Source of the DNA: a virus | Taxonomy: Duplodnaviria; Caudoviricetes | Strand: one strand, 5' to 3' | Virus record (IMG/VR): IMGVR_UViG_3300020029_000569 | Span: 1 to 64,000 of that record | DNA length: 64,000 nt | Part shown: positions 1 to 64,000 of the stretch, piece after piece | Layout of the letters: each line of letters opens with the position of its first letter | How positions within the stretch are numbered: position 1 is the stretch's first letter | The notes under the pieces: model-generated | The model's input: the letters and a program-made list of their open reading frames with translations, nothing else | What the model was told of the DNA's origin: nothing | The model's database searches: none | Position numbers and translations under genes: made by a program

Positions 1-121
1 CAAATGGCAATGAACAACCAAATGACTAAAAGGCAAATTGATGTTGCTTGTATTGGATTTGTCACATCGTTGCTTGAATCGGGAGAACTTGAAATGAAAA
101 GCATTTATCCTAAATTTGGGT
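1..121 (+). repeat. Exact 121-bp copy of 16268..16388 (internal part of the replication initiator gene)
   Basis: Base-by-base identity from CAAATGGCAATGAAC to AAATTTGGGT; diverges at 122/16389. Confidence 0.95.
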
Positions 122-229
122 TTATAATTTATACATATTAAACCTTAAAAAATGACAATAAAGATCGAAATATTACAATACAGTTATTGGGAGCATTTTA
201 AAGCCCTAAAAGATATTTCGTTGATATTG

Positions 230-725
230 CCAATTGAACACCCAAAAATACCCCAAAATCAACCCTTTATTTTTATAAAACACCCAAATAAACCCCAATT
301 ATGCTTATCCACACACTATACACATAAACACCCCACTTATACCCACAAAAAACAACACCAACCAATAACCACAAAGAACACATAACTAACACCCAAAATA
401 GAAAAAATAGAAACATTTAAAAGCAAGACGAGGCGTATATGCGTAACGGGGCGGGGTTTGTGTCGGGTTTTCACTTTCCTTTTTGCGCTTTAGCCTATAA
501 ACTAAGGTATCTTTTTTTTATTTTTTTACTTGCCTGTGATCTCGTATAGGTATGCCCGTATGTATTGCCGTTGCTGTGTTGTAGGTAGGGTGCTATGATT
601 TCAATGGCGTTTGGTGGCGGTTATACTTTGCTGTGTGGGGTGTTCTGTGGGGGCGGATCACAGTGGTTTAACTGCTGCTGGTGGTGGGTGAAATAGGGGG
701 AGGGATTGTAGGGGTTTTTATAGGA
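230..725. other. Non-coding region with C/A-rich to G/T-rich skew flip; candidate genome end or pac region
   Basis: ACACCCAAA-like repeats at about 238, 280 and 389; G/T-rich tract at about 560-720; switch near GGGGCGGGG at about 448. Confidence 0.4.
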
Positions 726-840
726 TAATGGTAGAAAAAATCTCTAAATATTTATAGATTAATTCCGTTCATTTGTCGCAAAATGTAGAAAAATTTAGAG
801 AAAATCTATAAAATGTTATAGAAATATCAAAAATTCATTA

Positions 841-848
841 TATATTTG
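841..848 (+). promoter_or_regulatory. Bacteroidota -7 promoter element TATATTTG
   Basis: Matches TAnnTTTG, 17 nt before ATG 866. Confidence 0.65.
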
Positions 849-865
849 TCGAAAGTTTTATAGAA

Positions 866-1477
866 ATGCAAGAAGATATATTCTCAATGTTAGAAATAGT
901 TAGAGTTCCATTTACTCAAATAGAGGGTATTCTAAATATGCCTAAGAACTATTTATCTCGGTTCAAAAACCCAAAAAACAAAATGCCCGAAAAATGGGTT
1001 ACGGCAATGAACGAATATTTAGAAAAAGAATTTGAAATTGAAGTTTACTGCAAAAAAAATAACTGCACTAAAAAAGACCTTATTGAAATTCATAAAAAAT
1101 GTAAAGATTATCACTTTGGACTTGCCAAAACAGAGAAAATCGAGGAATTGCCTACCGAAATAAAAGAAGTACCCCAAAATAAGCCCCAAATAGACAAAAT
1201 CGTGGCGGCTAAGGTAATCGTACCTAAACAGGAAATAACGCCCGAAATCAAACAAGAACCTTCCAAAGATGTAGAAAATCAGTCAGATGTATTTAATTTT
1301 GAAGGGGTGGCTTTTTTTAACATTGAAAACTACACTAAATTCCCACTTTCACAGAAACCAAAAACACAAGTAGAATACGATGCTTGGAAATCTGCAAAAA
1401 AGAAAGATGATGAGCGTATTAAAAAACTATACAATGAATACAAATCTAAAAAAATAAATAACAATGGCAAATCATAA
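866..1477 (+). CDS. Hypothetical protein, possible N-terminal HTH
   Basis: IEGILNMPKNYLSRFKNP resembles an XRE-type HTH; follows a promoter. Confidence 0.5.
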   Translation: MQEDIFSMLEIVRVPFTQIEGILNMPKNYLSRFKNPKNKMPEKWVTAMNEYLEKEFEIEVYCKKNNCTKKDLIEIHKKCKDYHFGLAKTEKIEELPTEIKEVPQNKPQIDKIVAAKVIVPKQEITPEIKQEPSKDVENQSDVFNFEGVAFFNIENYTKFPLSQKPKTQVEYDAWKSAKKKDDERIKKLYNEYKSKKINNNGKS

Positions 1478-1784
1478 TTGGAAAATCGGACAGGACATAG
1501 TGTGTATAAAAACGCATTCAAACGGTGTGGTAAAGGAAGGCGAAATTTATACTATTAAAGCACTAAAAGAAGGTTTTTGTAGATGCGGACTGATAGTAAT
1601 ACACATTGGAAAGTTTAGTAAGGGTATGTATGATATATGCCCTGACTGCAAAGCTACTGCACGCGCTACCGATGATATACTATGGCTTTGGGATGGTCTT
1701 TTCGCACCTCTTGACACCTTAACCGACATCTCAGAAATTGAAGCGATTTTATCACAACCCATTGAAACACTTTATCAAATCTAA
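1464..1784 (+). CDS. Phage hypothetical protein with CxC/CxxC motifs
   Basis: Coupled ORF; FCRCG and CPDC. Confidence 0.6.
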   Translation: MANHNWKIGQDIVCIKTHSNGVVKEGEIYTIKALKEGFCRCGLIVIHIGKFSKGMYDICPDCKATARATDDILWLWDGLFAPLDTLTDISEIEAILSQPIETLYQI

Positions 1785-1803
1785 AAAATAAATAATAAAA
1801 CCT

Positions 1804-2196
1804 ATGAAATTAGAAAACGAATTAAGAATTGGTAATCTGCTATACAATGTAGGTGGTATGATAGTAGAAACAACACCACAAACTATATCAGATGTTGCAA
1901 ATAAATTGGTTGTAAAAAGTCCAATACTAATTACCGAAGAAATACTGTTGAAGTGTGGGTTTGATAAAGAGGCAGATATGTTTCATGTTCAGATTTGCGA
2001 AAAGACTGAAATTGTAAATAAAAAAGAGTTAAGACTTGACGCAGATACCGATGAGTGGTTTGCTGATATTGTAGAGTATAACGATCAGTTGCAGTCTGAA
2101 CAGTACTCAATAACCATAGCAAAATGTAAATATCTGCACCATTTACAAAATATATATTTAGATTTAAAAGGCGAAGAACTAAACGTAAAACTATAA
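1804..2196 (+). CDS. Bacteroidota-phage conserved hypothetical protein
   Basis: NELRIGN...PILITEEILLKCGF...YLHHLQNIY pattern. Confidence 0.7.
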   Translation: MKLENELRIGNLLYNVGGMIVETTPQTISDVANKLVVKSPILITEEILLKCGFDKEADMFHVQICEKTEIVNKKELRLDADTDEWFADIVEYNDQLQSEQYSITIAKCKYLHHLQNIYLDLKGEELNVKL

Positions 2197-2221
2197 CTAA
2201 CAAACAATTTAAAATAGAAAA

Positions 2222-2647
2222 ATGAAAAACACTTTGGAAAACAGAGATTTATTCGCAGGCATTTACCCTATGACTGCCGAAACAGTCAGCAGTAAAAGCA
2301 ACATTATTAAGTTGAAAGATTTAAGTAATCTTACATATGAAGATGGGGTAGAAATAGCTAAAATATGCAATCATCCGCACGGCATTGTTTGGAATATAAA
2401 GGAGCAGGGGTATTTCGCTATTTATAACCGAGACAACGACTACGCAGACAAAAAAGAGACATTACGGATTTATTACCGTAATAGCTTTGAAATATTTAGT
2501 CTTGATGAATATGGCAGGGTATTTTATTACGACCTTGAAAGACTGTTAAGTATTACCGACTACCTCCGTTCAAAAAGCTATCTGATCCCATTCCATGACC
2601 TGACAATTGAGCAAATTTTAGAATACGGATGGGCAGTAATTAAATAA
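2222..2647 (+). CDS. Phage hypothetical protein
   Basis: A-rich start; C-terminal DYLRSKSY..PF motif common in Bacteroidota phages. Confidence 0.65.
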   Translation: MKNTLENRDLFAGIYPMTAETVSSKSNIIKLKDLSNLTYEDGVEIAKICNHPHGIVWNIKEQGYFAIYNRDNDYADKKETLRIYYRNSFEIFSLDEYGRVFYYDLERLLSITDYLRSKSYLIPFHDLTIEQILEYGWAVIK

Positions 2648-2691
2648 CCAACAACAAACCCCATAAAATGACCAGCAAACAAACAGAAACT

Positions 2692-2775
2692 ATGAATACA
2701 ATAACAGACCAACTTGTAACATTTGAAACAGCTAAACTTTTGAAAGAAAAAGGATTTGACGCGAATACCGACTAA
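2692..2775 (+). pseudogene. Truncated remnant of the VxFETAKLLKEKGF phage protein family
   Basis: Reads MNTITDQLVTFETAKLLKEKGFDANTD then stop, just after the family N-terminal motif. Confidence 0.5.
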
Positions 2776-2860
2776 ATGATGATGGGGAGGCAATAGGATT
2801 CCCCGATATGACTAAACCCAAAGTGACCAACAATACAATTCATATTTTAAAAATTATACT

Positions 2861-3085
2861 ATGAAAGTAGGACAAGTAGAAAGTGCTGAAAGGAAAGCAC
2901 TCAACGAATTTGACAAATGGAATGAAGTTGCAGGCTTTGTTCAAGAACATACCGGATATTACTATGAAATACAGTCAGTCATAAAAGATGCTGTGCATAT
3001 AGGAATACAAATGGCACTTTTAGGAAAAGTAGAATATGATGAAGATGGGTGTGTAATACATCAACCAAATAAAATAATACAATAA
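2861..3085 (+). CDS. Phage hypothetical protein
   Basis: 74-aa ORF with A-rich leader. Confidence 0.6.
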   Translation: MKVGQVESAERKALNEFDKWNEVAGFVQEHTGYYYEIQSVIKDAVHIGIQMALLGKVEYDEDGCVIHQPNKIIQ

Positions 3086-3251
3086 TGAATATACGGATCA
3101 GCAAAAAGATACCATTTGAAATTATAGGGAAAGGTATGCTATGGGAATTGCATAAAAACTGTACAAAGCGAACTGATAGTAAAAATAATCCACCTACTCG
3201 GTGTTTAATAAGACTGTACCTTAACTAATTTATACATACCCCTACTAAACT

Positions 3252-3286
3252 AAAAAAACCACTCAGTAATGTGTGGTTCTTTTTTT
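3252..3286. terminator. Bidirectional intrinsic terminator between convergent operons
   Basis: A-tract, ACCAC..GTGGT stem, T-tract. Confidence 0.65.
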
Positions 3287-3305
3287 GGACATTAAGTAAT
3301 GGTTA

Positions 3306-3518
3306 TTATGTTTTACGATGTTCAAAGCAATGCTGTGTATCTATTTGATATACGGCAGGTATAAAGGATACGGGTTTCTCAAACTTAGTGCAATGGCCAT
3401 AATTTATAGGTGTTGCAATGCCCTTTTGTGGTGGTTTTGACAAGTCCCTTTTCATGTGCTTACAATCATTGCAATTACTGTCTATAATTTGTAATTGGTA
3501 TCTGCTTTCTTTATCCAT
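3306..3518 (-). CDS. Small Cys-containing hypothetical protein
   Basis: CNDCKH...C...C; last gene of the leftward operon. Confidence 0.6.
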   Translation of the reverse strand: MDKESRYQLQIIDSNCNDCKHMKRDLSKPPQKGIATPINYGHCTKFEKPVSFIPAVYQIDTQHCFEHRKT

Positions 3519-3687
3519 TTTGTTTCTTTGCTTTTTTGTATTGTACTATCTTTTCCTCCATTTCAAGTTTGGCAGTCATTGGATATTTTGAAATTGTAAT
3601 TAACGGGTTAACCATATCAGGGCTTTGATATATCACATAATACATTCCATAGTCTGTTCTTCCTGTTTTGGTGTAGCGTTTTGTCAT
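3511..3687 (-). CDS. 58-aa hypothetical protein (not in ORF track)
   Basis: MTKRYTKTGRTDYGMYYVIY...KQNG; start overlaps the YqaJ stop (ATGA) and fills the gap. Confidence 0.55.
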   Translation of the reverse strand: MTKRYTKTGRTDYGMYYVIYQSPDMVNPLITISKYPMTAKLEMEEKIVQYKKAKKQNG

Positions 3688-4679
3688 TTGACCTTGTTTG
3701 TGAATTTAGAAAACATAGAGACACTCCCCATACTGCCAAAAGAAATTTCCGACTTCCCTTCTTCTCTCATTACTCTTGCGAGGTCAGCTTTAAGTTGGGT
3801 CTCTTGTTCTATAATCTTTTTTCTTTTAAGTTCTAATTTCTTTAAATTCTGTGCCTTTTTAAGTAGTTCATCATTACCCCGCATAGGGATACTTTCTTTT
3901 TTATCTTTTGACTTTTGAGTAACGTATTCGAGGTATGCTTCCGAATTGTCAATTTTTGGTTCGCATTTTAGCATTAGCATTTCGAGTTCAGCAACTAATT
4001 TCATATTGTAGTTGGAACGGGCGTTGTATATTTGGGTTTGATACTCCCTTGCTTTTAATACACCTGACCAAAATTCATTTGCTGCATTGCAAATGGCAGT
4101 TTTCATGGATAGTGCTTCTTTGTAAGTTAAATATACCACTTCAAATCGGGTATTATCTATGAGTGTTGCTAAATACCCTCCCTTGTAACCCGAACATAGA
4201 ATTTGGGTAGCCAATTGAACCAAATGCGATACATTTATACCGTCCTTGTATTGAGCATAAGCCATTTGGGTAGTATTCTTCAATTCCACCGCTACATACT
4301 CACCGTCTGAATCTAAAAACCGCCTATCAAGAGAAGCAAAGATGCTTGGCATTTCTGTATTCGTACAGTAACTTCCTAATTCCTCTAATTTCCTTACTTT
4401 TTTACATTCGTTTAGGTTTTTTAGGAAAGTATCATTATTCTTTTCCCAATATTCAAATAAGTCTGAAATGATACCTTCGCTAATGTTACCTATGTGCATC
4501 CTTACGGTGCGCTCTTGTGGCTTTACTATCCCTAACTTTTCATAGAACAATTGAATAGCACTTTTGTAAGGGGACAATCCCATTATTACCCCTATTTCCG
4601 ATGCGCCCGCACCATGCGTAATCCTAAAGTTAAACCAATCAGGAGAATGTAACTGTATTTTATGAAATGCTATTGCCAT
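3684..4679 (-). CDS. YqaJ-like (lambda exonuclease family) recombination nuclease
   Basis: W..FR..GAGASEIG.IMG.SPYKS, ASLDR, VELK, Q...Q motifs. Confidence 0.9.
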   Translation of the reverse strand: MAIAFHKIQLHSPDWFNFRITHGAGASEIGVIMGLSPYKSAIQLFYEKLGIVKPQERTVRMHIGNISEGIISDLFEYWEKNNDTFLKNLNECKKVRKLEELGSYCTNTEMPSIFASLDRRFLDSDGEYVAVELKNTTQMAYAQYKDGINVSHLVQLATQILCSGYKGGYLATLIDNTRFEVVYLTYKEALSMKTAICNAANEFWSGVLKAREYQTQIYNARSNYNMKLVAELEMLMLKCEPKIDNSEAYLEYVTQKSKDKKESIPMRGNDELLKKAQNLKKLELKRKKIIEQETQLKADLARVMREEGKSEISFGSMGSVSMFSKFTNKVK

Positions 4680-5126
4680 TATTACATTGAGTAGTTAAAT
4701 TTTAAATATTTATTTGGTTTGATTTCTACATATACAATTCCATCCCAACTATCACCCTCCGTACCTACACTCCATTGACTAACCCATATCCCTTTAATTT
4801 GTCTGCCGTATTTTTCTGCTTGAAATTCACCAACAGGTTTAGAAACTATTTCTGCAAGTCCTGATATTCCTTCGCTTTCCTCTATAATTTGTAACAGATA
4901 CTTGTAAAATGTATTCCCTTTAACTTTTTTAATAGCTTTTAAAAGTCGCTTATTTTTACGGTCTAATTCGTTAAGGTAATCGTGATATTCATTCATTCCT
5001 TTCTGCATAGCAATTTCATAAAATTGGAGCAGGAAACCCAACTATCCCGAAGGGTGGTTGGGAGGAATGCGACCTACTAACGCTTTTTAAAGTTAAAAAA
5101 TATTTTCTTATATCAGAAAATTGTAC

Positions 5127-5134
5127 TACATTTG
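5127..5134 (+). promoter_or_regulatory. -7 element TACATTTG for tnpB
   Basis: TAnnTTTG 4 nt before ATG 5139. Confidence 0.65.
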
Positions 5135-5138
5135 TGTT

Positions 5139-6278
5139 ATGAAATTGACGTTGAAAATCAAACTTCTTCCGACTGCTGAACAAGCGGCTTTGCTTCTTGA
5201 AACTATCAAGGAAACAAATACCGTTTGTAATGCTATTTCGGAGGTTGCTTGGTCTAAAAAGGTGTTTAACAATTTCAAGCTCCATCACGAAACCTACCAT
5301 ATTTACAAGTCCACATTTAGACTTTCTTCTCAAATGCTTATTCGCTCGGTTGCAAAAGTTGCCGATGCCTACAAGCTGGACAAGAAAACTAAACGAACAT
5401 TCAGACCACTTGGAAGCATTGCTTATGATGCCCGTATTATGACTTATAAGCCTGATAATATAGTTTCCTTGTGGTGTATTGGTGGTAGGCAAAAGATTAA
5501 CTTTGTTTGCCATAATACTGCTTATTTGCCTTACATTAAAGGTGAAGCGGACTTGGTTTACAAAAAAGGTAAATTCTACCTCTTTCAAACTGTTGATGTT
5601 CCCGAACAAGATGTTGAAGACATCGAGGAATTTATCGGTGTGGATTTTGGCTTGACGACTTTGGTATCTACTTCTGATGGAATTGAACACTCTGCTGATT
5701 GGATTAACCAATACAGAGAAAAAAGACAAAAGGTTCGTAGTTCTATTCAAAGCAAAGGCACGAGAAGTTCCAAAAGACTTCTGAAACGGCTTAGTGGCAA
5801 AGAAAGAACAACGGCTACCATCTTGAATCACACTATTAGTAAATCCCTTGTAAAATCTGCTAAAGAACAAGGTAAAGGAATTGCAATCGAAGACCTTACT
5901 AATATCCGCTTTACTTCTAAACGTAGAAACAAAAAGTTTAGAACAAAACTCGGACGTTGGAATTTTGGTCAATTGCGTTCTTTTCTTGAATACAAGTCTT
6001 TGCTTAATGGTGTTCAGTTGGTTGTCGTAGAACCTGCGTACACAAGTAAAACCTGTTCTTGCTGTAAGCACATTGGTAAACGCACTAACAAGGTTTTTAA
6101 ATGTACAAATCAAAATTGTGAAGTTGATGTTTTGGACGCTGATTATAACGCTTCTCTTAATATCGCTTCGCTTGGGCGTGCTTATGTAAACCACGCTGAA
6201 AAGTCGGATATGTTTTGCTCTTTGCATTCGTATTCAGATTTAAAGCCCATCCCATCGCTTTTTAGCGTGGGTGGGTAG
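5139..6278 (+). CDS. tnpB: RNA-guided endonuclease TnpB
   Basis: MKLTLKIKL N-terminus; RuvC motifs IGVDFG, IAIEDL, DADYNASLNI; zinc ribbon CSCC..CTNQNC. Confidence 0.95.
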   Translation: MKLTLKIKLLPTAEQAALLLETIKETNTVCNAISEVAWSKKVFNNFKLHHETYHIYKSTFRLSSQMLIRSVAKVADAYKLDKKTKRTFRPLGSIAYDARIMTYKPDNIVSLWCIGGRQKINFVCHNTAYLPYIKGEADLVYKKGKFYLFQTVDVPEQDVEDIEEFIGVDFGLTTLVSTSDGIEHSADWINQYREKRQKVRSSIQSKGTRSSKRLLKRLSGKERTTATILNHTISKSLVKSAKEQGKGIAIEDLTNIRFTSKRRNKKFRTKLGRWNFGQLRSFLEYKSLLNGVQLVVVEPAYTSKTCSCCKHIGKRTNKVFKCTNQNCEVDVLDADYNASLNIASLGRAYVNHAEKSDMFCSLHSYSDLKPIPSLFSVGG

Positions 6279-6419
6279 TTTACTATCAATATACCTATCG
6301 GCCATTACTGCGACAGGCGTATTTTCATTTTCAGATTTGCTATACTCCATTTGATTGTAGAACATTACCAAATGCGATTTTACGATTTGTCTATTATCCT
6401 CAGTAAAATCTAACATTCC

Positions 6420-7673
6420 CTATTGATTTATAAGGTTAATAATAGCATTCATTTTACCTACAAGAGTAGTATCTGTAATTATCGGTTTAGGTACGTTCTG
6501 TAAGGCAGATAGGTATTCTACGAATTTCTCGGTATCGTTTTGAAGGGCAATCCTTTGTTGTTCTGCTTTTAATTCATCAGCCATTATTTTTACTTGGCGT
6601 TCCGCTTCTGCTTTTTCTATTTGCTCTTTTTCTTCTTCGGTGTATTTATTTATTGCATTTACAGTATCTTCATAAAGACTAGTTGGTTCGTCAATAAAAA
6701 CATCTTTTTGGATCATAACTTGACCTATTGAGTTTGACCATTCAAGTTCTTTCTTTACATAACTGTACTTCATGCCTAAATCTTCATAACGAGACATTCT
6801 TTGTCCAATTAATATTTCCCGCTCACGCTCTTGCTGTTTACGGGCTTCTTCTTTACGTTCTTGTTCTTGTTTTTCTTCCAAATCTTTTTGTGCCTGTGCT
6901 TTCCTTTCCAACTCAGCTTCTGCATCAGCGATAGCTTTTAATTTAGCATTGAGGGCATCTTCTTGTTCCTGCAATGCTTTCTGTTTTGCTTCGTTTGCTA
7001 ATCTTAAATCTTCTTGTGCTTGACGTTCTTTTTCTGCTTCTTCATCCTTACGCTTTTGTTCTGCAATATTGGCTTCGTTTTGAGTTTTAACTTTGGATAA
7101 CAGGTCTTCATAGCTACTATCATCCATTTCCTGTATCATTTGGATACCTACTGCTATATCCCCGATAGCATACCATTGACCTGTAAATACTATACCTGAT
7201 TCGAGTAACATCTTTACTCTTAAATCTAACTTTTCTTTTGCTTTAATTTGTGCTTGCATTTCTGCTTCTGCAATGGCGGTATCAATTACTTCTAATTTTT
7301 TATCCGCTTCGTTTTCAATAGGGTTGATTAGTGCCTGATATTCATTTGCCAAATTGTCCACGCTTTTCCCTGCGGTTATAATATCTGCTTTCAATTCCTT
7401 GCGCCTTTTTTCAATGGCAATTCTAATTTTAGAAGCATCCTTTGAAATAGATTTTACTTTAGTGTAATTTTCTTTGTCGTTTACGTCAGCAATAGTTAAC
7501 TTTTTAAGTTGTGCTTTCAGTTCCCGTGCTTTTTTATCAACTGATGATTCCTTTACAAGTTCTGCGAATGATGCTTTAGCGGTCTGCAATGTGGCATCTA
7601 CTAAACTTAATGTTTTGATTTCGATAGCTTCTGCATCTACTACTTCTGGTGTTTGTTGGTTGTTGTCGTTCAT
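6420..7673 (-). CDS. Long coiled-coil protein of the recombination module (DUF1351-like)
   Basis: RIAIEKRRKELK motif; E/K/Q/A-rich; sits next to the annealing protein. Confidence 0.6.
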   Translation of the reverse strand: MNDNNQQTPEVVDAEAIEIKTLSLVDATLQTAKASFAELVKESSVDKKARELKAQLKKLTIADVNDKENYTKVKSISKDASKIRIAIEKRRKELKADIITAGKSVDNLANEYQALINPIENEADKKLEVIDTAIAEAEMQAQIKAKEKLDLRVKMLLESGIVFTGQWYAIGDIAVGIQMIQEMDDSSYEDLLSKVKTQNEANIAEQKRKDEEAEKERQAQEDLRLANEAKQKALQEQEDALNAKLKAIADAEAELERKAQAQKDLEEKQEQERKEEARKQQEREREILIGQRMSRYEDLGMKYSYVKKELEWSNSIGQVMIQKDVFIDEPTSLYEDTVNAINKYTEEEKEQIEKAEAERQVKIMADELKAEQQRIALQNDTEKFVEYLSALQNVPKPIITDTTLVGKMNAIINLINQ

Positions 7674-7676
7674 TTT

Positions 7677-8216
7677 TTAGTTTATTTTTTTTGATTGTGA
7701 ATTTAATATATTAGCGATTGCTTTTTTAGTAGTATGTTTTGGTGTTTCCGCTTTTACAGCGTATGTAGGTAGGTAGCTTTCGAGAGTGTTCAATTCTAAT
7801 CCATATTTTATTCCAATGTTCTTAACTGCATTTTTGATACAGTTTGAGAGTAGCGTACCTTCCCAATTATCATTAATACCCTCTGCTTGCTCTGTTTTTA
7901 CATTGAGGGTATTTGCCCCTGTAAAAGTATAAACCTCAGTAAGTTGTTGAGTATCATTTCCAAAAGGGAATACTACAAACTCTAAATTAAGTTCAACGCT
8001 TCCTGACACTATAATATCGTGTCCTATTGGTAAGATATTACAACGAAAATTGGTAGTTCCCCAACGAAAAAAGTCCTCGTTAAGCATCTTCTTTACAAAT
8101 CTAATAGGGATATGGAACAACCCACTTCCTTTTGGAAATTCGCATAGGTATTCGGGCGGTGTAGGTGTTTTAAAGTATTCTGTAATTATCATGGGTTTTA
8201 TTATTTTAGTTTTCAT
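7677..8216 (-). CDS. Rad52/Sak-like single-strand annealing protein
   Basis: HIPIRFVKKMLNEDFFRW...SNCIKNAVKNIGIKYGLELN pattern; near YqaJ. Confidence 0.6.
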   Translation of the reverse strand: MKTKIIKPMIITEYFKTPTPPEYLCEFPKGSGLFHIPIRFVKKMLNEDFFRWGTTNFRCNILPIGHDIIVSGSVELNLEFVVFPFGNDTQQLTEVYTFTGANTLNVKTEQAEGINDNWEGTLLSNCIKNAVKNIGIKYGLELNTLESYLPTYAVKAETPKHTTKKAIANILNSQSKKIN

Positions 8217-9315
8217 TGATTTTTAATTGACTAATGTTTTGCAATATGCCTTTGGGAGAATCTCCTATTAGTATAGTTCCGAATTTTAATTTTATGTATT
8301 TTAAAAAGTCAAATAATTCATAATTCTTAAAATCCATAAGTACATTGTAACCCGTTTGGTCTAAGCAATTAATCACTAAAACTTTGTCATTAAAGTCGTA
8401 TCCCGAAAAAGAACAATCTGAATTAATAGCATAAATGAATTGTCCTAACGAGTGATAGCCTTGTCTAAAGTTTCCTTGATATTTGTGAGGAAGATTTGTA
8501 TTATCTTCAAATGAAAAGTCTGATACTTCGTTAGGCATAAATCCATTCCCATGTCTCGTAAGATATGACCTCATTGTATAATATACTTTTGGAGTATTTA
8601 AGTTGTTATCTTTAATAATCTGAATAGCATTTTTAGAGGTTGCATTGCTTCTTGTCACATTAGGAAAATATCCAAAATCCATATCTAACATTATCCCTTG
8701 CGCCCCTTCAAATATTATATGTTCGTAATTATTTTTAATTTCAGACAAAGTACAAATGGTCAATTCTAACTTATCTACATAAGATAAAAAAGTATCAATC
8801 TGCTCATCTATATCTACACTATTATAATAAGAAGCAATGTTTTTTAGTTTATGGATAAGCAAATCTCTATTTGTTAAATCTACTGCATATAATTTAAAAG
8901 GGGTATTTTCATTTCTTGCAATAGTTGAACCAAAACCCATACCGACACTACCGTGTTTATTTGTACCTTCTAATTCCCTGTTATGGTCAATATCGAATGG
9001 AGTTGTAACCATTGAAAGTGGGTGTATAAAATGAATTGGATTAAACCCGTTTGCGATTAAAGCCTTTCTTTCATTATAAAATGATTTAGGGTAAAAAGTA
9101 CAATATTCACTCCAATATGTATGCGCCCCGTTCATTGTTCCCGATCCGAAACTTGAATAGATATGCCTATAACTATTTTTAATTACTGTATGACCTGCTT
9201 GCTGTCCACCATTAAAACGAACTACAAGGGAATTGGGATTAGATAAGTGGGCTGTTGTCAGCCCCTTACCTTCATCTCCAAAAAAAGTACCTAATACTAT
9301 TGAAACTTTTTGCAT
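8206..9315 (-). CDS. Divergent adenylosuccinate synthetase (PurA)-like GTP-dependent ligase
   Basis: GDEGKG, GGQQAGHT, EGAQG, PNVTRS, TRHGNG; canonical TTGR loop absent. Confidence 0.88.
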   Translation of the reverse strand: MQKVSIVLGTFFGDEGKGLTTAHLSNPNSLVVRFNGGQQAGHTVIKNSYRHIYSSFGSGTMNGAHTYWSEYCTFYPKSFYNERKALIANGFNPIHFIHPLSMVTTPFDIDHNRELEGTNKHGSVGMGFGSTIARNENTPFKLYAVDLTNRDLLIHKLKNIASYYNSVDIDEQIDTFLSYVDKLELTICTLSEIKNNYEHIIFEGAQGIMLDMDFGYFPNVTRSNATSKNAIQIIKDNNLNTPKVYYTMRSYLTRHGNGFMPNEVSDFSFEDNTNLPHKYQGNFRQGYHSLGQFIYAINSDCSFSGYDFNDKVLVINCLDQTGYNVLMDFKNYELFDFLKYIKLKFGTILIGDSPKGILQNISQLKINEN

Positions 9316-9317
9316 AA

Positions 9318-10235
9318 TTAAAGAGTTACGATTCCTTCTTTTTTATTTATCAGCGATTTGCTTGCTGCTAAGTGAACTAAAGCGTTTGTAACTTGCCCTG
9401 CAATTTGATGGTCAAAATCAGATACTACGTCTTTCAAATCAGCACCTCTAACTACTGCTACTGTCGAAGCAATTATTTCGGCTAAATTTGAGTAATCTTC
9501 AACTACAATGCACCTTTCGCCTAAAGTTTTTTTCCAAAATTGAACGATGCTGTCAGTTTTGCCTGTCGGAGTTTGGTGCATATGCAAATGAAAAACATGA
9601 TACATTCTTTGCGCTTCGCTTAATAATTGCTCTGCTTTAATGTCCTCGCCAAATTCATAACCTAACAAATCTTTCAATGTTTCTTTGTCAAGTTCGGGGT
9701 GTGTTTTTTCGTCTCCTATTGTGAATAAAAATCCTTTTTCGCCACGTTTCTCGAAACAATCAATAGAAGTGTGCCGTCCTGCGAATAGCCACGCCAATGA
9801 ATAACTTTCCATGTTTTGACCGCCACCACCTCCTTCGAGGTAGATTTTAGTAAGCCATTTATTTAATTCCTCCGTTCCTGCTTCATATTGTCCTACCTGC
9901 AATGGTGAACGGTCTGAAATATGGTCTCCAATGCCGCCAAACATCACATGAGCATCAGGTACTCCGTGTGAAATTAAGGTTGTCATTAATGACCCTAACT
10001 TTTCTCTTACAAGTATTTCAGGTATATCACCCATGCTACCTGTAACGTCTAAAAATACAGCTACCGCCAAACTTTCAGGGTGTGCATCGGAATCCCGACT
10101 TTCTCTGAATTTTACGTTTTTAGGCGACATATCTGAATCAAGGTTTGTGCTTGTAAAGATTTGCGCTGTTGTCTTGGTTGTATAGTCTTTTTTAAGATGG
10201 CTATACGCATCGTTTGACCATGATGAACTTCCCAT
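9318..10235 (-). CDS. vWA-domain protein
   Basis: MIDAS-like DVTGSMG, GGGGG..ESY, FTIGDE. Confidence 0.85.
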   Translation of the reverse strand: MGSSSWSNDAYSHLKKDYTTKTTAQIFTSTNLDSDMSPKNVKFRESRDSDAHPESLAVAVFLDVTGSMGDIPEILVREKLGSLMTTLISHGVPDAHVMFGGIGDHISDRSPLQVGQYEAGTEELNKWLTKIYLEGGGGGQNMESYSLAWLFAGRHTSIDCFEKRGEKGFLFTIGDEKTHPELDKETLKDLLGYEFGEDIKAEQLLSEAQRMYHVFHLHMHQTPTGKTDSIVQFWKKTLGERCIVVEDYSNLAEIIASTVAVVRGADLKDVVSDFDHQIAGQVTNALVHLAASKSLINKKEGIVTL

Positions 10236-10247
10236 TTTGTTTTGTTT

Positions 10248-11123
10248 TTAAATGTTTAATAAATGAAACTCTTTTTTGAAATTTTTTCTTAGTAATTCTT
10301 TGTATGCAGTAAGTGTATTGTGTGCGTTGTCGTGTTGGTTAATTATGAAATTTACAAAGTCCTCGTTATGTGTTTTTCTTAGTTTTATTGCCGTGCCTGA
10401 CGTATCTCCCAATACATAAGATGCTATCTTTTTTGCCATTTCAATATCAATAGTAGGTGTTGCAATTTTAGTGCCAAATACTTCTGACGGATACCAATTT
10501 TGGTACTTACCAGATATTGTACCTATCTTATTTCCAAACTTTGTTAAGTGATAAAATGAGCAAATTTGAATACCGTGATTTTCGGGTATAATAAAAACCG
10601 ATTCAGGTGTTAACCCGCAATGAGACATTCCCAATTCTGACAAATAAGCACAATATTCTAAAAGCCTATTCAGCACCCAATTAGCGTGTTCTTGCGGCAA
10701 TACAAGCCCTGATAATGGGATTGCTCTTTTGTCAAATGTAAATCTAACTTTAGATGCCGATAACCTAACAGCGTCAGATGGAATGTATTTTTTGAAATGG
10801 TTATCATTATCTCCTTTAAGGTTAATTAAAATGTTGTAATTTTCTAATGACCAACTCAAGTTTTTTTCATTTGATTCAAATTCTACCCAATACCCATTAG
10901 TTTTAAAAGTGCCGCAATCGTCTTTATATTGCCTGCCGTTTTCAAAATAATCCTTATACTGATTCATTTTCATAGTAGCCTCTGACGCCCCGTTTAATTT
11001 ACATATATCGGGATGAATTTCTTTTAAAATGCCATTAAATTCATTTTTGAAATCAGATACAGAAATTATATCTTCTAATTTTAAAGAAGTGTTTATTTTT
11101 TCTATCAATTCTGCCGTTTGCAT
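10248..11123 (-). CDS. J-domain-like (HPD) plus degenerate protein-kinase-fold protein
   Basis: LKEIHPD; WVLNRLLE..YL...GMSHCGLTPESVFI; YPSEV...DIEM. Confidence 0.7.
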   Translation of the reverse strand: MQTAELIEKINTSLKLEDIISVSDFKNEFNGILKEIHPDICKLNGASEATMKMNQYKDYFENGRQYKDDCGTFKTNGYWVEFESNEKNLSWSLENYNILINLKGDNDNHFKKYIPSDAVRLSASKVRFTFDKRAIPLSGLVLPQEHANWVLNRLLEYCAYLSELGMSHCGLTPESVFIIPENHGIQICSFYHLTKFGNKIGTISGKYQNWYPSEVFGTKIATPTIDIEMAKKIASYVLGDTSGTAIKLRKTHNEDFVNFIINQHDNAHNTLTAYKELLRKNFKKEFHLLNI

Positions 11124-11139
11124 ATTTGTATGTTGTTTT

Positions 11140-11436
11140 TTATTTTGTTGTTATTTCCAAAAGTGCTGATTCAAATGCTTGTTCTCTTGTAAACCCTTTT
11201 TCTATATAAAACTTATATCTTGGGATCACCATTTGGAACTCCAATTCTGTAAGGTTACATTCTAATGCCTGTTCATACACATAGTCCATTATAGGGTTTC
11301 CCATATCAAACCTTATGAAGTTTTCTTTTTTTAAATAAACAAGGTTATCTGCTATGTTACGGTAATGCTCTATTTCTGATATGTCGCAAGACATCATGTT
11401 CTGATAGGTGGTTTCTAATAGTGAAGTGTAGTTCAT
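11140..11436 (-). CDS. Hypothetical protein
   Basis: ATG start MNYTSLL within the track ORF 11140..11496. Confidence 0.55.
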   Translation of the reverse strand: MNYTSLLETTYQNMMSCDISEIEHYRNIADNLVYLKKENFIRFDMGNPIMDYVYEQALECNLTELEFQMVIPRYKFYIEKGFTREQAFESALLEITTK

Positions 11437-11625
11437 ATCTATTCGTTTATTTTTATTAAACTTAAAATGCAAGCAATAACGCCACAAATTCCGCAAAAAA
11501 ATAAAAATAATGAAAAACCATATTCCTTATTCTTGAATCTCGAATATGCCCCATATATATTTATTGGTGCGACTATAAAGTTTATGATAAATAAAAAGAT
11601 GTACATTTTGTTTTAATTTAGAAAG

Positions 11626-11726
11626 CAAAGATAATGATAGTTTTGATAAAATAACAAACGACAAACTCGTTAACAACAAAATAACAACGGATTAAATAAA
11701 ATATTAAAACAGATACTATACCTTTG
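11626..11726. promoter_or_regulatory. Divergent promoter pair with direct repeats between them
   Basis: TATCTTTG on minus at 11626-11633; TACCTTTG on plus at 11719-11726; AAAATAACAA at 11648 and 11678. Confidence 0.7.
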
Positions 11727-11745
11727 CCTTACAAACATAAATAAT

Positions 11746-11988
11746 ATGAGTGAAATTAAAATTTTAGATAAGTCCGTTTTTAAGAAATTAGAAAAAAACA
11801 ACCTTATAAGAAAAGGTGATTATACTGTGTTGGGAAAAGAAACAGGCAAAAGTCGACAGCACATTAAGTTGGTAATATGCAACGAGGCTTCTACAACAAA
11901 AGAAGTAGTTGATGCTATTATGGATTTTTACACTAATAGAATTAACGAGAAAAAAGATACCGCCGAAGCCATAAATGAATTATTATGA
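11746..11988 (+). CDS. Probable HTH (Cro-like) regulator
   Basis: GDYTVLGKETGKSRQHIKLVI; first gene after the divergent promoters. Confidence 0.6.
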   Translation: MSEIKILDKSVFKKLEKNNLIRKGDYTVLGKETGKSRQHIKLVICNEASTTKEVVDAIMDFYTNRINEKKDTAEAINELL

Positions 11989-12539
11989 ATTTAGACTGCA
12001 ATAACATAGTTGAAGAAGCGGAGGTATATTCATCTATTAACAATATTGTTAATAGGAAATGTGGGGTGTATATCATCACACAAAACAAAACAAGAAGGGG
12101 GGCTATTTTATATATTGGGTGTACATCGTGTTTAAAAAAGAGGCTTTCGGATACATCGCACCCATATTACCGTGCCGTGAAAAAATTCGGTATAGATTAT
12201 GTAAGCATTCGATTTGTACCAATTTTGGAGGATAAATTCTTTTTTGAACGAGTTTTAATAGCGGAAAACACTCCTATTTACAATCTGTCTGTACCTAAAA
12301 ATATAGTATTGAATACTGCGGTTGTATATAAATTTAAAACATTCGTAAAGGTAAAAATGATAAAAGATACAGATTTTTTATACGATTTATATCTAAAGTA
12401 CAGAACAGCAAAAGTTGATTACGGCAAAATAGAAAGTATGATTCTTTTTGACTGCCAAACACTATTTCATTACGATAAGTTAGATTTTATTTCAAATGCT
12501 CTGAATATACCAATTAATCAATTAACAATAAACGAATAA
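11985..12539 (+). CDS. GIY-YIG-like domain protein
   Basis: GVYII...LYIG.T..LKKRL...E..LI....PIYN. Confidence 0.7.
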   Translation: MNLDCNNIVEEAEVYSSINNIVNRKCGVYIITQNKTRRGAILYIGCTSCLKKRLSDTSHPYYRAVKKFGIDYVSIRFVPILEDKFFFERVLIAENTPIYNLSVPKNIVLNTAVVYKFKTFVKVKMIKDTDFLYDLYLKYRTAKVDYGKIESMILFDCQTLFHYDKLDFISNALNIPINQLTINE

Positions 12540-12571
12540 CATAATCACTAATTTAAAAACTGCAAAAGATA

Positions 12572-12754
12572 ATGAACAACACAAGAAACAAAATCGCAAA
12601 CGAAATACCCTATCTGAAAAATGACGTAAGGTTATTAAACTCCTTAATGGTATTCCTTGAAGAACTCCATAAGATGTGTTATCAGATTAACGAATTACAA
12701 AAAGAAAAGACTATCCGAATAGAGGTGGTTATTGAAGATAAAATTAAACCTTAA
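12572..12754 (+). CDS. Hypothetical protein
   Basis: ORF in the co-directional operon. Confidence 0.45.
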   Translation: MNNTRNKIANEIPYLKNDVRLLNSLMVFLEELHKMCYQINELQKEKTIRIEVVIEDKIKP

Positions 12755-12766
12755 AAATAAATACCC

Positions 12767-13111
12767 ATGAAAAGTTTAGCAAATCAATTTCAACTCGATT
12801 TCACAGTACATTCAGTAGAAAACAATTCAGAAAGTCAATCAATTTTAAATGAGCATAAGAAAAAGTTTTCACACCAATGCAAAGCTATTTTCGACTACCT
12901 AATGCGTGGTGGCAAACTAACATCACATTCAGCACTACAAGGGATAAGATACGAAGATAAACTTGTACAGATAGGACACCTGCCAAGACGTATTGCAGAC
13001 CTTAAAGAGAATGGGGTAATGCTTTCCTTTACTCTAAGAGATTCATTCAAAGAGTGGTATGTTTCAGAAGGCGATTTTGAATTTAACCAAAAAACCTTTA
13101 ATCATGAGTAA
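12767..13111 (+). CDS. Winged-HTH phage protein
   Basis: QCKAIFDYLMRGGKLT..A...HLPRRIADLKENG. Confidence 0.7.
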   Translation: MKSLANQFQLDFTVHSVENNSESQSILNEHKKKFSHQCKAIFDYLMRGGKLTSHSALQGIRYEDKLVQIGHLPRRIADLKENGVMLSFTLRDSFKEWYVSEGDFEFNQKTFNHE

Positions 13112-13382
13112 GATAATAGATATAGCTTTATTAGCTAAGATGCCTATAACTAAAGAGTTTTCAGAACTTTTATTTGGTATTGATTCATTTAATATTGAAC
13201 GTAAGGTGTCATTTGATTTATTTTTAATATGGTGTGATGATTTGTATTATTCATTTAGTGAAAATGGAAATATCCTAAGTTGGGAGGAGGATGATAAAAA
13301 TAACGCAGAGGTGAAAATATTTTTAAATTACTTTCAGATAGTAAGATATATAGATAACTACCTTAATAGTTTAAAGGGTTAA
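13104..13382 (+). CDS. Hypothetical protein
   Basis: Start MSKII overlaps the end of the upstream gene. Confidence 0.55.
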   Translation: MSKIIDIALLAKMPITKEFSELLFGIDSFNIERKVSFDLFLIWCDDLYYSFSENGNILSWEEDDKNNAEVKIFLNYFQIVRYIDNYLNSLKG

Positions 13383-13383
13383 A

Positions 13384-13626
13384 ATGGCCTGCAAGTCAAA
13401 TAAAAAAGGATACGAAAAACGTAAGGCGCAAGAAGTCCTAAATGCACTTTTGAAAAACGGTAAATGGAACAAAAAAAACAAAGAAGGACGTATATACCCG
13501 TGTCCTGATTGCAATATGTGGCACATAACGTCATTGAAGAATGAAAGTGTTGATATGAGGGGTATTCAGATTACATTTAAAAAACGATGGGAAAATTTAT
13601 TAAAAAATCAAAATAAAGAACAATGA
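13384..13626 (+). CDS. Small zinc-ribbon protein
   Basis: RIYPCPDCNMWHITS. Confidence 0.7.
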   Translation: MACKSNKKGYEKRKAQEVLNALLKNGKWNKKNKEGRIYPCPDCNMWHITSLKNESVDMRGIQITFKKRWENLLKNQNKEQ

Positions 13627-14081
13627 AAGATTCAATGCAAAGAAGGTTTATGGTTATTGCGGATTACCCTTATTCGCCATACAGAATAAACGATATTATC
13701 ACAATGCCTGAAAATAGCGGCAGTTTTCATTTAACTACTACAAGTTATAGAGATGAATTTGGGGAATGTGTTTACCAAAATAATTATAGTTCACTTGATA
13801 ATATTTTAAAATACCCGCACCTATTCCGTGAATTATCATGGTGGGAAGGATTAAGAGAAAATGAAATGCCAGAGTACATTAGTTATGTTAGTTTGACATT
13901 AAAAGATAGATACGGAAATGATGAAAGTAAAACAAGGATTTATTTGCATATAACAAAATGGACTAAAAATAATAAAGGGATATGGTATTACAATGGTAGC
14001 ATTTATAATGAAATTTCAGACTTGTACCAACCATCAACCCTCGAACAATACACCGAATACATTAACTCTAAAAAACAATAA
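13623..14081 (+). CDS. Phage hypothetical protein
   Basis: VIADYP...KYPHLFRELSWWE motif. Confidence 0.65.
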   Translation: MKDSMQRRFMVIADYPYSPYRINDIITMPENSGSFHLTTTSYRDEFGECVYQNNYSSLDNILKYPHLFRELSWWEGLRENEMPEYISYVSLTLKDRYGNDESKTRIYLHITKWTKNNKGIWYYNGSIYNEISDLYQPSTLEQYTEYINSKKQ

Positions 14082-14083
14082 CG

Positions 14084-14461
14084 ATGAACTACTACGAGAA
14101 ACAAAAGTTAATAGCAATAACTATACTATGTGAATCCTTTAAGATTACTAAGGAGAAGATGTTTAGTAAGTCAAGGAAAAGGGAATATACTGATGCAAGA
14201 TTTCTATTATGCTTATGGATAAAACAAAATACTACAATGTCATTAAAAGAGATAGGCAGGGAGGTTAGGGATGTTCCATACGACCACACCAGTGCAATGC
14301 ACGCAATCGGTGAAGCTAAGAACCTAATCAAGCAAAACACCATGCACTACAATGTATATTCAGCATTACCAAAGATAGATAGGGTTAAAATGTCAGATCG
14401 TAAAGATTACCCTATACTCCCTGCTATTAGGTTTAGACACTTTTACTCATTTGCTAAATAA
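14084..14461 (+). CDS. DnaA C-terminal (domain IV)-like HTH protein
   Basis: SKSRKRE..DAR...SLKEIG...DHTSAMHA. Confidence 0.8.
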   Translation: MNYYEKQKLIAITILCESFKITKEKMFSKSRKREYTDARFLLCLWIKQNTTMSLKEIGREVRDVPYDHTSAMHAIGEAKNLIKQNTMHYNVYSALPKIDRVKMSDRKDYPILPAIRFRHFYSFAK

Positions 14462-14468
14462 TAAATAC

Positions 14469-14654
14469 ATGAAAGACTTATTAAAAGAATATAAAGGGGA
14501 CTTGTCAAATTACGATTGCATTAAAGGCGAGTTGGATAATGTTATAGAAGAAATGGATAATATAAATAGACTAAAGCTAAGAGCCGATGTTGCTAATGAA
14601 ATATTAGAACATATAAAAGAAATAAGAATGATACTATTTTCTATTAATGACTAA
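14469..14654 (+). CDS. Hypothetical protein
   Basis: ORF in operon. Confidence 0.45.
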   Translation: MKDLLKEYKGDLSNYDCIKGELDNVIEEMDNINRLKLRADVANEILEHIKEIRMILFSIND

Positions 14655-14880
14655 AACAAAATATATAAAAATGAAAGACCAACCCTTTTACATGGTTTAT
14701 CTTCAAGATGAAGATAGCCCTACATACAAACATGATTCTTTAGAATCTGCTGAAAAAGAAGCTAAAAGACTTTCTAAGTCATTTAGAAAAAAAGCATTTG
14801 TTTTATGCAGCCTTAAATCATTTGAATTAAGCGAATTTATTATTAATGATTGTAGGCCAAATGAAGATTTACCTTTTTAA
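14647..14880 (+). CDS. Phage hypothetical protein
   Basis: PTYKH.S.ESAEKEAKRL motif. Confidence 0.65.
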   Translation: MTKTKYIKMKDQPFYMVYLQDEDSPTYKHDSLESAEKEAKRLSKSFRKKAFVLCSLKSFELSEFIINDCRPNEDLPF

Positions 14881-14889
14881 AGATATAGT

Positions 14890-15159
14890 ATGAAAAAATA
14901 CAAAGAGGATGATACCCTAATAGAGTACACTTCCCAAAATATATTCTTAAATGTAACAGAGTTTTTAATGATAGAATACCTGCAAGAAAACTATGTAAGG
15001 GTTTACGACTTTTCAAATGGATCAAAATCTACCACCAAAATAGCAAAGAAAGTAACAGGCATAAAATCTGATGTAGTAATCATAAACAAGCGGGTGTTCT
15101 CTATTCCTAAACCTATCTATTGGGTTAAACATAAAAATATTTTGAGAAAATTAGGATAA
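14890..15159 (+). CDS. Hypothetical protein
   Basis: ORF in operon. Confidence 0.5.
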   Translation: MKKYKEDDTLIEYTSQNIFLNVTEFLMIEYLQENYVRVYDFSNGSKSTTKIAKKVTGIKSDVVIINKRVFSIPKPIYWVKHKNILRKLG

Positions 15160-15174
15160 TTCAAAAACACATTA

Positions 15175-15327
15175 TACATTTACATCGCTGAATATCCCAA
15201 TATGAAATTACAAAAAATTATTTATTCTTAAAATACCCCTTGTCGGGGGAGGAAATCTTTTTCTTTACTGCTGTTTCAGCGGTCATTGGTAAAATATTCA
15301 GCACCTCTCCCGACAAGGATTTTTTAC
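15175..15327 (+). promoter_or_regulatory. Structured leader RNA / attenuator upstream of the HNH-initiator-DnaB genes
   Basis: 15-bp stem 15238-15252 with 15304-15318 plus T6; GCTGAATAT 15187-15195 complementary to 15294-15302; 9-codon uORF 15202-15231. Confidence 0.65.
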
Positions 15328-15684
15328 ATGGCTAAAATAGTACATATAGTAAAATGGGCTAAAATAAATAGCTTTAATAGTTATTTTATTTCAAACACAG
15401 GATTTGTCAGACTAAATAAAAGGATTCTGCCATTTGCTTATGGCGGTAATAAAAGACCGTTTGTCTCTTTAAGGGAGGCAGATCCAAAAAATAAAAAATA
15501 TGAAAGGAAGTATATACACGAGCTTGTATGGACTCACTTTAGCGGTAAAGAGAAAGTAAAAGGATTTGAAATTCACCACAAAGATGGGGATTATCTTAAT
15601 AACCATATTGATAATTTAGAATACCTAAGCAAAGAGCAACATTATGAAAAGCATAAACAAATGAAAAATATATTAAATAAATAG
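15328..15684 (+). CDS. HNH endonuclease (NUMOD4-like N-terminus)
   Basis: YFISNTG.V; IHELVWTHF; HHKDGDYLNNHIDNLE. Confidence 0.85.
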   Translation: MAKIVHIVKWAKINSFNSYFISNTGFVRLNKRILPFAYGGNKRPFVSLREADPKNKKYERKYIHELVWTHFSGKEKVKGFEIHHKDGDYLNNHIDNLEYLSKEQHYEKHKQMKNILNK

Positions 15685-15688
15685 TAGC

Positions 15689-16513
15689 ATGAGCAAGGAA
15701 CTCCCATATTTTAAATTTTATGTAAACGAATGGATTACAGGTGATATTACGCTTGAAGATTTTGACGTACAAGGCGTTTTTATTAACATTTGCGCTTACT
15801 ATTGGAGTAAGGGATGTGTATGTACTTTTTCTCAATTAAAAAAGAGATTTAGGACTGTTGATGATAAAACATATCAGATACTCATTGATAGCAAAATAAT
15901 GAAAGTTGATAAAAGCGATAATGTAATAATAAACTTTTTAATAGAACAAACAGAGGATAGGATAAGCAAATCTGAAACCAATACTAAAAACGGTAAAAAA
16001 GGGGGCAGACCGCCAAAAACTATCGAACCGCCACAAAAAGAAAACCCAAAAGAAACCGAAATAAAACCAAATGAAAACCCAAAAGAAACCGAAGATGAAG
16101 CAAATTGTAAAGCGAAAAAAACCAATATAGAGGAGATAAGAGAAGAAGAGATAAGAGAAGATAATATTATCATTGAAGATGTAAAAAATGATGATTTTTC
16201 TTTTTCTGAACATACGGTTAGGATACAATACGATAAATTTTTAAAAACCGATTCTGTACAAAAAGACCAAATGGCAATGAACAACCAAATGACTAAAAGG
16301 CAAATTGATGTTGCTTGTATTGGATTTGTCACATCGTTGCTTGAATCGGGAGAACTTGAAATGAAAAGCATTTATCCTAAATTTGGGTATCATTTCAGAA
16401 ATTGGTTTAACAAGTTTGGTAAGGATAACTTATCTGCTGTTCCTAAAGCAAAAATAGAAGTCGAGTTTAAGAAGTTTAAAATACACGAATTTAAAGAAAA
16501 GGAACTGATATGA
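15689..16513 (+). CDS. Phage replication initiator (lambda O analogue, DUF1376-like N-terminus)
   Basis: LPYFKFYV.EW.TG; NGKKGGRP; internal iteron-like repeats; directly upstream of DnaB. Confidence 0.8.
   Translation: MSKELPYFKFYVNEWITGDITLEDFDVQGVFINICAYYWSKGCVCTFSQLKKRFRTVDDKTYQILIDSKIMKVDKSDNVIINFLIEQTEDRISKSETNTKNGKKGGRPPKTIEPPQKENPKETEIKPNENPKETEDEANCKAKKTNIEEIREEEIREDNIIIEDVKNDDFSFSEHTVRIQYDKFLKTDSVQKDQMAMNNQMTKRQIDVACIGFVTSLLESGELEMKSIYPKFGYHFRNWFNKFGKDNLSAVPKAKIEVEFKKFKIHEFKEKELI
16040..16094 (+). repeat. Five roughly 11-bp iteron-like units; probable replication origin
   Basis: GAAAACCCAAAAGAAACCGAA at 16040 and 16073, 33 bp apart. Confidence 0.65.
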
Positions 16514-17832
16514 CACAAGCATTAAGACTATCGAATAACCACTCACAATATTTAGAAGATAGCGTTATAGGGGTTATGTTTTTTGAACCTGCAAAAGCAC
16601 CTATAATTTGCAATTTACTTTTTGAAGATTATTTCTATTATGATTTTAATAAATTAGTTTTCAAGACCATATCAGAAATGGTAGGTGATTATAAAAAAAT
16701 TGATTACATAACCGTATCAGAGGCTATTTCCGTTAAACAAAATTCAAAAAAGTTTAACGGGGAGAAGATAAGCTACCTTTTGGGAAACATGATGAAAGAT
16801 GTAGTTAGCGGTGCGCACATAGAAGCATGGTGCGATATTATCATTCACTACTACAAGTCAAGAAACATAGAATCTATTGCAGATATATCAGCATCTGGGT
16901 TATCTACATTTGAAAAACAAGAAAAGATAGTTGAACTGTTAAGAAAGTCAGAAGTTTCAAAACATAATAACTCATGGATGAAAATGGGCGATGTGTTAAA
17001 TGGTTTTATTCAGTATTATGCAGATAATCAAGGGAAAGAGTTTTTAGGATTGGAATTTGGGTTTAAAAAATTAGATTGGTTGTTAAGCGGATGCAGGGGA
17101 GGTGATTTGATAATTTTAGGTGCAAGACCTTCTATTGGAAAGAGTGCCTTAGCATCACAGGTGGCTGTAAATGTTGCAAGAAGTTTTAAATCTGTTGGTG
17201 TAGTTACATTAGAAATGACAAATCAACAACTTGTGGGCAGGATGATAAGCTATGCTACAGATACGCCATACGAAGATATTAACAGGCTAAAAGCACCATT
17301 AGACCACATGGAACGAAGTGCTTTGGCAATGACAGATTTGCCTATAATATTTTCAGAAGAAACAAAATGCAGTATCGAGGGAATTAGAGCATCATTTCAA
17401 AAACTCAATTTAAGTATTAAGGTTGACCTTTTGATAATTGACTATGTACAGCTAATGGAATCAGAAGCTAAGACGCATACTAAAAATGATGAAGTTGGTA
17501 AAATTACAAGGGGATTAAAGCAAATGGCAAAGGAACACGATATACCCGTAATCGCACTTGCTCAATTAAACAGAGAAGGGGTTGCAAAGGGAGAACCACA
17601 ATTAGAGAGTTTAAGAGATAGCGGAAATATTGAACAGGATGCAGATAAGGTAATTTTCCTGCACGGAGATAGGGAATTGGAAGATAGGTTGGTTATTGTC
17701 GCTAAAAACAGAAGTGGCAAGTTAGGAAAAGTAGCAATGAAGTATCAAGGAAATTATATGAAATTTATAGAGGTTGGAGAAGTTCAAAACTTTAGCGACA
17801 ACACAAACCCAACAGAATATTTACCATTTTAG
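16510..17832 (+). CDS. dnaB: Replicative DNA helicase
   Basis: GARPSIGKS, IIDYVQL, LAQLNR, LRDSGNIEQDAD, KNRSG. Confidence 0.96.
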   Translation: MTQALRLSNNHSQYLEDSVIGVMFFEPAKAPIICNLLFEDYFYYDFNKLVFKTISEMVGDYKKIDYITVSEAISVKQNSKKFNGEKISYLLGNMMKDVVSGAHIEAWCDIIIHYYKSRNIESIADISASGLSTFEKQEKIVELLRKSEVSKHNNSWMKMGDVLNGFIQYYADNQGKEFLGLEFGFKKLDWLLSGCRGGDLIILGARPSIGKSALASQVAVNVARSFKSVGVVTLEMTNQQLVGRMISYATDTPYEDINRLKAPLDHMERSALAMTDLPIIFSEETKCSIEGIRASFQKLNLSIKVDLLIIDYVQLMESEAKTHTKNDEVGKITRGLKQMAKEHDIPVIALAQLNREGVAKGEPQLESLRDSGNIEQDADKVIFLHGDRELEDRLVIVAKNRSGKLGKVAMKYQGNYMKFIEVGEVQNFSDNTNPTEYLPF

Positions 17833-17835
17833 ATT

Positions 17836-18099
17836 ATGGAACAACAAGGAATATTAAAAGGAAAAAATAACAACTTCATTTATGCTTACATGGGTGGGGA
17901 AACATTTTTGAATGTAACCACAGGAGTTTCAAAATACATACCTCTAAAAGATGCAAAGAGTTTATTTGTAATACCAATAACCCTAAACAAAATGGTAGAG
18001 AAGAACCCAACTATAATTGACTTAGTAGAAAGGTTAGGTTTGAAATTAGAGGATTATACAGAAGAAGAAAAAAAAGAATTTTTAAAAAATAATGAATAA
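17836..18099 (+). CDS. Hypothetical protein
   Basis: Follows dnaB by 3 nt. Confidence 0.55.
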   Translation: MEQQGILKGKNNNFIYAYMGGETFLNVTTGVSKYIPLKDAKSLFVIPITLNKMVEKNPTIIDLVERLGLKLEDYTEEEKKEFLKNNE

Positions 18100-18137
18100 T
18101 ATTTGGATATTAATATTTCATAGTGTAAATTTGTGTT

Positions 18138-18299
18138 ATGTCAAAAGAAGTAATAAAATTTAATGAAATAAGAATGGTACGAATAGAACCAAACATATTT
18201 GAGTTAATTAAAAAAATGGCAAAGGAAAACAAAAGAACTTTAGGTAATCAGTCGATGATTATGTTGAAGGAACTTATTGAAATTAAAAAACTAAAATAA
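18138..18299 (+). CDS. 53-aa Arc-like ribbon-helix-helix regulator (not in ORF track)
   Basis: MVRIEPNIFELIKKMAKENKRTLGNQ; TAAATTTG at 18126-18133 just upstream. Confidence 0.7.
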   Translation: MSKEVIKFNEIRMVRIEPNIFELIKKMAKENKRTLGNQSMIMLKELIEIKKLK

Positions 18300-18305
18300 A
18301 ATATA

Positions 18306-18578
18306 ATGGCACAAAACATTGCACTAAAAATTAACGTAAAAGATATTGACAAGGCAAAACTATTTGTAGGGGAAAAAGGTGTTTACCTTGATGCTGCAAT
18401 AATTATGAAAGATGAAAATGATGAATATGGAAATATTGGGATGATTGTACAATCCGTTTCGGAAGAAGAAAGAAAAGCAGGAGTGAAGGGAAAGATTTTA
18501 GGGAACGCAAAATATATAGTCAAAAAAGAGGTTTCTCAAGAAAAGAAAGAAGAAGAACTAAATGATCTTCCATTTTAA
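18306..18578 (+). CDS. Bacteroidota-phage single-stranded DNA-binding protein
   Basis: GEKGVYLD..D.YGN.G.I.Q..EER..ILGNAK and acidic NDLPF tail. Confidence 0.7.
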   Translation: MAQNIALKINVKDIDKAKLFVGEKGVYLDAAIIMKDENDEYGNIGMIVQSVSEEERKAGVKGKILGNAKYIVKKEVSQEKKEEELNDLPF

Positions 18579-18590
18579 AATTTACAAACT

Positions 18591-18668
18591 ATGGATGGTA
18601 TTATCTTCTTTCTAATTGCTTGTTGCTTGACATTGTTTGTGGTGCTTTACAAAACTGAAAAAAAATAA
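18591..18668 (+). CDS. 25-aa single-transmembrane peptide upstream of the lysin
   Basis: MDGIIFFLIACCLTLFVVLYKTEKK; fills the SSB-lysin gap. Confidence 0.4.
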   Translation: MDGIIFFLIACCLTLFVVLYKTEKK

Positions 18669-18673
18669 AAATT

Positions 18674-19195
18674 ATGTACGAACATTTAAAAAACAATCCA
18701 CCTCTTATGGTCGCAGAAGCCATGAAGTTTTTAGGATTAAAAGAAATCAAAGGAAAAGTAAATAACAAGACTATTTTAGGTTGGGCGAATGAGATAGGTG
18801 GTAAATTAGCTGACATCTACAAAAGCGATGAAATTGCATGGTGCGGTTTGTTTATGGCTATGCTTGCTTTTAGAACTAAAAGAGTTTTGCCTAAAGACCC
18901 ATTATGGGCATTGAATTGGAATACGTTTGGGAATAGAGTTGAGAAGGCAGATGCTATGTTTGGCGATGTACTTGTATTTATTCGTAATGGCGGTGGTCAT
19001 GTAGGTTTGTATATTGGTGAAGATAAAACCGCCTATCATGTACTTGGTGGTAATCAAAGTGATGCTGTAACTGTAACACGAATATTAAAGTCAAGGCTTT
19101 ATGGTGTACGCAGACCTACATACAAAAACCAACCTGTTTCAGTTAAGAAATATTACTTATCAGCAAGTGGCAAACTTTCAAATAACGAAGCGTAA
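18674..19195 (+). CDS. NlpC/P60-like (TIGR02594-type) peptidoglycan hydrolase, likely endolysin
   Basis: DEIAWCGLF, GGGHVG, LGGNQSDAV. Confidence 0.88.
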   Translation: MYEHLKNNPPLMVAEAMKFLGLKEIKGKVNNKTILGWANEIGGKLADIYKSDEIAWCGLFMAMLAFRTKRVLPKDPLWALNWNTFGNRVEKADAMFGDVLVFIRNGGGHVGLYIGEDKTAYHVLGGNQSDAVTVTRILKSRLYGVRRPTYKNQPVSVKKYYLSASGKLSNNEA

Positions 19196-19425
19196 TGTAT
19201 TCAGAAATAAAAGAAGAATTTGAACCACAGTTCAGATATACCGATTTAAATTTTACAGAACATTATCTTAAAGCCTACGGCAAAGCAAAAAACAAACCGT
19301 ATGATGAAGCAAAAGAACTGATTAGGAAAATTCTAAAAGAAGTGCTAAAAAAATATTCACAAACAGAACCAACTACAACAGTAGGTAAGATACTAAGGTT
19401 TATATCATCAATATTCTCAAAATAA
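19195..19425 (+). CDS. Hypothetical protein coupled to the lysin
   Basis: TAATG overlap; amphipathic C-terminus. Confidence 0.55.
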   Translation: MYSEIKEEFEPQFRYTDLNFTEHYLKAYGKAKNKPYDEAKELIRKILKEVLKKYSQTEPTTTVGKILRFISSIFSK

Positions 19426-19437
19426 AAAAAACAAAAA

Positions 19438-19740
19438 ATGTCAGAACAATGTAACCATGAATTTGTAGGATATAAACAATGCTGTTATTGCGGAGCATTT
19501 GAAAACGCACGAAAAGAAATTAAAGAAAATCGGATTCAAGCAAATGTTGAATCTTTGCGAAAATCTTTTGAAGAATGGTACTTCAGTATTAAAAAAGAAT
19601 CAGGAGAACCGCCATTAGCTATGCAGATATTCCATTTCTTTGAAACTAAAATATCGCTTTTTGACGCATTAAGCAAAGGGTATAACGAAACGTTACCCCC
19701 TTTAGAACAAAAAAATAAATATACAGGTGATAGCAACTAA
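19438..19740 (+). CDS. Hypothetical protein
   Basis: N-terminal C.H...CCYCG. Confidence 0.55.
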   Translation: MSEQCNHEFVGYKQCCYCGAFENARKEIKENRIQANVESLRKSFEEWYFSIKKESGEPPLAMQIFHFFETKISLFDALSKGYNETLPPLEQKNKYTGDSN

Positions 19741-20278
19741 TCAAAAAAAGCAATTCAAATGTTCCTCTTGTGGAATGATACACCCGAAACAATTAGGGTT
19801 GTGTCGTGGATGCGCTAAGTTCAATACTATCGAAGAAACAACTATTGCACCTAAAGTTTACAAGATACCTACCCAAAGTAAAAAGACAAAAGATGCTATA
19901 CAGGCAAGTAAAGGGGTAATGACCGATTTAGACAAATGGTTTGACTTTCAAATTGAATATGAACTTACGAACGGCAAGTGCCAATGTCAAAACTGCAACA
20001 AGCCAATAAGACATCAGCTACTTTCAAAAGATACATGGGTAAGGCGTGGTAGTATTGCACATATAATTCCAAAGCGTCCTATTGGTGGTTTCCCAAGCGT
20101 ATCTACGCATTTGCATAATTTTTTTCTCGCTTGTTTGGACTGCCATAAAAAATTTGATTCAAGTTGGGATGCAGCCGTAAAGATGCCCGTATTCCCAATA
20201 GCGAAAGCCAAGTTTAACCTATTCCGTAACGCAATTAAAGAACCATTGGGTAAATTGCCTGATGAACTAATAAACTAA
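19727..20278 (+). CDS. Zinc-finger / HNH-like nuclease (NinG/Ref-like)
   Basis: FKCSSCG...GLCRGC; CQNC...AHIIPK...N...CLDCH. Confidence 0.7.
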   Translation: MIATNQKKQFKCSSCGMIHPKQLGLCRGCAKFNTIEETTIAPKVYKIPTQSKKTKDAIQASKGVMTDLDKWFDFQIEYELTNGKCQCQNCNKPIRHQLLSKDTWVRRGSIAHIIPKRPIGGFPSVSTHLHNFFLACLDCHKKFDSSWDAAVKMPVFPIAKAKFNLFRNAIKEPLGKLPDELIN

Positions 20279-20567
20279 AAAATAATGACACCGAATAAGC
20301 AACGCCCACCAAGCGATGATGAACAACAAGAAAGTCCTTTCGTAGATTCCAACGAACACGAAGATATTGTATTCGAGGAACAAGAGAAATTTGAAAAGAA
20401 AGTAAATGATTATTTCGATAACCTAAACCAACCTCAATGACACTAAATGAAGTAATAGGTAAGGTAGCATCTGTTTTTATAGCAGGGTGGTTTGTATTTA
20501 TAGGATTTGGAATTTTGTACACTATTTACTTATCTGTTGTTTTGCCTATTTGTCATAAAATTAAGGA

Positions 20568-21149
20568 ATGGAAAACCCTAAAATAAATATATTAATCCGT
20601 ACTAAGAATAGGCCGCTTGCATTCAGTAGTTGTATTGAAAGCATTAAAAAGCAAACCTATACCAACTACAATATTATTGTTTATGACAATTCAACTATTA
20701 CCTCATACATAAGGTGGGGTACATACCAAGTAATAAAAGACAATACACCATGTAAGGGATATGAATATAATTTGTTTTGCAATGATCTGAAAGAAGCGGT
20801 AAATGAAGGTTATTGGTTTGTACTTGACGATGACGATACACTTGAAAACGAAAACTCACTTGCAGAAATAGCAGTAGAACTTACAGACCCAAACCAAGCG
20901 GTAATATGTCAATTTTTAAGGGGCGTTAATCCCAAGCCGAGCAATGAGTTGATGGATAAAAAAATGATAGTAAATGGACGGATAGGAATGCCTTGCATAA
21001 TACTTCACCACACACAAAAAAACATAGCAACATTCACAGATAAGGTTAATGCAGATTATCTTTTCATAAAAGAAGTATCTCAAAAACTACCTTGTAAGTT
21101 TGTAAAGAAAATATTAGTAAACAGTCCTCATAGAAATTGGGGTAAATAA
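20568..21149 (+). CDS. Glycosyltransferase family 2
   Basis: INILIRT..RP, SIKKQTYTNY, VLDDDD. Confidence 0.88.
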   Translation: MENPKINILIRTKNRPLAFSSCIESIKKQTYTNYNIIVYDNSTITSYIRWGTYQVIKDNTPCKGYEYNLFCNDLKEAVNEGYWFVLDDDDTLENENSLAEIAVELTDPNQAVICQFLRGVNPKPSNELMDKKMIVNGRIGMPCIILHHTQKNIATFTDKVNADYLFIKEVSQKLPCKFVKKILVNSPHRNWGK

Positions 21150-21162
21150 AAACATAAAAACA

Positions 21163-21678
21163 ATGCCAATAGAAACAATCGAATTTAATGGGGTACAGTA
21201 CCCAATGTTCCAAACCAATGGAAACGCAAGTAGATTTTGCAGACCTTTCGCATTAGAAGTGTTAAAAGACTGCGAAACTATTTTAGATATTTGTCCTAAT
21301 AGATTAGAATGGAGTTTCCCTAATTCTATTTTGATAGATACTTGTATAGATGATGAATTTGATGCTATGAATTTACCCGATGTAAATGCAGATGCGATTC
21401 ATTGTTCGCACGGATTGGAACATTTAGAACGTCCATTTGATGTTTTAGAGTATTGGCATTCTAAATTAAAAAAAGGCGGTAAAATTTTTCTCTATTTACC
21501 TAATATGGATACCCAATTATATCACCGCCCGTGGTCGAATAAAAAACATTTATGGTATTGTAATGACATCATAATGAAAAACTATTTTAATGATAGGAGT
21601 GATTTATGGGTTAATTCATTTATAAGTTCTGGGTCTGATTTATATAATTCTTTTATGTGCTTTGCAGAAAAAAAATAA
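21163..21678 (+). CDS. Class I SAM-dependent methyltransferase
   Basis: DAMNLP..DAI.CSHGLEH...LKKGGKIFLYLP; motif I degenerate (ILDICPN). Confidence 0.78.
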   Translation: MPIETIEFNGVQYPMFQTNGNASRFCRPFALEVLKDCETILDICPNRLEWSFPNSILIDTCIDDEFDAMNLPDVNADAIHCSHGLEHLERPFDVLEYWHSKLKKGGKIFLYLPNMDTQLYHRPWSNKKHLWYCNDIIMKNYFNDRSDLWVNSFISSGSDLYNSFMCFAEKK

Positions 21679-21679
21679 T

Positions 21680-22228
21680 ATGCCTATTCAATATACATTA
21701 GAACAAATCAATTCAATCAAACCGAGTAAATCTCGGTTAACGGCATTGTACTTTACAGAGAAAAAAGTAAACAGGCAGAGGTATGTGTGGACAAAATGTA
21801 TTTGCGGGAATGAAAAAGAAGTTTCCGTTTCAGAAGTAACGTCAGGAGGTACTGCATCGTGTGGATGCTTATCAAGGGAAACGACAATTCTTAGAAATAC
21901 AAAATACTCAAAAAATGTACCTGAAATATCCGCTTGTTGGCATGATATGATAGCAAGATGTTATAAAGAATCTTGTAAAAATTATAAATGGTATGGGGCA
22001 AAGGGTGTGATTGTTTGCGATGAATGGAAAAACGATTACGAAACATTCCTTAATTGGGCTTTGCAAAACGGGTGGCAAAAAGGGTATCATTTAGATAAGG
22101 ATATAAAAGGTAATGGGTTTTTATATAGCCCGTCAACTTGTATGTTTGTAGAATCTAAAATAAATCTTGAAGCAAAGGGGGTGGTAGTAAGAAATGAAAA
22201 GGGTCAATTTGCATGGTATATAAAGTAG
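21680..22228 (+). CDS. HNH-type homing endonuclease-like protein
   Basis: CICGNE..TASCGC; W.DMIARCY..YKWYGAKGV.VCDEW; LDKD..YSPSTC. Confidence 0.8.
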   Translation: MPIQYTLEQINSIKPSKSRLTALYFTEKKVNRQRYVWTKCICGNEKEVSVSEVTSGGTASCGCLSRETTILRNTKYSKNVPEISACWHDMIARCYKESCKNYKWYGAKGVIVCDEWKNDYETFLNWALQNGWQKGYHLDKDIKGNGFLYSPSTCMFVESKINLEAKGVVVRNEKGQFAWYIK

Positions 22229-22234
22229 ATATAA

Positions 22235-23575
22235 ATGAAGGTAGCATTAATAGTAACAACATTTAATAGGGCAAAGTACCTATCACAAACTTTAAATAGT
22301 TTGAGGGGTATCGAGTACCCTGATGATTTTTTATTGATATTTGTAGATGATAAATCTACTGATGTGGATACAATTAAACTATTAAATGAATTTGCATTAG
22401 GTACGTTACCAATAGTAAAGTTATTTAAAAAAGAAAACAAAGGGATTACAGATAGTTTAAAGTTAGGAGTAGAAACAGCAATTTCATTAGGGTGCGATAC
22501 ATTCATAAACTTAGATGCTGATGCAATAGTAAAACCTAATTTTATTAGTAGGCTAATAGAACTTAAAAAGAAGTTCAAAGAAAAAATAGTAAGTGGGTTT
22601 AATTCTAAAAACAAAGACGGTGATGTTTTAAGAAACCCAATAATACAAGAATACGCAGACTTGATAGAGAAAAGATATTGCAATGGAATTAATATGTGTT
22701 TTGATAAAGAACAATATCTTGACATTGTAAAACCTGCACTTTCATCAAATGGAAATTGGGATTTTAATACTCATAAGCATACAACAAGTTTCATCATTGC
22801 AAAACCCTCATTAGTAGAACACATTGGTATAGAAAGTTCAATGGGGCATAGTAATAACCCTGACATAGCATTTGATTTTTACCAAAAGGAATTGGTATTA
22901 CCAAATATAACGCTATTTGGAATTGATTCACATGATAAAAATGGGATTATAAGAGCAAGTGAAATTTGCCAAAAAAACATACAATTTGGAGATGTAAAAA
23001 TTATTACAGAAAGATTATTTGATGGAAGGGATGGGTATAGCGTTTTTTGCATAAAGGAAATGTGGAAATATATCCAAACTGATTTTGTGCTTTTAATACA
23101 TTCTGATGGTTATATACAAAACTATAAAGCATGGGATGATAGTTGGTTGCAGTATGATTATATTGGCGCAAGTTGGGGGTATAAGGATAACATGAACGTA
23201 GGTAACGGAGGGTTTACACTTCGTTCAAAAAAACTACTAAATATTATCAAAGATTATGACGTTCCACAGGGAACAATTGAAGATGATTTTATTTGCAGAA
23301 AAATAAGAAAAGAATTAGAACAAAAGCATGGCATTAAATTCGCACCCGAAGAAGTGGCAAATAGGTTTTCTATTGAAGCTTATGGTGCAAAAATATTTAC
23401 TGATATGCAAGGGCATCAAGCGAACACATATACAGGTCAATTTGGCTTTCATGGATTTTCCACCATAGGATTGCCGATACCACCAACACCTAAAATACCA
23501 ACAGTTAAAACACCTATTACATTTCAAAAAAACACAATACCTAAAAACACCCATAAAAGAACATTTAAAAGATGA
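22235..23575 (+). CDS. GT2 glycosyltransferase fused to a DUF5672-like second GT-type domain
   Basis: VTTFNR, VDDKSTD, LDADA; then HSDGY, YDYIGA.W, VGNGGFTLRSKKLL, EDDFIC, FGFHG. Confidence 0.85.
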   Translation: MKVALIVTTFNRAKYLSQTLNSLRGIEYPDDFLLIFVDDKSTDVDTIKLLNEFALGTLPIVKLFKKENKGITDSLKLGVETAISLGCDTFINLDADAIVKPNFISRLIELKKKFKEKIVSGFNSKNKDGDVLRNPIIQEYADLIEKRYCNGINMCFDKEQYLDIVKPALSSNGNWDFNTHKHTTSFIIAKPSLVEHIGIESSMGHSNNPDIAFDFYQKELVLPNITLFGIDSHDKNGIIRASEICQKNIQFGDVKIITERLFDGRDGYSVFCIKEMWKYIQTDFVLLIHSDGYIQNYKAWDDSWLQYDYIGASWGYKDNMNVGNGGFTLRSKKLLNIIKDYDVPQGTIEDDFICRKIRKELEQKHGIKFAPEEVANRFSIEAYGAKIFTDMQGHQANTYTGQFGFHGFSTIGLPIPPTPKIPTVKTPITFQKNTIPKNTHKRTFKR

Positions 23576-24297
23576 GCAGTTTTAATAAATTAAACGGAGA
23601 TTATGAAGTAAATTATGTATTACAAGTACATTTAGGTGATGCCATTTGGTCGCAAACACTGATAAGAGAGTTATCTAATGGTAAGCCTATTATTTGGGGT
23701 ATTGAGCCACAATTTGTACAAGGGTTACAGAAAGCATATCCTGATATATTTTGGATAGACGTAAAAGCACTAAACCCTGATTATCAACACTTCTTAATTG
23801 ACTGTATAATTGGAGGTGTGAGGGTAATACCAATAGGGCATAGTAACGCTATTATGAAAGTTCCTTATAGCCAAGTTATGAGTTCAAAATATTCAATGTA
23901 TGACCTCGATTGGAAAACATGGAAAAATACTATGTACCAAAGAGATTTGGTATTAGAAAAAAATCTATTTGAAAAGTTAGGACTTAAAGAAGGTGAAGAA
24001 TACAATTTGATAAACAAAAGGTTTAGAAGCGATGAAAAAAGACAAGTTGACATAAAGTCAGATAATGGCTTAAAAACAATAGAAATGACAAACCTAATTG
24101 GATATAGTTTGTTTGATTGGAGTTATGTCATTGAAAATGCAACTTATATTCATACAGTTTCCACTTCTATATTATTTGTTTTGGAGTTGTTAGAACTAAA
24201 AGCAAAAGAAGTACATTTGTATTGTAGGAAACCCGAAGAACTACACTTTAAAAATGTAGATTATATATTTACTAAAGACTATAAATTACATTACTAA
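23572..24297 (+). CDS. Putative GT-B-like glycosyltransferase
   Basis: HLGDAI and SLFDW..VIENATYIHTVSTS motifs; lies in the GT cluster. Confidence 0.5.
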   Translation: MSSFNKLNGDYEVNYVLQVHLGDAIWSQTLIRELSNGKPIIWGIEPQFVQGLQKAYPDIFWIDVKALNPDYQHFLIDCIIGGVRVIPIGHSNAIMKVPYSQVMSSKYSMYDLDWKTWKNTMYQRDLVLEKNLFEKLGLKEGEEYNLINKRFRSDEKRQVDIKSDNGLKTIEMTNLIGYSLFDWSYVIENATYIHTVSTSILFVLELLELKAKEVHLYCRKPEELHFKNVDYIFTKDYKLHY

Positions 24298-24299
24298 GA

Positions 24300-24992
24300 A
24301 TGGGATTCGTAAAACAAAAGTGGGAAAAGAATTGTATTGTTTGTGGTAAGCCATTTGTAGCTTATCATAAAAAGGCTTTGTATTGCGGAGAAAGAAAATG
24401 CAAAAAGACAGCAGAGCATAACCGTAAAATACTAAACCAAAAACTATCATTGAACTATGCTTTTGAAAATCACTTGCTGATGAAAAAGTTAGATTATATC
24501 ATTCAGGCATTTTCATTATTGACGGGAATACCTACTCCATATCATTTGATACCCACCCAAAACAAAGTTGACCTTTCGCATTGGGATAAGGAATTAGTAA
24601 AAGCATTTGACATTGAAAAGAAAAGGATAGCAAATAGAGTAGATAAACTGAATAAAAAAATAGCAGAACGCAAACCGATAATTCCTAAAATAACAGACAA
24701 GATTTTAAAGGAATACGAGGAAATAGAAAGCAGCAGAAAAATAAACATCAATGTAGAAGATTTGAGGGGCATATTAAAAAAGTTATTTACCGACACCATT
24801 AAAAAGAACACGGGTAAATTTCCGATAATGACCCCACAAGAAATAAATAAGATAGGAGACATTATAGACAAAGTGAAAAACATATTGATTAAAAAAGACA
24901 ATAGCGATATTTCAAACAGCGATATTGTAGATTACATAAAAGAACACACATTGGATATTAATAAAATGATTGATGAAAAGTATTTTAACTGA
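24300..24992 (+). CDS. Zinc-finger protein
   Basis: CIVCGKPF...ALYCGERKC. Confidence 0.6.
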   Translation: MGFVKQKWEKNCIVCGKPFVAYHKKALYCGERKCKKTAEHNRKILNQKLSLNYAFENHLLMKKLDYIIQAFSLLTGIPTPYHLIPTQNKVDLSHWDKELVKAFDIEKKRIANRVDKLNKKIAERKPIIPKITDKILKEYEEIESSRKININVEDLRGILKKLFTDTIKKNTGKFPIMTPQEINKIGDIIDKVKNILIKKDNSDISNSDIVDYIKEHTLDINKMIDEKYFN

Positions 24993-25716
24993 CAAGATTG
25001 ATGTACTCATACCATTGGGGCATGGGAGTGGTTTGGATAACAACGAACTTAGATATTCGCTTAGAAGTCTGCAAGAGAATCTTAGTAATATCGGGAATAT
25101 TTATCTGATAGGAGTTAAACCAGATTGGATAACAAATGTAATTCATGTGCCATATCAAGACCCTCACATATCAAGTAAATTCAGAAATCAAAACATACTT
25201 CAAAAAATATTGTTCACTATTAGGAACTATGATGTTTCTGATAATTTTGTATTTACAAATGATGACATTTTCTTTTTAAAACCAACGGATCAAAATAACT
25301 TACACAACTACACCGATTGTACTATGCAGGAATACCTTGAAAGGAATCCAATGCTTAATATAATCTACAAACGTGCATTCTTATCTACTATCCAATACCT
25401 AAGAGAAAAGAACCTGCCAATGCAGCACTATGACAACCACACTCCTATCATTTACAACAAATTCAAATTTGAAAATATATTTGCAGACATACAGCATGAG
25501 ATAGTCATAAAGTCAATATACGGTAACTCAATAACTCCAATTATATTCGATAACAAAGTATTTAAACCGTTATCTTTGCAGCAAATAGAAAACCAAAACA
25601 AAGACCAACCATTCTTTTCAGTTGCAGACAAAGCATTGAATGAGGATATGAAAGAATACATAAAAACTAAATTTAAAAAACAATCCAAGTATGAATCAAC
25701 ACAAAACATTTATTGA
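24973..25716 (+). CDS. Stealth-family (sugar-1-phosphate transferase)-like protein
   Basis: IDVLIP, NELRYSLRSL..N, G.KPDW, FVFTNDDIFF, H.P. Confidence 0.78.
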   Translation: MKSILTDKIDVLIPLGHGSGLDNNELRYSLRSLQENLSNIGNIYLIGVKPDWITNVIHVPYQDPHISSKFRNQNILQKILFTIRNYDVSDNFVFTNDDIFFLKPTDQNNLHNYTDCTMQEYLERNPMLNIIYKRAFLSTIQYLREKNLPMQHYDNHTPIIYNKFKFENIFADIQHEIVIKSIYGNSITPIIFDNKVFKPLSLQQIENQNKDQPFFSVADKALNEDMKEYIKTKFKKQSKYESTQNIY

Positions 25717-26194
25717 AAGGAATGGCAGCAGAATGTCCCCCGAAGATGTTAAAGTTTACTTCCAAAAGTTAAACGAGAAAAGTGCTAAATCGGTAACGGC
25801 ACTACTCACTATACTTTCAGAGGACACCATTGAAAAGTTTATCGAAGCAATTGAAATTCAGTTTGCAAGACGGGATGCAATGACACTTAGCATCAGCAAC
25901 GAAAGTATGTTGGAACTGTACACCGATATTTATGAAAAGAAATTGCGCAAATTCAATTTTGTAGAGTTGGGTATATTGTCTGATATGTTTTACAAAGATT
26001 ATCCTGCCGATTTGGTAGAAGATATTTTTGGAAGCATTAAAGACTACCTTAAATTCAAAATTGAATTGCAACCATTACCAAAAGCATACCACAGTATCAA
26101 AGTTTTAATTGATACGGAGATTACAAAGGAAATGGAAATCAGAAGAAAAATAAGCGCACCTAACAATGCACCCATTTTAACGCCCAAATTATAA
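25691..26194 (+). CDS. Hypothetical protein directly upstream of TerL
   Basis: Abuts the TerL start. Confidence 0.55.
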   Translation: MNQHKTFIERNGSRMSPEDVKVYFQKLNEKSAKSVTALLTILSEDTIEKFIEAIEIQFARRDAMTLSISNESMLELYTDIYEKKLRKFNFVELGILSDMFYKDYPADLVEDIFGSIKDYLKFKIELQPLPKAYHSIKVLIDTEITKEMEIRRKISAPNNAPILTPKL

Positions 26195-28186
26195 ATGAGT
26201 GATTGTGGTACTCGCATATTATTACAAGGAGTTTATCCATACGATGTCCCCGAAGCACCGTTGGATAAATCCCTTATTATTAATAGTGAGATAAAAGACC
26301 CATTAGAGCAATATTGGCGAACTCCCGAAATACCCGACTTTAAATTAATGAGTGCCTACGAAATAGAGAAATTTGTTTATAGGGAATGGGATAGAATAGT
26401 TAATGGTGCTTTTTTTATGAATAAAGGGGTTCTTACACATATCAATGGGGCGCATTATGAATACATGACCTATTGGAAAGCAGATTACGAAATTAGATTT
26501 TTGCATATTGACAGATTGTATTTTTACTTCGATGAATTGGTAGATAATTATTCACCTGCATACGGCAAAGCAACATTTAAACCAAGACGGGGTGGTTTTT
26601 CTGCAAAAGAAAACTTCTTAGCGTTTAGAAAATCAAAGATAGGCAAATACAAAAATGTTGTTCTTTTGAATACAACATTGGATAATGCCAAAGAGATTAA
26701 CTATGTTCAAATATCAAATGCGTGGTTGACATACCCCGATTGGTTAAGGCCAAAAATAGACCAACAATCTCCAATAGATGTACCCAAGACGGGTATGGTT
26801 TATAAAAAACTAAAAGGGTACATAAAACCAAAAGCACCATTATCAAATTCGGTGGATGGTAAAAAGATACACTACCTTGTATGGGATGAGGTATTTAAAA
26901 TATTAGCATTAGACCCGCAAGTTATTTTGACTGCATTTTACGAATCCCTCTATGACAAAATCAACGATACTCTTGTAGGTAAGTTAGCATTAGTATCAAC
27001 ATTAGGTGAGGATGATAAGCAAATGGGGCAGGCAATAGAATTTGCAAAGAATATGTGGCGTGATAGCAACATTGAGGATGTAAATGAATTTGGTGCTACT
27101 AAAAGTAAATTACTCAGGTACTTCATATCAGCATACGAAGTACTTGCTATTGACAAGTACGGAGATAGCCACGAACAAAGGGCAAAGGAAATCTATGACA
27201 TAGAAATCAGAGAGATAATTGAAAAGCATGGTGAGCATTCATTTGAACATATTTCATTTTTAAGAAAAAATCCAAGAACGATAGATGATATTTTAAACTC
27301 TCCAAAAACGGGCAGTTCCTTCAATGGTGAATCAAGGGTAACAATAAGAAAAGACCAAGTTGAATTGACCCCACTTGCAGAACGTGGTTATGTAGGTGGT
27401 AAGTTTATAATGGATAACGGACGGGTTATTTTTGATACAAGCGAAAAAAATGCTAATTACGGTTGGAAAATAAAAGGCATAAATATTGCCCGAAAAAATC
27501 TATGCAGGAAATTAGGTGCTGAATGGATACCGCCAACTAACTTTGAAGGTATGGTCGGTTATGACCCCGTGCTTTTAGATGATCCAATTTCAAAACACAT
27601 TTCACAGCCCTCAATAACTATATTTAAAAAGTTAGACCACTATGCAAAGAATGGAATTAAAAACCAAATACAAGGTGTCTATGTGGGTGGCAGGAAAAGG
27701 GATAATGACGAAATAACAGAGCAAGCGGTATTTGCTGCTATTTATTTTGGATATAAACTTTGTCCCGAAAGAAACACGGGTGTTCACTTGAAATTCTTAA
27801 AGAATAACCACTACAATAAAATGTTAGTTAAGTGGACTGACGGTGGTTATGGAATCCAAATCACAACCGCAAAAGGTGAACGAAATATTTTAGATGCGGG
27901 TATCAATGCAATATACAAATGGGTAATAGGGGAACAAGAAGATAGAACTCCTAATATCGAAACTCTAAGCATTGAAGAAATGTTAGACCAACTTGAAAGT
28001 TTCACTCCCGACAAACTTCCAAAGCATGACCATATAGCGTCATTATTACAAGCAAAATTATCCTGCGATAAATTAATTCCTGATGAAAATATTAAGAAGG
28101 AAAAACGAACAAGTACATTACATTCTATGTACCACTCTTTTGGGACAAACGGTGCATCAGCATATCCTCGTAGTCAAAAATATTAA
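26195..28186 (+). CDS. terL: Terminase large subunit (crAss-like type)
   Basis: KPRRGGFS Walker A, YLVWDE Walker B, VST coupling motif, GYDP nuclease motif. Confidence 0.88.
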   Translation: MSDCGTRILLQGVYPYDVPEAPLDKSLIINSEIKDPLEQYWRTPEIPDFKLMSAYEIEKFVYREWDRIVNGAFFMNKGVLTHINGAHYEYMTYWKADYEIRFLHIDRLYFYFDELVDNYSPAYGKATFKPRRGGFSAKENFLAFRKSKIGKYKNVVLLNTTLDNAKEINYVQISNAWLTYPDWLRPKIDQQSPIDVPKTGMVYKKLKGYIKPKAPLSNSVDGKKIHYLVWDEVFKILALDPQVILTAFYESLYDKINDTLVGKLALVSTLGEDDKQMGQAIEFAKNMWRDSNIEDVNEFGATKSKLLRYFISAYEVLAIDKYGDSHEQRAKEIYDIEIREIIEKHGEHSFEHISFLRKNPRTIDDILNSPKTGSSFNGESRVTIRKDQVELTPLAERGYVGGKFIMDNGRVIFDTSEKNANYGWKIKGINIARKNLCRKLGAEWIPPTNFEGMVGYDPVLLDDPISKHISQPSITIFKKLDHYAKNGIKNQIQGVYVGGRKRDNDEITEQAVFAAIYFGYKLCPERNTGVHLKFLKNNHYNKMLVKWTDGGYGIQITTAKGERNILDAGINAIYKWVIGEQEDRTPNIETLSIEEMLDQLESFTPDKLPKHDHIASLLQAKLSCDKLIPDENIKKEKRTSTLHSMYHSFGTNGASAYPRSQKY

Positions 28187-28778
28187 TATCTTTTGAGATA
28201 GGTTTACGTCCCTCTTTTTTTAACGCTTCATCCAAAGAAGTATATTCCCTTTCTATTTGAGCAAGTACTTCGTTGTATTGCCTTTCCGTTTCCTCTAATT
28301 CGTTTAATGTTTGAGTACGGCTTTTTAAATCGCCATCTTTTACGCTTTCCCTATTCATTGCCTGACGGTTACAGGCAGATATATGTTCGGCCAATGATAT
28401 TGCCCTTGCAAATAATCTATTCTTTTGGGATTGGATATAGGCATCTGTAACCTTGACAAATAATTCAGTATTAGAACGGATAGCCGTAAGTTCAACATCT
28501 TCACTTATTTGAATTTTGCTTTCTGTAAGTATGGAATTACATATTTCAACTTTTACAGTACGCCTATCCTTATCCATATTCATTATCCAACTACATTTAT
28601 TTGAATAAGCAAGTATGATAAATGCACTAAGAAAATCAGAATCTTTTGGGTTATCAAATGTTTCATATATCGGATTGAAAAGAAAATGGATATTGTATTG
28701 TTTCAATAACGCTCTCATATATCCCGAACTGTTTAATTCAGATAATGTATCAATTAAAACTTCATATATTTTTTTCAT
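28125..28778 (-). CDS. Helical hypothetical protein; candidate small terminase
   Basis: Convergent with TerL (62-nt overlap); coiled-coil C-terminal half. Confidence 0.4.
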   Translation of the reverse strand: MKKIYEVLIDTLSELNSSGYMRALLKQYNIHFLFNPIYETFDNPKDSDFLSAFIILAYSNKCSWIMNMDKDRRTVKVEICNSILTESKIQISEDVELTAIRSNTELFVKVTDAYIQSQKNRLFARAISLAEHISACNRQAMNRESVKDGDLKSRTQTLNELEETERQYNEVLAQIEREYTSLDEALKKEGRKPISKDINIFDYEDMLMHRLSQKSGT

Positions 28779-29065
28779 ATTATCTTTTCTTGTTTTGCTA
28801 TTTTAATTATTGACCGAGTGTATAACTGAGTGAATGTAATTCCGTATATCTTATTCACCATTTCAAAAAACTTCTCTTGTGTTCTGTTAAGACATACATC
28901 GCTTCTTGTCCTGCCTTCTACTAATTCTATTGTACCAATGTTGTCAAAATCTTTTTTCATTTCTAAAATAATTTCGTCATTCAATTCTTGCGAAGTGAAT
29001 CCCTTTTCTATCAGCTTCTTTTTTATTATAATGACATTATTGGGCAATTTCATTTGTTGCGGCAT
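28775..29065 (-). CDS. Small putative DNA-binding protein (RHH-like C-terminus)
   Basis: RTRSDVCL...YGITFTQLY; coupled to the downstream gene. Confidence 0.4.
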   Translation of the reverse strand: MPQQMKLPNNVIIIKKKLIEKGFTSQELNDEIILEMKKDFDNIGTIELVEGRTRSDVCLNRTQEKFFEMVNKIYGITFTQLYTRSIIKIAKQEKII

Positions 29066-29083
29066 CGGAAAATATCTATGTTA

Positions 29084-29130
29084 CAAAAGTACATATATTA
29101 TTTTGCAATAAAAACAACTATCTACATTTG
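29084..29130. promoter_or_regulatory. Divergent -7 elements
   Basis: TACTTTTG on minus at 29084-29091; TACATTTG on plus at 29123-29130. Confidence 0.7.
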
Positions 29131-29148
29131 TTTTGAAATTAATTACAA

Positions 29149-30282
29149 GTGGAAGATACAGTAACAAATACAGCAGCCGAAACACAAGTAGCACCACAAA
29201 ATACTACTACCGAACAAGCAGCACCACAAGCAACTACAACTACTACTGAAACAGCAGCAGGAACAGTTGATACTGAAACCACAGCAACTCCCGAAAGTAC
29301 ATCAGCAGCACCTACCGAAACTTCAACAGAAGAACAAGGAAGTGAAACAGCAACTCCGCAAGCAGTAGCACCCGCACCTAAAAAAAGTATCGAAGATATT
29401 TTAAAGGAAAACGGATACGAAGAAGAATTGCAAGTACTCCAAAACGCAAAGCAACAAAAGCAGAAAGAAGCAGAAGAAGCGGAAAAGCCATTTTCAGAAA
29501 CTAAAGAATGGGCAGCTTTAATTGACTTTAGCGCAAAAAACAAATTGGCAAACGCAGATGACTTTATCGAACACAAAAAAATTAATGCAGAAAGTAATCA
29601 AACTTTGGCATTTGAAAAATTCAAAAGCGAATTTGTAGCACCCGAAGGAAGCGAAGAACTCGAAGCGTCTGAACTGAATGAATTAATTACAGAACAGTTT
29701 AATGAAAAGTTTTTTATCAATAGCGAAAATGAAGCCCTAAAGAAAATTGGAGAAAAAGAATTAGAATCTTTTGCCAATGAAGTTAGGAAACCGATAAACG
29801 AAAAAATAGCAGTTGCTCAAAATCGTTTCGCTACTACGGCAATGTATCAACAACACCAAAAGGCACTTACTGAATTTAATAAGAATCCTCAAACGATAAC
29901 TACTAAGTTCAAAGACGATGCAGGTAATGAAATTGAACTTTCAGTTGACATAACTCCTACGCTCGAACAAGCAGAAGTTGATACTTACCTTAAATCAGAA
30001 GAAGCAAGTCCCGTACTTAAAATGATTTTTGAATCATTCACAAAGGATAGGGAACAAGGTGATAAGGGGTACGGTGCAGTACTGTCATATTTGCATCAGC
30101 AAAAATCAAAGGATATTATATCCCAAAAGATAGCTGAAAAGGCATACGAAAAAGGACTTGAAAAAGCTAAAGGATTAGCAGCAGGGGCTAAAAAGCCATT
30201 TAATTCAAAAGAAAATGCAACTCCCGAAACTACATCAGAAGAAAAACCATTAAGACAATATAGCGGAGGAAAATTCGCTTAA
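29149..30282 (+). CDS. Capsid scaffolding protein
   Basis: T/E/A-rich disordered N-terminus, acidic and helical, directly before MCP. Confidence 0.7.
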   Translation: MEDTVTNTAAETQVAPQNTTTEQAAPQATTTTTETAAGTVDTETTATPESTSAAPTETSTEEQGSETATPQAVAPAPKKSIEDILKENGYEEELQVLQNAKQQKQKEAEEAEKPFSETKEWAALIDFSAKNKLANADDFIEHKKINAESNQTLAFEKFKSEFVAPEGSEELEASELNELITEQFNEKFFINSENEALKKIGEKELESFANEVRKPINEKIAVAQNRFATTAMYQQHQKALTEFNKNPQTITTKFKDDAGNEIELSVDITPTLEQAEVDTYLKSEEASPVLKMIFESFTKDREQGDKGYGAVLSYLHQQKSKDIISQKIAEKAYEKGLEKAKGLAAGAKKPFNSKENATPETTSEEKPLRQYSGGKFA

Positions 30283-30317
30283 AACATATTTAAAACAAAA
30301 AATTAAAATTTAAAATT

Positions 30318-31796
30318 ATGGCTTGCGCAATAGAAAATTACACTACGGAACAATGTATCACTGAGGGTTTTCCTATTTATGACCAATATGCAGATATTTT
30401 ACTCCAACCAGACGTAAGAGAAGCAGCAATTAAACGTGGCAACTTGCCTAATTTCATGCTGTATCTTCAAGATTGGCGTAGAGGTTTGTTGGGTGGTTCA
30501 TCCATGTCAAGCGAGCGCGTAGTAAAAACAAGGACGTATATGTGGGAAGAAATGAACTACCATAATAATCCTTATCTGTTTACTATCGAAAAGGAACAGT
30601 CAGCAGGTGCGCCCGGTGCGCCCGTAACGGCTACTATCATTCGTCCCGTAGGTTCGGAAGGTCAAACAGCACCCGCAACAGGATATACAGCGTTTGCTAA
30701 CGTAGCAGGTGCTATCGTTCAAGTTCGTATTACAGACGTTACTGATGACCAAATCCAATTAACGCCAATTAACGGTCAAGCATTGGATTTTACAGCAGAA
30801 AATACTACATTCACGTTTGATCCAAACTATGTGTATGATGGAAACTGTGAAAACCCAATTCCTACAACGGGATGGCAACAAACACAAATGCAAATTGGTA
30901 CAGGTACTATTCAAACATACGAAAATGGTAAATGTATCTGTGATAACGCATTGACGCACTACGGGTATAACTTCATACCTAAGAAAATGCAAATGCAAGA
31001 CCCATTGACAGGCGGGTGGTTAGATACATGGTGTTTGCCAAATGCAGTACAAGACATCGTTACAGAAGGTATGTTCTACGGTCAATTTGTACAAATGATG
31101 TTTGGTCAGTATGACTTTACGCAAGACGCAGGTATCAACGGTTTAATTCCTTCTATCCTTTCACAGGGTGGATTCAATATGCCTATCAATACTTCCGATG
31201 CGAAATCAATGCTTGCGAGTTTGAAGATTATTGCGATGGAGTACTATCGTTTAAATATCAAATCATTTGATTTGTGGTGCGATATTACAATGTACACTAA
31301 CCTTAATCAAGGACTTGCTGAATTAATTGGGCCAAATAACTTTAGTTTGCCAATTTGGAACGGTGATGCAAAAGGTAATGCAGTAGCCGATTCAGGTAGC
31401 GGTCATATCGAATGGTACGGTTTCCGTTCTTTAGGAAATCTGTTGGGTATGGATATTGATGTTCGTATCAATGTAATTCAAGGATGGGAACAAATGAGCC
31501 TTTTCCAAGTGTACAAAGATTTCGCTATCCTGATGCCAAATACTCCATACATGACACAAGATGGTGCTGCAATTCCACAAATTGAAATCACTCGTTTGGC
31601 AGGTTGTGAAGCATGGCAGGTTGCACCAAGAAACTCTTATGGTAGCCGTATGTGGTACTATGATTTCAGACAACAAGGTGGTAGAAAACTTGAAATTTAT
31701 GGCAAAAATGAATTTGGCATGGACATTCACGGGTTGCCATTCATGGGTATTTTAACAGGTAATCAATGTCCTTTAAATTACCAAGTGGTAGCGTAA
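30318..31796 (+). CDS. Major capsid protein
   Basis: 492 aa after the scaffold; YMWEE, GINGLIP motifs; highly-expressed codon bias (CGT, TTC, AAC). Confidence 0.8.
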   Translation: MACAIENYTTEQCITEGFPIYDQYADILLQPDVREAAIKRGNLPNFMLYLQDWRRGLLGGSSMSSERVVKTRTYMWEEMNYHNNPYLFTIEKEQSAGAPGAPVTATIIRPVGSEGQTAPATGYTAFANVAGAIVQVRITDVTDDQIQLTPINGQALDFTAENTTFTFDPNYVYDGNCENPIPTTGWQQTQMQIGTGTIQTYENGKCICDNALTHYGYNFIPKKMQMQDPLTGGWLDTWCLPNAVQDIVTEGMFYGQFVQMMFGQYDFTQDAGINGLIPSILSQGGFNMPINTSDAKSMLASLKIIAMEYYRLNIKSFDLWCDITMYTNLNQGLAELIGPNNFSLPIWNGDAKGNAVADSGSGHIEWYGFRSLGNLLGMDIDVRINVIQGWEQMSLFQVYKDFAILMPNTPYMTQDGAAIPQIEITRLAGCEAWQVAPRNSYGSRMWYYDFRQQGGRKLEIYGKNEFGMDIHGLPFMGILTGNQCPLNYQVVA

Positions 31797-31834
31797 TCAA
31801 TTAAACATTTAACTATTAAACCAAATATAAAAAA

Positions 31835-32764
31835 ATGTCAGTAATACAATTACATATTTCCCCAAACAAAAAACCCGTAGAGCGTATATCTAATGGGATT
31901 GTGGATAGCAAAACAGGTGAGTACAAAGGCAGACAAAACATAAAAAGTTTGCGTTACCCACCAAAGCAATTCATACCATACAGCTATACAGCCTATGTGC
32001 AGAAGATTGATGATGGGGCAAATTATAAAGGTCAAATTAAGTTCTTATCATTAAATGAAGAAGGTGGTGAGTTTATGGAAATTCGATATTTGCAAGGATG
32101 TCCTTCTCTTGACAGAAAATGGCAAGAAGCAAAAGGATACAAACCCGTAAATGCAAAAGACGGAATGGGTGAGTTTTTTCAAGGGGCTACTTTTGTAGAT
32201 ATTCCCGAAGAACCAACTAATTTGTTATACCGAATGATGATTAGTAATCACCCTAACAACAGTGATAACCCACATCGTCCAAAAACATCGCCTGTTTACT
32301 TTAAAGTTCGTAATGGCAAAAATGATGTAGACTCAAGGAAAGCTAAAATGCTTTATGAAAAGAAATTGGCAGACTTCAAATTAGACCTTGCAACAGACGA
32401 TAATACGGCAGAAGTATTCTCAATTATCTACAAGATAAAACCCGAATACGAACTGAACGTAAGACGAGAAAAGGTAATGGAGAAGTTTGATGAACCTAAT
32501 GGAGTTGAGAGCGTAATGAAAAGAGCAAGTGATTTCTTTGAAGCATTGCAAAATACATTCCAACACTATTTGAATAACAATGTTATTGAGGTAGTAAAAG
32601 AAGAAGTTATTTTCAAAGCAGACAAAAAACCATTAGGACTTTCAGTTAAGTTAGGTGCTAATCCTGAAAAGTACGCAGAACTATTCGTAAAAAAATGTAA
32701 TAAAGACCACGAAATATTATCAGCGTGGTTGGAAATTGAAAAAAAATTAAACAACAAAAATTAA
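31835..32764 (+). CDS. Conserved post-MCP protein (crAss-like)
   Basis: EIRY..G.PS....Q and HP.N motifs; position after MCP. Confidence 0.55.
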   Translation: MSVIQLHISPNKKPVERISNGIVDSKTGEYKGRQNIKSLRYPPKQFIPYSYTAYVQKIDDGANYKGQIKFLSLNEEGGEFMEIRYLQGCPSLDRKWQEAKGYKPVNAKDGMGEFFQGATFVDIPEEPTNLLYRMMISNHPNNSDNPHRPKTSPVYFKVRNGKNDVDSRKAKMLYEKKLADFKLDLATDDNTAEVFSIIYKIKPEYELNVRREKVMEKFDEPNGVESVMKRASDFFEALQNTFQHYLNNNVIEVVKEEVIFKADKKPLGLSVKLGANPEKYAELFVKKCNKDHEILSAWLEIEKKLNNKN

Positions 32765-32778
32765 AAATTTAATATATT

Positions 32779-33393
32779 ATGGCAACAGTAACTAATGGCT
32801 TCAAAATTTGGGATTCAACTAACTTTATTAGCTGCTGCTCCGCAGGTAGCGGTTCAGGAGACCCTTCAAATGTCATTCAATGCGGTGAAGGTTGGAATCC
32901 AAGACCAGCGCAAATAACCCCCAAATATAATTGTGATATTGGTACAATAACATGGTTTTTGAATGACAACATTACTGGGTCATATCCATCGGTAGATGGT
33001 GCAAGAAACGGTATTGCAGTCACCAATCCAATGACAAATGAAGTTACTCTTTGGGACGTAACAGGTTCTACACCTGCCGAAAAACTTGCAGAATTTTTGC
33101 CGATTTGTAATTGTACGGACTGTACAGGTAATGTGGATTCATTAGCAGGCGAGTACGAATGTGATTACCCAGATGTTCCTGTGGATGCTTATTGCTATAA
33201 TGTTGTATTCGTAGGTGACGGACGAGACAATACATTGAAACTATTTGCAATGAGATATAACGCATACCTAGTAGGCTATCCATTCCAAACAGCTTACAAC
33301 CCTACAACCGGCAGCACAACTTATAGAGTTTGTCTGAACAGACCTATTGCACAAATAGGAAATCCATCAAGTCAAACTTGGACGTTGGTTTAA
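32779..33393 (+). CDS. Cys-rich structural (decoration-like) protein
   Basis: Last gene before a strong terminator; beta-rich. Confidence 0.5.
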   Translation: MATVTNGFKIWDSTNFISCCSAGSGSGDPSNVIQCGEGWNPRPAQITPKYNCDIGTITWFLNDNITGSYPSVDGARNGIAVTNPMTNEVTLWDVTGSTPAEKLAEFLPICNCTDCTGNVDSLAGEYECDYPDVPVDAYCYNVVFVGDGRDNTLKLFAMRYNAYLVGYPFQTAYNPTTGSTTYRVCLNRPIAQIGNPSSQTWTLV

Positions 33394-33421
33394 TAGGGGT
33401 ATTTTAATATTTACCACCGTT

Positions 33422-33454
33422 GGGGTTGCCGTGAACGGTAGCCCCATTTTTTTT
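33422..33454 (+). terminator. Intrinsic terminator after the capsid operon
   Basis: GGGGTTGCCG-TGAA-CGGTAGCCCC then A and T9. Confidence 0.88.
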
Positions 33455-33477
33455 AAATAACACAAAATTAAAATGTA

Positions 33478-36336
33478 ATGGCCTGTACAAATCCTATATA
33501 CATAAATACAACAAACGTAGACAACTTTGGGTTTTCTACAACATTTAGTCCATACGGATTAGCACCTATAACGCCAAGTGTAACCTTTGATATTGATGGT
33601 TATACGGAATTTAAAGCAGGTGGTGAAGCTAACATTACCCAAATTAATTTTGAAGTTCTTGATCCGCAAGAAAATACATACACCGCTACTATAAACCCAT
33701 CATTATCAGAAACAATGGTAACGATAGAAAACCTTGTAGGTGGACTTTTGTATTTTGGTACTTATCATATCAAAGGGACATTAATAGAGGCGAATGCAAG
33801 TACTTATGTTATAGAGTTTGATGTTGAAGTATGTGATAGTAATTTGTTAGGTGGAAACTCAAACAACTTTATACAAGGTTGCATAAATGCAGAAGCAAAC
33901 TGCGTAACAGCAAAACTTACAATTACCGACCAAAACAGTTATATCTACAATAAGAAAACACCCGAATTTGTAGAGTATGAAGCAAAAATGTGGTTGCCTA
34001 ATAACCCTGACGGTGGACTTGAAGAATTTAACTTTAATGATTTACCATACGTTAAAACACTCGCAGGGTATTACACAGGGGTTTATCAAATATCAGTCAC
34101 ATCGGTAGCGACATACGCTCTTAATTGCGGTGCTTTTTTAGCAATTACATATAAGAGCGCATTGACTAAAACTATTGATTGTACAGCAGCTATATGTGAA
34201 TTGAATTGTTGTTGGGCAGAAAGTAATCAGATAGCAGCAAGTGGTGGACAGAAAGCAGGACAAATGCAAGAAAAAGTAGATGCCGCCACTCCTTATTATT
34301 TAGAAGCATTTGGTAATTATTTCTGTGGTAAAAATGCAGAAAAAGCCATTGCTAAAGTAAATGAAATTTTAGGGTGTAGCTGTACTTGCAGACAATACGT
34401 TATTCAACCCGCACCAATAACATTAGGCACAGCAAATGTATTTGGAGAGTGCGGCACAGTAGTTGAATTAGACGACAATGGAGATATTCGTATTCATTCA
34501 TTAGCCTATTCAATTACAAAAGGAGACCCTTCCGATTTAGGGTATAGCATAGTGACAACTCAAATAAATGATTGTACAAAACGTACAGTAATTAGTTTTG
34601 ACTACAATGTATTACAACAAAACATTCTGAACGCTATTGCTAACAACCCACAATATATTTTGAATTGGCAGGAAGTGTTAGGGATTACAGATTGTCCTTG
34701 CGATGGAGTTCAAATAGACAATGGTGCTTCGTTAGTTACGTTAAATACACAAAGTCCTGATTTTACTACATTGGAAGATACATACTTCGTAAAAAACGAT
34801 ATACTGACAGGCGTAGAATACAAAGACGAAACAACTATTGTCGGTGGTACTATTGATTACATAAAATACACAGACCAAATCATTCAGCAATCGGGAGTGC
34901 TTCAAAACGCAGGTGGCAATATCACATTACCTTGTGGTGTTTGTGGAGAAAACATTACTGACTTATCGGGATATAAATTAATTACAGAAACGCATACTAC
35001 TTGCGGATGTGTGGAGATGAAACAATGCGACCTTGAAACGCCTTATGTTGATTATAGTGAAAGATATGGATTTGCTTATAGATTTAATCCACAAATTGAA
35101 GAACCTTGTTATACTACATATACAGAAGTAATTGACGGAGACCCTTATACCATGTATAAAATTTACTTTGGAGATACTGAAAATGATAGTTCATGGGCAG
35201 CTATAAGGGTAGCAATATTAAAAGTAGATAATGTAGGTGTAGTGTCATTGCATGAGACAAGAACGGTAATAGGTGCAGACTTTAATGACATAGATACTCC
35301 AACAACAAATAATACATGGGGCAATCAAGTGGCACTTAATAGACCAAGTTCTGTGAATTTAGATTTTGATGAAATTGTAAACGGAGAACCCGTATTATAT
35401 TTTTCTACTTTTGGAGGCTATATATGTCGTGCAGTACGGGAAAGAAGTAGCGAGTGTGATGAAAGAGCAAATTGGAAGGTATATGTAATTGCAACTACAA
35501 GCGGTAGTTTGTATGGTGTAAAGAAATTTATTATTGATTCAAGCGGGAATAGATCATTTATATTTTACAACAACTCAACACAAAAGTTATATTCACTGAC
35601 GTATGATAACATCGGTTCAAAAAACGATTCTGCAAATTGGATAGTTACTGACTTAAACATATCATGTATAGGTACGGGTGCAAATTTTAATATAGAATTG
35701 ACTAAGAATTGGATATTTGTGTTAAGCGAAGGGGCTGTTAATTTAGTAATATACACGGGCGGCACTTTGATAGCGAATATTGCCAATCCTGCCAATTATA
35801 GTTCTTATGTGATGTGTGGTAATTTGTCAGCAACAGCAACCTCGTATATTGACGGAGATGGATTGACAGCAACAATATGGAAACCCACATGGATTCAGAA
35901 AATAGTAGTAGGTGGTGATGATAGATATTATTTTGGAAATATTGACCCTGATATTACCAACAACTATATTAAATTATCTTATGTAAGATATGTAGAACTA
36001 AGAGGCGACCCTACAACAACAGCAGATTGGGAATTTAATACTGATATAGTAGTTAACAACAATTCAATATTAGCAGGTGGTACATGGAATCCAGATGTAA
36101 GTAGTAATGTAAACGGTGCAAGTCAAGGTATGTTTGTTTTAGGCGGCACAGGTTCAATAGCAGTGTCAATGCTGTTCTATGGTATTAAATTGTTTAATTT
36201 TACAACTCATACAGTTTCTTTATTATCAGGACAAGCAACAGCAAACGGCAATTTGCAAACAAGCCTATTCATGGATTCTCAGTGGAGTTATGATTTAACT
36301 AATTGCGAAGGTGGTGGTAGTGGTAGTGGGGAATAA
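33478..36336 (+). CDS. Cys-rich virion protein (tail hub/appendage) with a beta-propeller-like C-terminal half
   Basis: Ig-like N-terminus, Cys clusters, LNRPSSV / WKPTWI NHL-like blades. Confidence 0.55.
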   Translation: MACTNPIYINTTNVDNFGFSTTFSPYGLAPITPSVTFDIDGYTEFKAGGEANITQINFEVLDPQENTYTATINPSLSETMVTIENLVGGLLYFGTYHIKGTLIEANASTYVIEFDVEVCDSNLLGGNSNNFIQGCINAEANCVTAKLTITDQNSYIYNKKTPEFVEYEAKMWLPNNPDGGLEEFNFNDLPYVKTLAGYYTGVYQISVTSVATYALNCGAFLAITYKSALTKTIDCTAAICELNCCWAESNQIAASGGQKAGQMQEKVDAATPYYLEAFGNYFCGKNAEKAIAKVNEILGCSCTCRQYVIQPAPITLGTANVFGECGTVVELDDNGDIRIHSLAYSITKGDPSDLGYSIVTTQINDCTKRTVISFDYNVLQQNILNAIANNPQYILNWQEVLGITDCPCDGVQIDNGASLVTLNTQSPDFTTLEDTYFVKNDILTGVEYKDETTIVGGTIDYIKYTDQIIQQSGVLQNAGGNITLPCGVCGENITDLSGYKLITETHTTCGCVEMKQCDLETPYVDYSERYGFAYRFNPQIEEPCYTTYTEVIDGDPYTMYKIYFGDTENDSSWAAIRVAILKVDNVGVVSLHETRTVIGADFNDIDTPTTNNTWGNQVALNRPSSVNLDFDEIVNGEPVLYFSTFGGYICRAVRERSSECDERANWKVYVIATTSGSLYGVKKFIIDSSGNRSFIFYNNSTQKLYSLTYDNIGSKNDSANWIVTDLNISCIGTGANFNIELTKNWIFVLSEGAVNLVIYTGGTLIANIANPANYSSYVMCGNLSATATSYIDGDGLTATIWKPTWIQKIVVGGDDRYYFGNIDPDITNNYIKLSYVRYVELRGDPTTTADWEFNTDIVVNNNSILAGGTWNPDVSSNVNGASQGMFVLGGTGSIAVSMLFYGIKLFNFTTHTVSLLSGQATANGNLQTSLFMDSQWSYDLTNCEGGGSGSGE

Positions 36337-36347
36337 ACAATAATATT

Positions 36348-37112
36348 ATGGCAAACAATATAGTTACATTTCAAGAGTTAGTATTAGAGTGCGTGCATCT
36401 ATCAATGAATCACGATCAAAATGCACAATTACCACCACAGATAATTTCGGTAGCTACAAGACTTTCAACGGATTTTATACTTTCAGAATTAGTCAGAGTA
36501 TTCCCGTATTCAACGTCTATTCTTGACAAAGGAAGACCATTCCTTAAAAGAAAATTAGTTTCAGTAGTAGATGGGATTGCCACTTTTCCTGACGATTATA
36601 GAGATATTTTACAAATAAGTATTGCAACTAATAAAAGTGCAACAAGTGGTTGCAATTGTGGTGAAGAAGTTGATGAATGCTATAAAGTTGACGACCATTG
36701 CACTCCCGTTGAAAAAGCACCAATAAGAAAAGAAAAGTGTTATTTTGTAAAGGTAAATATCGTAGATAATGATGCTTACGCTGATGCTACAACAAGCGAA
36801 CTAATACCACCAACATTAAAGAACCCTATTGGAATGTTTATTAATAGGCAACAGTTTAAAATATGCCCTGTTGATGGAATTTCACATATCGAAATAATCT
36901 ATATTAAGCATCCTTTAAAGTATAATATAGGTTATACAATCATGCCAGACGACACATGGCAAATTGACCCTGCAACAACTATTGAACCCGAATGGGAACG
37001 TACTGTAAACCCCGAATTGTTTAAATGTATAACTTCACTTTTAGGACTTCATGTAAGAGATGGAAATTTTATACAATGGAATAATGAATTGAAAAAAATA
37101 GGAATGTTTTAA
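36348..37112 (+). CDS. Tail ring/adaptor protein
   Basis: PPTLKNPI...IIYIKHP....GY....PEW pattern of crAss-like ring proteins. Confidence 0.65.
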   Translation: MANNIVTFQELVLECVHLSMNHDQNAQLPPQIISVATRLSTDFILSELVRVFPYSTSILDKGRPFLKRKLVSVVDGIATFPDDYRDILQISIATNKSATSGCNCGEEVDECYKVDDHCTPVEKAPIRKEKCYFVKVNIVDNDAYADATTSELIPPTLKNPIGMFINRQQFKICPVDGISHIEIIYIKHPLKYNIGYTIMPDDTWQIDPATTIEPEWERTVNPELFKCITSLLGLHVRDGNFIQWNNELKKIGMF

Positions 37113-37147
37113 TTATCTTTGTAATCAACAAAAAACTATAATAAAAA

Positions 37148-37258
37148 ATGGAAAATCTAACAAGCAAATCAAAAATCTTCATCGAAGAAGCGTGTGGTAG
37201 TTGTGGTGGAAAGAAACCAAGTACTTACCCAAGACCACCTAAAAAACCAACACGATAA
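37148..37258 (+). CDS. 36-aa basic CxxC peptide (not in ORF track)
   Basis: MENLTSKSKIFIEEACGSCGGKKPSTYPRPPKKPTR; TATCTTTG at 37114-37121; TAATG coupling to the next gene. Confidence 0.6.
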   Translation: MENLTSKSKIFIEEACGSCGGKKPSTYPRPPKKPTR

Positions 37259-37893
37259 TGGAACACATTTGGCTATCATATATCATTCACTTTGTTATCT
37301 CTATCATTGCAGGTAGTCTTTTCTGTATTGGTTTATTTCAAAGTGCGCAAGGGGAATCATCTATTAAACCTGACGGAAGCGAAAGTACCGATTGGGGAAT
37401 GATTTTTTACCCAATCACTAAATTCCTTTCAAGGAAAAATTACATTGATATTTTCTACATTGGTTGGCAATTAGAAGATTTGTATAACCGTATCAAATGT
37501 GATTTTAGACAGCATAGCGATGTCATAGAAGCAATGGGAGTTACTGAAAGTGAAATAACAATTGGAAACCCTGATTTATTGCAAATGTGGGAAATGCTGA
37601 TTTGTGATATTAAAAAGAAATACAAAATAGAAGGTTATATCCAAGACGATAGAGTTTTATTTTACGAAACCTACGAACAGCCCGTTTTCGGAGGTTGGAG
37701 AAAACCGCTTCTATTATGCTACAAATGCTATGCTTCTATTTGGGGTACGATTATATTTATCCTAATGAGTATGTTTTCCATTAAAACGGGATTGATACCC
37801 AAAGATTTTTATATTCTGATACCTATGTGGGTGATTTACGTTTTCTCATTGGTAGTGGCAAATATGTACTTAGAAAAAAAAGTAAGAGGGTAA
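37258..37893 (+). CDS. Three-TM membrane protein with CxxC (DUF1360-like)
   Basis: Hydrophobic segments; KPLLLCYKCYASIWG. Confidence 0.6.
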   Translation: MEHIWLSYIIHFVISIIAGSLFCIGLFQSAQGESSIKPDGSESTDWGMIFYPITKFLSRKNYIDIFYIGWQLEDLYNRIKCDFRQHSDVIEAMGVTESEITIGNPDLLQMWEMLICDIKKKYKIEGYIQDDRVLFYETYEQPVFGGWRKPLLLCYKCYASIWGTIIFILMSMFSIKTGLIPKDFYILIPMWVIYVFSLVVANMYLEKKVRG

Positions 37894-37895
37894 CA

Positions 37896-38507
37896 ATGAC
37901 AATTATACAAGGCGCAGAACTGATACAGCAACTCGTAAAAAACGGAGTTATTAGGGGTAAGGATACCCTTACAAGAGAAGTTTATGTGTACTTAGTTACC
38001 ACCGCAAGGGATTACATTCTTTTTCAAAAGAAACAAGGTGGGGATATACTTACAACCAACGCATCGGTAGTAACCCAACCCAAAGAATACCAAATACAAA
38101 ACAATACCGTTATTCTCCCAAAAGGATATAACATACAAGGTATCACTTCACTCGAATTGCTGACTAAAGGAGGTAATTATTTAGATCATTCAATATTTCC
38201 ATTATACGCAGGTGCTAAAAATATAGTGGATAATATGTTTACCTATTACATTCCATTGGCAGGAAGTATCGAATTTAAAAACTTACCTTTTAATGCAGGA
38301 AAAGTAAGGATATATTCAGTAGCAGGTTCAGACATTAATGATAATGTAAGCAATGATATTATGTATTTAATCCTAAAAGAAGTAATGAAATTAGGACAAA
38401 TGAGTGAAGAAAAACGAAAAGATACAAGTGCTGACGGAAACACTACCGATGATATTTTACAAGCACAAATCAGAACTCAAACCAATGTACCTAACCAAGT
38501 AGTGTAA
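37896..38507 (+). CDS. Probable ring/structural protein
   Basis: ATG MTIIQG; C-terminal D.S.DG motif; position in the tail module. Confidence 0.5.
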   Translation: MTIIQGAELIQQLVKNGVIRGKDTLTREVYVYLVTTARDYILFQKKQGGDILTTNASVVTQPKEYQIQNNTVILPKGYNIQGITSLELLTKGGNYLDHSIFPLYAGAKNIVDNMFTYYIPLAGSIEFKNLPFNAGKVRIYSVAGSDINDNVSNDIMYLILKEVMKLGQMSEEKRKDTSADGNTTDDILQAQIRTQTNVPNQVV

Positions 38508-38524
38508 ACTTTAAAACAAACAAA

Positions 38525-38848
38525 ATGGAAATTAGAGACTTTTACGGAAATGGAACAGTAATGGAAGAAACCGTTAAGGATATTGCTCCAAAAGTTCAAA
38601 CTACAATCACAGTAAGAGATAAAGAAATTTATCGTGAATTGCCAGAGGGTGCAACTATTACCGAAGAAAATGTAGATATTGTAGTTGAAGAAATAGAAAA
38701 TGGATGGATGAAAACCGTTAACCGATATTGCCGATTTATGAAAAAAGAAGTGGACGGTGAAGAAGAATACGATTCGTACTACAATACCAAGAAATACTAT
38801 TCAAAAAACAAACCAGTTGATATAGAACTAACCTACGCAGTTTCGTAA
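38525..38848 (+). CDS. Hypothetical protein
   Basis: VEEIENGW motif. Confidence 0.55.
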   Translation: MEIRDFYGNGTVMEETVKDIAPKVQTTITVRDKEIYRELPEGATITEENVDIVVEEIENGWMKTVNRYCRFMKKEVDGEEEYDSYYNTKKYYSKNKPVDIELTYAVS

Positions 38849-38849
38849 A

Positions 38850-39917
38850 ATGGCAATTTTAACTAACTATATAAAAGCAAGTGATGTAATTCAGCAACGA
38901 TGTTTGCGTGATGAAGATTTTGCAATGAGCAAAGCACCCGTTTTATTGAGTTATTTGCCAACGGTATATAACGATTTAAAATTCGAGGGAACTAAAACAA
39001 CCGTGTATCGAAAGTATTACATAAACAAAGAAAACAATACCCTTGCAATACCTAATGACTGCTTATTATTAGTAGCTGTTGGTTATGAGAATGAATGCGG
39101 TAGTATAGTAGGTATGTGGTATAATGATGGACTGCCAAGAGATATTTTATTTGAGAATAGACACGATTGTGGGTGTGATATTTGTGGTGATGAAAATAGT
39201 TTATGTTCAAGTGTCCGTGAATTTGATAATGTAGAACAAACCGTTGTTATATTTGGAGAACCTTATACTAACATAACCAATACCTCTATTTTAGATGATG
39301 GACGTATCTTGCAATACACTAAAACTTACATGGCATCTGATGGAAGTGGGGATGAAGAAGAAGTTATTTTTGTTGAAAAAACTGAACAAATTTGCTCATT
39401 GGAATTGTCCCCTTGTGGATGTATTGCCAAAACAGAAGATAACCAAAATAAGCTAAAGGATTTAGATAAGACTTGTTGCTCATTATCTACTAATTGCGGC
39501 ACTTATGACAAAAAATGTTGCACCAATAAAGACCCTAATAGTTTTACCTTAGATATTCAAGGCAGACTGATAGTATTTTCTCCTAATTATTTAAAAGACT
39601 ATGCCATTATTAAGTATGTCACAGCAGTCAATAGTGCAGGGGATTATCAAATTCCGTCATTGGCATTGGAAGCGGTATTAGCAGGGTTAAAATATTATTC
39701 CGAAAGTGAAAATCCCAAAGCAGCACCTTATACAAGAGGTCAAGGCGGTATGTATCATAAAATGTACACTGCCGCTATGAATAAATTTATAAAACGTATC
39801 CGTCCTATGCCTTATCAGAGGTATATGAAAGCAATGGGAGTTGTACCCGTTCATTTACGTCAAGGATACTTTAATACACCACTACTTTCATCTAATGTAA
39901 ACAATAAAAAATACTAA
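38850..39917 (+). CDS. Tail ring/tubular protein with Cys-rich insert
   Basis: IPNDC...GRLIVFS..AIIKY...G.YQIP..ALEAV; precedes the nozzle gene. Confidence 0.65.
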   Translation: MAILTNYIKASDVIQQRCLRDEDFAMSKAPVLLSYLPTVYNDLKFEGTKTTVYRKYYINKENNTLAIPNDCLLLVAVGYENECGSIVGMWYNDGLPRDILFENRHDCGCDICGDENSLCSSVREFDNVEQTVVIFGEPYTNITNTSILDDGRILQYTKTYMASDGSGDEEEVIFVEKTEQICSLELSPCGCIAKTEDNQNKLKDLDKTCCSLSTNCGTYDKKCCTNKDPNSFTLDIQGRLIVFSPNYLKDYAIIKYVTAVNSAGDYQIPSLALEAVLAGLKYYSESENPKAAPYTRGQGGMYHKMYTAAMNKFIKRIRPMPYQRYMKAMGVVPVHLRQGYFNTPLLSSNVNNKKY

Positions 39918-39918
39918 A

Positions 39919-42900
39919 TTGGAACAAGTTAATATCCCTAAATTCCCTGTCAAATTACAATTAGACGCTGCACATGAAAAGATGCAGGATATAGAAAGTA
40001 GGTTTCTAAAAAATGTCCGTGTACTTCAAAATGCAAACCCTAATAATACAAACCTTAGTGGTAACAATACTAAGACGGGTTCTAATGCAGGTAGTCAAAC
40101 ACCACTATTATCAAACAAATTAGTTGATAATGAATTTGTATTACCATTAGGGACAAATAAGACTATTGGAACTTATGAAAGTAAAGAGACAAATGAATTG
40201 TATTGGTTTGTTTGGAACTCAAATCTTCAACATACTGTAAACGTAATTGACGGGATTACCGAACAATGCTATACCGTTTTTAAAGGTAGTTGTTTGGAAT
40301 TTTCACTTGATCCAAAATATGCAATACCCGAACACAAAGTCTATCTGCAACTAACTTACGATGCTACAATAATTGACGGGGAACAAGTAAAGACACTTCT
40401 TGAAAAGGAATTGATATTTACAGATGCCCTTAATAACGTAAGGCAAATAAATGTGTTTGCAAGTATAGGTAGTAATAGTTTCACAACGGATTATTTCAAA
40501 CCCGTATTCCCTCATTACAATGCTTGCTGTGATTATATTACACTTGCACCAATAGCACCAATGTATTGCCCACAAGTAGAACTTATTAAAAGGGTTCAAG
40601 GTGCTGATGGTCATGCTATTGATAAAGAACTGCCAAATCAATTATTCAATAATCCGTTGCAAATTGCATACAACTTTGGATATGTTGATAATAGACCAAG
40701 TAGTGCAAGTCCCTATTCGACACCTATTATAGTTGGGGGGACTGATTGTGCTGACCAAAATCCTGAAACATTACCAAGATGTGCAAAAGTTAAGTTTTGG
40801 GCGGGTAATGCTTTTGTAAACCTTATTAATATTTATTTCAGAAGCGCACCTAATGGGAATTGGTATTTGTACGATACTATATTCAAACATAATTGCCCTG
40901 ACGAAAACGTACATTGGTGGGAGCGTACAGAAGCGTGGAATGACTTTAATTACAACGAAGAAGATAACACCATTGAATATACATTTTGCGCAAATAAAGA
41001 ATGTACACCAATAGACCAATCGCTATTTGAACACATTGAAAATAATATACCTTTTGCATCAGTAGCACTAAGTCCCGCAGGTAATAATCTATTACTCGCA
41101 AATACTTTAGTAGGTAGCGATAACCTAACTTGCGAACAAGTAAGTAGTTTTAGTATATCGGTTACACCGCAAGAAAGTGATGTTTGTGAAATACCAAAAA
41201 GGCAAATTAAAATCTACATGATTATCAGAAATGATAGCAATGATGGGCATGGACATGGTAATGAATGTCAGTTTTTATTTGGTAATTCAAAAGGTGGCAA
41301 CCAACCTATTGATGGTAGATTTTACTTTGGCGGTTTTGGTTGGAGAAGAAACCCTGCAACTACACAAATGAGAGTAGCTATTGACGGTAGAAGTGGTTGG
41401 GATAGTTGGAAAGGGTATAAACAATATGTACCTTCAACAATAGAAGAACAAACAGGTGGTTTCGTAGGTTATTTAGCAGGAACAAACTTCGTTTCAATAT
41501 CAAGCCAAGTAAAATATTTTGACGGTAATTGTGATGTAGAAGAATTAGGAATTATATATCGTGATTTATCTACAATGTATAATCCAAATGGAAGTTTTGA
41601 TAGCCTTGTAGAAGCATTAAAAGATGGTGAATATCTAATACTTCAAGAATTTGTTTTTGAAGATGTACCCGCAGGAAAATATGTATTTAGAGTAGCAGGG
41701 CATAGGTCAGGAATGGATAACGGATTTGAACAAACAAGTTCATACGTTTATGGGAGTGAAGCAATAACACCATGTGCAGTTGAAAGTGGAGAATGTGTTA
41801 CACCCGCAATAAGAAATGATTACGAATGGACTATTGACGTTTGCGAATGTGATTACAATAGTTTGAATGATGGTTATTTAATGAAGTTATTAGACCTTAC
41901 TTATCCTGATTTTGAAAACGATTTAAGGAATGTAATTACATATAATTTCGTAAGAGAAGTGTATGTTTATGAAGATGAAAATAATTCAATCCCATTTGAA
42001 AAACAACAAGCAAACTTCGAGTTTGGGAAATTTAAAGACAAAATAACAGGAATTGATGTAACCGTAGATGGATTTGAAGTTGGTGGTGTACCGTTATTAT
42101 TAATAGACCCATTAACAACGAATATAGCAGGAATAGGATTCCCCATACCATGTCCACCTGCCCCTTTATTACCATTTGCAGGTATGTTAGATACGCCAAG
42201 TGGAGTAGAAAATACAACATTAAGAATTACAGACCATAACGGATTTGTATTTCATAGAGAACAATTTTGGAGATGGAGATTATTTTTTAATGTGCTTAAT
42301 TGTTTACCTTTTGACATGACAGCGCAATTTGGAGAACCTACATTAGGAACATTTAGCATTACTTATACGGATAAATGTTATAACCTTAATTTTAAAGATG
42401 TACAAGTAGGGATAACAAAAGTTCAACCACCTGTAACACTATTGAATAATAAAGGGTATAAAGGTTTATTGGGTACAGTATCAGTAAGTACAGGTACAGC
42501 AGATGATGAGTGCAATAGATACCTAATAAAAGGTAATTTAAAAGATACAGACGGTAATGCTTTAGTAGGTGCAAATATTGGATATACAGGTAGCCAATTC
42601 GTAATGACTGATGGGTTTGGTAATTTCAGTTTGATAGCACACCAAAATACTTCATTTGATAGAAGCGATTATTTCATTATTAGTAATGTAGGTAGTGCTT
42701 GTACCATAGTATGTGTAGATAGTGAGGACTGTACGTTATGTTGTGAAGATACATACCAAGAAATAACTTTAGATGATACTCCTTGTGTATTATGTGAAAA
42801 GTTAGAAATTGATATGGGTGATTTCGTATTTAAGAAAATTAACTTTCCCGATAGAGGATTAAAAGGTAGATATGGTATTGGAGGTGTTGGTTGGGATTGT

Positions 42901-45015
42901 TATGGACGTATTGTAACAGGGGGTGTAAATATTATAGATTATATTAATGTGCCTGAATGTTGGACTAAACACCCACTTATTTCATGGTCATGGGATGGAC
43001 TTAATCTACTACCACAAGAAGTTAAATACTTTTCATTCTACATGACCAAAAACCTTAATGGTAATTATATTCAGTGGGTAGCAGATGCCTTTGATTTACT
43101 TGATGAAAATGGCAATGTAACCACAAATAGAGGTAAAGCAGTAGCAGTAGCAGTAGATATGAAATCATTGCTACAATACAACATAATAAACAAATTCAAT
43201 ACCCTTGCAACCTATCAATTTGTAGAAGGAGATATACTTAAAATTATTGACGATTGTGATAATCCAATATTTTACAGAATAACGGGGACTACCTTTGGAA
43301 CTCCCGAACAAACTGCACTTGAACAAGAACTTACAGTAACAAACAATGTAGGGGATACGGCAACTACTAAAACTAATTATGCTACCGCAAACGGAAGTAC
43401 TATTATCATTCCTTATGATGGACAAATAGATGCTTTATTAGAAAGTTGTGGGATTAAGATTGAAATTGACAGACCCTATGAATGTCAAGACAACTCATAT
43501 CCGTTTTTTGAATTATGCTGCATGATACCCGTTTACGAAGGAGTGCCAATGGATCATTTTTGTTGTGATGGAGGTAGTGGCGAAAGTGGCGGTTCGGGTA
43601 GTGGTTCGGGTAGTGGAGATTTAACGGGTTGTGTACTTAACGCATTTGACACTTATAAGATTTTCAGAAACATACCTCGAATATCTGATTGCAGTGCAAA
43701 CCCTGACGATGACCCTTACTTCTCAAATAATGTAACTGATTTTTGGGGTGCAGGTGTAGGTAGTTTTGGTAGGATAGGTGCAAGAAATCCATACGCACAA
43801 AGGATATGGGAACAAAACAGAGTAGCAAGAAGTCAGGCATGGATAAATAATGGAATCGTAAACGGACTTGCGACATTTTGGAATGAGAACGTAAAAGATT
43901 ACGATACTCAAAACTTCGGGGGCATACAAGCGATGTACGCATTCAGAAACTTTGTTGGATTTATCTGTACGCAGGACTTCTTTGCAGCAGACTACAACGT
44001 ACCTTATCTTTATAATGATGGTGAACAAATCAGGGTAACTTCACTTGACAGAAATTTAGGCGAACCAAAACAGAAGTCAGGAATGAACTATGGATGTTTC
44101 CAAGATAACACAAGCAGCATAGTTTTCAATGACGGATTAGCATACTACTATTCACAGAATGAGTATATCATGTGTGATTTTAATACTGCTATTGACATAG
44201 GAAAAGACGGAGTGAAAAGTTGGATGATAGATAAAAACAAATATCTTCAAAACTTCAACAAAGCAATAGCGGATCAGGGTGCTTATGATTACTTTTTATT
44301 TGAAGTAATTTCGGGTTATGACCCTATGAATGACGAAGTAGTAACAACAGTAAGACCAAGAAACGGGTTATCTCAAAATACCAAGTCATTTGTAAATGAA
44401 AATAGAGATATTAGGATAGAAGTAGGGGAAACTATTGTGTATAACGCTATTTTAAAATCATGGGTTAATTTTAGAGGGTATGTACCCGAATACTATGGCA
44501 AACTCAAAAATGCCAAAAGCGGTATGCAGATGTACACCTTTGTATGTGGATTGCCCTATCAGCATAATAATCTTCAAGGAACGTACGGTACATTCTATGG
44601 GCATAAACAAACACCAGTAGTTGAAGTATTGGTAAATAATACCGACAGCAAAGTAAAAATATACCTTAGTGCCTCACAAGAAATATTGCCACAAACAATG
44701 TTTGTGGATAGGATAATGTCAGAGGAAGTTAATTCACTTTCGTACCTACCAATGCCCTATTGGACGAAAAAGGAAAATATCTTTTACGGGGCATTTTGGA
44801 GGGACATGGCAAGCTATTGGGATGCTAACTATATGCAGGAATCAACCTATTTTGAAGGTAAGAGAATATTCGGTAAATTTGCATTTATGAGATATGTAAA
44901 TACATACGATAATTCAGATAAGTACTTTGCATTAACTCATTTTTGGACTTTAGTAACAGGTAGTGAACTTTCTATGAAACCACAAATCGCTGCACCAAAC
45001 CAACAAGGACAATAA
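39919..45015 (+). CDS. Tail nozzle/muzzle (stabilisation, P22 gp10-like) protein
   Basis: 1698 aa; SRFLKNVR, LYWFVWNS, GYDP.NDE, KKENIFYG, EGKRIFGKFA. Confidence 0.75.
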   Translation: MEQVNIPKFPVKLQLDAAHEKMQDIESRFLKNVRVLQNANPNNTNLSGNNTKTGSNAGSQTPLLSNKLVDNEFVLPLGTNKTIGTYESKETNELYWFVWNSNLQHTVNVIDGITEQCYTVFKGSCLEFSLDPKYAIPEHKVYLQLTYDATIIDGEQVKTLLEKELIFTDALNNVRQINVFASIGSNSFTTDYFKPVFPHYNACCDYITLAPIAPMYCPQVELIKRVQGADGHAIDKELPNQLFNNPLQIAYNFGYVDNRPSSASPYSTPIIVGGTDCADQNPETLPRCAKVKFWAGNAFVNLINIYFRSAPNGNWYLYDTIFKHNCPDENVHWWERTEAWNDFNYNEEDNTIEYTFCANKECTPIDQSLFEHIENNIPFASVALSPAGNNLLLANTLVGSDNLTCEQVSSFSISVTPQESDVCEIPKRQIKIYMIIRNDSNDGHGHGNECQFLFGNSKGGNQPIDGRFYFGGFGWRRNPATTQMRVAIDGRSGWDSWKGYKQYVPSTIEEQTGGFVGYLAGTNFVSISSQVKYFDGNCDVEELGIIYRDLSTMYNPNGSFDSLVEALKDGEYLILQEFVFEDVPAGKYVFRVAGHRSGMDNGFEQTSSYVYGSEAITPCAVESGECVTPAIRNDYEWTIDVCECDYNSLNDGYLMKLLDLTYPDFENDLRNVITYNFVREVYVYEDENNSIPFEKQQANFEFGKFKDKITGIDVTVDGFEVGGVPLLLIDPLTTNIAGIGFPIPCPPAPLLPFAGMLDTPSGVENTTLRITDHNGFVFHREQFWRWRLFFNVLNCLPFDMTAQFGEPTLGTFSITYTDKCYNLNFKDVQVGITKVQPPVTLLNNKGYKGLLGTVSVSTGTADDECNRYLIKGNLKDTDGNALVGANIGYTGSQFVMTDGFGNFSLIAHQNTSFDRSDYFIISNVGSACTIVCVDSEDCTLCCEDTYQEITLDDTPCVLCEKLEIDMGDFVFKKINFPDRGLKGRYGIGGVGWDCYGRIVTGGVNIIDYINVPECWTKHPLISWSWDGLNLLPQEVKYFSFYMTKNLNGNYIQWVADAFDLLDENGNVTTNRGKAVAVAVDMKSLLQYNIINKFNTLATYQFVEGDILKIIDDCDNPIFYRITGTTFGTPEQTALEQELTVTNNVGDTATTKTNYATANGSTIIIPYDGQIDALLESCGIKIEIDRPYECQDNSYPFFELCCMIPVYEGVPMDHFCCDGGSGESGGSGSGSGSGDLTGCVLNAFDTYKIFRNIPRISDCSANPDDDPYFSNNVTDFWGAGVGSFGRIGARNPYAQRIWEQNRVARSQAWINNGIVNGLATFWNENVKDYDTQNFGGIQAMYAFRNFVGFICTQDFFAADYNVPYLYNDGEQIRVTSLDRNLGEPKQKSGMNYGCFQDNTSSIVFNDGLAYYYSQNEYIMCDFNTAIDIGKDGVKSWMIDKNKYLQNFNKAIADQGAYDYFLFEVISGYDPMNDEVVTTVRPRNGLSQNTKSFVNENRDIRIEVGETIVYNAILKSWVNFRGYVPEYYGKLKNAKSGMQMYTFVCGLPYQHNNLQGTYGTFYGHKQTPVVEVLVNNTDSKVKIYLSASQEILPQTMFVDRIMSEEVNSLSYLPMPYWTKKENIFYGAFWRDMASYWDANYMQESTYFEGKRIFGKFAFMRYVNTYDNSDKYFALTHFWTLVTGSELSMKPQIAAPNQQGQ

Positions 45016-45016
45016 C

Positions 45017-45343
45017 ATGGCACTAATTACATACTTTGAACCAAATTGGGAACGAACAGTAAGGGCGGCATACGCTGAAAGTAAAAGCAATGCAATTACA
45101 GATGCAGCAGTGCAAAATATAGGTTTTTTAATTAAAAATAATTGCTATCTTTACAGAGTAGAGGACACTTCAAACGGTAGTTTTATTGGTTTTGTAGTAT
45201 ATGAAGGGAACGGAGTACCATTGTTAAATTACAATGGAGATTTGATACCAAAAGCAGGACACATAAGGCCGCAGTTTGAAGTTCAACCTATCATAGCAGA
45301 GTATAATTATATCTTAACAACAACCGTAAACAATAATATTTAA
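45017..45343 (+). CDS. Small protein between nozzle and cargo genes (possibly degenerate GNAT)
   Basis: FIGFVVY...HIRPQF; position. Confidence 0.4.
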   Translation: MALITYFEPNWERTVRAAYAESKSNAITDAAVQNIGFLIKNNCYLYRVEDTSNGSFIGFVVYEGNGVPLLNYNGDLIPKAGHIRPQFEVQPIIAEYNYILTTTVNNNI

Positions 45344-45345
45344 CA

Positions 45346-46089
45346 ATGTGGGGGGCCATAATTCAACTTATCGCAGGTTTAGGGACAGCAGGATATAACG
45401 CCTACAAAGCCAATAAAACCAAAAAAGAACTTAAAGACTTAGGTGATGTTGACTATACTATACCACAAGGATATGGAGATAATGTAGGAGTTACAGCAAA
45501 TGAATTAGCGCAAGGTGGGATAGATGCAGATACTCTAAATAAAATATTAGGACAATACCAACAACAATTTGCAGCATCTTCTAATTCAGTTTTACAAGCG
45601 GGTGGAGGTGTTAACGACATTGCTAAATTATACGGAAAATTTAATGACAGCGTAACTAAATTAGGGGTTCAAAGTACAGCATTAAGAAACCAAAAATTAG
45701 AGAATTACTTACAGTCCGTATCTACTTATGCAGGACAAGGAGCATTGCAATGGAAACTTAACCAATACGATAGAAACCGTAATGATAAAGCAGCAGCATC
45801 GGCAGCACTTCAAGGTTTTAATCAGGGGACAAATAGCGGGGTAAACATGGCAGTTCAAGGCGGTGTAAACTTAGGAAATTACTTAAATTCACCAAGCGTA
45901 AATACAAACCAAAGTCAATACAATGACATGGTTAAGAAAGCATTTGCAAGTGAAACAGACCCCGTTTTCTATAATAACAATTTTGGTAACCCGCCACTTG
46001 CAAGCACTCAATACGCAAACCAAAACCAAGCAAACAACGCTATTGATATAGGCGGTATGAACAATGTAAACCAAATGTGGAATTTTTAA
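45346..46089 (+). CDS. Internal virion (ejection/pilot) protein
   Basis: Hydrophobic G/A N-terminus, Q/N/G/A-rich, no Cys. Confidence 0.7.
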   Translation: MWGAIIQLIAGLGTAGYNAYKANKTKKELKDLGDVDYTIPQGYGDNVGVTANELAQGGIDADTLNKILGQYQQQFAASSNSVLQAGGGVNDIAKLYGKFNDSVTKLGVQSTALRNQKLENYLQSVSTYAGQGALQWKLNQYDRNRNDKAAASAALQGFNQGTNSGVNMAVQGGVNLGNYLNSPSVNTNQSQYNDMVKKAFASETDPVFYNNNFGNPPLASTQYANQNQANNAIDIGGMNNVNQMWNF

Positions 46090-46090
46090 A

Positions 46091-47926
46091 ATGGCATACA
46101 CGGAACAAACATTTACGAATTTAGGCAGTGTACAAGCCCCCGATGCAAGTCAATCAACAGCATTTGCAGGTAGTACCCCATTTGCATTTTCAGAAGGTAC
46201 TAATCAACTACTTAACCAAGTAACACAACAAGCGGTAAAGAGAAGGGAAGATGAAGTAAAAATGTACAATGATAATCTGCAAGCAGCGTTATCAAAAGCA
46301 AGTAACATAGCAGAAGGTTTGTCAGCACAAGATTATGATGAAGCAAAATCTAAATCTAAAAAGGCAATTAAATACATTTACGATAATCCTCAAATATTAT
46401 TAGGCAAAGACCCCGAAAAGTCAAACGAATTTAATAATATGCTTGTGGACATTGCATCATACACGCAACTCTCAAAAGCAACAAAAAAAATAGAGGATAA
46501 CTACAACGACCTCATTAAAAAAGATAGTGATTGGAATAACGAAGTGAATAATTATTATTTACAACAATACCGAAATACAACAGACCCTAACGAAAGGGCA
46601 AAAATGGCTTTTACTCCAATTAAAAATCCATTAGGTGATTTCCAAACATTAGTAGTACCTAAACTTCAACAAAACGCACCGATAGAAACACGCACAGAAG
46701 TTGACCCTAATGATAAAGGTAAATTAATTGTTTACCAAGATAAAATATTTGATGAAGGTGTTTATAAAGAAGCATTCAAAAACTACAACGGGGCGTATCT
46801 TACAGAAGAATGGAATGTAAGACCTGACATTCAACAACAATATGCTACTCCTGACGAATACATTGAATTTAAGGCAAAAGAAACATTCGTACCAAAAGCA
46901 ACAAGCAAAAGCAGTGTTACCAATAATGTATCTTATGTTGAAGGTAAAAAGAACGAAAGAAACCAAGCAAGTATAGAAGGTAGGGCAACAGAAGGAGAAG
47001 CAAACCGTAATAACAAAATAAGGTTACAGGAATTAAAAGAAACCCAAACTTCAACTAATCCACAATACAAAAATATTGCACCTATACTTAATAATATAGA
47101 CGGTTTTGAAAGTAATGTAATGAAAACAGTTGAAGCTACCCCCGCAATTGAAAAAATGACAGGTATAAAACAATACAAAGAGGTAAATCCTGCATTTATA
47201 AACGAAACAATTATTAAAGGAGTTTATCCAAATGGCGCAAGTCAATACGGGGATGCTTATGGAAAATTGTATATCGTAACGGATGCAAAAGGTAATTCAT
47301 ACTACGCTCCTGCAAAGGAATTATTCAAAGTTAAGGGCAAACCTGCAACAAAAGAAGAATACGAAGCGGCACAAAAAATATCACCTACCTCAGTTTCAAA
47401 AGAAGTGCTACCAAACAACGACAAAGGACGGCAATACACCAAAGAAACATTATTAGGTAGTGCAGTTGATAATACTGGTAATGGTAGATTTGAGTATGAT
47501 ATTTGGAAGAAAAATAACCAAGAAATACAAACCTTAGAAACGGAAGTTAACAAACCACAATCAGTACAAAAGCAAACATATAAATATCCCAAAATAACAG
47601 GGTATGTAGAAGAACTTAAAAATGATGGAATTGGCATAGGTTCAATAGATACAGGTGGGCATAATAAAGGCTCTTTACATGGCAAAACATTGGCAGTTGA
47701 TTTGCCTGCTTCTAAGAATGGTGGAATTGAAGGGCTGAAAACATTATTGCCAAAATTAAGAGAAAAATATCCCGAATTGGATATTGTAGATGAAATTACA
47801 AAACCAACAGGACAAAGCGTTTGGACGGGGGCGCATATTCATATCGAAATGGACGGAAAAAAAGCAAATTTCCCAGAAGTACAAGTAACAACAACAAAAA
47901 AAGATTGGAGTAAATACAAAAGATAA
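46091..47926 (+). CDS. Internal virion protein with C-terminal M15/LAS-type zinc peptidase domain
   Basis: GHNKGSLHGKTLAVD...HIHIE. Confidence 0.72.
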   Translation: MAYTEQTFTNLGSVQAPDASQSTAFAGSTPFAFSEGTNQLLNQVTQQAVKRREDEVKMYNDNLQAALSKASNIAEGLSAQDYDEAKSKSKKAIKYIYDNPQILLGKDPEKSNEFNNMLVDIASYTQLSKATKKIEDNYNDLIKKDSDWNNEVNNYYLQQYRNTTDPNERAKMAFTPIKNPLGDFQTLVVPKLQQNAPIETRTEVDPNDKGKLIVYQDKIFDEGVYKEAFKNYNGAYLTEEWNVRPDIQQQYATPDEYIEFKAKETFVPKATSKSSVTNNVSYVEGKKNERNQASIEGRATEGEANRNNKIRLQELKETQTSTNPQYKNIAPILNNIDGFESNVMKTVEATPAIEKMTGIKQYKEVNPAFINETIIKGVYPNGASQYGDAYGKLYIVTDAKGNSYYAPAKELFKVKGKPATKEEYEAAQKISPTSVSKEVLPNNDKGRQYTKETLLGSAVDNTGNGRFEYDIWKKNNQEIQTLETEVNKPQSVQKQTYKYPKITGYVEELKNDGIGIGSIDTGGHNKGSLHGKTLAVDLPASKNGGIEGLKTLLPKLREKYPELDIVDEITKPTGQSVWTGAHIHIEMDGKKANFPEVQVTTTKKDWSKYKR

Positions 47927-50900
47927 TGCCAATAAAAAAAACATATCAGTTAGGTAATGAAAAGTTTGATATTCCCGTAGAGGAAACACAGGCATTTTTA
48001 GCAGATAATCCCGATGCAGTAGAACTAAGTAGCTTTGTTGTTGGGAAAGATACGTTTGATATTCCTTTGCCCGAAGTTGAATCTTTTTTAGCAGATAATC
48101 CTGATGCTAAAGAAACATTTGGCGCAGTAAAAAAAAAAGAAACTCCGATACTATCACCGAACAAACCAAAAGCAGAATATCCTATCGCAAGTGGTTTATC
48201 AAGTGGCTCAATACCTCAATCACCTACACAAAGTACCCCAACGGTACAAAGCAATGGACAATCACAAAAAAGTAGTTTTTGGAAGGATGCTATAACAGCT
48301 ACTAAAGAAAATATTGCCCAACAAGGGAAAGTAAATAGACCTATTAAAGAAGATATTTTTACTCAAAATATATCAGGTGTAAAATCACCTATTGAAGTTG
48401 CAAGTAAGCCACAAAAGAAAGCAATAAAAGTTAATCTTAATGAGCAACAACAAAAAGAAGAAGATTACAAGCAGTCGTTACGAGATAAAATAAATTCAGG
48501 CATACCATTAGATATAGAAGAAACTAAATATGTAAAAAAAGCATTTGGGAAAATTGCACCACAAATAGGTAGTTTATCTGTTGCGGAAATTAATCAAGGG
48601 TTATTTGATGCAAACAAAAAAAATACACAACAACGTAGGGATGAATTGCTCAAAGAACATGAATTTGCTGATGTAAATAATAGAATAAAAAATGGCGAAG
48701 TAAGTAAAGAAGATTTACAGATAGCACAGGATAATGGGTTAATCCCACCATTTTTAAAATCAGAACAAGCCGAACAACTAAGGGTTAATTGGAATGCTGA
48801 TATTAAAAATGCTCATGCTGAAATAGATAATGCGCTTTCAAATAATATATCATCAATAGTCCAAAATCAACAAACAGAAAACGATAGGATTGACGCACTT
48901 AAAGCAGGTATCCGTTCTGAAAATTATTATCGTAAAGAAGATACGCCACAAAGGATTGCTCATATAAAAGATATGGAAAATGAGTTATTCCAACTTGAAA
49001 CTAAAAGAAAAAGAGAAGATGATTACCTAAACTCATTAGTTGATAATACTATCAAAGAAAGTCAAAGAGATATAATGATGATGGGTGGTTTTGAATTTGA
49101 CAAAGATAATCGTGGATTGCTTACTGAAAAAGGGCGTGCAGAGGTGGCAAAAGCAGTAGAAGATTATGTAGCAAAACAACCAGCAAGTAAACAGTTTTTG
49201 CTTAATTATAAAAATATCCGTAAAGAATCTTCACTAAAGTATCTCGTATCTCCTCTCATATCATCTCAATTCAAAACATCTGACGTTACAAAAGGAAATG
49301 CTTATTTAGAAGAAGTTGTCGCAAGGACAGCGGAAATATTGCCAAAGTATTTTAAGAATTACTACAAGTCAGTAGATGAAATTTCAAAAGACTTACCAAA
49401 AGAAGCAAAAGGACTTGTAAAGCAAGTCGCTGGAATAGAAGGTGGTACATTTGATAATAATTTTCGTCCAAAATTACTAAATGAGCAAGAAAAAGTAGCA
49501 GCAGTCAATACATTGAAATTCATGGAAATGAAGGGAGATGTAGATAGTCAAAATGCAAAATTTGAACAAGTAGTAAACACGCCACAAGTCAAATCGGTAT
49601 TAGGGCAAGAGTTAACAGACCTTGAAAACAAATACAATAATAAGGAGATAAATGGCGCAACTTTCAAAAACGAAAGACTTAAATTATTATACCTTAATCC
49701 TCAAACAAAATCATTAGCAGAACAATATATACAATCAGTTACAAATGCACAAAATAAGTATGAAAAAGACGTAAATGATTATTTAAAATCTATTCAGCCC
49801 GATTTTGCTAAATATACTAAAATTGATAATAAAGGAAATATAGTTTCTATTGCAGGGATGAAACCTGAAAAATTTGCATCCGTAATGACTGAATTGCAAA
49901 GTGCAAAACAAGTTTCAGAAATAAATGCAACTAAAGAAGTAATACAGGATAGAGAACAGAGAGGTAATGAAGCAATGGGTGAACCTACTGATATGAAAAT
50001 AATCCAACAAGGGTTTACGTCAGGATTAAATAATATGTACACCGCAAGGGCAAAATGGCTTTATGACCAAACAGGCATTGACTTTTTTAATGATGCAAGA
50101 ATAGGTGGAGAAATGGTTTTAAATACTGCAAATCAACCTAACGAAAGTACATTTGCAAAGGACAATTTTACATTAGAAGCAGGAGATTGGATGGGTGCAT
50201 TGAATCCTGCTTATATACTTCATACAGCATCTTCAAGCGCACCGTATATGATGGAAGCGATGGGTACAGGAATAGGCATAGGCGGTATTGCTAAAAATGT
50301 GCTATTAGAAGCAGGATTAGGAGAAGGAGTAGCATTATCAAGGTCGGGTAGATTAATTCAAAAATCACTTGCAGGGGCAAGCGGTGGTAGTCAGGATGCT
50401 TTTAGTACAATGGTATCAAACTATAATGATTTAGTTAAAGAAGGATTTAGCGTTAAAGATGCTGATAGAATTTCAAAAGAAGCATTTGTAAAAGAGGTAG
50501 TACCTGATATGTTATTTAGTGGAATTGGGATGGAAGGATTATTTAGGGCAACTGCAAAACCAACATTAAAAAATGTACTTAAAAGAACTGCTACAACATT
50601 TTTAGAACAAATACCCGAAGGCGCACAAGAAGCTATACAAGGGTATGCTTTAGAAGATGCGAAAGGAACAAAAGAAAATATATTCAATTATGCGTTAGAG
50701 GATAAGGATGGTTTTAATAATTTGATGGGTGGTTTTTCAGGTGGATTAGGAAGCGGTACGGTAGTATCGGCAGTAGGATTGGCAAAAGATACATACGGTT
50801 GGAATAAACTTTATAATATTTCAACTTCTGATATGCAAGATGCAGTAAGATATAGTGCAGTTGCAAATATGGTAAATAATCCTTCGGATATAAAATCACA

Positions 50901-53900
50901 ATCAGCATTAGACATGATGAAATTAAGCATGGATGATTACCGAAAGGTGTATATGGAAACTCCCGAAACGGATAAATTAGCAAAAGACAAGGCACGTCAA
51001 GATTATTCAAATTCATTAAGAACTTACGCCTATGCCAAAGAGTATAATAGGCAAGCACAAAAATCTAATGTAGAGGACATTCACGCTGATTACAAAGCAC
51101 ATAACCGAGCAGTAGCAAACTCGTATCAAAAGTTAGCTGATAATGCAGAAGAAGCAAATAAAAAAACATACCAAAAACAAGCTGACCATTATACTCAATT
51201 AGCGGACAAAGCAGAATACGGACAGCAAACTCCTATCTATGCTTTTGAAACTAATACAGGTAGAGTATTCATTACAGAAAGCACAGCTAAGACACTCGCA
51301 GAAGGTAGTATTTTAGATAAAAACGATAAGTTTAATGATGCAGTAAAGAATGGAGTAATTACAGGAATACAGGTTATTGATGATAGCGAAACCAATAAAA
51401 AACTTACTGAAAAATTTGCAGAAGCACAAAAGAAAAAAGCACCACCGATAGCACCAATCATTTCAGAAGAACAAGAAAATCAAATAGATAATTCAAATAC
51501 CACACAAGGAATAGGAGTAGTTGAATCTAATGGTAAATTCACTGTTGTTAATCCTAATGGAACTAAAGAAGTATTTGATACAAAAGACGAAGCAGATGCG
51601 AGAGCATTGGAAATAGCAAACCCTAAAACTGAAAATAAAGCAGTAGAAAATATAATATCTATTGAGGACAGAAAAAGAAAAGATTTATTTCCTGACGAAT
51701 CAGAATTTGCAGATGTTATCGGAGAAAGCGGTAAAAATTCAAATATATCATCATACAGAGAAGTGAACGGTATTGGAATATCTGAATATACTAATCCTGA
51801 TAACGGTTTGGTTGATGTAATAATGTCAGGCACATCAGATAACGACTATGTAGGATACGTTAGAATTTATGAAAACGGTAAGCCGACAGAAAGGTGGACT
51901 TCTAAAATGGAGAACAAGTCAGGCAATAAAGAGAATTTTAAAACTATGATTTCGGAAGTACAAAAATTACTTCCACAAGGGCATGAATATACCGAAAAGA
52001 CAAACATTTCATTAGACGGATTAAGAGTTTATGCCAATCAATTAAACAGAGGATATGAAATTGCTACCGATGAAAATGGAGATGCTATAACAAACAATGT
52101 AGAATTAAATAACGCTACATTAGAGGCATTACAGGGGGCAAAAACAGAAAGCGAAGTAAGTAGTTTATACGACAAAAAAACAGGCATAACTAAAGAAGAA
52201 TTTGATAAAATAAAAGATAAAATAAATTCTCTTATTCCTAATACAAGGGTACTATTCAATTCTTCTAATGGTTCTGTCATAATAAAATTACCTGTACTAA
52301 AATCTAAAACCCAAAATGCTACACAAAACACAGAAATTGCAAGTGCAGAAAGCACAACAACTATTGGACAAAACGAATTGCCCCAAACGGAAGGAACGGT
52401 TAATGAAAATGTTACTGAAACTCAAAAACCTATTTCAGCAACATTAGAAGGTAAACCTATAACCATTGAAAAAACAGAAACGGGTTACACCTACACCACC
52501 GCAAAAGGAATAGTAGAGGAAGTTTCAGAAACAGAACACCAAGAAAATATTGCAGACAACTCATTGGTTATACCAAAAACTACGCCTGATGAAAAAATAG
52601 TAAATGATAATACATTTACAAGGGATGATATGAAGTCAGTATCTGACGGTACAGGACTAGCCAAGAAAGGTGCTGAGGTAATGACAACTGACAAAGTAGA
52701 ATCTAATTTAAGAGTAGGCGATAAGGTTACATTTTTTGCAGAAAAAGAAAGAAGTGGGGTATGGGATGGAAAATCAATAAAAGACAAAGACGGAAATCCT
52801 TGGGGGGTAATGGGTATTTTAGCAGATACTAATGGATGGATAAGAAATGATACTAAAATTGAAGAATCTAAAAAAGAAGCAGTAGTAAGCAGTACGGATG
52901 CTATCGAAGTACCCACAACCACTGATACGCCTACTGCTGAAACTGCAACCAAAGGAGAACCCGAAAGAATATCACAACCTATTGAATTAGACCCAAACAT
53001 TACATCACCATTAAATACAGAACAAGATGCCATTCAAAAGTCAGAAACAGAGGGCGGCGTGTTACGCACAGAACAACCCAAATTGGAACTGCAAAGCGTG
53101 GGAGAAGGAAACACCCAAGAGCAAACCGCTACCACAGAAAGTGAAGCCAAAAAAGAAACCATAACTCCTATTCAAAGAATAACAGGTAACAAAGATGCAG
53201 TAACATTAAGTGGGTTAACAGAAAAAGAAAGGCAACAACAAATTGCAGAAAGAGATAACAGTTTAAAACTTTCAAAAGAAAAAGAAGCTGAAAGTAATTT
53301 AGCGGGACAAGTACGAAGGTTTAATGAAATGCGCAGGAATGATGCCAAAAGACCAAGATTACTTAATGACATTAGAAAAGCATCAACGGAACAAGGATTT
53401 GAAGTTAAGTATGACGGTAAGGGAATTGAGGTATTAAAGAAAACCAAAAAAGGCAAACCGACTAAAATAAACTCTTATTCATCAGAAGTGGGCAGACGTA
53501 GCACAACTAATGAAAAAGCATTGCATGAAAGAAGTGAAGCGGTACAAGACCTTTATGTGAAATTAATGGATTTGGGTATTGATTTGGATTTAAGAAATTC
53601 AGACGATAATAGTCGTTTTTCTGAATCACAAATAGAAAGTGCAATAACAGATATTGAAAATGGAATACCAAGCAGACAAGCAAATGAAATATTAAACAAA
53701 GTTGAAGCATTAGCGGAAACGGGTAAATTAGAAGTAGGTGATAAAGTAAGTGGGTATAAGTCAATTCCTATTGATGAATTAATTACAGAAGCAGAAGAAT
53801 TAAGAAGCGAAGAACTTTTTAAAGACCTTACAAATGATGAAGTTTTTGAACTTTACTCAAACGAATTACTTGCATCAAACGAAACCGATAACATTATAAA

Positions 53901-56900
53901 CCAAGAATATGAAAGAATTAACAATGAAGGAGCAGTTTCAAGCACTCCCGAAACAAGCACAACAGACAGCAGTACAGCAAATGAAGAAACATCTGATGAA
54001 AAAGGAACTAACGAAGCGACTTATGAAACAAAAGAAACAGATGTAGTTGAAAGCGCATCCAAAAATATATTTAACGAAACAAAAGAAAGCATCAGCAAAA
54101 AAATAAAATCAGTTCAAGAAAAAATATCAAAAGCGATAAATGATGGGATAAGTAAGTGGGGTTCTAAAAAAGGGTATTACGGGGAGGAATATGGAGATCA
54201 AAACGAAAAAGAAATTAATATCCCTAATTATACTTTTTCCGATAAGAGAAATGTAGAAGGTTCTGAATATAAAGAAGATTTCGATAATTATAGAAAACTA
54301 ACAACAGAAGCTCAGAAGTTACATGAGTTATTGGATGCTGTGAATCCAAAATTAGAATCAGAAAGTTCAAAAAACCTAAAGAAAAGGTTAGGTAGTATTG
54401 CCTTTAATTTTAGTTCTAATTCAGATACGGATAAAATACTTTTATCAAAAGAGGTAGATAATATTCTTAAAGAGTTAGAAAGCAGAGACGAAAATGTTGA
54501 TGGAGAAAAACTGTTAAGCGATTATTACAATGCGGATGCAGATGAATCGCAAATTCAACAAATGAAAAATAATTCTGCTGAAATAACAGAGTTGATTAAA
54601 TCAAATACGCCCACAAAACTGATTGGAATAGTACCAGAAAAAATATCAGAATCATTTGATAAACTTGCTGATAAAATATTAGCATTAAGGTCAAAAGGAG
54701 ATAGCCTAAAAACTGATATTACTTTAGGACTTAAAGATGCCGCACTAACAGAAATAGCATCTCTAATAAGAGATATTGGTACAGTCGCAGACAAGGTAGC
54801 AGAGGTGATAAAAGCTATCAATAAAGTACTTTCAAAACCCGAATACAAAGACCTAAATAAAGATGAAATTAGGAATGAAGTTTTATCTGCCATTAATCCT
54901 ATCAGCGATGCAAATAAAAAGTACTTAGACGGGGTAATTAAAAATATCGAAGATGGCAAAACTACTCTCGAAGAAGAAATAAAAGACATTCAAGACGACC
55001 TACCTAAAAGGTACGCTGACAAATACATAAAATACCTCAATGATAATTATACACCAAAACAAGAAAATAAAAAAGAAAAAACCGATAACACCAAAACCGA
55101 AGCCAAAGAAACAGAAGTATTAAGCGAAGAAGATAATCAAGCAGGCATAGCACATAGACTGACAGAAGAAACAAGGAAAGAATTAGGATTGCCAGAATAT
55201 GAAAAAGAAACGATAACTGATGCCGAATTGGATGGTATGGCTGATGCTGAAATTAAAAACGGGTACAATATTAAAAAGTTAGTTACTAAAATGGCAAAAG
55301 GGGTATTACCTACTGCCTTAGAACAAACTATAATGAAAAAGTATCTTGCAAGTTTGGAAGCGCAGATAGAAAAAAATCCTACCAATGAATCAATAAACGA
55401 TTACAAAACAGCCGTTGAAGCGAGTGATGCAATAGGTTCAGAAATAGGTAGAAGTCTTAGAAGCAGGAGAGGTGGTATCATTAAAGATGATAGTATTGCT
55501 GCATACTTTTTAACTGAATTGGAATCATCGGGTGTTGACGAATTAACCGAAGCGCAAAAGAACAAAGTACAAAAAGAGTTCAACGATATTCAGGAAGCGA
55601 ACAGGAAATTACAAGAAAAAATAGCACAGTTAGAAATTGAAAATGCTAAAATATTGGCAGACAAGGCTATTGCTAAAGAAGCAAAAACAAAGTCTAAAAA
55701 AGAAGATTTAAAGAAGCAAAAAGAAGATATTAAAGAATCTATCAAGCAGAAACTAAAAGAAGCAAGAAGCCAATTAAGTTCTACCCCTGTACCGTATCTG
55801 AATGAAATATTAGCAATTACACCTGATGTTGCTAAATTAGTAAAAGTATATGCAGAAGAAGGGATTATCAAATTAGACGAAATTGTAGATAATATCCATG
55901 CTATTATTAAAGAAAATTCAGACAACATAACTAAAAAAGATATTATAGATATTATAGCGGGTAAATACAATGAAAGAAAACAAACCCGTTCTGATATTGC
56001 AAAACAACTTTTAGACCTTAGAACACAAGCTAATTTAGTCGGCAAATTAGAAAGTTTAGAAAATGGGATTGAACCTAAAACCGAAACTAAAAAAGTGGAA
56101 AGGAATAAGGAAATATCTTCTTTGAGAAAAAAAATAAATGAGAATTATCTTACTAAATTATCCTCTGCAAAAAATACTATTCAAAACCAAATTGACAAAC
56201 TTAGAGAAGATTTAAGCACAGGAAACTTTTTAGATAAACAAGAAAACCAAGAACTTAAATTAGACAAAGAAGCTATTGCATTAAAAGACGAATTGATTAA
56301 GTTGAAGAAAGAAAGAGATATTAGACTTTTAAGGCAACAATATCAAAACAGGTCATTAAAGCAGAAAGCAGTTGATTCTTTTTTGGAGATAATTAATGTG
56401 CCAAGAACAATAATGAGTTCAATGGATTTTTCAGCCCCTTTAAGACAGGGGTTAATTGCAAGCATATCCCACCCCACAGTTGCATTTAAAGCATTTGGGG
56501 AAATGTTCAGGCAAGCGGTTTCTCAAAAAAGATTTGACAGGTGGTTTAATGATATTCGAGAAAGCGAGTTATTTGAAATAATGGAGAAAAGTGGTTTGTA
56601 TGTAGCTGCCCCTCACGACCTTAGATTATCTGCCAAAGAAGAACAGTTTATGAATAATCTTGCAGAAAAAATACCGTTCATTGGGGGTGCAGTAAGAATA
56701 CCTCAATCAGTACCATTAATAGGGGGTAAGAAAATTGGAGGATTAATAAAAGGCAGTGAACGTGCGTATGTATCTTACTTAAATAAAATGAGAGTAGATT
56801 TATTTACACAAGGCGCACAGGTATTAGAATCAATGGGTAAGACTTATGATAATAGTCCTAAAGAATATGAAGGTCTTGCAAGTTTTGTAAATAACTCAAC

Positions 56901-57618
56901 AGGTCGTGGTAAATTAGGTGCTATTGAATCCGCAGCACCAATATTAAATTCAGTATTCTTTTCTCCAAGATTAATTGCATCGAGGCTTAACTTATTAAAT
57001 CCCTTGTACTATGCTCAATTACCACCATACGCCCGTAAAATGGCATTAAAAGATATGACTAAATTTATAACTTTTGGTGTTACATTATTGGCTTTAATAA
57101 AACAAACGTGGGGGTGTCCTGATGATTGCCCCGAATGTACAGATTGCGCCAATATCGAATTAGACCCAAGAAGTACTGATTTTGGCAAAATACGAGTAGG
57201 TAATACAAGGTATGATGCATGGGGTGGCTTTCAACAGTACGCAAGGATAATAGCGCAAATGATAACGGGGGAAGCAAAATCTTCAACAACGGGTAACGTC
57301 AGAAAAATAGATGGTGAAGGTTTGTTTGGCAAGGATAGAGCCGATGTTTTAGGATCATTTTTTAGGGGTAAATTAGCACCTGTTCCTGCATCTATTTTAG
57401 ATATTGTATCGGGTAGGAATATTATTGGAGAAAAAGTAGATGCAAAAATGATAGCAGAAAGAACCCTATTACCTCTAATATACAGTGATGTTAAAGAAGC
57501 AGTAAATGAGCAAGGAATTAAAGCATTAGCAACAGTAGGATTGCCCGCAGCATTTGGTATCGGGGTAAATACATATACTCCAAAAAAATCAAAATACGAT
57601 AAAGAAGAAACTAAATGA
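47926..57618 (+). CDS. Giant (3230 aa) polyvalent internal virion protein
   Basis: Last cargo gene; G/A-rich membrane-like middle; coiled coils; C-terminal PRTIMSSMDFSAPLRQG...ELDPRSTDFGK region. Confidence 0.8.
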   Translation: MPIKKTYQLGNEKFDIPVEETQAFLADNPDAVELSSFVVGKDTFDIPLPEVESFLADNPDAKETFGAVKKKETPILSPNKPKAEYPIASGLSSGSIPQSPTQSTPTVQSNGQSQKSSFWKDAITATKENIAQQGKVNRPIKEDIFTQNISGVKSPIEVASKPQKKAIKVNLNEQQQKEEDYKQSLRDKINSGIPLDIEETKYVKKAFGKIAPQIGSLSVAEINQGLFDANKKNTQQRRDELLKEHEFADVNNRIKNGEVSKEDLQIAQDNGLIPPFLKSEQAEQLRVNWNADIKNAHAEIDNALSNNISSIVQNQQTENDRIDALKAGIRSENYYRKEDTPQRIAHIKDMENELFQLETKRKREDDYLNSLVDNTIKESQRDIMMMGGFEFDKDNRGLLTEKGRAEVAKAVEDYVAKQPASKQFLLNYKNIRKESSLKYLVSPLISSQFKTSDVTKGNAYLEEVVARTAEILPKYFKNYYKSVDEISKDLPKEAKGLVKQVAGIEGGTFDNNFRPKLLNEQEKVAAVNTLKFMEMKGDVDSQNAKFEQVVNTPQVKSVLGQELTDLENKYNNKEINGATFKNERLKLLYLNPQTKSLAEQYIQSVTNAQNKYEKDVNDYLKSIQPDFAKYTKIDNKGNIVSIAGMKPEKFASVMTELQSAKQVSEINATKEVIQDREQRGNEAMGEPTDMKIIQQGFTSGLNNMYTARAKWLYDQTGIDFFNDARIGGEMVLNTANQPNESTFAKDNFTLEAGDWMGALNPAYILHTASSSAPYMMEAMGTGIGIGGIAKNVLLEAGLGEGVALSRSGRLIQKSLAGASGGSQDAFSTMVSNYNDLVKEGFSVKDADRISKEAFVKEVVPDMLFSGIGMEGLFRATAKPTLKNVLKRTATTFLEQIPEGAQEAIQGYALEDAKGTKENIFNYALEDKDGFNNLMGGFSGGLGSGTVVSAVGLAKDTYGWNKLYNISTSDMQDAVRYSAVANMVNNPSDIKSQSALDMMKLSMDDYRKVYMETPETDKLAKDKARQDYSNSLRTYAYAKEYNRQAQKSNVEDIHADYKAHNRAVANSYQKLADNAEEANKKTYQKQADHYTQLADKAEYGQQTPIYAFETNTGRVFITESTAKTLAEGSILDKNDKFNDAVKNGVITGIQVIDDSETNKKLTEKFAEAQKKKAPPIAPIISEEQENQIDNSNTTQGIGVVESNGKFTVVNPNGTKEVFDTKDEADARALEIANPKTENKAVENIISIEDRKRKDLFPDESEFADVIGESGKNSNISSYREVNGIGISEYTNPDNGLVDVIMSGTSDNDYVGYVRIYENGKPTERWTSKMENKSGNKENFKTMISEVQKLLPQGHEYTEKTNISLDGLRVYANQLNRGYEIATDENGDAITNNVELNNATLEALQGAKTESEVSSLYDKKTGITKEEFDKIKDKINSLIPNTRVLFNSSNGSVIIKLPVLKSKTQNATQNTEIASAESTTTIGQNELPQTEGTVNENVTETQKPISATLEGKPITIEKTETGYTYTTAKGIVEEVSETEHQENIADNSLVIPKTTPDEKIVNDNTFTRDDMKSVSDGTGLAKKGAEVMTTDKVESNLRVGDKVTFFAEKERSGVWDGKSIKDKDGNPWGVMGILADTNGWIRNDTKIEESKKEAVVSSTDAIEVPTTTDTPTAETATKGEPERISQPIELDPNITSPLNTEQDAIQKSETEGGVLRTEQPKLELQSVGEGNTQEQTATTESEAKKETITPIQRITGNKDAVTLSGLTEKERQQQIAERDNSLKLSKEKEAESNLAGQVRRFNEMRRNDAKRPRLLNDIRKASTEQGFEVKYDGKGIEVLKKTKKGKPTKINSYSSEVGRRSTTNEKALHERSEAVQDLYVKLMDLGIDLDLRNSDDNSRFSESQIESAITDIENGIPSRQANEILNKVEALAETGKLEVGDKVSGYKSIPIDELITEAEELRSEELFKDLTNDEVFELYSNELLASNETDNIINQEYERINNEGAVSSTPETSTTDSSTANEETSDEKGTNEATYETKETDVVESASKNIFNETKESISKKIKSVQEKISKAINDGISKWGSKKGYYGEEYGDQNEKEINIPNYTFSDKRNVEGSEYKEDFDNYRKLTTEAQKLHELLDAVNPKLESESSKNLKKRLGSIAFNFSSNSDTDKILLSKEVDNILKELESRDENVDGEKLLSDYYNADADESQIQQMKNNSAEITELIKSNTPTKLIGIVPEKISESFDKLADKILALRSKGDSLKTDITLGLKDAALTEIASLIRDIGTVADKVAEVIKAINKVLSKPEYKDLNKDEIRNEVLSAINPISDANKKYLDGVIKNIEDGKTTLEEEIKDIQDDLPKRYADKYIKYLNDNYTPKQENKKEKTDNTKTEAKETEVLSEEDNQAGIAHRLTEETRKELGLPEYEKETITDAELDGMADAEIKNGYNIKKLVTKMAKGVLPTALEQTIMKKYLASLEAQIEKNPTNESINDYKTAVEASDAIGSEIGRSLRSRRGGIIKDDSIAAYFLTELESSGVDELTEAQKNKVQKEFNDIQEANRKLQEKIAQLEIENAKILADKAIAKEAKTKSKKEDLKKQKEDIKESIKQKLKEARSQLSSTPVPYLNEILAITPDVAKLVKVYAEEGIIKLDEIVDNIHAIIKENSDNITKKDIIDIIAGKYNERKQTRSDIAKQLLDLRTQANLVGKLESLENGIEPKTETKKVERNKEISSLRKKINENYLTKLSSAKNTIQNQIDKLREDLSTGNFLDKQENQELKLDKEAIALKDELIKLKKERDIRLLRQQYQNRSLKQKAVDSFLEIINVPRTIMSSMDFSAPLRQGLIASISHPTVAFKAFGEMFRQAVSQKRFDRWFNDIRESELFEIMEKSGLYVAAPHDLRLSAKEEQFMNNLAEKIPFIGGAVRIPQSVPLIGGKKIGGLIKGSERAYVSYLNKMRVDLFTQGAQVLESMGKTYDNSPKEYEGLASFVNNSTGRGKLGAIESAAPILNSVFFSPRLIASRLNLLNPLYYAQLPPYARKMALKDMTKFITFGVTLLALIKQTWGCPDDCPECTDCANIELDPRSTDFGKIRVGNTRYDAWGGFQQYARIIAQMITGEAKSSTTGNVRKIDGEGLFGKDRADVLGSFFRGKLAPVPASILDIVSGRNIIGEKVDAKMIAERTLLPLIYSDVKEAVNEQGIKALATVGLPAAFGIGVNTYTPKKSKYDKEETK
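47962..48108 (+). repeat. Two 30-aa tandem repeats FDIPxxExxxFLADNPDA at the giant-protein N-terminus
   Basis: TTTGATATTCC and TTTTTAGCAGATAATCC each repeated 90 nt apart. Confidence 0.85.
48129..48275 (+). other. A10 slippage site and -1 frame extension of the giant gene
   Basis: GTA AAA AAA AAA GAA; -1 frame open to TAG at 48273. Confidence 0.55.
52316..52447 (+). CDS. Nested +1-frame 43-aa basic ORF inside the giant gene
   Basis: MLHKTQKLQVQKAQQLLDKTNCPKRKERLMKMLLKLKNLFQQH; leader TAAAATCTAAAACCCAAA. Confidence 0.5.
   Translation: MLHKTQKLQVQKAQQLLDKTNCPKRKERLMKMLLKLKNLFQQH
53027..53164 (+). CDS. Nested +1-frame 45-aa MPFKS-type basic ORF inside the giant gene
   Basis: MPFKSQKQRAACYAQNNPNWNCKAWEKETPKSKPLPQKVKPKKKP. 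Confidence 0.7.
   Translation: MPFKSQKQRAACYAQNNPNWNCKAWEKETPKSKPLPQKVKPKKKP
53909..54046 (+). CDS. Nested +1-frame 45-aa basic ORF inside the giant gene
   Basis: MKELTMKEQFQALPKQAQQTAVQQMKKHLMKKELTKRLMKQKKQM; A-rich leader. Confidence 0.45.
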   Translation: MKELTMKEQFQALPKQAQQTAVQQMKKHLMKKELTKRLMKQKKQM

Positions 57619-57824
57619 TTATAGATACGCCATATAATTTCGGGGATATAGTTTTCTTAAAAACAGACATTGAGCAAAACGAAAGAATGATAACTAAGTT
57701 CTCTATTGAAAGTCCTACACTAATACAATACGAACTTAGTTTTGGTGCTTTTGTTTCATGGCATAATGAGTACGAATTTGAAAGAGAATTAAGCCTATCT
57801 AAGAAATTTGGCAGTTCTGATTAA
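57615..57824 (+). CDS. Small SH3-like phage protein
   Basis: YNFGDIVFLKTD.EQ.ERM; ATGA coupling. Confidence 0.65.
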   Translation: MIIDTPYNFGDIVFLKTDIEQNERMITKFSIESPTLIQYELSFGAFVSWHNEYEFERELSLSKKFGSSD

Positions 57825-60247
57825 TAAGTTTCCATTTCCTTTTTAGCTTGTTCTTGCTGAATGTTCAGTTCTGTTTTTTGCTGATTTTCCTGTAAACGAT
57901 TTTGATTAGTTTTATCCTTAACCTCAATTTGTCCTTGTGTTTTTAATTGAGTTTCTAAGGCTAATATCCTTGCTTCTAATGCAGCATCTTCTTGTTTTTG
58001 TTGGGATGCAATTTGTATCGCTTGCGCTTGTGCTGCTTGTTGTTGCTGACCTTGTATTTCCATTGCACGTTTGGCATTCTCGATATTTATCCTTTCTTGT
58101 TTTCGGATAGACATAGTAACAAACGCTTTTGCAAGTTTGAAGTTTGGAATATCTTGCGCTTGCAAGGTAGTTCCTTTTGGTACTACTCTTGTCGCTTCAT
58201 ACTGAACACATAACGCCATTAGTTGTATTCTCTCTTGCGTGGAGGGTGCGTTTTGAATTTGCAGGGTACATCTTTGAATAGGCATATCTTTATACACTTC
58301 TAACCACACAGTACCTTTAGTTCCTATGAGTGCTTTCATTTCTTCTGCACGTTCTGTTTCGGGTTCTCCGTTCTTATTAAATTCAGTAATCACTTGCTGA
58401 TTATAGTACAGCATTCTTTGTCCGAATTGTTTAAGGGCAAACGTATATGCTTCTTCAATACTTGCTGTACTGTAATCACTTGTTTGGTTTGCTAATTCAG
58501 TACCTTTTTGTGTTTGTCGCGGTTTTGGGTCTTGACCTAATCTACTTGCAGGTACGCCTAATGCCATAAGCATTGTATTATACACACTAAACATTTCCTG
58601 CATTAAACCTTGCAAATTAAGAAGGATTTTATTTTCCATTATAAACGTAGGTCTATCCAACCTTTGTTCGTCATTATCTCCTGACCTTAATTTGAATACA
58701 CCTCTACCTGTAAGTACATAGTTTCGGATAATCTTTTCAGTAATGCCCTGTAAACTTAGACTTGTAATATCATGCCCTTGTTCTCTCATTAAATCTTCTT
58801 CTTCTGCTTTGATTTCTTCTGCAAGTTCACGGATAGTTTCTTCTGCAAATGCTACACCCTCTGGGATAAAGTTTGCAAGTGTATTAAGATATTGATTATA
58901 CAAAATGTTCAACCTTAAAAAGTCCCCTTGTTGAGCATCATAGAAACTTTGACGCTGCATATCCTTGTAGATAATAAGACTGAAATCTGCATTTTGAAGA
59001 TTAGTGCCGTGCCTGTACATATCCTGCAAGTCCCCTAAGTCAAAGATAAAACTTTCTTCATTATCAACTTTAAATCCACTAATTAAAGGGAGGTAGTAGA
59101 ACTTTTTAATTGTATCGTAGTACTTATCTGTTTTTTCATCATAGACGTGCTTTTTAACTTCAAAGTATCCTAATTGAATATAAGTATTCATTAAAGCGTA
59201 ATTGTAAGCATACCAATTATTGTACATCCCATTAGGGGTAAATGTATTTTGGAATTGGTAGGCAACGGGGAACTCACTTCTTGTATTGTAATACATATTT
59301 CTATTTGTTTCATAGACAAGTTTGCAAGTTTCGGGACTTAATTTGCCGCCTACCATTTGCATAAAAGTTGACCATGTAACGGTTTGAACATAGTACCAAT
59401 AATCCATATCAGCACCATTACGTCTGTAAAAGTTTGAAGTATAGATAGCAGCAGGGTCAATGTATTGAACCATAGGTAATCCCGTGACTACACTTGTGTA
59501 AAAACGATAAGTCAAAGCATTAACTTTCATAAAGTCGCTTATGATTAAGGGACTTACATTAGTAAGGAAATCTGAACTATTAAGGTAGAACGATATAAGT
59601 TCCTCATGTGAAATTTCCACACCGTCCTTTAGCATATCTGCTTCATTCAGCAAGTTAAAATCCATATCGTCAACTGCTTCATTTTTAATGCTGTCAATCA
59701 GACTAAGGGATTCATTTGCTATTTCATTTCCTTCTTCATCTATTTCGAGGTTGGTATCTTCATCATACGGTGCTTCATTAGTCATTTTTTTTATGTAGTT
59801 GACTACTTCTAATAATGCCCGTCTTGTTTTGATTTTAAGTTTTTGCTTTTCTTTTTTGGAAACGGATAGTTTATCACTACCACTCCCTACTTTTAATTCA
59901 ATAGGCATTCCCTCAATATTCTTTTGGATAATCATATTGACTGCATGAACTAATGGGGAAATCCTCCAATCAGTACGCATAAGGTCTGCCTTTTGAGATA
60001 TTGGAACATTCTCATTAGGTTCAAAATATCTTTTCATTTCCGCTTCATCCCCAATTCCTAAATCAATGCCACGATATTTTGCTAAAGGCTGTGCAAATGG
60101 ACTTGAATTAGTATAGATATACGCCCAACTAAGGAACTGTGCCGCCCACCTTTCATCTACTTCCATGTAAGCATCAGCGATAATATTTTGTGGGTTTATT
60201 GATGGATTACTCGAAGAACTGTTATTTTCTGAGGATTTTTTTGCCAT
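57821..60247 (-). CDS. Portal protein (inverted)
   Basis: About 808 aa from MAKKSS; G.P..R.G..P clip-like motif; Q-rich coiled-coil barrel C-terminus. Confidence 0.75.
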   Translation of the reverse strand: MAKKSSENNSSSSNPSINPQNIIADAYMEVDERWAAQFLSWAYIYTNSSPFAQPLAKYRGIDLGIGDEAEMKRYFEPNENVPISQKADLMRTDWRISPLVHAVNMIIQKNIEGMPIELKVGSGSDKLSVSKKEKQKLKIKTRRALLEVVNYIKKMTNEAPYDEDTNLEIDEEGNEIANESLSLIDSIKNEAVDDMDFNLLNEADMLKDGVEISHEELISFYLNSSDFLTNVSPLIISDFMKVNALTYRFYTSVVTGLPMVQYIDPAAIYTSNFYRRNGADMDYWYYVQTVTWSTFMQMVGGKLSPETCKLVYETNRNMYYNTRSEFPVAYQFQNTFTPNGMYNNWYAYNYALMNTYIQLGYFEVKKHVYDEKTDKYYDTIKKFYYLPLISGFKVDNEESFIFDLGDLQDMYRHGTNLQNADFSLIIYKDMQRQSFYDAQQGDFLRLNILYNQYLNTLANFIPEGVAFAEETIRELAEEIKAEEEDLMREQGHDITSLSLQGITEKIIRNYVLTGRGVFKLRSGDNDEQRLDRPTFIMENKILLNLQGLMQEMFSVYNTMLMALGVPASRLGQDPKPRQTQKGTELANQTSDYSTASIEEAYTFALKQFGQRMLYYNQQVITEFNKNGEPETERAEEMKALIGTKGTVWLEVYKDMPIQRCTLQIQNAPSTQERIQLMALCVQYEATRVVPKGTTLQAQDIPNFKLAKAFVTMSIRKQERINIENAKRAMEIQGQQQQAAQAQAIQIASQQKQEDAALEARILALETQLKTQGQIEVKDKTNQNRLQENQQKTELNIQQEQAKKEMETY

Positions 60248-60282
60248 AAAAAAAATATTTATGTAAAAATAGCATTTTTCTG

Positions 60283-60290
60283 TAAATTTG
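60283..60290 (+). promoter_or_regulatory. -7 element TAAATTTG, divergent from the portal gene
   Basis: TAnnTTTG 3 nt before ATG 60294. Confidence 0.55.
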
Positions 60291-60293
60291 TGC

Positions 60294-61292
60294 ATGATAA
60301 TTTCAATACCATACAGTTACATTAATGGCATACCCGTTGGGGATTGCGGAGTACAAAACCTAACTATTGACCTTACGGGATACCCGTTATGTACTGATAA
60401 GTATTTTGAATTAAGGATAGTATCAATTTCAACGGTTGACGGTCAAACAATTACCACCTTTAATTATCAGCAAAACACATACGGTACAACTACCTTATCC
60501 CCTACCGAATTGATACTACTATTATCTACTGCATTTATATGCCCACCTTCTTATGGATGTTTAGGACAAGAAGCGTCTTTTGATTGGGAACTTACGCCTA
60601 TTCAAGCAGATAAATGGATCAGCGATAGCATTGTAAATGCAGTATCCCCTTCAAATGTAGTCTATTCGTTTAGTGATATTACAGTAAATGGGATTGCCTA
60701 TACCCCACTACCTCATGTATTTTGGACTGATGCAGTAGATGGGAATGCAAGTAGTCATGTTTTTGATTACATAGAAGAAATAATAGCGTATATAGTAAGT
60801 TTGAACATACCCGAATATGTAGGTGCTATCAACTATGCAAGCAATGGAATGTCGGATAACTTAGACGGTACAGGACTTTTAGAACTTTATTTTGAAACAG
60901 GAACTACCGTGTCAATTGATATTACCGCCCCTTCACCCGTTATTGCAGGTACATTTACAGGCGGCACAGCAACAACGGTAATGCTATCATTGGAAATTAC
61001 AGATACAAGCACAATGGCAACAGGCGATATACTTACACAAACTAATTACCAAGTCACAGACGGAGTTAATTTAATAGGAAGTACTACCACTCCCGTTGCT
61101 ACTGTACTGCCTTATAATATTTTTTGCGGTGGGTGTGGACTTAACAAAAACCAAAGTTGGGTAATTACAGAAACGATAGTAACACAAAACGTATGCGCCC
61201 GAAATAATGTAGCCACAGGGTACATTGAATCAGATGAAATAATAGATGCTATCAACAACGTAATTACTAAAACGGGTAGTTCGATAGGGTAG
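60294..61292 (+). CDS. Beta-rich structural protein
   Basis: T/I/V/G-rich acidic composition. Confidence 0.5.
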   Translation: MIISIPYSYINGIPVGDCGVQNLTIDLTGYPLCTDKYFELRIVSISTVDGQTITTFNYQQNTYGTTTLSPTELILLLSTAFICPPSYGCLGQEASFDWELTPIQADKWISDSIVNAVSPSNVVYSFSDITVNGIAYTPLPHVFWTDAVDGNASSHVFDYIEEIIAYIVSLNIPEYVGAINYASNGMSDNLDGTGLLELYFETGTTVSIDITAPSPVIAGTFTGGTATTVMLSLEITDTSTMATGDILTQTNYQVTDGVNLIGSTTTPVATVLPYNIFCGGCGLNKNQSWVITETIVTQNVCARNNVATGYIESDEIIDAINNVITKTGSSIG

Positions 61293-61360
61293 GCATTTCA
61301 AATATTTTTTTTAGTGATTAAATTATAATTTATCTTTATGCCTTAAAATTCAGTTTCCCA

Positions 61361-62176
61361 ATGGCAGATTACCAAAATTTAAAAACAGGTCAAGTACTAA
61401 CTGAATGTGAGTTCTATGATTGCCTTATAGATAAGTGTTGTTATAAATGTAGTATGGGTTGGGCATGGGAAAACTTAACTACTCATGTTGTCCATACGGG
61501 TCAGGTATGGCTTGAAATATTCCAATTAAACCCACCATTTTGTGATTGTGCTGATATTGGTTGTCCAAACGGTAGGGAAGTGGGTTATTTCAATATAATA
61601 GAAAGCATCAGCATGGGTGGTATGAGTTCACAATTTGTGCAAGTCACTCTTAATGCTGCGACATTTATTGACAACGAAAGTTTAGTACCGCCAACACCCG
61701 ATTACATAGTAGATTGGGGGGATGGAAGTCCTACTCAGTCAATTACCATTGGCCAAACTCTTAATCATGCACCTGCAACAACGGGTATCGTAAAAGGGTC
61801 AATATCATGGCAAGACGCATCAGTAGATTTTTGGTATGAGTTTAACTTTGGGGTAGTAACAAATTCACAAACAGAACGAATATCATCGGTAGATTACGAT
61901 TTAGATTGCACTTTGTATCCAAGTTACCCTGTTGACATTACAGATAGTGCTACTATTACAACTTATACAGTAAGGACAAGGGTTGGAACCATATTTGGAC
62001 AAACGATTTACAGTCTAAATGCAACAGGTCAAACCTATTCAGAAAGTGGACAACTACTAACTGATTATACTTTACCGTCAGACCAAATAGTAACTTCTTA
62101 TAGCATTAGATTTGGTGCTACAAATACACAAACATTTAGGAATACATCTGTACTAAGAACTAAATGTATTGATTAA
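61361..62176 (+). CDS. Structural protein with Cys-rich N-terminal module and PKD-like domain
   Basis: YIVDWGDGS PKD motif. Confidence 0.6.
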   Translation: MADYQNLKTGQVLTECEFYDCLIDKCCYKCSMGWAWENLTTHVVHTGQVWLEIFQLNPPFCDCADIGCPNGREVGYFNIIESISMGGMSSQFVQVTLNAATFIDNESLVPPTPDYIVDWGDGSPTQSITIGQTLNHAPATTGIVKGSISWQDASVDFWYEFNFGVVTNSQTERISSVDYDLDCTLYPSYPVDITDSATITTYTVRTRVGTIFGQTIYSLNATGQTYSESGQLLTDYTLPSDQIVTSYSIRFGATNTQTFRNTSVLRTKCID

Positions 62177-62565
62177 TGGCAAACTATGAAAAAATAGGGA
62201 GTTTAGTTATTGTTAGCGAATGTTTATTTTATTCAATGCTGTTAGGAGATTGTAATTGCAATTTGAAATATCGTTGGAAAAATCTAACTACTAACATAAC
62301 TAAAACAGGTGCAGAGTGGAAATCGTACTTTGTCACAAACCCACCCGACTGTGCTACTGACGATAACTCACTTTATGGAACTACAATAACAGGAGTAGCA
62401 GGTAGTACTATTACAATGCCACCCAATACAGGTACAGCATTCACTATTGCATGGGATAATACAATTATGACAAGTGGGTGGGTACAAGTTGGAACTTCAA
62501 TAGATATTACGCCCTCTGTATTAGCAGGTGGGGAAGAAGTAAAAGTAACCTATACGAAACCTTAA
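62176..62565 (+). CDS. Small structural protein sharing the N-terminal module of the preceding gene
   Basis: MA.Y....EC.FY..L...C...W.NLTT....TG..W...F..NPP.C in both. Confidence 0.6.
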   Translation: MANYEKIGSLVIVSECLFYSMLLGDCNCNLKYRWKNLTTNITKTGAEWKSYFVTNPPDCATDDNSLYGTTITGVAGSTITMPPNTGTAFTIAWDNTIMTSGWVQVGTSIDITPSVLAGGEEVKVTYTKP

Positions 62566-62825
62566 AAAAAAGTTTGGATATTTAGAATTAGCAATTATCT
62601 TTGTATTTCATAACCGTGCGGTTTTTATATATCACTTAGACCACAGACCTTTGCATATACATATAATAGTGTATATAAAATGAATGAAAACACTAAAAAA
62701 AATAAGAGTTCTTTGTAGGAAAATATCAATAAGAATTTATAATATTAGAATGGCTTGTATAGGGCAAATAAGCGCAACAAAATACCCTCATAAATGGGAT
62801 GATTCTTTGTCATGGGATGAAAACG

Positions 62826-63173
62826 TTAAGAGGATAGGTCAATCTTAAAATCTCGTATAGCTTCAAACGTATTTTGGGGAGGTAGTTGTATTTGCGTTAA
62901 ATTCATTCCTCCGATTCCATTTACAACGCTTTCAACTACTACTATTATCGGATTAACTCCTACTGAATTAGTAAGAGATAAAACATGATTTGAAATAGTC
63001 TGTGAATTGGAATTGTTTTTAATTCTATATGCTGGTCGTGGCAATGCAAAATACAATCCATTACTTTCAAAGTATTTTACATATCCGTTTTTAATTAAAA
63101 CATCATATATTCTATTATAATTATCTTCTGTGTCTCCGATAGGCAGACTAACAATAATTATGAAATTTTTCAT
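62826..63173 (-). CDS. GhoS/DUF2622-like ferredoxin-fold protein (probable IS passenger)
   Basis: MKNFIIIVSL..D..Y.RIY..L.K.GY...G..F.LP...Y...IVVVES; own TATATTTG at 63199-63206 on minus. Confidence 0.55.
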   Translation of the reverse strand: MKNFIIIVSLPIGDTEDNYNRIYDVLIKNGYVKYFESNGLYFALPRPAYRIKNNSNSQTISNHVLSLTNSVGVNPIIVVVESVVNGIGGMNLTQIQLPPQNTFEAIRDFKIDLSS

Positions 63174-63207
63174 CTTATTATTTGTTTTGTGGTTATTACA
63201 AATATAC

Positions 63208-63242
63208 AAAAAGGTTGGTAGTTAATTCTACCAACCTTTTTT
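63208..63242. terminator. Perfect inverted repeat, bidirectional terminator
   Basis: AAAAAGGTTGGTAG-TTAATT-CTACCAACCTTTTT. Confidence 0.8.
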
Positions 63243-63258
63243 AAATCGAATTGTATAT

Positions 63259-63486
63259 TTATAAAAAATCTTTTACATCACATTCTAATACCTCAGCTAT
63301 TAATTTTAAGGTCGTTATCTTACTTCCGTAATGTCCGTTTTCTATCATGCAAATAGCCGTAAAATCCATGTTGCATAATTTCCCCATTTCACGGATATTA
63401 ATACCCCTTGAACGTCTTATTATTCGCATTTTTGCGCCCATGCTAACCAAATAAGGGTCTTTTACTATTTCTCTTTTTTGTCGCAT
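63259..63486 (-). CDS. XRE-family HTH protein
   Basis: GAKMRIIRRSRG...IENG...TLKLIAEVLEC. Confidence 0.88.
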   Translation of the reverse strand: MRQKREIVKDPYLVSMGAKMRIIRRSRGINIREMGKLCNMDFTAICMIENGHYGSKITTLKLIAEVLECDVKDFL

Positions 63487-64000
63487 GTTGAAGTTAATTT
63501 TTTATAGTTCAAATTTCCATTACAGTTACTCAATGCTGCCTGAAATCTATCGGACTGACATATTTGTTTGCTGTTATATCTAAAAGCGTTTTCATTGCAA
63601 TACCGTTGCAAGTGTTTAGGACTTACAAAGTGGTGAATACCTGCGATTTGCTTTTTTAATATATTCCAATATCCCTCTATCGTATTAGTATGCACTACTA
63701 AATTTTCAGTATATCTTACATATTCATCGGCTCTATGATAAACACTTTCATGTTTATATTCTCCGCTTACTTGTCTGTATCCGCTTTTTTCATCTGATAC
63801 CATAGTACTATTTGGCTTAACAAATTCTTTAACTGCCTGAACTAATGTACTTGCATCAGTATCGGGTATTACTTTTGTTTTTACTTTGCCATTTCTCTGA
63901 ACTGCACCAAATACAGGTGTTTTATTATCCAATGGCTTTTTACCTTTCTTTTTACTTCTATGTATATTGCCTAATTTGCCCCCGATAAACGTCTCGTCGC
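63465..64000 (-). mobile_element. IS1595-family (ISXO2-like DDE) transposase, 5' part outside the window
   Basis: DETFIGG at the window edge, KTPVFGAVQR, VSDE..GY, HTNTIEGYW, SPKHLQRYCNE. Confidence 0.92.

What the first reader, a model, noticed from the sequence alone, without database searches (positions are those of the whole stretch)
48108..48275. A10 slippery run in the giant gene opens an ATG-less -1 frame with a folded-looking tail
Seen: right after two FDIP..FLADNPDA repeats comes GTA AAA AAA AAA GAA (A10, 48129-48138). Frame 0 then turns S/P/T/Q-rich. The -1 frame reads KKKRNSDTITEQTKSRISYRKWFIKWLNTSITYTKYPNGTKQWTITKK* (stop 48273-48275), is closed upstream by TAA 48108 and has no ATG. 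Established: long A runs cause RNA polymerase slippage and A_AAA_AAA supports -1 frameshifting. Inference: a 116-aa short isoform shares the repeat module with the 3230-aa protein and may set cargo stoichiometry, like tail-chaperone G/GT but in an ejection gene.
Basis: partly seen in the sequence, partly recalled or inferred. Interest (0 to 1): 0.8.

Follow-up and report, generated by a model that had tools for sequence, protein, structure and literature searches.

The report
Conserved A10 slip site, giant phage protein
A run of ten A's placed just after a small conserved starting domain of a 3230-residue phage protein is kept letter for letter in many distant relatives. It most likely makes the polymerase (or ribosome) slip, so that one gene yields both the giant protein and a roughly 100-residue short form, a known trick that I found no published description of in this gene family.

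Summary
A10 lies at 48129-48138, codons 68-71 of the 3230-aa ORF 47926..57618. The -1 frame has no ATG and runs to TAG 48273-75, giving a 116-aa product.

In this window alone the run is not beyond chance: about 1.8 runs of A10 or longer are expected in 64 kb. The comparison with relatives is what decides it.
- The N-terminal twin-repeat module heads at least 144 clusters of phage proteins, many of them giant. 60% carry a K-run at residue ~65.
- Of 30 unique DNA loci picked by the module alone, 16 have exactly A10, one has A11 and one A9. The other 12 have no run longer than 8.
- The run keeps its length in two codon phases, so the nucleotides are conserved, not the KKK.
- After the run the -1 frame, but not the +1 frame, is kept open at synonymous sites (median 32 codons). 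In relatives without the run the median is 5.
- No conserved RNA structure flanks the run.
- The tails are not conserved in sequence, and in one relative's short form AlphaFold2 leaves the tail disordered.
- Some assemblies carry A9 or A11 with a broken gene.

Best reading: programmed slippage, most likely transcriptional and dnaX-like. Rivals are -1 ribosomal frameshifting and DNA-level phase variation. No RNA or protein evidence was available. This scan has noted other conserved A9/A10 slip sites in other phage genes, on other DNA.

The parts
47926..57618 (+). Giant ORF (3230 aa), frame 0. Its ATG overlaps the TAA of the upstream 611-aa gene (TAATG, 47924-47928).
   Evidence: No Pfam or PHROG hit. 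Syntenic homologues P0001, P0002 and P0003 are polyvalent-type giants carrying RadC, Eco57I-like, helicase, LPD38, ddrB-ParB and MuF_C hits.
47926..48111 (+). N-terminal twin-repeat module (aa 1-62): two beta-hairpin plus helix units.
   Evidence: phmmer found 221 proteins at E<=1e-3, and the module is N-terminal in nearly all. AlphaFold2 gives pLDDT 90 with order E-E-H-E-E-H. No PDB fold match and no Pfam family.
48129..48138 (+). A10 slippery run (GTA AAA AAA AAA GAA; codons 68-71), holding in-phase A_AAA_AAA heptamers.
   Evidence: The exact A10 stands at the same place in 16 of 30 independent homologous loci, in two codon phases. No other run of A9 or more occurs in 41 kb of these ORFs.
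48130..48275 (+). -1-frame tail read after a +1A transcript or a -1 shift (about 45 aa beyond the KKK). It stops at TAG 48273-48275, giving a 116-aa short isoform.
   Evidence: The frame is kept open at synonymous sites across the family.
48108..48110 (+). TAA that closes the -1 frame upstream, so the -1 ORF cannot be entered by initiation.
48131..48295 (+). +1-frame stretch (54 codons to TAA 48293-48295) that a -1A or +2A transcript would read, giving products of 122-123 aa.
   Evidence: Its openness is what the amino-acid sequence predicts: Fisher P=0.85 across the family.

Best explanation
The A10 run is a conserved, selected slippage site placed immediately after the N-terminal module of a family of giant phage (polyvalent-type, probably virion-carried) proteins. 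The most likely mechanism is transcriptional. RNA polymerase stutters on the ten A's and makes a mixed mRNA population. Unslipped (or +3A) transcripts give the 3230-aa protein. The commonest slipped class (+1A) puts ribosomes in the -1 frame. These produce a roughly 90-116-aa protein made of the module plus a 20-48-aa basic and aromatic, probably unstructured tail (116 aa here), and translation of the remaining 9.3 kb is abandoned. The site therefore makes a free copy of the module and lowers output of the giant protein in a fixed ratio, as Thermus dnaX does for gamma and tau.

Shown: the run, its exact conservation at nucleotide level, the open -1 frame and its link to the run, and the absence of flanking RNA structure.

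Inferred: that slippage occurs, that it is transcriptional, and that the short form has a function of its own. One possibility is that it occupies or regulates the module's binding site during virion assembly.
For: (1) Position and length. Of 30 unique module-bearing loci chosen without regard to the run, 16 have exactly A10, one has A11 and one A9, all at codons 63-69. The other 12 have no run longer than 8.

(2) Nucleotide-level, not protein-level, conservation.
- The run is 10 long in phase 2 (NNA AAA AAA AAA G) and in phase 1 (GAA AAA AAA AAG or AAC, where AAG or AAC ends it at 10).
- At the 14 phase-2 sites, 42 of 42 Lys codons are AAA, against 63% elsewhere in the same ORFs (0.628^42 = 3e-9).
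- The preceding codon ends in A in 14 of 14, against 36% background (6e-7).
- KKK occurs 3 times elsewhere and is never all-AAA.
- No other run of A9 or more occurs in 41 kb.

(3) Breadth. 87 of 144 cluster representatives (at most 50% identity to each other) have a K-run at residue ~65, against 3% of equal-sized windows elsewhere. The loci are about 57% identical downstream of the run, which is near background. The run-bearers form a large sub-family with a few losses.

(4) The -1 frame.
- It is open for 10-48 codons (median 32) after the run, against synonymous-resampling medians of 6-18. Fisher P = 6.6e-7 over 16 loci.
- At 194 control positions the same test gives P<=0.1 in 5% of cases, against 10 of 16 at the sites (binomial 8e-10).
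- Relatives without the run have a median of 5 open codons at the same place (Mann-Whitney P=0.002).
- The +1 frame shows no such signal (P=0.85).

(5) No consistent RNA structure lies within 75 nt downstream or 60 nt upstream (z-scores about -2 to +1). This fits length-driven polymerase slippage better than stimulated ribosomal frameshifting.

(6) Established knowledge. Bacterial RNA polymerase slips efficiently in vivo on runs of 9 A or T and mostly adds bases. Thermus dnaX uses such a run to make about 50% short product (Atkins et al. 2016, PMC5009743).
Against: - There is no direct RNA or protein evidence. Only assembled contigs could be laid on the site.
- The -1 tails are not conserved in sequence. 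Their composition equals the out-of-frame expectation, and the tail of a relative's short form is predicted disordered. A specific function of the tail is therefore doubtful.
- In-phase A_AAA_AAA or A_AAA_AAG heptamers are present in both phases, so -1 ribosomal frameshifting gives the same product and is not excluded.
- A9 and A11 versions with a broken gene occur in public assemblies, and one of two contigs of the same strain has A11. The tract may therefore also vary in DNA.
- E. coli RNA polymerase is reported to slip less on A-runs than on T-runs in the coding strand (abstract of PMC6260861).
- The polymerase that transcribes this gene is unknown. The search for a T7-type polymerase in the record found nothing, but its control did not ring.
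- 12 of 30 relatives do without the run.
Confidence: 0.5

Rival explanations
1. Programmed -1 ribosomal frameshifting on A_AAA_AAA (or A_AAA_AAG in phase-1 relatives). The mRNA is faithful, and a fraction of ribosomes slip back one base and finish in the -1 frame. The products are the same as in the best explanation.
For: In-phase heptamers are present in every A10 locus in both phases. Phase-1 relatives such as L015 carry the classic dnaX heptamer A_AAA_AAG. The frame kept open is the -1 frame.
Against: Seven bases would suffice, yet exactly ten are conserved, whatever the phase and whatever the 3' neighbour (G, C or T). No conserved downstream stem-loop or upstream element was found. A run of this length is expected to make polymerases slip in any case (PMC5009743).
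Confidence: 0.2
2. DNA-level contingency locus. The A10 tract is a hypermutable repeat. Replication slippage to A9 or A11 switches the giant protein off (or back on) in part of the phage population, for instance to escape a host defence that senses it.
For: Assemblies exist with A11 (L050, L052) and A9 (L051, L053) in which the giant ORF continues in a shifted frame. About 15 frameshift-type short proteins are among the cluster representatives, of both the A9 and the A11 kind. Run X2 has A11 where run X3, with the same strain SNPs, has A10.
Against: In the sample chosen by the module alone, all 18 run-bearing loci are in frame and 16 are exactly A10, across lineages with saturated synonymous sites. 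Stabilising selection on one length is not the pattern of a contingency locus. The off-length contigs that were looked up are short (0.6-5 kb) and may be low-coverage errors. An on/off switch does not explain why only the -1 frame is kept open.
Confidence: 0.12
3. Pure attenuator. Slippage, or ribosome sliding and stalling on the AAA lysine track, serves only to cut the yield of a very costly 9.7-kb gene product that is needed in few copies. The short products are waste.
For: The tails are unconserved, with by-product composition and predicted disorder. Iterated AAA codons lower protein output in E. coli (Koutmou et al. 2015, PMC4363877, abstract seen).
Against: Waste products would not need an open -1 frame, yet stops are specifically avoided there, and only in relatives that have the run. 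A weak ribosome-binding site would attenuate more cheaply. My recollection, not checked here, is that the sliding effect needs 11-12 A's, and this run has ten.
Confidence: 0.1
4. No function. The run is a chance product of an AT-rich genome and a lysine-rich linker.
For: About 1.8 runs of A10 or longer are expected by composition in this 64-kb window.
Against: The same exact run stands at the same place in 16 of 30 distant relatives, some at 45% GC, with complete synonymous-site conservation and a linked open -1 frame.
Confidence: 0.03

Closest known systems
Thermus thermophilus dnaX (tau and gamma by transcriptional slippage on a 9-base homopolymer)
   Same: A homopolymer run of 9 or more inside one long ORF. 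Slipped transcripts give a shorter protein that shares the N-terminal part with the full-length one. No RNA structure is needed, and the ratio of products is fixed (PMC5009743).
   Different: In dnaX both off-frames stop almost at once, and gamma keeps two thirds of the protein. Here the -1 frame is kept open for 20-48 codons and the short form keeps only about 2-4% of the protein, a single 62-aa module. The gene family is unrelated, and slippage has not been shown experimentally here.
E. coli dnaX and phage tail-chaperone G/GT programmed -1 ribosomal frameshifts
   Same: An in-phase X_XXY_YYZ lysine heptamer (A_AAA_AAG in some relatives), and two products with a common N-terminus from a phage structural-region gene.
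   Different: G/GT extends the protein and lies between the tail tube and tape-measure genes. E. coli dnaX has a Shine-Dalgarno-like element and a stem-loop. Neither context nor stimulators are found here, and ten rather than seven bases are conserved.
Frameshifts in poly(A) tracts of insect endosymbionts and Citrobacter tssM, rescued by transcriptional slippage
   Same: Some relatives carry A9 or A11 with the giant ORF out of frame. If these are real, they could still make full-length protein by slippage, as in those systems (PMC4256274; references listed).
   Different: Those are mostly tolerated or rescued mutations. Here the in-frame A10 is the conserved state.
Polyvalent proteins of phages and conjugative elements (Iyer et al. 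2017, PMC5512222)
   Same: Giant multi-domain proteins encoded beside head and packaging genes. The syntenic relatives P0001 and P0003 carry typical domains: RadC, ddrB-ParB, MuF_C and helicase.
   Different: The paper's text contains neither 'frameshift' nor 'slippage', and this N-terminal module matches no Pfam family. The window's own protein has no recognisable domain.

Membership tests
Programmed transcriptional slippage site (Thermus dnaX type) | Homopolymer A or T run of about 9 or more inside the ORF | tested here: met
   A10 at 48129-48138.
Programmed transcriptional slippage site (Thermus dnaX type) | The run is conserved at nucleotide level, synonymous sites included, among diverged homologues | tested here: met
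   16 of 30 loci have exactly A10, in two phases. 42 of 42 Lys codons are AAA, and the preceding third base is A in 14 of 14.
Programmed transcriptional slippage site (Thermus dnaX type) | mRNA population with added or missing bases at the run, beyond what the DNA shows | not testable with these tools
   Only assembled contigs were available. One run labelled cDNA (possibly DNA) has A11 and its sister run has A10, which is inconclusive.
Programmed transcriptional slippage site (Thermus dnaX type) | A trans-frame protein product is detected | not testable with these tools
   No proteomic data. The short proteins in the databases are gene calls on A9 or A11 assemblies, not observed proteins.
Programmed -1 ribosomal frameshift (E. 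coli dnaX, phage G/GT) | In-phase X_XXY_YYZ heptamer with an open -1 frame downstream | tested here: met
   A_AAA_AAA here, A_AAA_AAG or A_AAA_AAC in phase-1 relatives. The -1 frame is open for a median of 32 codons.
Programmed -1 ribosomal frameshift (E. coli dnaX, phage G/GT) | Stimulatory element: a downstream stem-loop or pseudoknot at 5-9 nt, or an upstream SD-like sequence | tested here: not met
   16 loci were folded 75 nt downstream and 60 nt upstream. Z-scores run from about -2 to +1, and no common hairpin or spacing appears. Pseudoknots were not modelled.
Tail assembly chaperone G/GT | Gene pair between the major tail and tape-measure genes, where the shift extends the protein | tested here: not met
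   The site lies 68 codons into a 3230-codon gene and the shift truncates it. The neighbours are large unannotated proteins.
Phase-variable contingency locus (simple-sequence repeat) | Tract length differs among close relatives, with on and off states both common | tested here: inconclusive
   A9 and A11 off-states exist. But in the unbiased sample 16 of 18 runs are exactly A10 and all 18 are in frame.
Polyvalent proteins (Iyer et al. 2017) | A giant polypeptide that joins several conflict-related enzymatic or DNA-binding domains, encoded in a phage packaging or structural neighbourhood | tested here: inconclusive
   Neighbourhood: terminase at 26195-28186 and conserved synteny with P0001-P0003. 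Domains are present in the relatives, but none is detectable in the window's own protein.

The most novel reading that the evidence does not exclude
The A10 works at two levels. It acts as a transcriptional stutter that sets a fixed ratio of giant protein to free N-terminal module. It also acts as a mutable DNA tract whose A9 and A11 variants stay viable because slippage restores some full-length protein. The free module, a new beta-beta-alpha tandem fold, competes for or primes the virion site to which the giant injected protein is anchored. In this way it sets how many copies are packaged. That would be a copy-number control for injected phage effectors that has not been described.
Probability: 0.15. 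Interest if true: 0.75.

Novelty: new member of a known kind. Interest (0 to 1): 0.6.

Why it matters
Giant polyvalent proteins are thought to be packed into phage heads and injected to disarm the host. How their dose and packaging are controlled is unknown. A slip site conserved in most of a large sub-family, directly behind a shared and previously undescribed N-terminal module, points to that module as the functional handle. It also points to recoding as the control, and both ideas can be tested directly.

There are practical consequences as well. Gene callers split or truncate these genes wherever an assembly has A9 or A11, and about 15 such 'small proteins' are among the cluster representatives. 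Annotators should expect a second, roughly 100-aa product.

Together with other A9/A10 sites that this scan has noted in unrelated phage genes, the finding adds to the case that homopolymer slippage is a common expression device in uncultured phages.

Tried and rejected
- BLASTN of the gene's 5' end against the phage collection found no match.
- PHROG and Pfam scans of the giant protein and its neighbours gave nothing usable.
- The search for related loci with the single protein found nothing. The 31-row alignment was too loose for the metagenome scan. A degenerate DNA pattern brought mostly unrelated loci, L022-L024, L027, L028 and L030, which were dropped.
- Laying sequencing runs gave contigs only, so it says nothing about RNA heterogeneity. 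Parts without cover are not interpreted.
- Two frameshift-type proteins, P0036 and P0076, had no retrievable DNA.
- Foldseek of the module against the PDB gave no match at E<=0.001.
- A search for a T7-type RNA polymerase in the record found nothing, but its control did not ring either, so it is uninformative.
- The promoter and terminator scan around the gene was at shuffle level.
- I looked for a conserved -1 tail peptide or a special composition. Composition equals the synonymous null. A natural variant strain changes the tail about as much as it changes frame 0. The shared 'STITI'-like endings reflect a frame-0 PSPL motif in one sub-lineage.
- The A_AAA_AAG just before the -1 stop (48265-48271) could be a second shift site, but it is not seen in relatives.
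- No complex prediction was run, because no binding claim is made.

Full report
**Observation.** The window is the first 64 kb of a 92-kb IMG/VR virus record with 34% GC. The ORF 47926..57618 encodes 3230 aa. Its ATG overlaps the stop of the upstream 611-aa gene.
- Residues 1-62 are two copies of an approximately 30-aa repeat (FDIP...FLADNPDA).
- Six residues later, GTA AAA AAA AAA GAA gives A10 at 48129-48138. This is the longest homopolymer in the window.
- The -1 frame is closed by TAA 48108-48110, has no start codon and runs to TAG 48273-48275. A +1A transcript or a -1 shift would give 116 aa.
- The +1 frame is also open, for 54 codons to TAA 48293-48295.
- By composition about 1.8 runs of A10 or longer are expected in 64 kb, so the run alone proves nothing.

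**What the gene is.** Neither the giant protein nor its neighbours hit Pfam or PHROGs. A terminase lies at 26195-28186. A word-indexed search with residues 1-500 found three giants of 2390-4348 aa that share only the first 60 residues or so. They lie in the same gene order: a very large protein, a mid-sized protein, a 500-600-aa protein, then the giant. They carry RadC, Eco57I-like, helicase, LPD38, ddrB-ParB and MuF_C hits. This is the make-up of the 'polyvalent proteins' that Iyer et al. 2017 (PMC5512222) infer to be packaged and injected. An exhaustive phmmer search with residues 1-66 found 221 proteins at E<=1e-3. The module is N-terminal in nearly all of them. AlphaFold2 folds it with confidence (pLDDT 90) as two beta-hairpin plus helix units. 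It has no PDB or Pfam counterpart.

**The run in relatives.** I collected DNA loci by the module only: pattern scans of viral and metagenome contigs, plus the contigs that encode the three giants. An HMM search and de-duplication left 30 unique loci.
- 16 have exactly A10, one has A11 and one A9, all at codons 63-69. The other 12 have no run longer than 8.
- The run occurs in two codon phases. Phase 2 is NNA AAA AAA AAA followed by a non-A. Phase 1 is GAA AAA AAA AAG or AAC, where the last codon ends the run at ten. What is kept is therefore the ten A's, not KKK.
- In the same ORFs Lys is AAA only 63% of the time, yet 42 of 42 Lys codons at the phase-2 sites are AAA.
- The preceding codon ends in A in 14 of 14 cases, against 36% background.
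- KKK occurs three times elsewhere and is never all-AAA. No other run of A9 or more occurs in 41 kb.
- The loci are close to saturated at the nucleotide level. Median identity downstream of the run is 57%, and only one pair is closely related.
- At the protein level, 87 of 144 cluster representatives have a K-run centred on residue 65, against 3% of windows elsewhere.
- A module tree puts the run-bearers in one large group with about three or four losses, and puts a separate group of six without the run.

**The alternative frames.** After the run the -1 frame is open for 10-48 codons (median 32).
- When the downstream codons are resampled synonymously from each ORF's own usage, the null medians are 6-18. 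The combined P is 6.6e-7 for the -1 frame and 0.85 for the +1 frame.
- The test is conservative at 194 control positions in the same ORFs. P<=0.1 occurs in 5% of those, against 10 of 16 at the sites.
- In the relatives without a run, the -1 frame at the same place is open for a median of 5 codons (Mann-Whitney P=0.002).
- So stops are avoided in the -1 frame specifically, and only where the run exists. This is the signature of a used trans-frame product.
- The tails themselves are not conserved. Their basic and aromatic composition (21% R+K, 22% W+F+Y) is what out-of-frame reading of the S/T/P/E linker gives. A natural variant strain changes the tail about as much as frame 0.
- AlphaFold2 on a relative's short form (P0036, which equals the predicted +1A product of locus L006) leaves the tail disordered. 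The fused isoform of this window could not be folded under the tool rules.

**Mechanism.** No shared RNA structure lies downstream or upstream. Three things favour polymerase slippage: conservation of ten rather than seven bases, independence from codon phase and from the 3' neighbour, and the known insertion bias of bacterial RNA polymerase on runs of 9 or more (PMC5009743). The commonest slipped transcript (+1A) reads the frame that is kept open. Ribosomal -1 frameshifting on the in-phase A_AAA_AAA or A_AAA_AAG heptamers would give the same product and is not excluded.

Variation at the DNA level also exists.
- Contigs L050 and L052 carry A11, and L051 and L053 carry A9, with the giant ORF continuing in the shifted frame.
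- Many 'short proteins' in the databases are such frameshift calls.
- Of two runs holding the same variant strain of this very phage, one has A11 and one A10.
- These contigs are short and may be errors. All 18 runs in the unbiased sample are in frame, which speaks against a classic on/off contingency locus.

**Comparison and verdict.** The closest known system is Thermus dnaX (tau and gamma by transcriptional slippage), not the G/GT tail chaperone. The slip truncates rather than extends, and the context differs. The text of the polyvalent-protein paper contains neither 'frameshift' nor 'slippage'. Three literature searches found no description of this site. Earlier agents of this scan reported conserved A9/A10 slip sites in other, unrelated phage genes, so the device recurs in uncultured phages. 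I did not re-test those reports.

I rate this a new member of a known kind. The comparative support that the site is functional is strong (about 0.85). Confidence that it is transcriptional is moderate. There is no direct evidence for the short isoform's role.

Noticed in passing
P0047, P0079, P0081, P0082, P0094, P0135, P0149: The same twin-repeat module also occurs away from the N-terminus in proteins that look cellular. Some have signal-peptide-like N-termini or TPR-like repeats. One begins like a protein kinase. One 1546-aa protein has nine matched stretches. The module is therefore a more general, undescribed small domain.
   Followed up: no
window 47934-47941; L015 1206-1213; L003 2516-2522: A second, shorter A-run (A8, A8 and A7) sits at codons 3-5 of the giant gene in several relatives. 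It encodes the conserved KK of the module's first strand, and its length varies.
   Followed up: partly
window 48265-48275: In the -1 frame the stop TAG is directly preceded by an in-phase A_AAA_AAG heptamer. This is not seen at the -1 stops of relatives, so it is probably chance.
   Followed up: partly
window 48127-48272 (run X4, record 10): A much more abundant contig (depth 154, against 14 for the phage itself) matches only the 146 bases from the A-run onward, with 9 differences. Upstream it carries 616 unrelated letters in place of 604. A related phage thus has a different N-terminal region joined at the run.
   Followed up: no
window 48167-48174: Natural variant strains in three runs carry a 1-base insertion after 48167 and a 1-base deletion at 48174. 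This compensated frameshift pair changes a few linker residues but keeps all three frames' openness.
   Followed up: yes
window 39919-47926; L002-L004: Gene order upstream of the giant gene is conserved across phages from 34% to 61% GC: a protein of 1200-1750 aa, then one or two mid-sized proteins, then a 500-610-aa protein. One mid-sized homologue has a weak PG_binding_1 hit. This is consistent with an internal-virion or ejection module with no family annotation.
   Followed up: partly

What the first reader, a model, noticed from the sequence alone, without database searches (positions are those of the whole stretch)
53027..53164. A recognisable small phage protein (MPFKS type) is nested out of frame inside the giant cargo gene
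Seen: the +1 frame under the acidic linker DAIQKSETEGGVLRTEQPKLELQSVGEGN reads MPFKSQKQRAACYAQNNPNWNCKAWEKETPKSKPLPQKVKPKKKP*, after an A-rich leader (TTAAATACAGAACAAG). From memory, MPFKSxxQRxxxYA...W.KETP...LP.KV matches a widespread stand-alone small basic phage protein. Inference: the gene is real and the linker of the giant protein is its read-through shadow. Gene callers would miss it.
Basis: partly seen in the sequence, partly recalled or inferred. Interest (0 to 1): 0.85.

Follow-up and report, generated by a model that had tools for sequence, protein, structure and literature searches.

The report
Hidden small gene inside giant gene
A 45-codon gene for a small, very basic protein is hidden one base out of frame inside a giant phage virion gene, and the same unannotated gene is kept under protein-level selection in well over a hundred related phage sequences.

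Summary
ORF 53027..53164 (+) encodes the 45-aa MPFKS peptide, at +1 offset inside the 3230-aa ORF 47926..57618.

- The peptide belongs to a large phage family with no Pfam or NCBIfam model: 3,088 50%-identity clusters. Members occur as stand-alone small genes, some with strong Shine-Dalgarno sites, or as the first ~40 residues of longer proteins.
- The same ORF sits at the same +1 offset in Elemovirus phages, in MW202828 and in many IMG/VR contigs. Its hosts are giant virion genes or ~400-aa genes between portal and capsid genes.
- Across 46 unique nested copies, variation peaks at the third positions of the small frame. pN/pS is 0.27 in the small frame and 1.24 in the host frame. In the 7 giant-hosted copies it is 0.24 and 1.57.
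- The host frame is kept open, against about 0.2% odds under random synonymous codons.
- The giant genes share nothing detectable except this module.
- A Bacteroidetes-type A-rich initiation region (A at -3, -6, -11 to -13) is conserved upstream.
- One relative (L006) has a stop in the host frame while the small ORF stays intact.

The function is unknown. My best guess is a virion-associated adaptor or tag module.

The parts
53027..53164 (+). Nested gene: 45-aa basic mini-protein (MPFKS family). It has predicted helices at residues 6-15 and 22-28, a Cys12/Cys22 pair and a Lys/Pro-rich tail. The stop codon is included.
   Evidence: Searches give the ORF. Searches show it retained in relatives. 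Searches show selection follows this frame. AF2 pLDDT 81.5; strict covariation of the Cys pair.
53006..53026 (+). Presumed translation initiation region of the nested gene. It is an A-rich leader with A at -2, -3, -5, -6, -8, -10 and -12 to -14, and it lies inside the host coding sequence. A TAA in the small frame at 53012-53014 closes that frame 4 codons upstream.
   Evidence: One search gives the sequence; in 54 unique nested leaders A is 96/83/93% at -13/-12/-11, 93% at -6 and 80% at -3, and the window's own 40 gene starts show the same peaks. (PMC6847099): A-3, A-6, A-12 and A-13 stimulate initiation in Flavobacterium johnsoniae.
53020..53124 (+). Host-frame reading of the same DNA (giant protein residues ~1699-1733, EQDAIQKSETEGGVLRTEQPKLELQSVGEGNTQEQ). 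It is a 'shadow' segment inside a T/E/P/Q-rich linker. It is kept free of stops but shows no purifying selection on its residues.
   Evidence: host-frame pN/pS 1.24 and 1.57; the chance of the frame being open is 0.0025 for this peptide; this is the only segment shared with other host genes.
47926..57618 (+). Host gene: a 3230-aa giant ORF, the last gene of the + strand late block downstream of the large terminase gene (26195..28186). It has no Pfam or PHROG family.

Best explanation
53027..53164 is a genuine protein-coding gene lying wholly inside the giant virion gene, one base out of frame.

How it is probably made (inferred): the late mRNA that carries the giant gene is also used for internal initiation at ATG 53027. 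That start is preceded by a conserved, SD-less, A-rich Bacteroidetes-type initiation region. The product is a 45-aa, net +10 mini-protein: a two-helix hairpin pinned by a covarying residue pair (Cys12/Cys22 here), followed by a Lys/Pro-rich tail.

Which frame is older (inferred): the small gene. It belongs to a very large phage family that otherwise occurs as stand-alone genes tightly abutting the stop of an upstream gene, or as the N-terminal ~40 residues of larger proteins. In this lineage the flanking large reading frame runs straight through it, so an acidic linker of the giant protein is merely the other-frame reading of the small gene. That reading has to stay free of stops.

Shown: the ORF, its retention, selection on the small frame, selection for host-frame openness, the conserved leader, and the family distribution.

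Inferred: independent translation, and the function. My best guess at function, about 0.3, is a virion-associated adaptor or tag-like module made together with capsid-internal or cargo proteins.
For: 1. Retention. The ORF is present at the same +1 offset, at 42-46 aa, in Elemovirus, in MW202828 and in IMG/VR giant genes, and in ~400-aa genes between portal and capsid genes. 80 of 80 loci recovered through the host-frame motif have an intact +1 ORF of 41-51 aa.

2. Frame of selection.
- Entropy over small codons 1-29 in 46 unique copies is 0.72 at small position 3, against 0.41 and 0.36 at positions 1 and 2. The excess of position 3 over position 2 gives Wilcoxon p=4.6e-4.
- Along the ~400-aa host gene, host position 3 is the most variable in every 15-codon window except the three windows over the nested ORF.
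- Pooled NG86 pN/pS is 0.27 in the small frame, 1.24 in the host frame and 1.10 in the third frame. In the 7 giant-hosted copies including the window it is 0.24, 1.57 and 1.08. Stand-alone genes give 0.22.

3. Stand-alone homologues have real Shine-Dalgarno sites and a closed host-equivalent frame. The family has 3,088 clusters at E<=1e-3. phrog_1375 hits stand-alone members.

4. Protein-like constraints. AF2 pLDDT is 81.5 with two helices. The residue pair covaries strictly: C/C 88, M/A 118, no mixed pairs.

5. A conserved A-rich leader matches the experimentally defined Flavobacterium initiation determinants.

6. In L006 a CCC>CCT change, synonymous in the small frame, creates TAA in the host frame, and the small ORF stays intact.

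7. The host genes share only this module.
Against: There is no direct evidence of translation: no Ribo-seq and no proteomics. No RNA run could be used.

The nested copies are phylogenetically related, so counts such as 80/80 are not independent events. The pattern used itself forces the ATG.

The tail after residue ~30 is less conserved in the ~400-aa hosts. L006 is a single metagenomic contig. The function is not established, and the gene neighbourhoods of stand-alone copies are mixed: some lie in virion modules, some in replication modules.
Confidence: 0.85

Rival explanations
1. The +1 frame is read by ribosomes that shift frame, not by independent initiation. Either the host frame shifts +1 into the small frame, or the small frame shifts -1 at its A-rich 3' end back into the host frame. 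The second route would give an MPFKS-headed C-terminal half of the giant protein.
For: The window's ORF ends with CCA AAA AAG, a dnaX-like A_AAA_AAG heptamer in the small frame. The family module is normally the N-terminus of larger proteins. P0013 and P0004 read from the small frame into the host frame.
Against: Only 13 of 62 unique nested ORFs have any X_XXY_YYZ heptamer in frame, against 4 of 16 stand-alone genes, and the positions are not conserved. The ATG is invariant, and the small frame is closed by a stop 0-19 codons upstream, typically 4-6. P0013 and P0004 can be explained as indel variants or assembly errors, for example in A-rich runs; P0004 sits in the fragmented contig L007.
Confidence: 0.06
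2. In this particular phage the nested ORF is an engulfed relic. It is conserved only because too little time has passed, or because of constraints from the host frame, and it is no longer expressed.
For: There are no expression data. The window has a single copy. Near-identical environmental strains show no changes in it, which is uninformative.
Against: Synonymous sites between giant-hosted copies are close to saturation (pS 0.68), while pN is 0.16. This means long-term purifying selection in the nested state. The window copy keeps the ATG, its full length, the Cys pair and the A-rich leader. The host frame shows no residue-level constraint that could explain the conservation.
Confidence: 0.05
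3. The selected object is the host-frame peptide motif (DAIQ.Q.T.E.VLR.EQ..GLQ.VG.GN), for example a cleavage or docking motif of capsid-internal proteins, and the MPFKS ORF is its by-product.
For: The motif is visible in all hosts. A second EDAVQKQ copy with a 10-codon +1 ORF occurs in the Elemovirus giant gene (L002 5605-5637).
Against: Host-frame third positions are the least variable, and host-frame pN/pS is 1.2-1.6, like the non-coding third frame. The motif was never found without the intact small ORF. The small protein exists on its own where the host-equivalent frame is closed. L006 breaks the motif with a stop.
Confidence: 0.02
4. The conserved island is a nucleic-acid signal, such as an RNA structure, a promoter, or a recombination or packaging site, and not coding in the +1 frame.
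For: It is the only ~140 nt of 2.5 kb that matches another phage at the DNA level.
Against: The variation has strict three-base periodicity in the small frame, pN/pS is 0.24-0.27, and there are stand-alone protein homologues whose synonymous sites are close to saturated (pS 0.885).
Confidence: 0.02

Closest known systems
Embedded phage genes of the Rz/Rz1 type (lambda o-spanin gene Rz1 wholly inside i-spanin gene Rz, +1 frame); from established knowledge
   Same: A small gene lies completely inside a larger phage late gene in the +1 frame. It is presumably translated from its own internal start, and gene callers miss it.
   Different: There is no sequence relation. The MPFKS protein has no signal peptide or lipobox, since its N-terminus is polar and basic. 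The host is a virion or scaffold-position gene, not a lysis gene. Here the embedded gene is the old, widely distributed family, and the host-frame reading is the derived one.
Overprinting by loss of a stop codon or extension of a neighbouring gene in viral genomes (general mechanism; ancestral frame judged by phylogenetic distribution)
   Same: In several stand-alone copies the upstream gene ends one base before the ATG and lies in the frame that would become the host frame (L003, L066, L086). L071, L073, L078 and L063 show partial overlaps of 8-120 nt. The nested state needs TTC rather than TTT at Phe3 to avoid TAA.
   Different: Engulfment is complete: the host frame continues for hundreds to thousands of codons on both sides. 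It also recurs in host genes that share no other detectable similarity.
phrog_1375 (unknown function) and Pfam DUF3008 (PF11450)
   Same: phrog_1375 matches stand-alone family members (E 6e-5). A DUF3008-labelled viral cluster is the nearest named neighbour in the ESM Atlas (0.87, a lead only). From memory, DUF3008 proteins share an MP.KSK.Q start and a K.LP.K end.
   Different: The window peptide hits neither model. The family as a whole has no Pfam or NCBIfam model.
Constant N-terminal trafficking modules on variable phage cargo (MuF-fused polymorphic toxins; T4 capsid-targeting sequences); functional analogy only, from established knowledge
   Same: The MPFKS module heads proteins with very diverse C-terminal parts: YkuD, 2H phosphoesterase, P-loop kinase-like, DUF5661, ParB-like and MuF. 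It also sits in blocks of large virion or cargo genes (L089, and L092 next to the crAss ring proteins).
   Different: No packaging, binding or cleavage has been shown. Some copies lie in replication modules. Here the module is a free 45-aa protein, not a tag on a cargo.

Membership tests
MPFKS small-protein family (no Pfam/NCBIfam name; defined here by alignments A1/A2) | Invariant N-terminal M-P-F-K-S and Q8 | tested here: met
   these positions are invariant in all 77 sequences, and the window has MPFKSQKQ.
MPFKS small-protein family (no Pfam/NCBIfam name; defined here by alignments A1/A2) | Two short helices with a covarying contact pair (position 12 and the residue three before the conserved Trp) | tested here: met
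   helices at 6-15 and 22-28, pLDDT 81.5. C/C 88, M/A 118, no mixed pairs. The window has C12/C22.
MPFKS small-protein family (no Pfam/NCBIfam name; defined here by alignments A1/A2) | The W-x-K-E-T-P ... L-P-x-K motif followed by a basic tail | tested here: met
   the window has WEKETPKSKPLPQKVKPKKKP. The profile match to the window is E 7.4e-24, but that profile includes the window sequence.
phrog_1375 | A significant match to the PHROG profile | tested here: not met
   the window peptide has no hit to phrog_1375 and only phrog_7179 at E 0.27; relatives P0007 and P0005 match at 6e-5 and 8e-4.
Pfam DUF3008 (PF11450) | A match to the Pfam HMM at or near the gathering score | tested here: not met
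   none of the 77 members matches at E<=10; a six-frame search of the whole 92-kb record finds nothing at E<=10. The only support is an ESM Atlas lead at 0.87.
Embedded o-spanin (Rz1-like) | An N-terminal lipoprotein signal with a lipobox Cys, embedded in an i-spanin gene of the lysis cassette | tested here: not met
   By reading the sequence: there is no hydrophobic signal segment, and the first Cys is at residue 12 inside a polar helix. The host is a 3230-aa virion-block gene.
Programmed -1 frameshift cassette | A conserved X_XXY_YYZ slippery heptamer at a fixed place in the shifting frame | tested here: not met
   13 of 62 nested ORFs have any such heptamer and the positions vary. The window's AAAAAAG is not conserved.
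Dual-coding (overlapping) gene pair | Purifying selection detectable in the alternative frame, and both frames kept open | tested here: met
   small-frame pN/pS is 0.24-0.27. The chance of the host frame being open is 0.0017 on average under random synonymous codons, yet it is open in every copy scored as nested (68 instances; L006 is the one related copy with a host-frame stop).
Dual-coding (overlapping) gene pair | Both products detected | not testable with these tools
   No proteomic or ribosome-profiling data are available. No RNA holder was listed.

The most novel reading that the evidence does not exclude
The MPFKS module is a portable N-terminal adaptor that marks proteins for the capsid interior or for ejection. 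Its ~130-nt coding island, the only conserved DNA inside otherwise unalignable giant cargo genes, is the junction at which cargo genes are repeatedly fused, split and swapped between phages. On this reading the nested mini-gene is a free copy of the adaptor, kept because it takes part in loading or releasing the cargo protein that surrounds it.
Probability: 0.12. Interest if true: 0.85.

Novelty: new variant of a known kind. Interest (0 to 1): 0.62.

Why it matters
First, it adds a real, conserved and so far unannotated gene to Elemovirus phages and to a large group of uncultured aquatic and wastewater podoviruses. Gene callers suppress it because it lies inside a longer ORF.

Second, it is an unusually clean natural case of a large gene reading through an older small gene. 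The wobble phase flips exactly over the overlap. The host frame evolves like non-coding sequence except that it avoids stops. Intermediate states also exist: abutting genes, partial overlaps, and a split host.

Third, it draws attention to a very large family (more than 3,000 clusters) that has no Pfam or NCBIfam model and heads many different phage enzymes and virion proteins. Its function is now testable with mutations that are silent in one frame.

Tried and rejected
- **Frameshifting:** a -1 frameshift out of the small ORF's A-rich tail was considered and rejected, because no slippery site is conserved.
- **DUF3008 membership:** no HMM hit.
- **Known-family and structure searches for the small protein:** Pfam, NCBIfam and PDB sequence searches gave nothing meaningful. 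The weak hepatocyte-growth-factor kringle hit (E 0.06) and the Choline_sulf_C hits (best E 1.4e-4, 8 of 77 members) were treated as chance. Foldseek of the AF2 model against the PDB gave no match.
- **Window virion-block proteins:** Pfam and PHROG searches found only the large terminase. So I could not show that the phage is crAss-like or name the giant gene's role.
- **'Decapitated cargo' idea:** BLASTP of the giant proteins against the C-terminal parts of long MPFKS-headed proteins gave no hit, so the idea is untested.
- **Literature:** full-text searches for MPFKS, DUF3008 and overlapping gene/scaffolding/podovirus found no description of this gene.
- **Expression:** no RNA holder listed. 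The runs that were laid are contigs and probably DNA, so they say nothing on transcription.
- **Complex prediction:** not run, because I make no binding claim.
- **Tree of the 44-column peptide alignment:** poorly resolved, so the counted transitions are only suggestive.
Full report
**1. The observation**

The window has ATG at 53027 and TAA at 53162-53164. The enclosing ORF 47926..57618 encodes 3230 aa and reads DAIQKSETEGGVLRTEQPKLELQSVGEGN over the same bases. The offset is +1, since 5101 = 3 x 1700 + 1.

An open +1 frame of this size is not rare here. The gene is 42% A, and its +1 frame holds 98 ATG-ORFs, five of them 30 aa or longer, including another of 45 aa and one of 43 aa. Those two have no tblastn match in 50,697 phage records. 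The MPFKS ORF matches 70 records. The signal is therefore conservation, not openness.

The window is part of a 92,206-bp IMG/VR virus record with inverted terminal repeats, and it carries a single copy.

**2. Relatives**

tblastn found the peptide in 68 Flavobacterium Elemovirus records, in MW202828 and in one further record. In each case the match lies under a giant CDS annotated 'structural protein' or 'reticulocyte binding/rhoptry protein', and no small gene is annotated there. In both records examined the ORF is intact (43 and 42 aa) and has the same +1 offset.

When 2.5 kb around the ORF was searched at the DNA level, only window positions 53010-53152 matched any phage record. That stretch is the nested ORF.

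Protein searches gave a family of small proteins with the consensus MPFKSQKQRAWMY.NKP.MAKKWEKETPKGKKLP.KV. One member, P0011, is a stand-alone gene on a contig that also carries a P22-type portal gene. It has GAGGAGG six bases upstream of its ATG. The frame that would be the host frame is closed by TTT-TAA at its fourth codon.

A profile search of 1.84 billion cluster representatives gave 3,088 clusters at E<=1e-3 and 170 at E<=1e-10. Many are proteins of 43-100 aa. Many others are 100-676 aa with the module at residues 1-41.

The family has no Pfam or NCBIfam model. phrog_1375 (unknown function) matches stand-alone members but not the window peptide.

**3. How widespread the nested state is**

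A scan of IMG/VR with the peptide alignment returned 80 loci. Together with the earlier loci and the window, these gave 68 nested instances, always with the small ORF at +1, and 18 that are not nested.

The hosts are of two kinds:
- Giant ORFs of 1,000 to more than 3,000 codons.
- ORFs of about 400 codons lying between the portal gene (phrog_6547, E 1e-143) and a 480-aa gene in the capsid position. This is where a scaffolding gene would sit. The small ORF covers roughly host codons 50-95.

A second scan used the host-frame motif as the query. It returned 80 loci, and every one has an intact +1 ORF of 41-51 aa, giving 59 unique peptides. The search pattern itself forces the ATG, but it does not force the further 30 or more open codons.

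**4. Which frame is under selection**

- In 46 unique nested copies without indels, column entropy over small codons 1-29 is 0.72 at small position 3 (host position 1). It is 0.41 at small position 1 and 0.36 at small position 2 (host position 3). Position 3 exceeds position 2 with Wilcoxon p=4.6e-4.
- In a codon alignment of 46 unique ~400-aa host genes, the host third position is the most variable in every 15-codon window (1.0-1.4 bits). The only exceptions are the three windows over the nested ORF. There it falls to about 0.6, and host position 1 becomes the most variable.
- Pooled Nei-Gojobori estimates are in the table below.

| Set | Frame | pS | pN | pN/pS |
|---|---|---|---|---|
| 46 unique nested copies | small | 0.56 | 0.15 | 0.27 |
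| 46 unique nested copies | host | 0.18 | 0.22 | 1.24 |
| 46 unique nested copies | third | | | 1.10 |
| 7 giant-hosted copies, incl. window | small | 0.68 | 0.16 | 0.24 |
| 7 giant-hosted copies, incl. window | host | | | 1.57 |
| 7 giant-hosted copies, incl. window | third | | | 1.08 |
| Stand-alone genes | small | | | 0.22 |

The nested gene is therefore as constrained as its free relatives. The host-frame residues evolve as a by-product.

The host frame is nevertheless kept open. If the nested peptides are back-translated with random synonymous codons, the host frame is stop-free in 0.17% of trials on average, and in 0.25% for the window peptide. Yet it is open in every copy scored as nested. 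For example, all nested copies use TTC-AAA at Phe3-Lys4, where free copies often use TTT-AAA, which reads TAA in the host frame.

This is a true dual-coding stretch.

**5. A natural split**

In contig L006 a Pro codon of the small ORF is CCT, not the CCC seen in its relative L025. The change is silent in the small frame, but it creates TAA in the host frame. The giant frame is cut into a piece of at least 610 aa and a piece of 1632 aa, while the 43-aa ORF stays intact. It is one metagenomic contig. Still, it shows that the small ORF can persist without read-through.

**6. Protein-like features**

AlphaFold2 run with the 77-sequence alignment gives mean pLDDT 81.5, with helices at residues 6-15 and 22-28.

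Residue 12 and the residue three before the conserved Trp covary strictly. Among 257 unique family N-termini the pairs are C/C 88, M/A 118, L/A 8 and F/V 6, with no C/non-C mixtures. The window has C12 and C22.

The peptide has 11 Lys, 1 Arg and 2 Glu.

**7. Initiation signal**

In 54 unique nested leaders, A is found in 96, 83 and 93% at -13, -12 and -11, in 93% at -6 and in 80% at -3. Neighbouring positions vary. The starts of 40 other genes in the window show A peaks at the same places.

Baez et al. 2019 (PMC6847099) showed by ribosome profiling and reporters that A-3, A-6, A-12 and A-13 stimulate initiation in Flavobacterium johnsoniae, whose mRNAs lack Shine-Dalgarno sites. The window leader has A at -3, -6 and -12 to -14.

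The small frame is closed by a stop 0-19 codons upstream, typically 4-6, and the ATG is invariant. This favours independent internal initiation.

The alternative, a -1 shift out of the A-rich tail (the window has A_AAA_AAG), is not supported. Only 13 of 62 nested ORFs have any in-frame slippery heptamer, and the positions are not conserved.

**8. Host genes and evolution**

BLASTP of the window giant protein against the Elemovirus giant, six other giants and a ~400-aa host finds only the ~31-aa module. The one exception is a separate domain shared with L061.

The small family is far more widely distributed than the host-frame motif, which was never seen without the small ORF. By the usual phylogenetic-distribution criterion, the small frame is the ancestral one.

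Several stand-alone copies sit one base after the stop of an upstream gene that lies in the frame that would become the host frame (L003, L066 after the portal gene, L086 after a gene of at least 1332 aa). Others overlap it by 8 nt (L071) or by 83-120 nt (L073, L078, L063).

These look like steps on a route of stop loss followed by read-through. This is an inference.

A tree of 73 peptides needs at least 4 changes between nested and free states, at least 2 of them forced by well-supported branches, and 8 changes when the state is scored as free, ~400-aa host or giant host. With only 44 alignment columns the tree is weakly resolved.

**9. Function**

Nothing is established.

Clues that point to the virion:
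- The hosts are virion-assembly genes.
- In L089 an MPFKS-headed L,D-transpeptidase (YkuD) follows a gene of more than 1100 aa and precedes a Phage_lysozyme2 gene.
- In L092 an MPFKS-headed 720-aa protein lies among genes of 830-1721 aa just after the crAss ring-protein genes.
- One family member is fused to a MuF head-protein domain.

Clues against a purely structural role:
- Other family members head a 2H phosphoesterase, a P-loop kinase-like domain, DUF5661 (repeatedly) and a ParB-like domain.
- Some free copies lie next to primase-like and ribonucleotide reductase genes.

My working model, at about 0.3, is a small adaptor or tag-like module associated with capsid-internal or cargo proteins. 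In the nested state it would be made from the same late message as its host.

**10. Comparison with known systems, and verdict**

The arrangement works like lambda Rz1 inside Rz: complete embedding, +1 frame, own start. It is unrelated in sequence and lacks a lipoprotein signal.

Its origin fits overprinting by extension of a neighbouring gene. Here, however, the engulfment is complete and recurs in hosts that share nothing else.

DUF3008 is the nearest named family only as an ESM Atlas lead (0.87). HMM tests failed.

Full-text searches found no description of this gene.

What remains is direct proof of translation, and the function.

**11. Environmental strains**

Near-identical DNA occurs in wastewater and activated-sludge runs. 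Some contigs carry an in-frame 294-nt deletion (52576-52869) just upstream of the nested ORF, together with clustered substitutions at 52482-52518. No listed difference falls inside 53027-53164.

Noticed in passing
L006:1778-1909 (host-frame TAA at 1831-1833): In this freshwater contig the giant frame is cut by a stop inside the module, giving a piece of >=610 aa and a piece of 1632 aa, while the 43-aa MPFKS ORF stays intact. The stop arises from a Pro codon change that is silent in the small frame.
   Followed up: partly
L002:5605-5637 (Elemovirus MT497071): There is a second, truncated copy of the module start about 400 nt upstream of the real one. The host frame repeats QEDAVQKQ, and the +1 frame reads MPFKSKKLMK followed by a stop (10 codons). 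It may be a duplicated remnant.
   Followed up: no
window 52576-52869 and 52482-52518: Contigs from wastewater and activated-sludge runs carry an in-frame 294-nt deletion of the giant gene just upstream of the nested ORF. They also carry nine clustered substitutions at 52482-52518. The giant gene is length-polymorphic between near-identical strains.
   Followed up: no
I found no evidence that they are genes.
   Followed up: partly
L092:314-19691: On a crAss-like contig the gene order is CrAss_Ring_2, a 170-aa gene, CrAss_Ring_1, then genes of 1721, 830, 720, 867 and >=1621 aa. The 720-aa protein starts with the MPFKS module, and its ATG overlaps the stop of the upstream gene.
   Followed up: partly
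L003:6238-6309: A tRNA-Met (CAT) gene lies 79 nt downstream of the stand-alone MPFKS gene on this contig, which also carries a P22-type portal gene.
   Followed up: yes
P0182 (217 aa) and P0013 (62 aa): P0182 has an Endonuclease_7 domain and a divergent MPFKS-like module (MPPFRSRAQ...) at its C-terminus. It also begins with the letters MPFKS. P0013 runs from the small frame into the host-frame sequence of a ~400-aa host. Both may be frame-joined variants or assembly errors.
   Followed up: no
window 47926-57618 versus L001, L002, L008, L020, L025, L061, L067, L069: The giant virion genes of these phages share no BLASTP-detectable similarity with the window's giant gene apart from the ~31-aa module. 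The one exception is a ~260-aa domain shared with L061 (window residues 1215-1471).
   Followed up: partly
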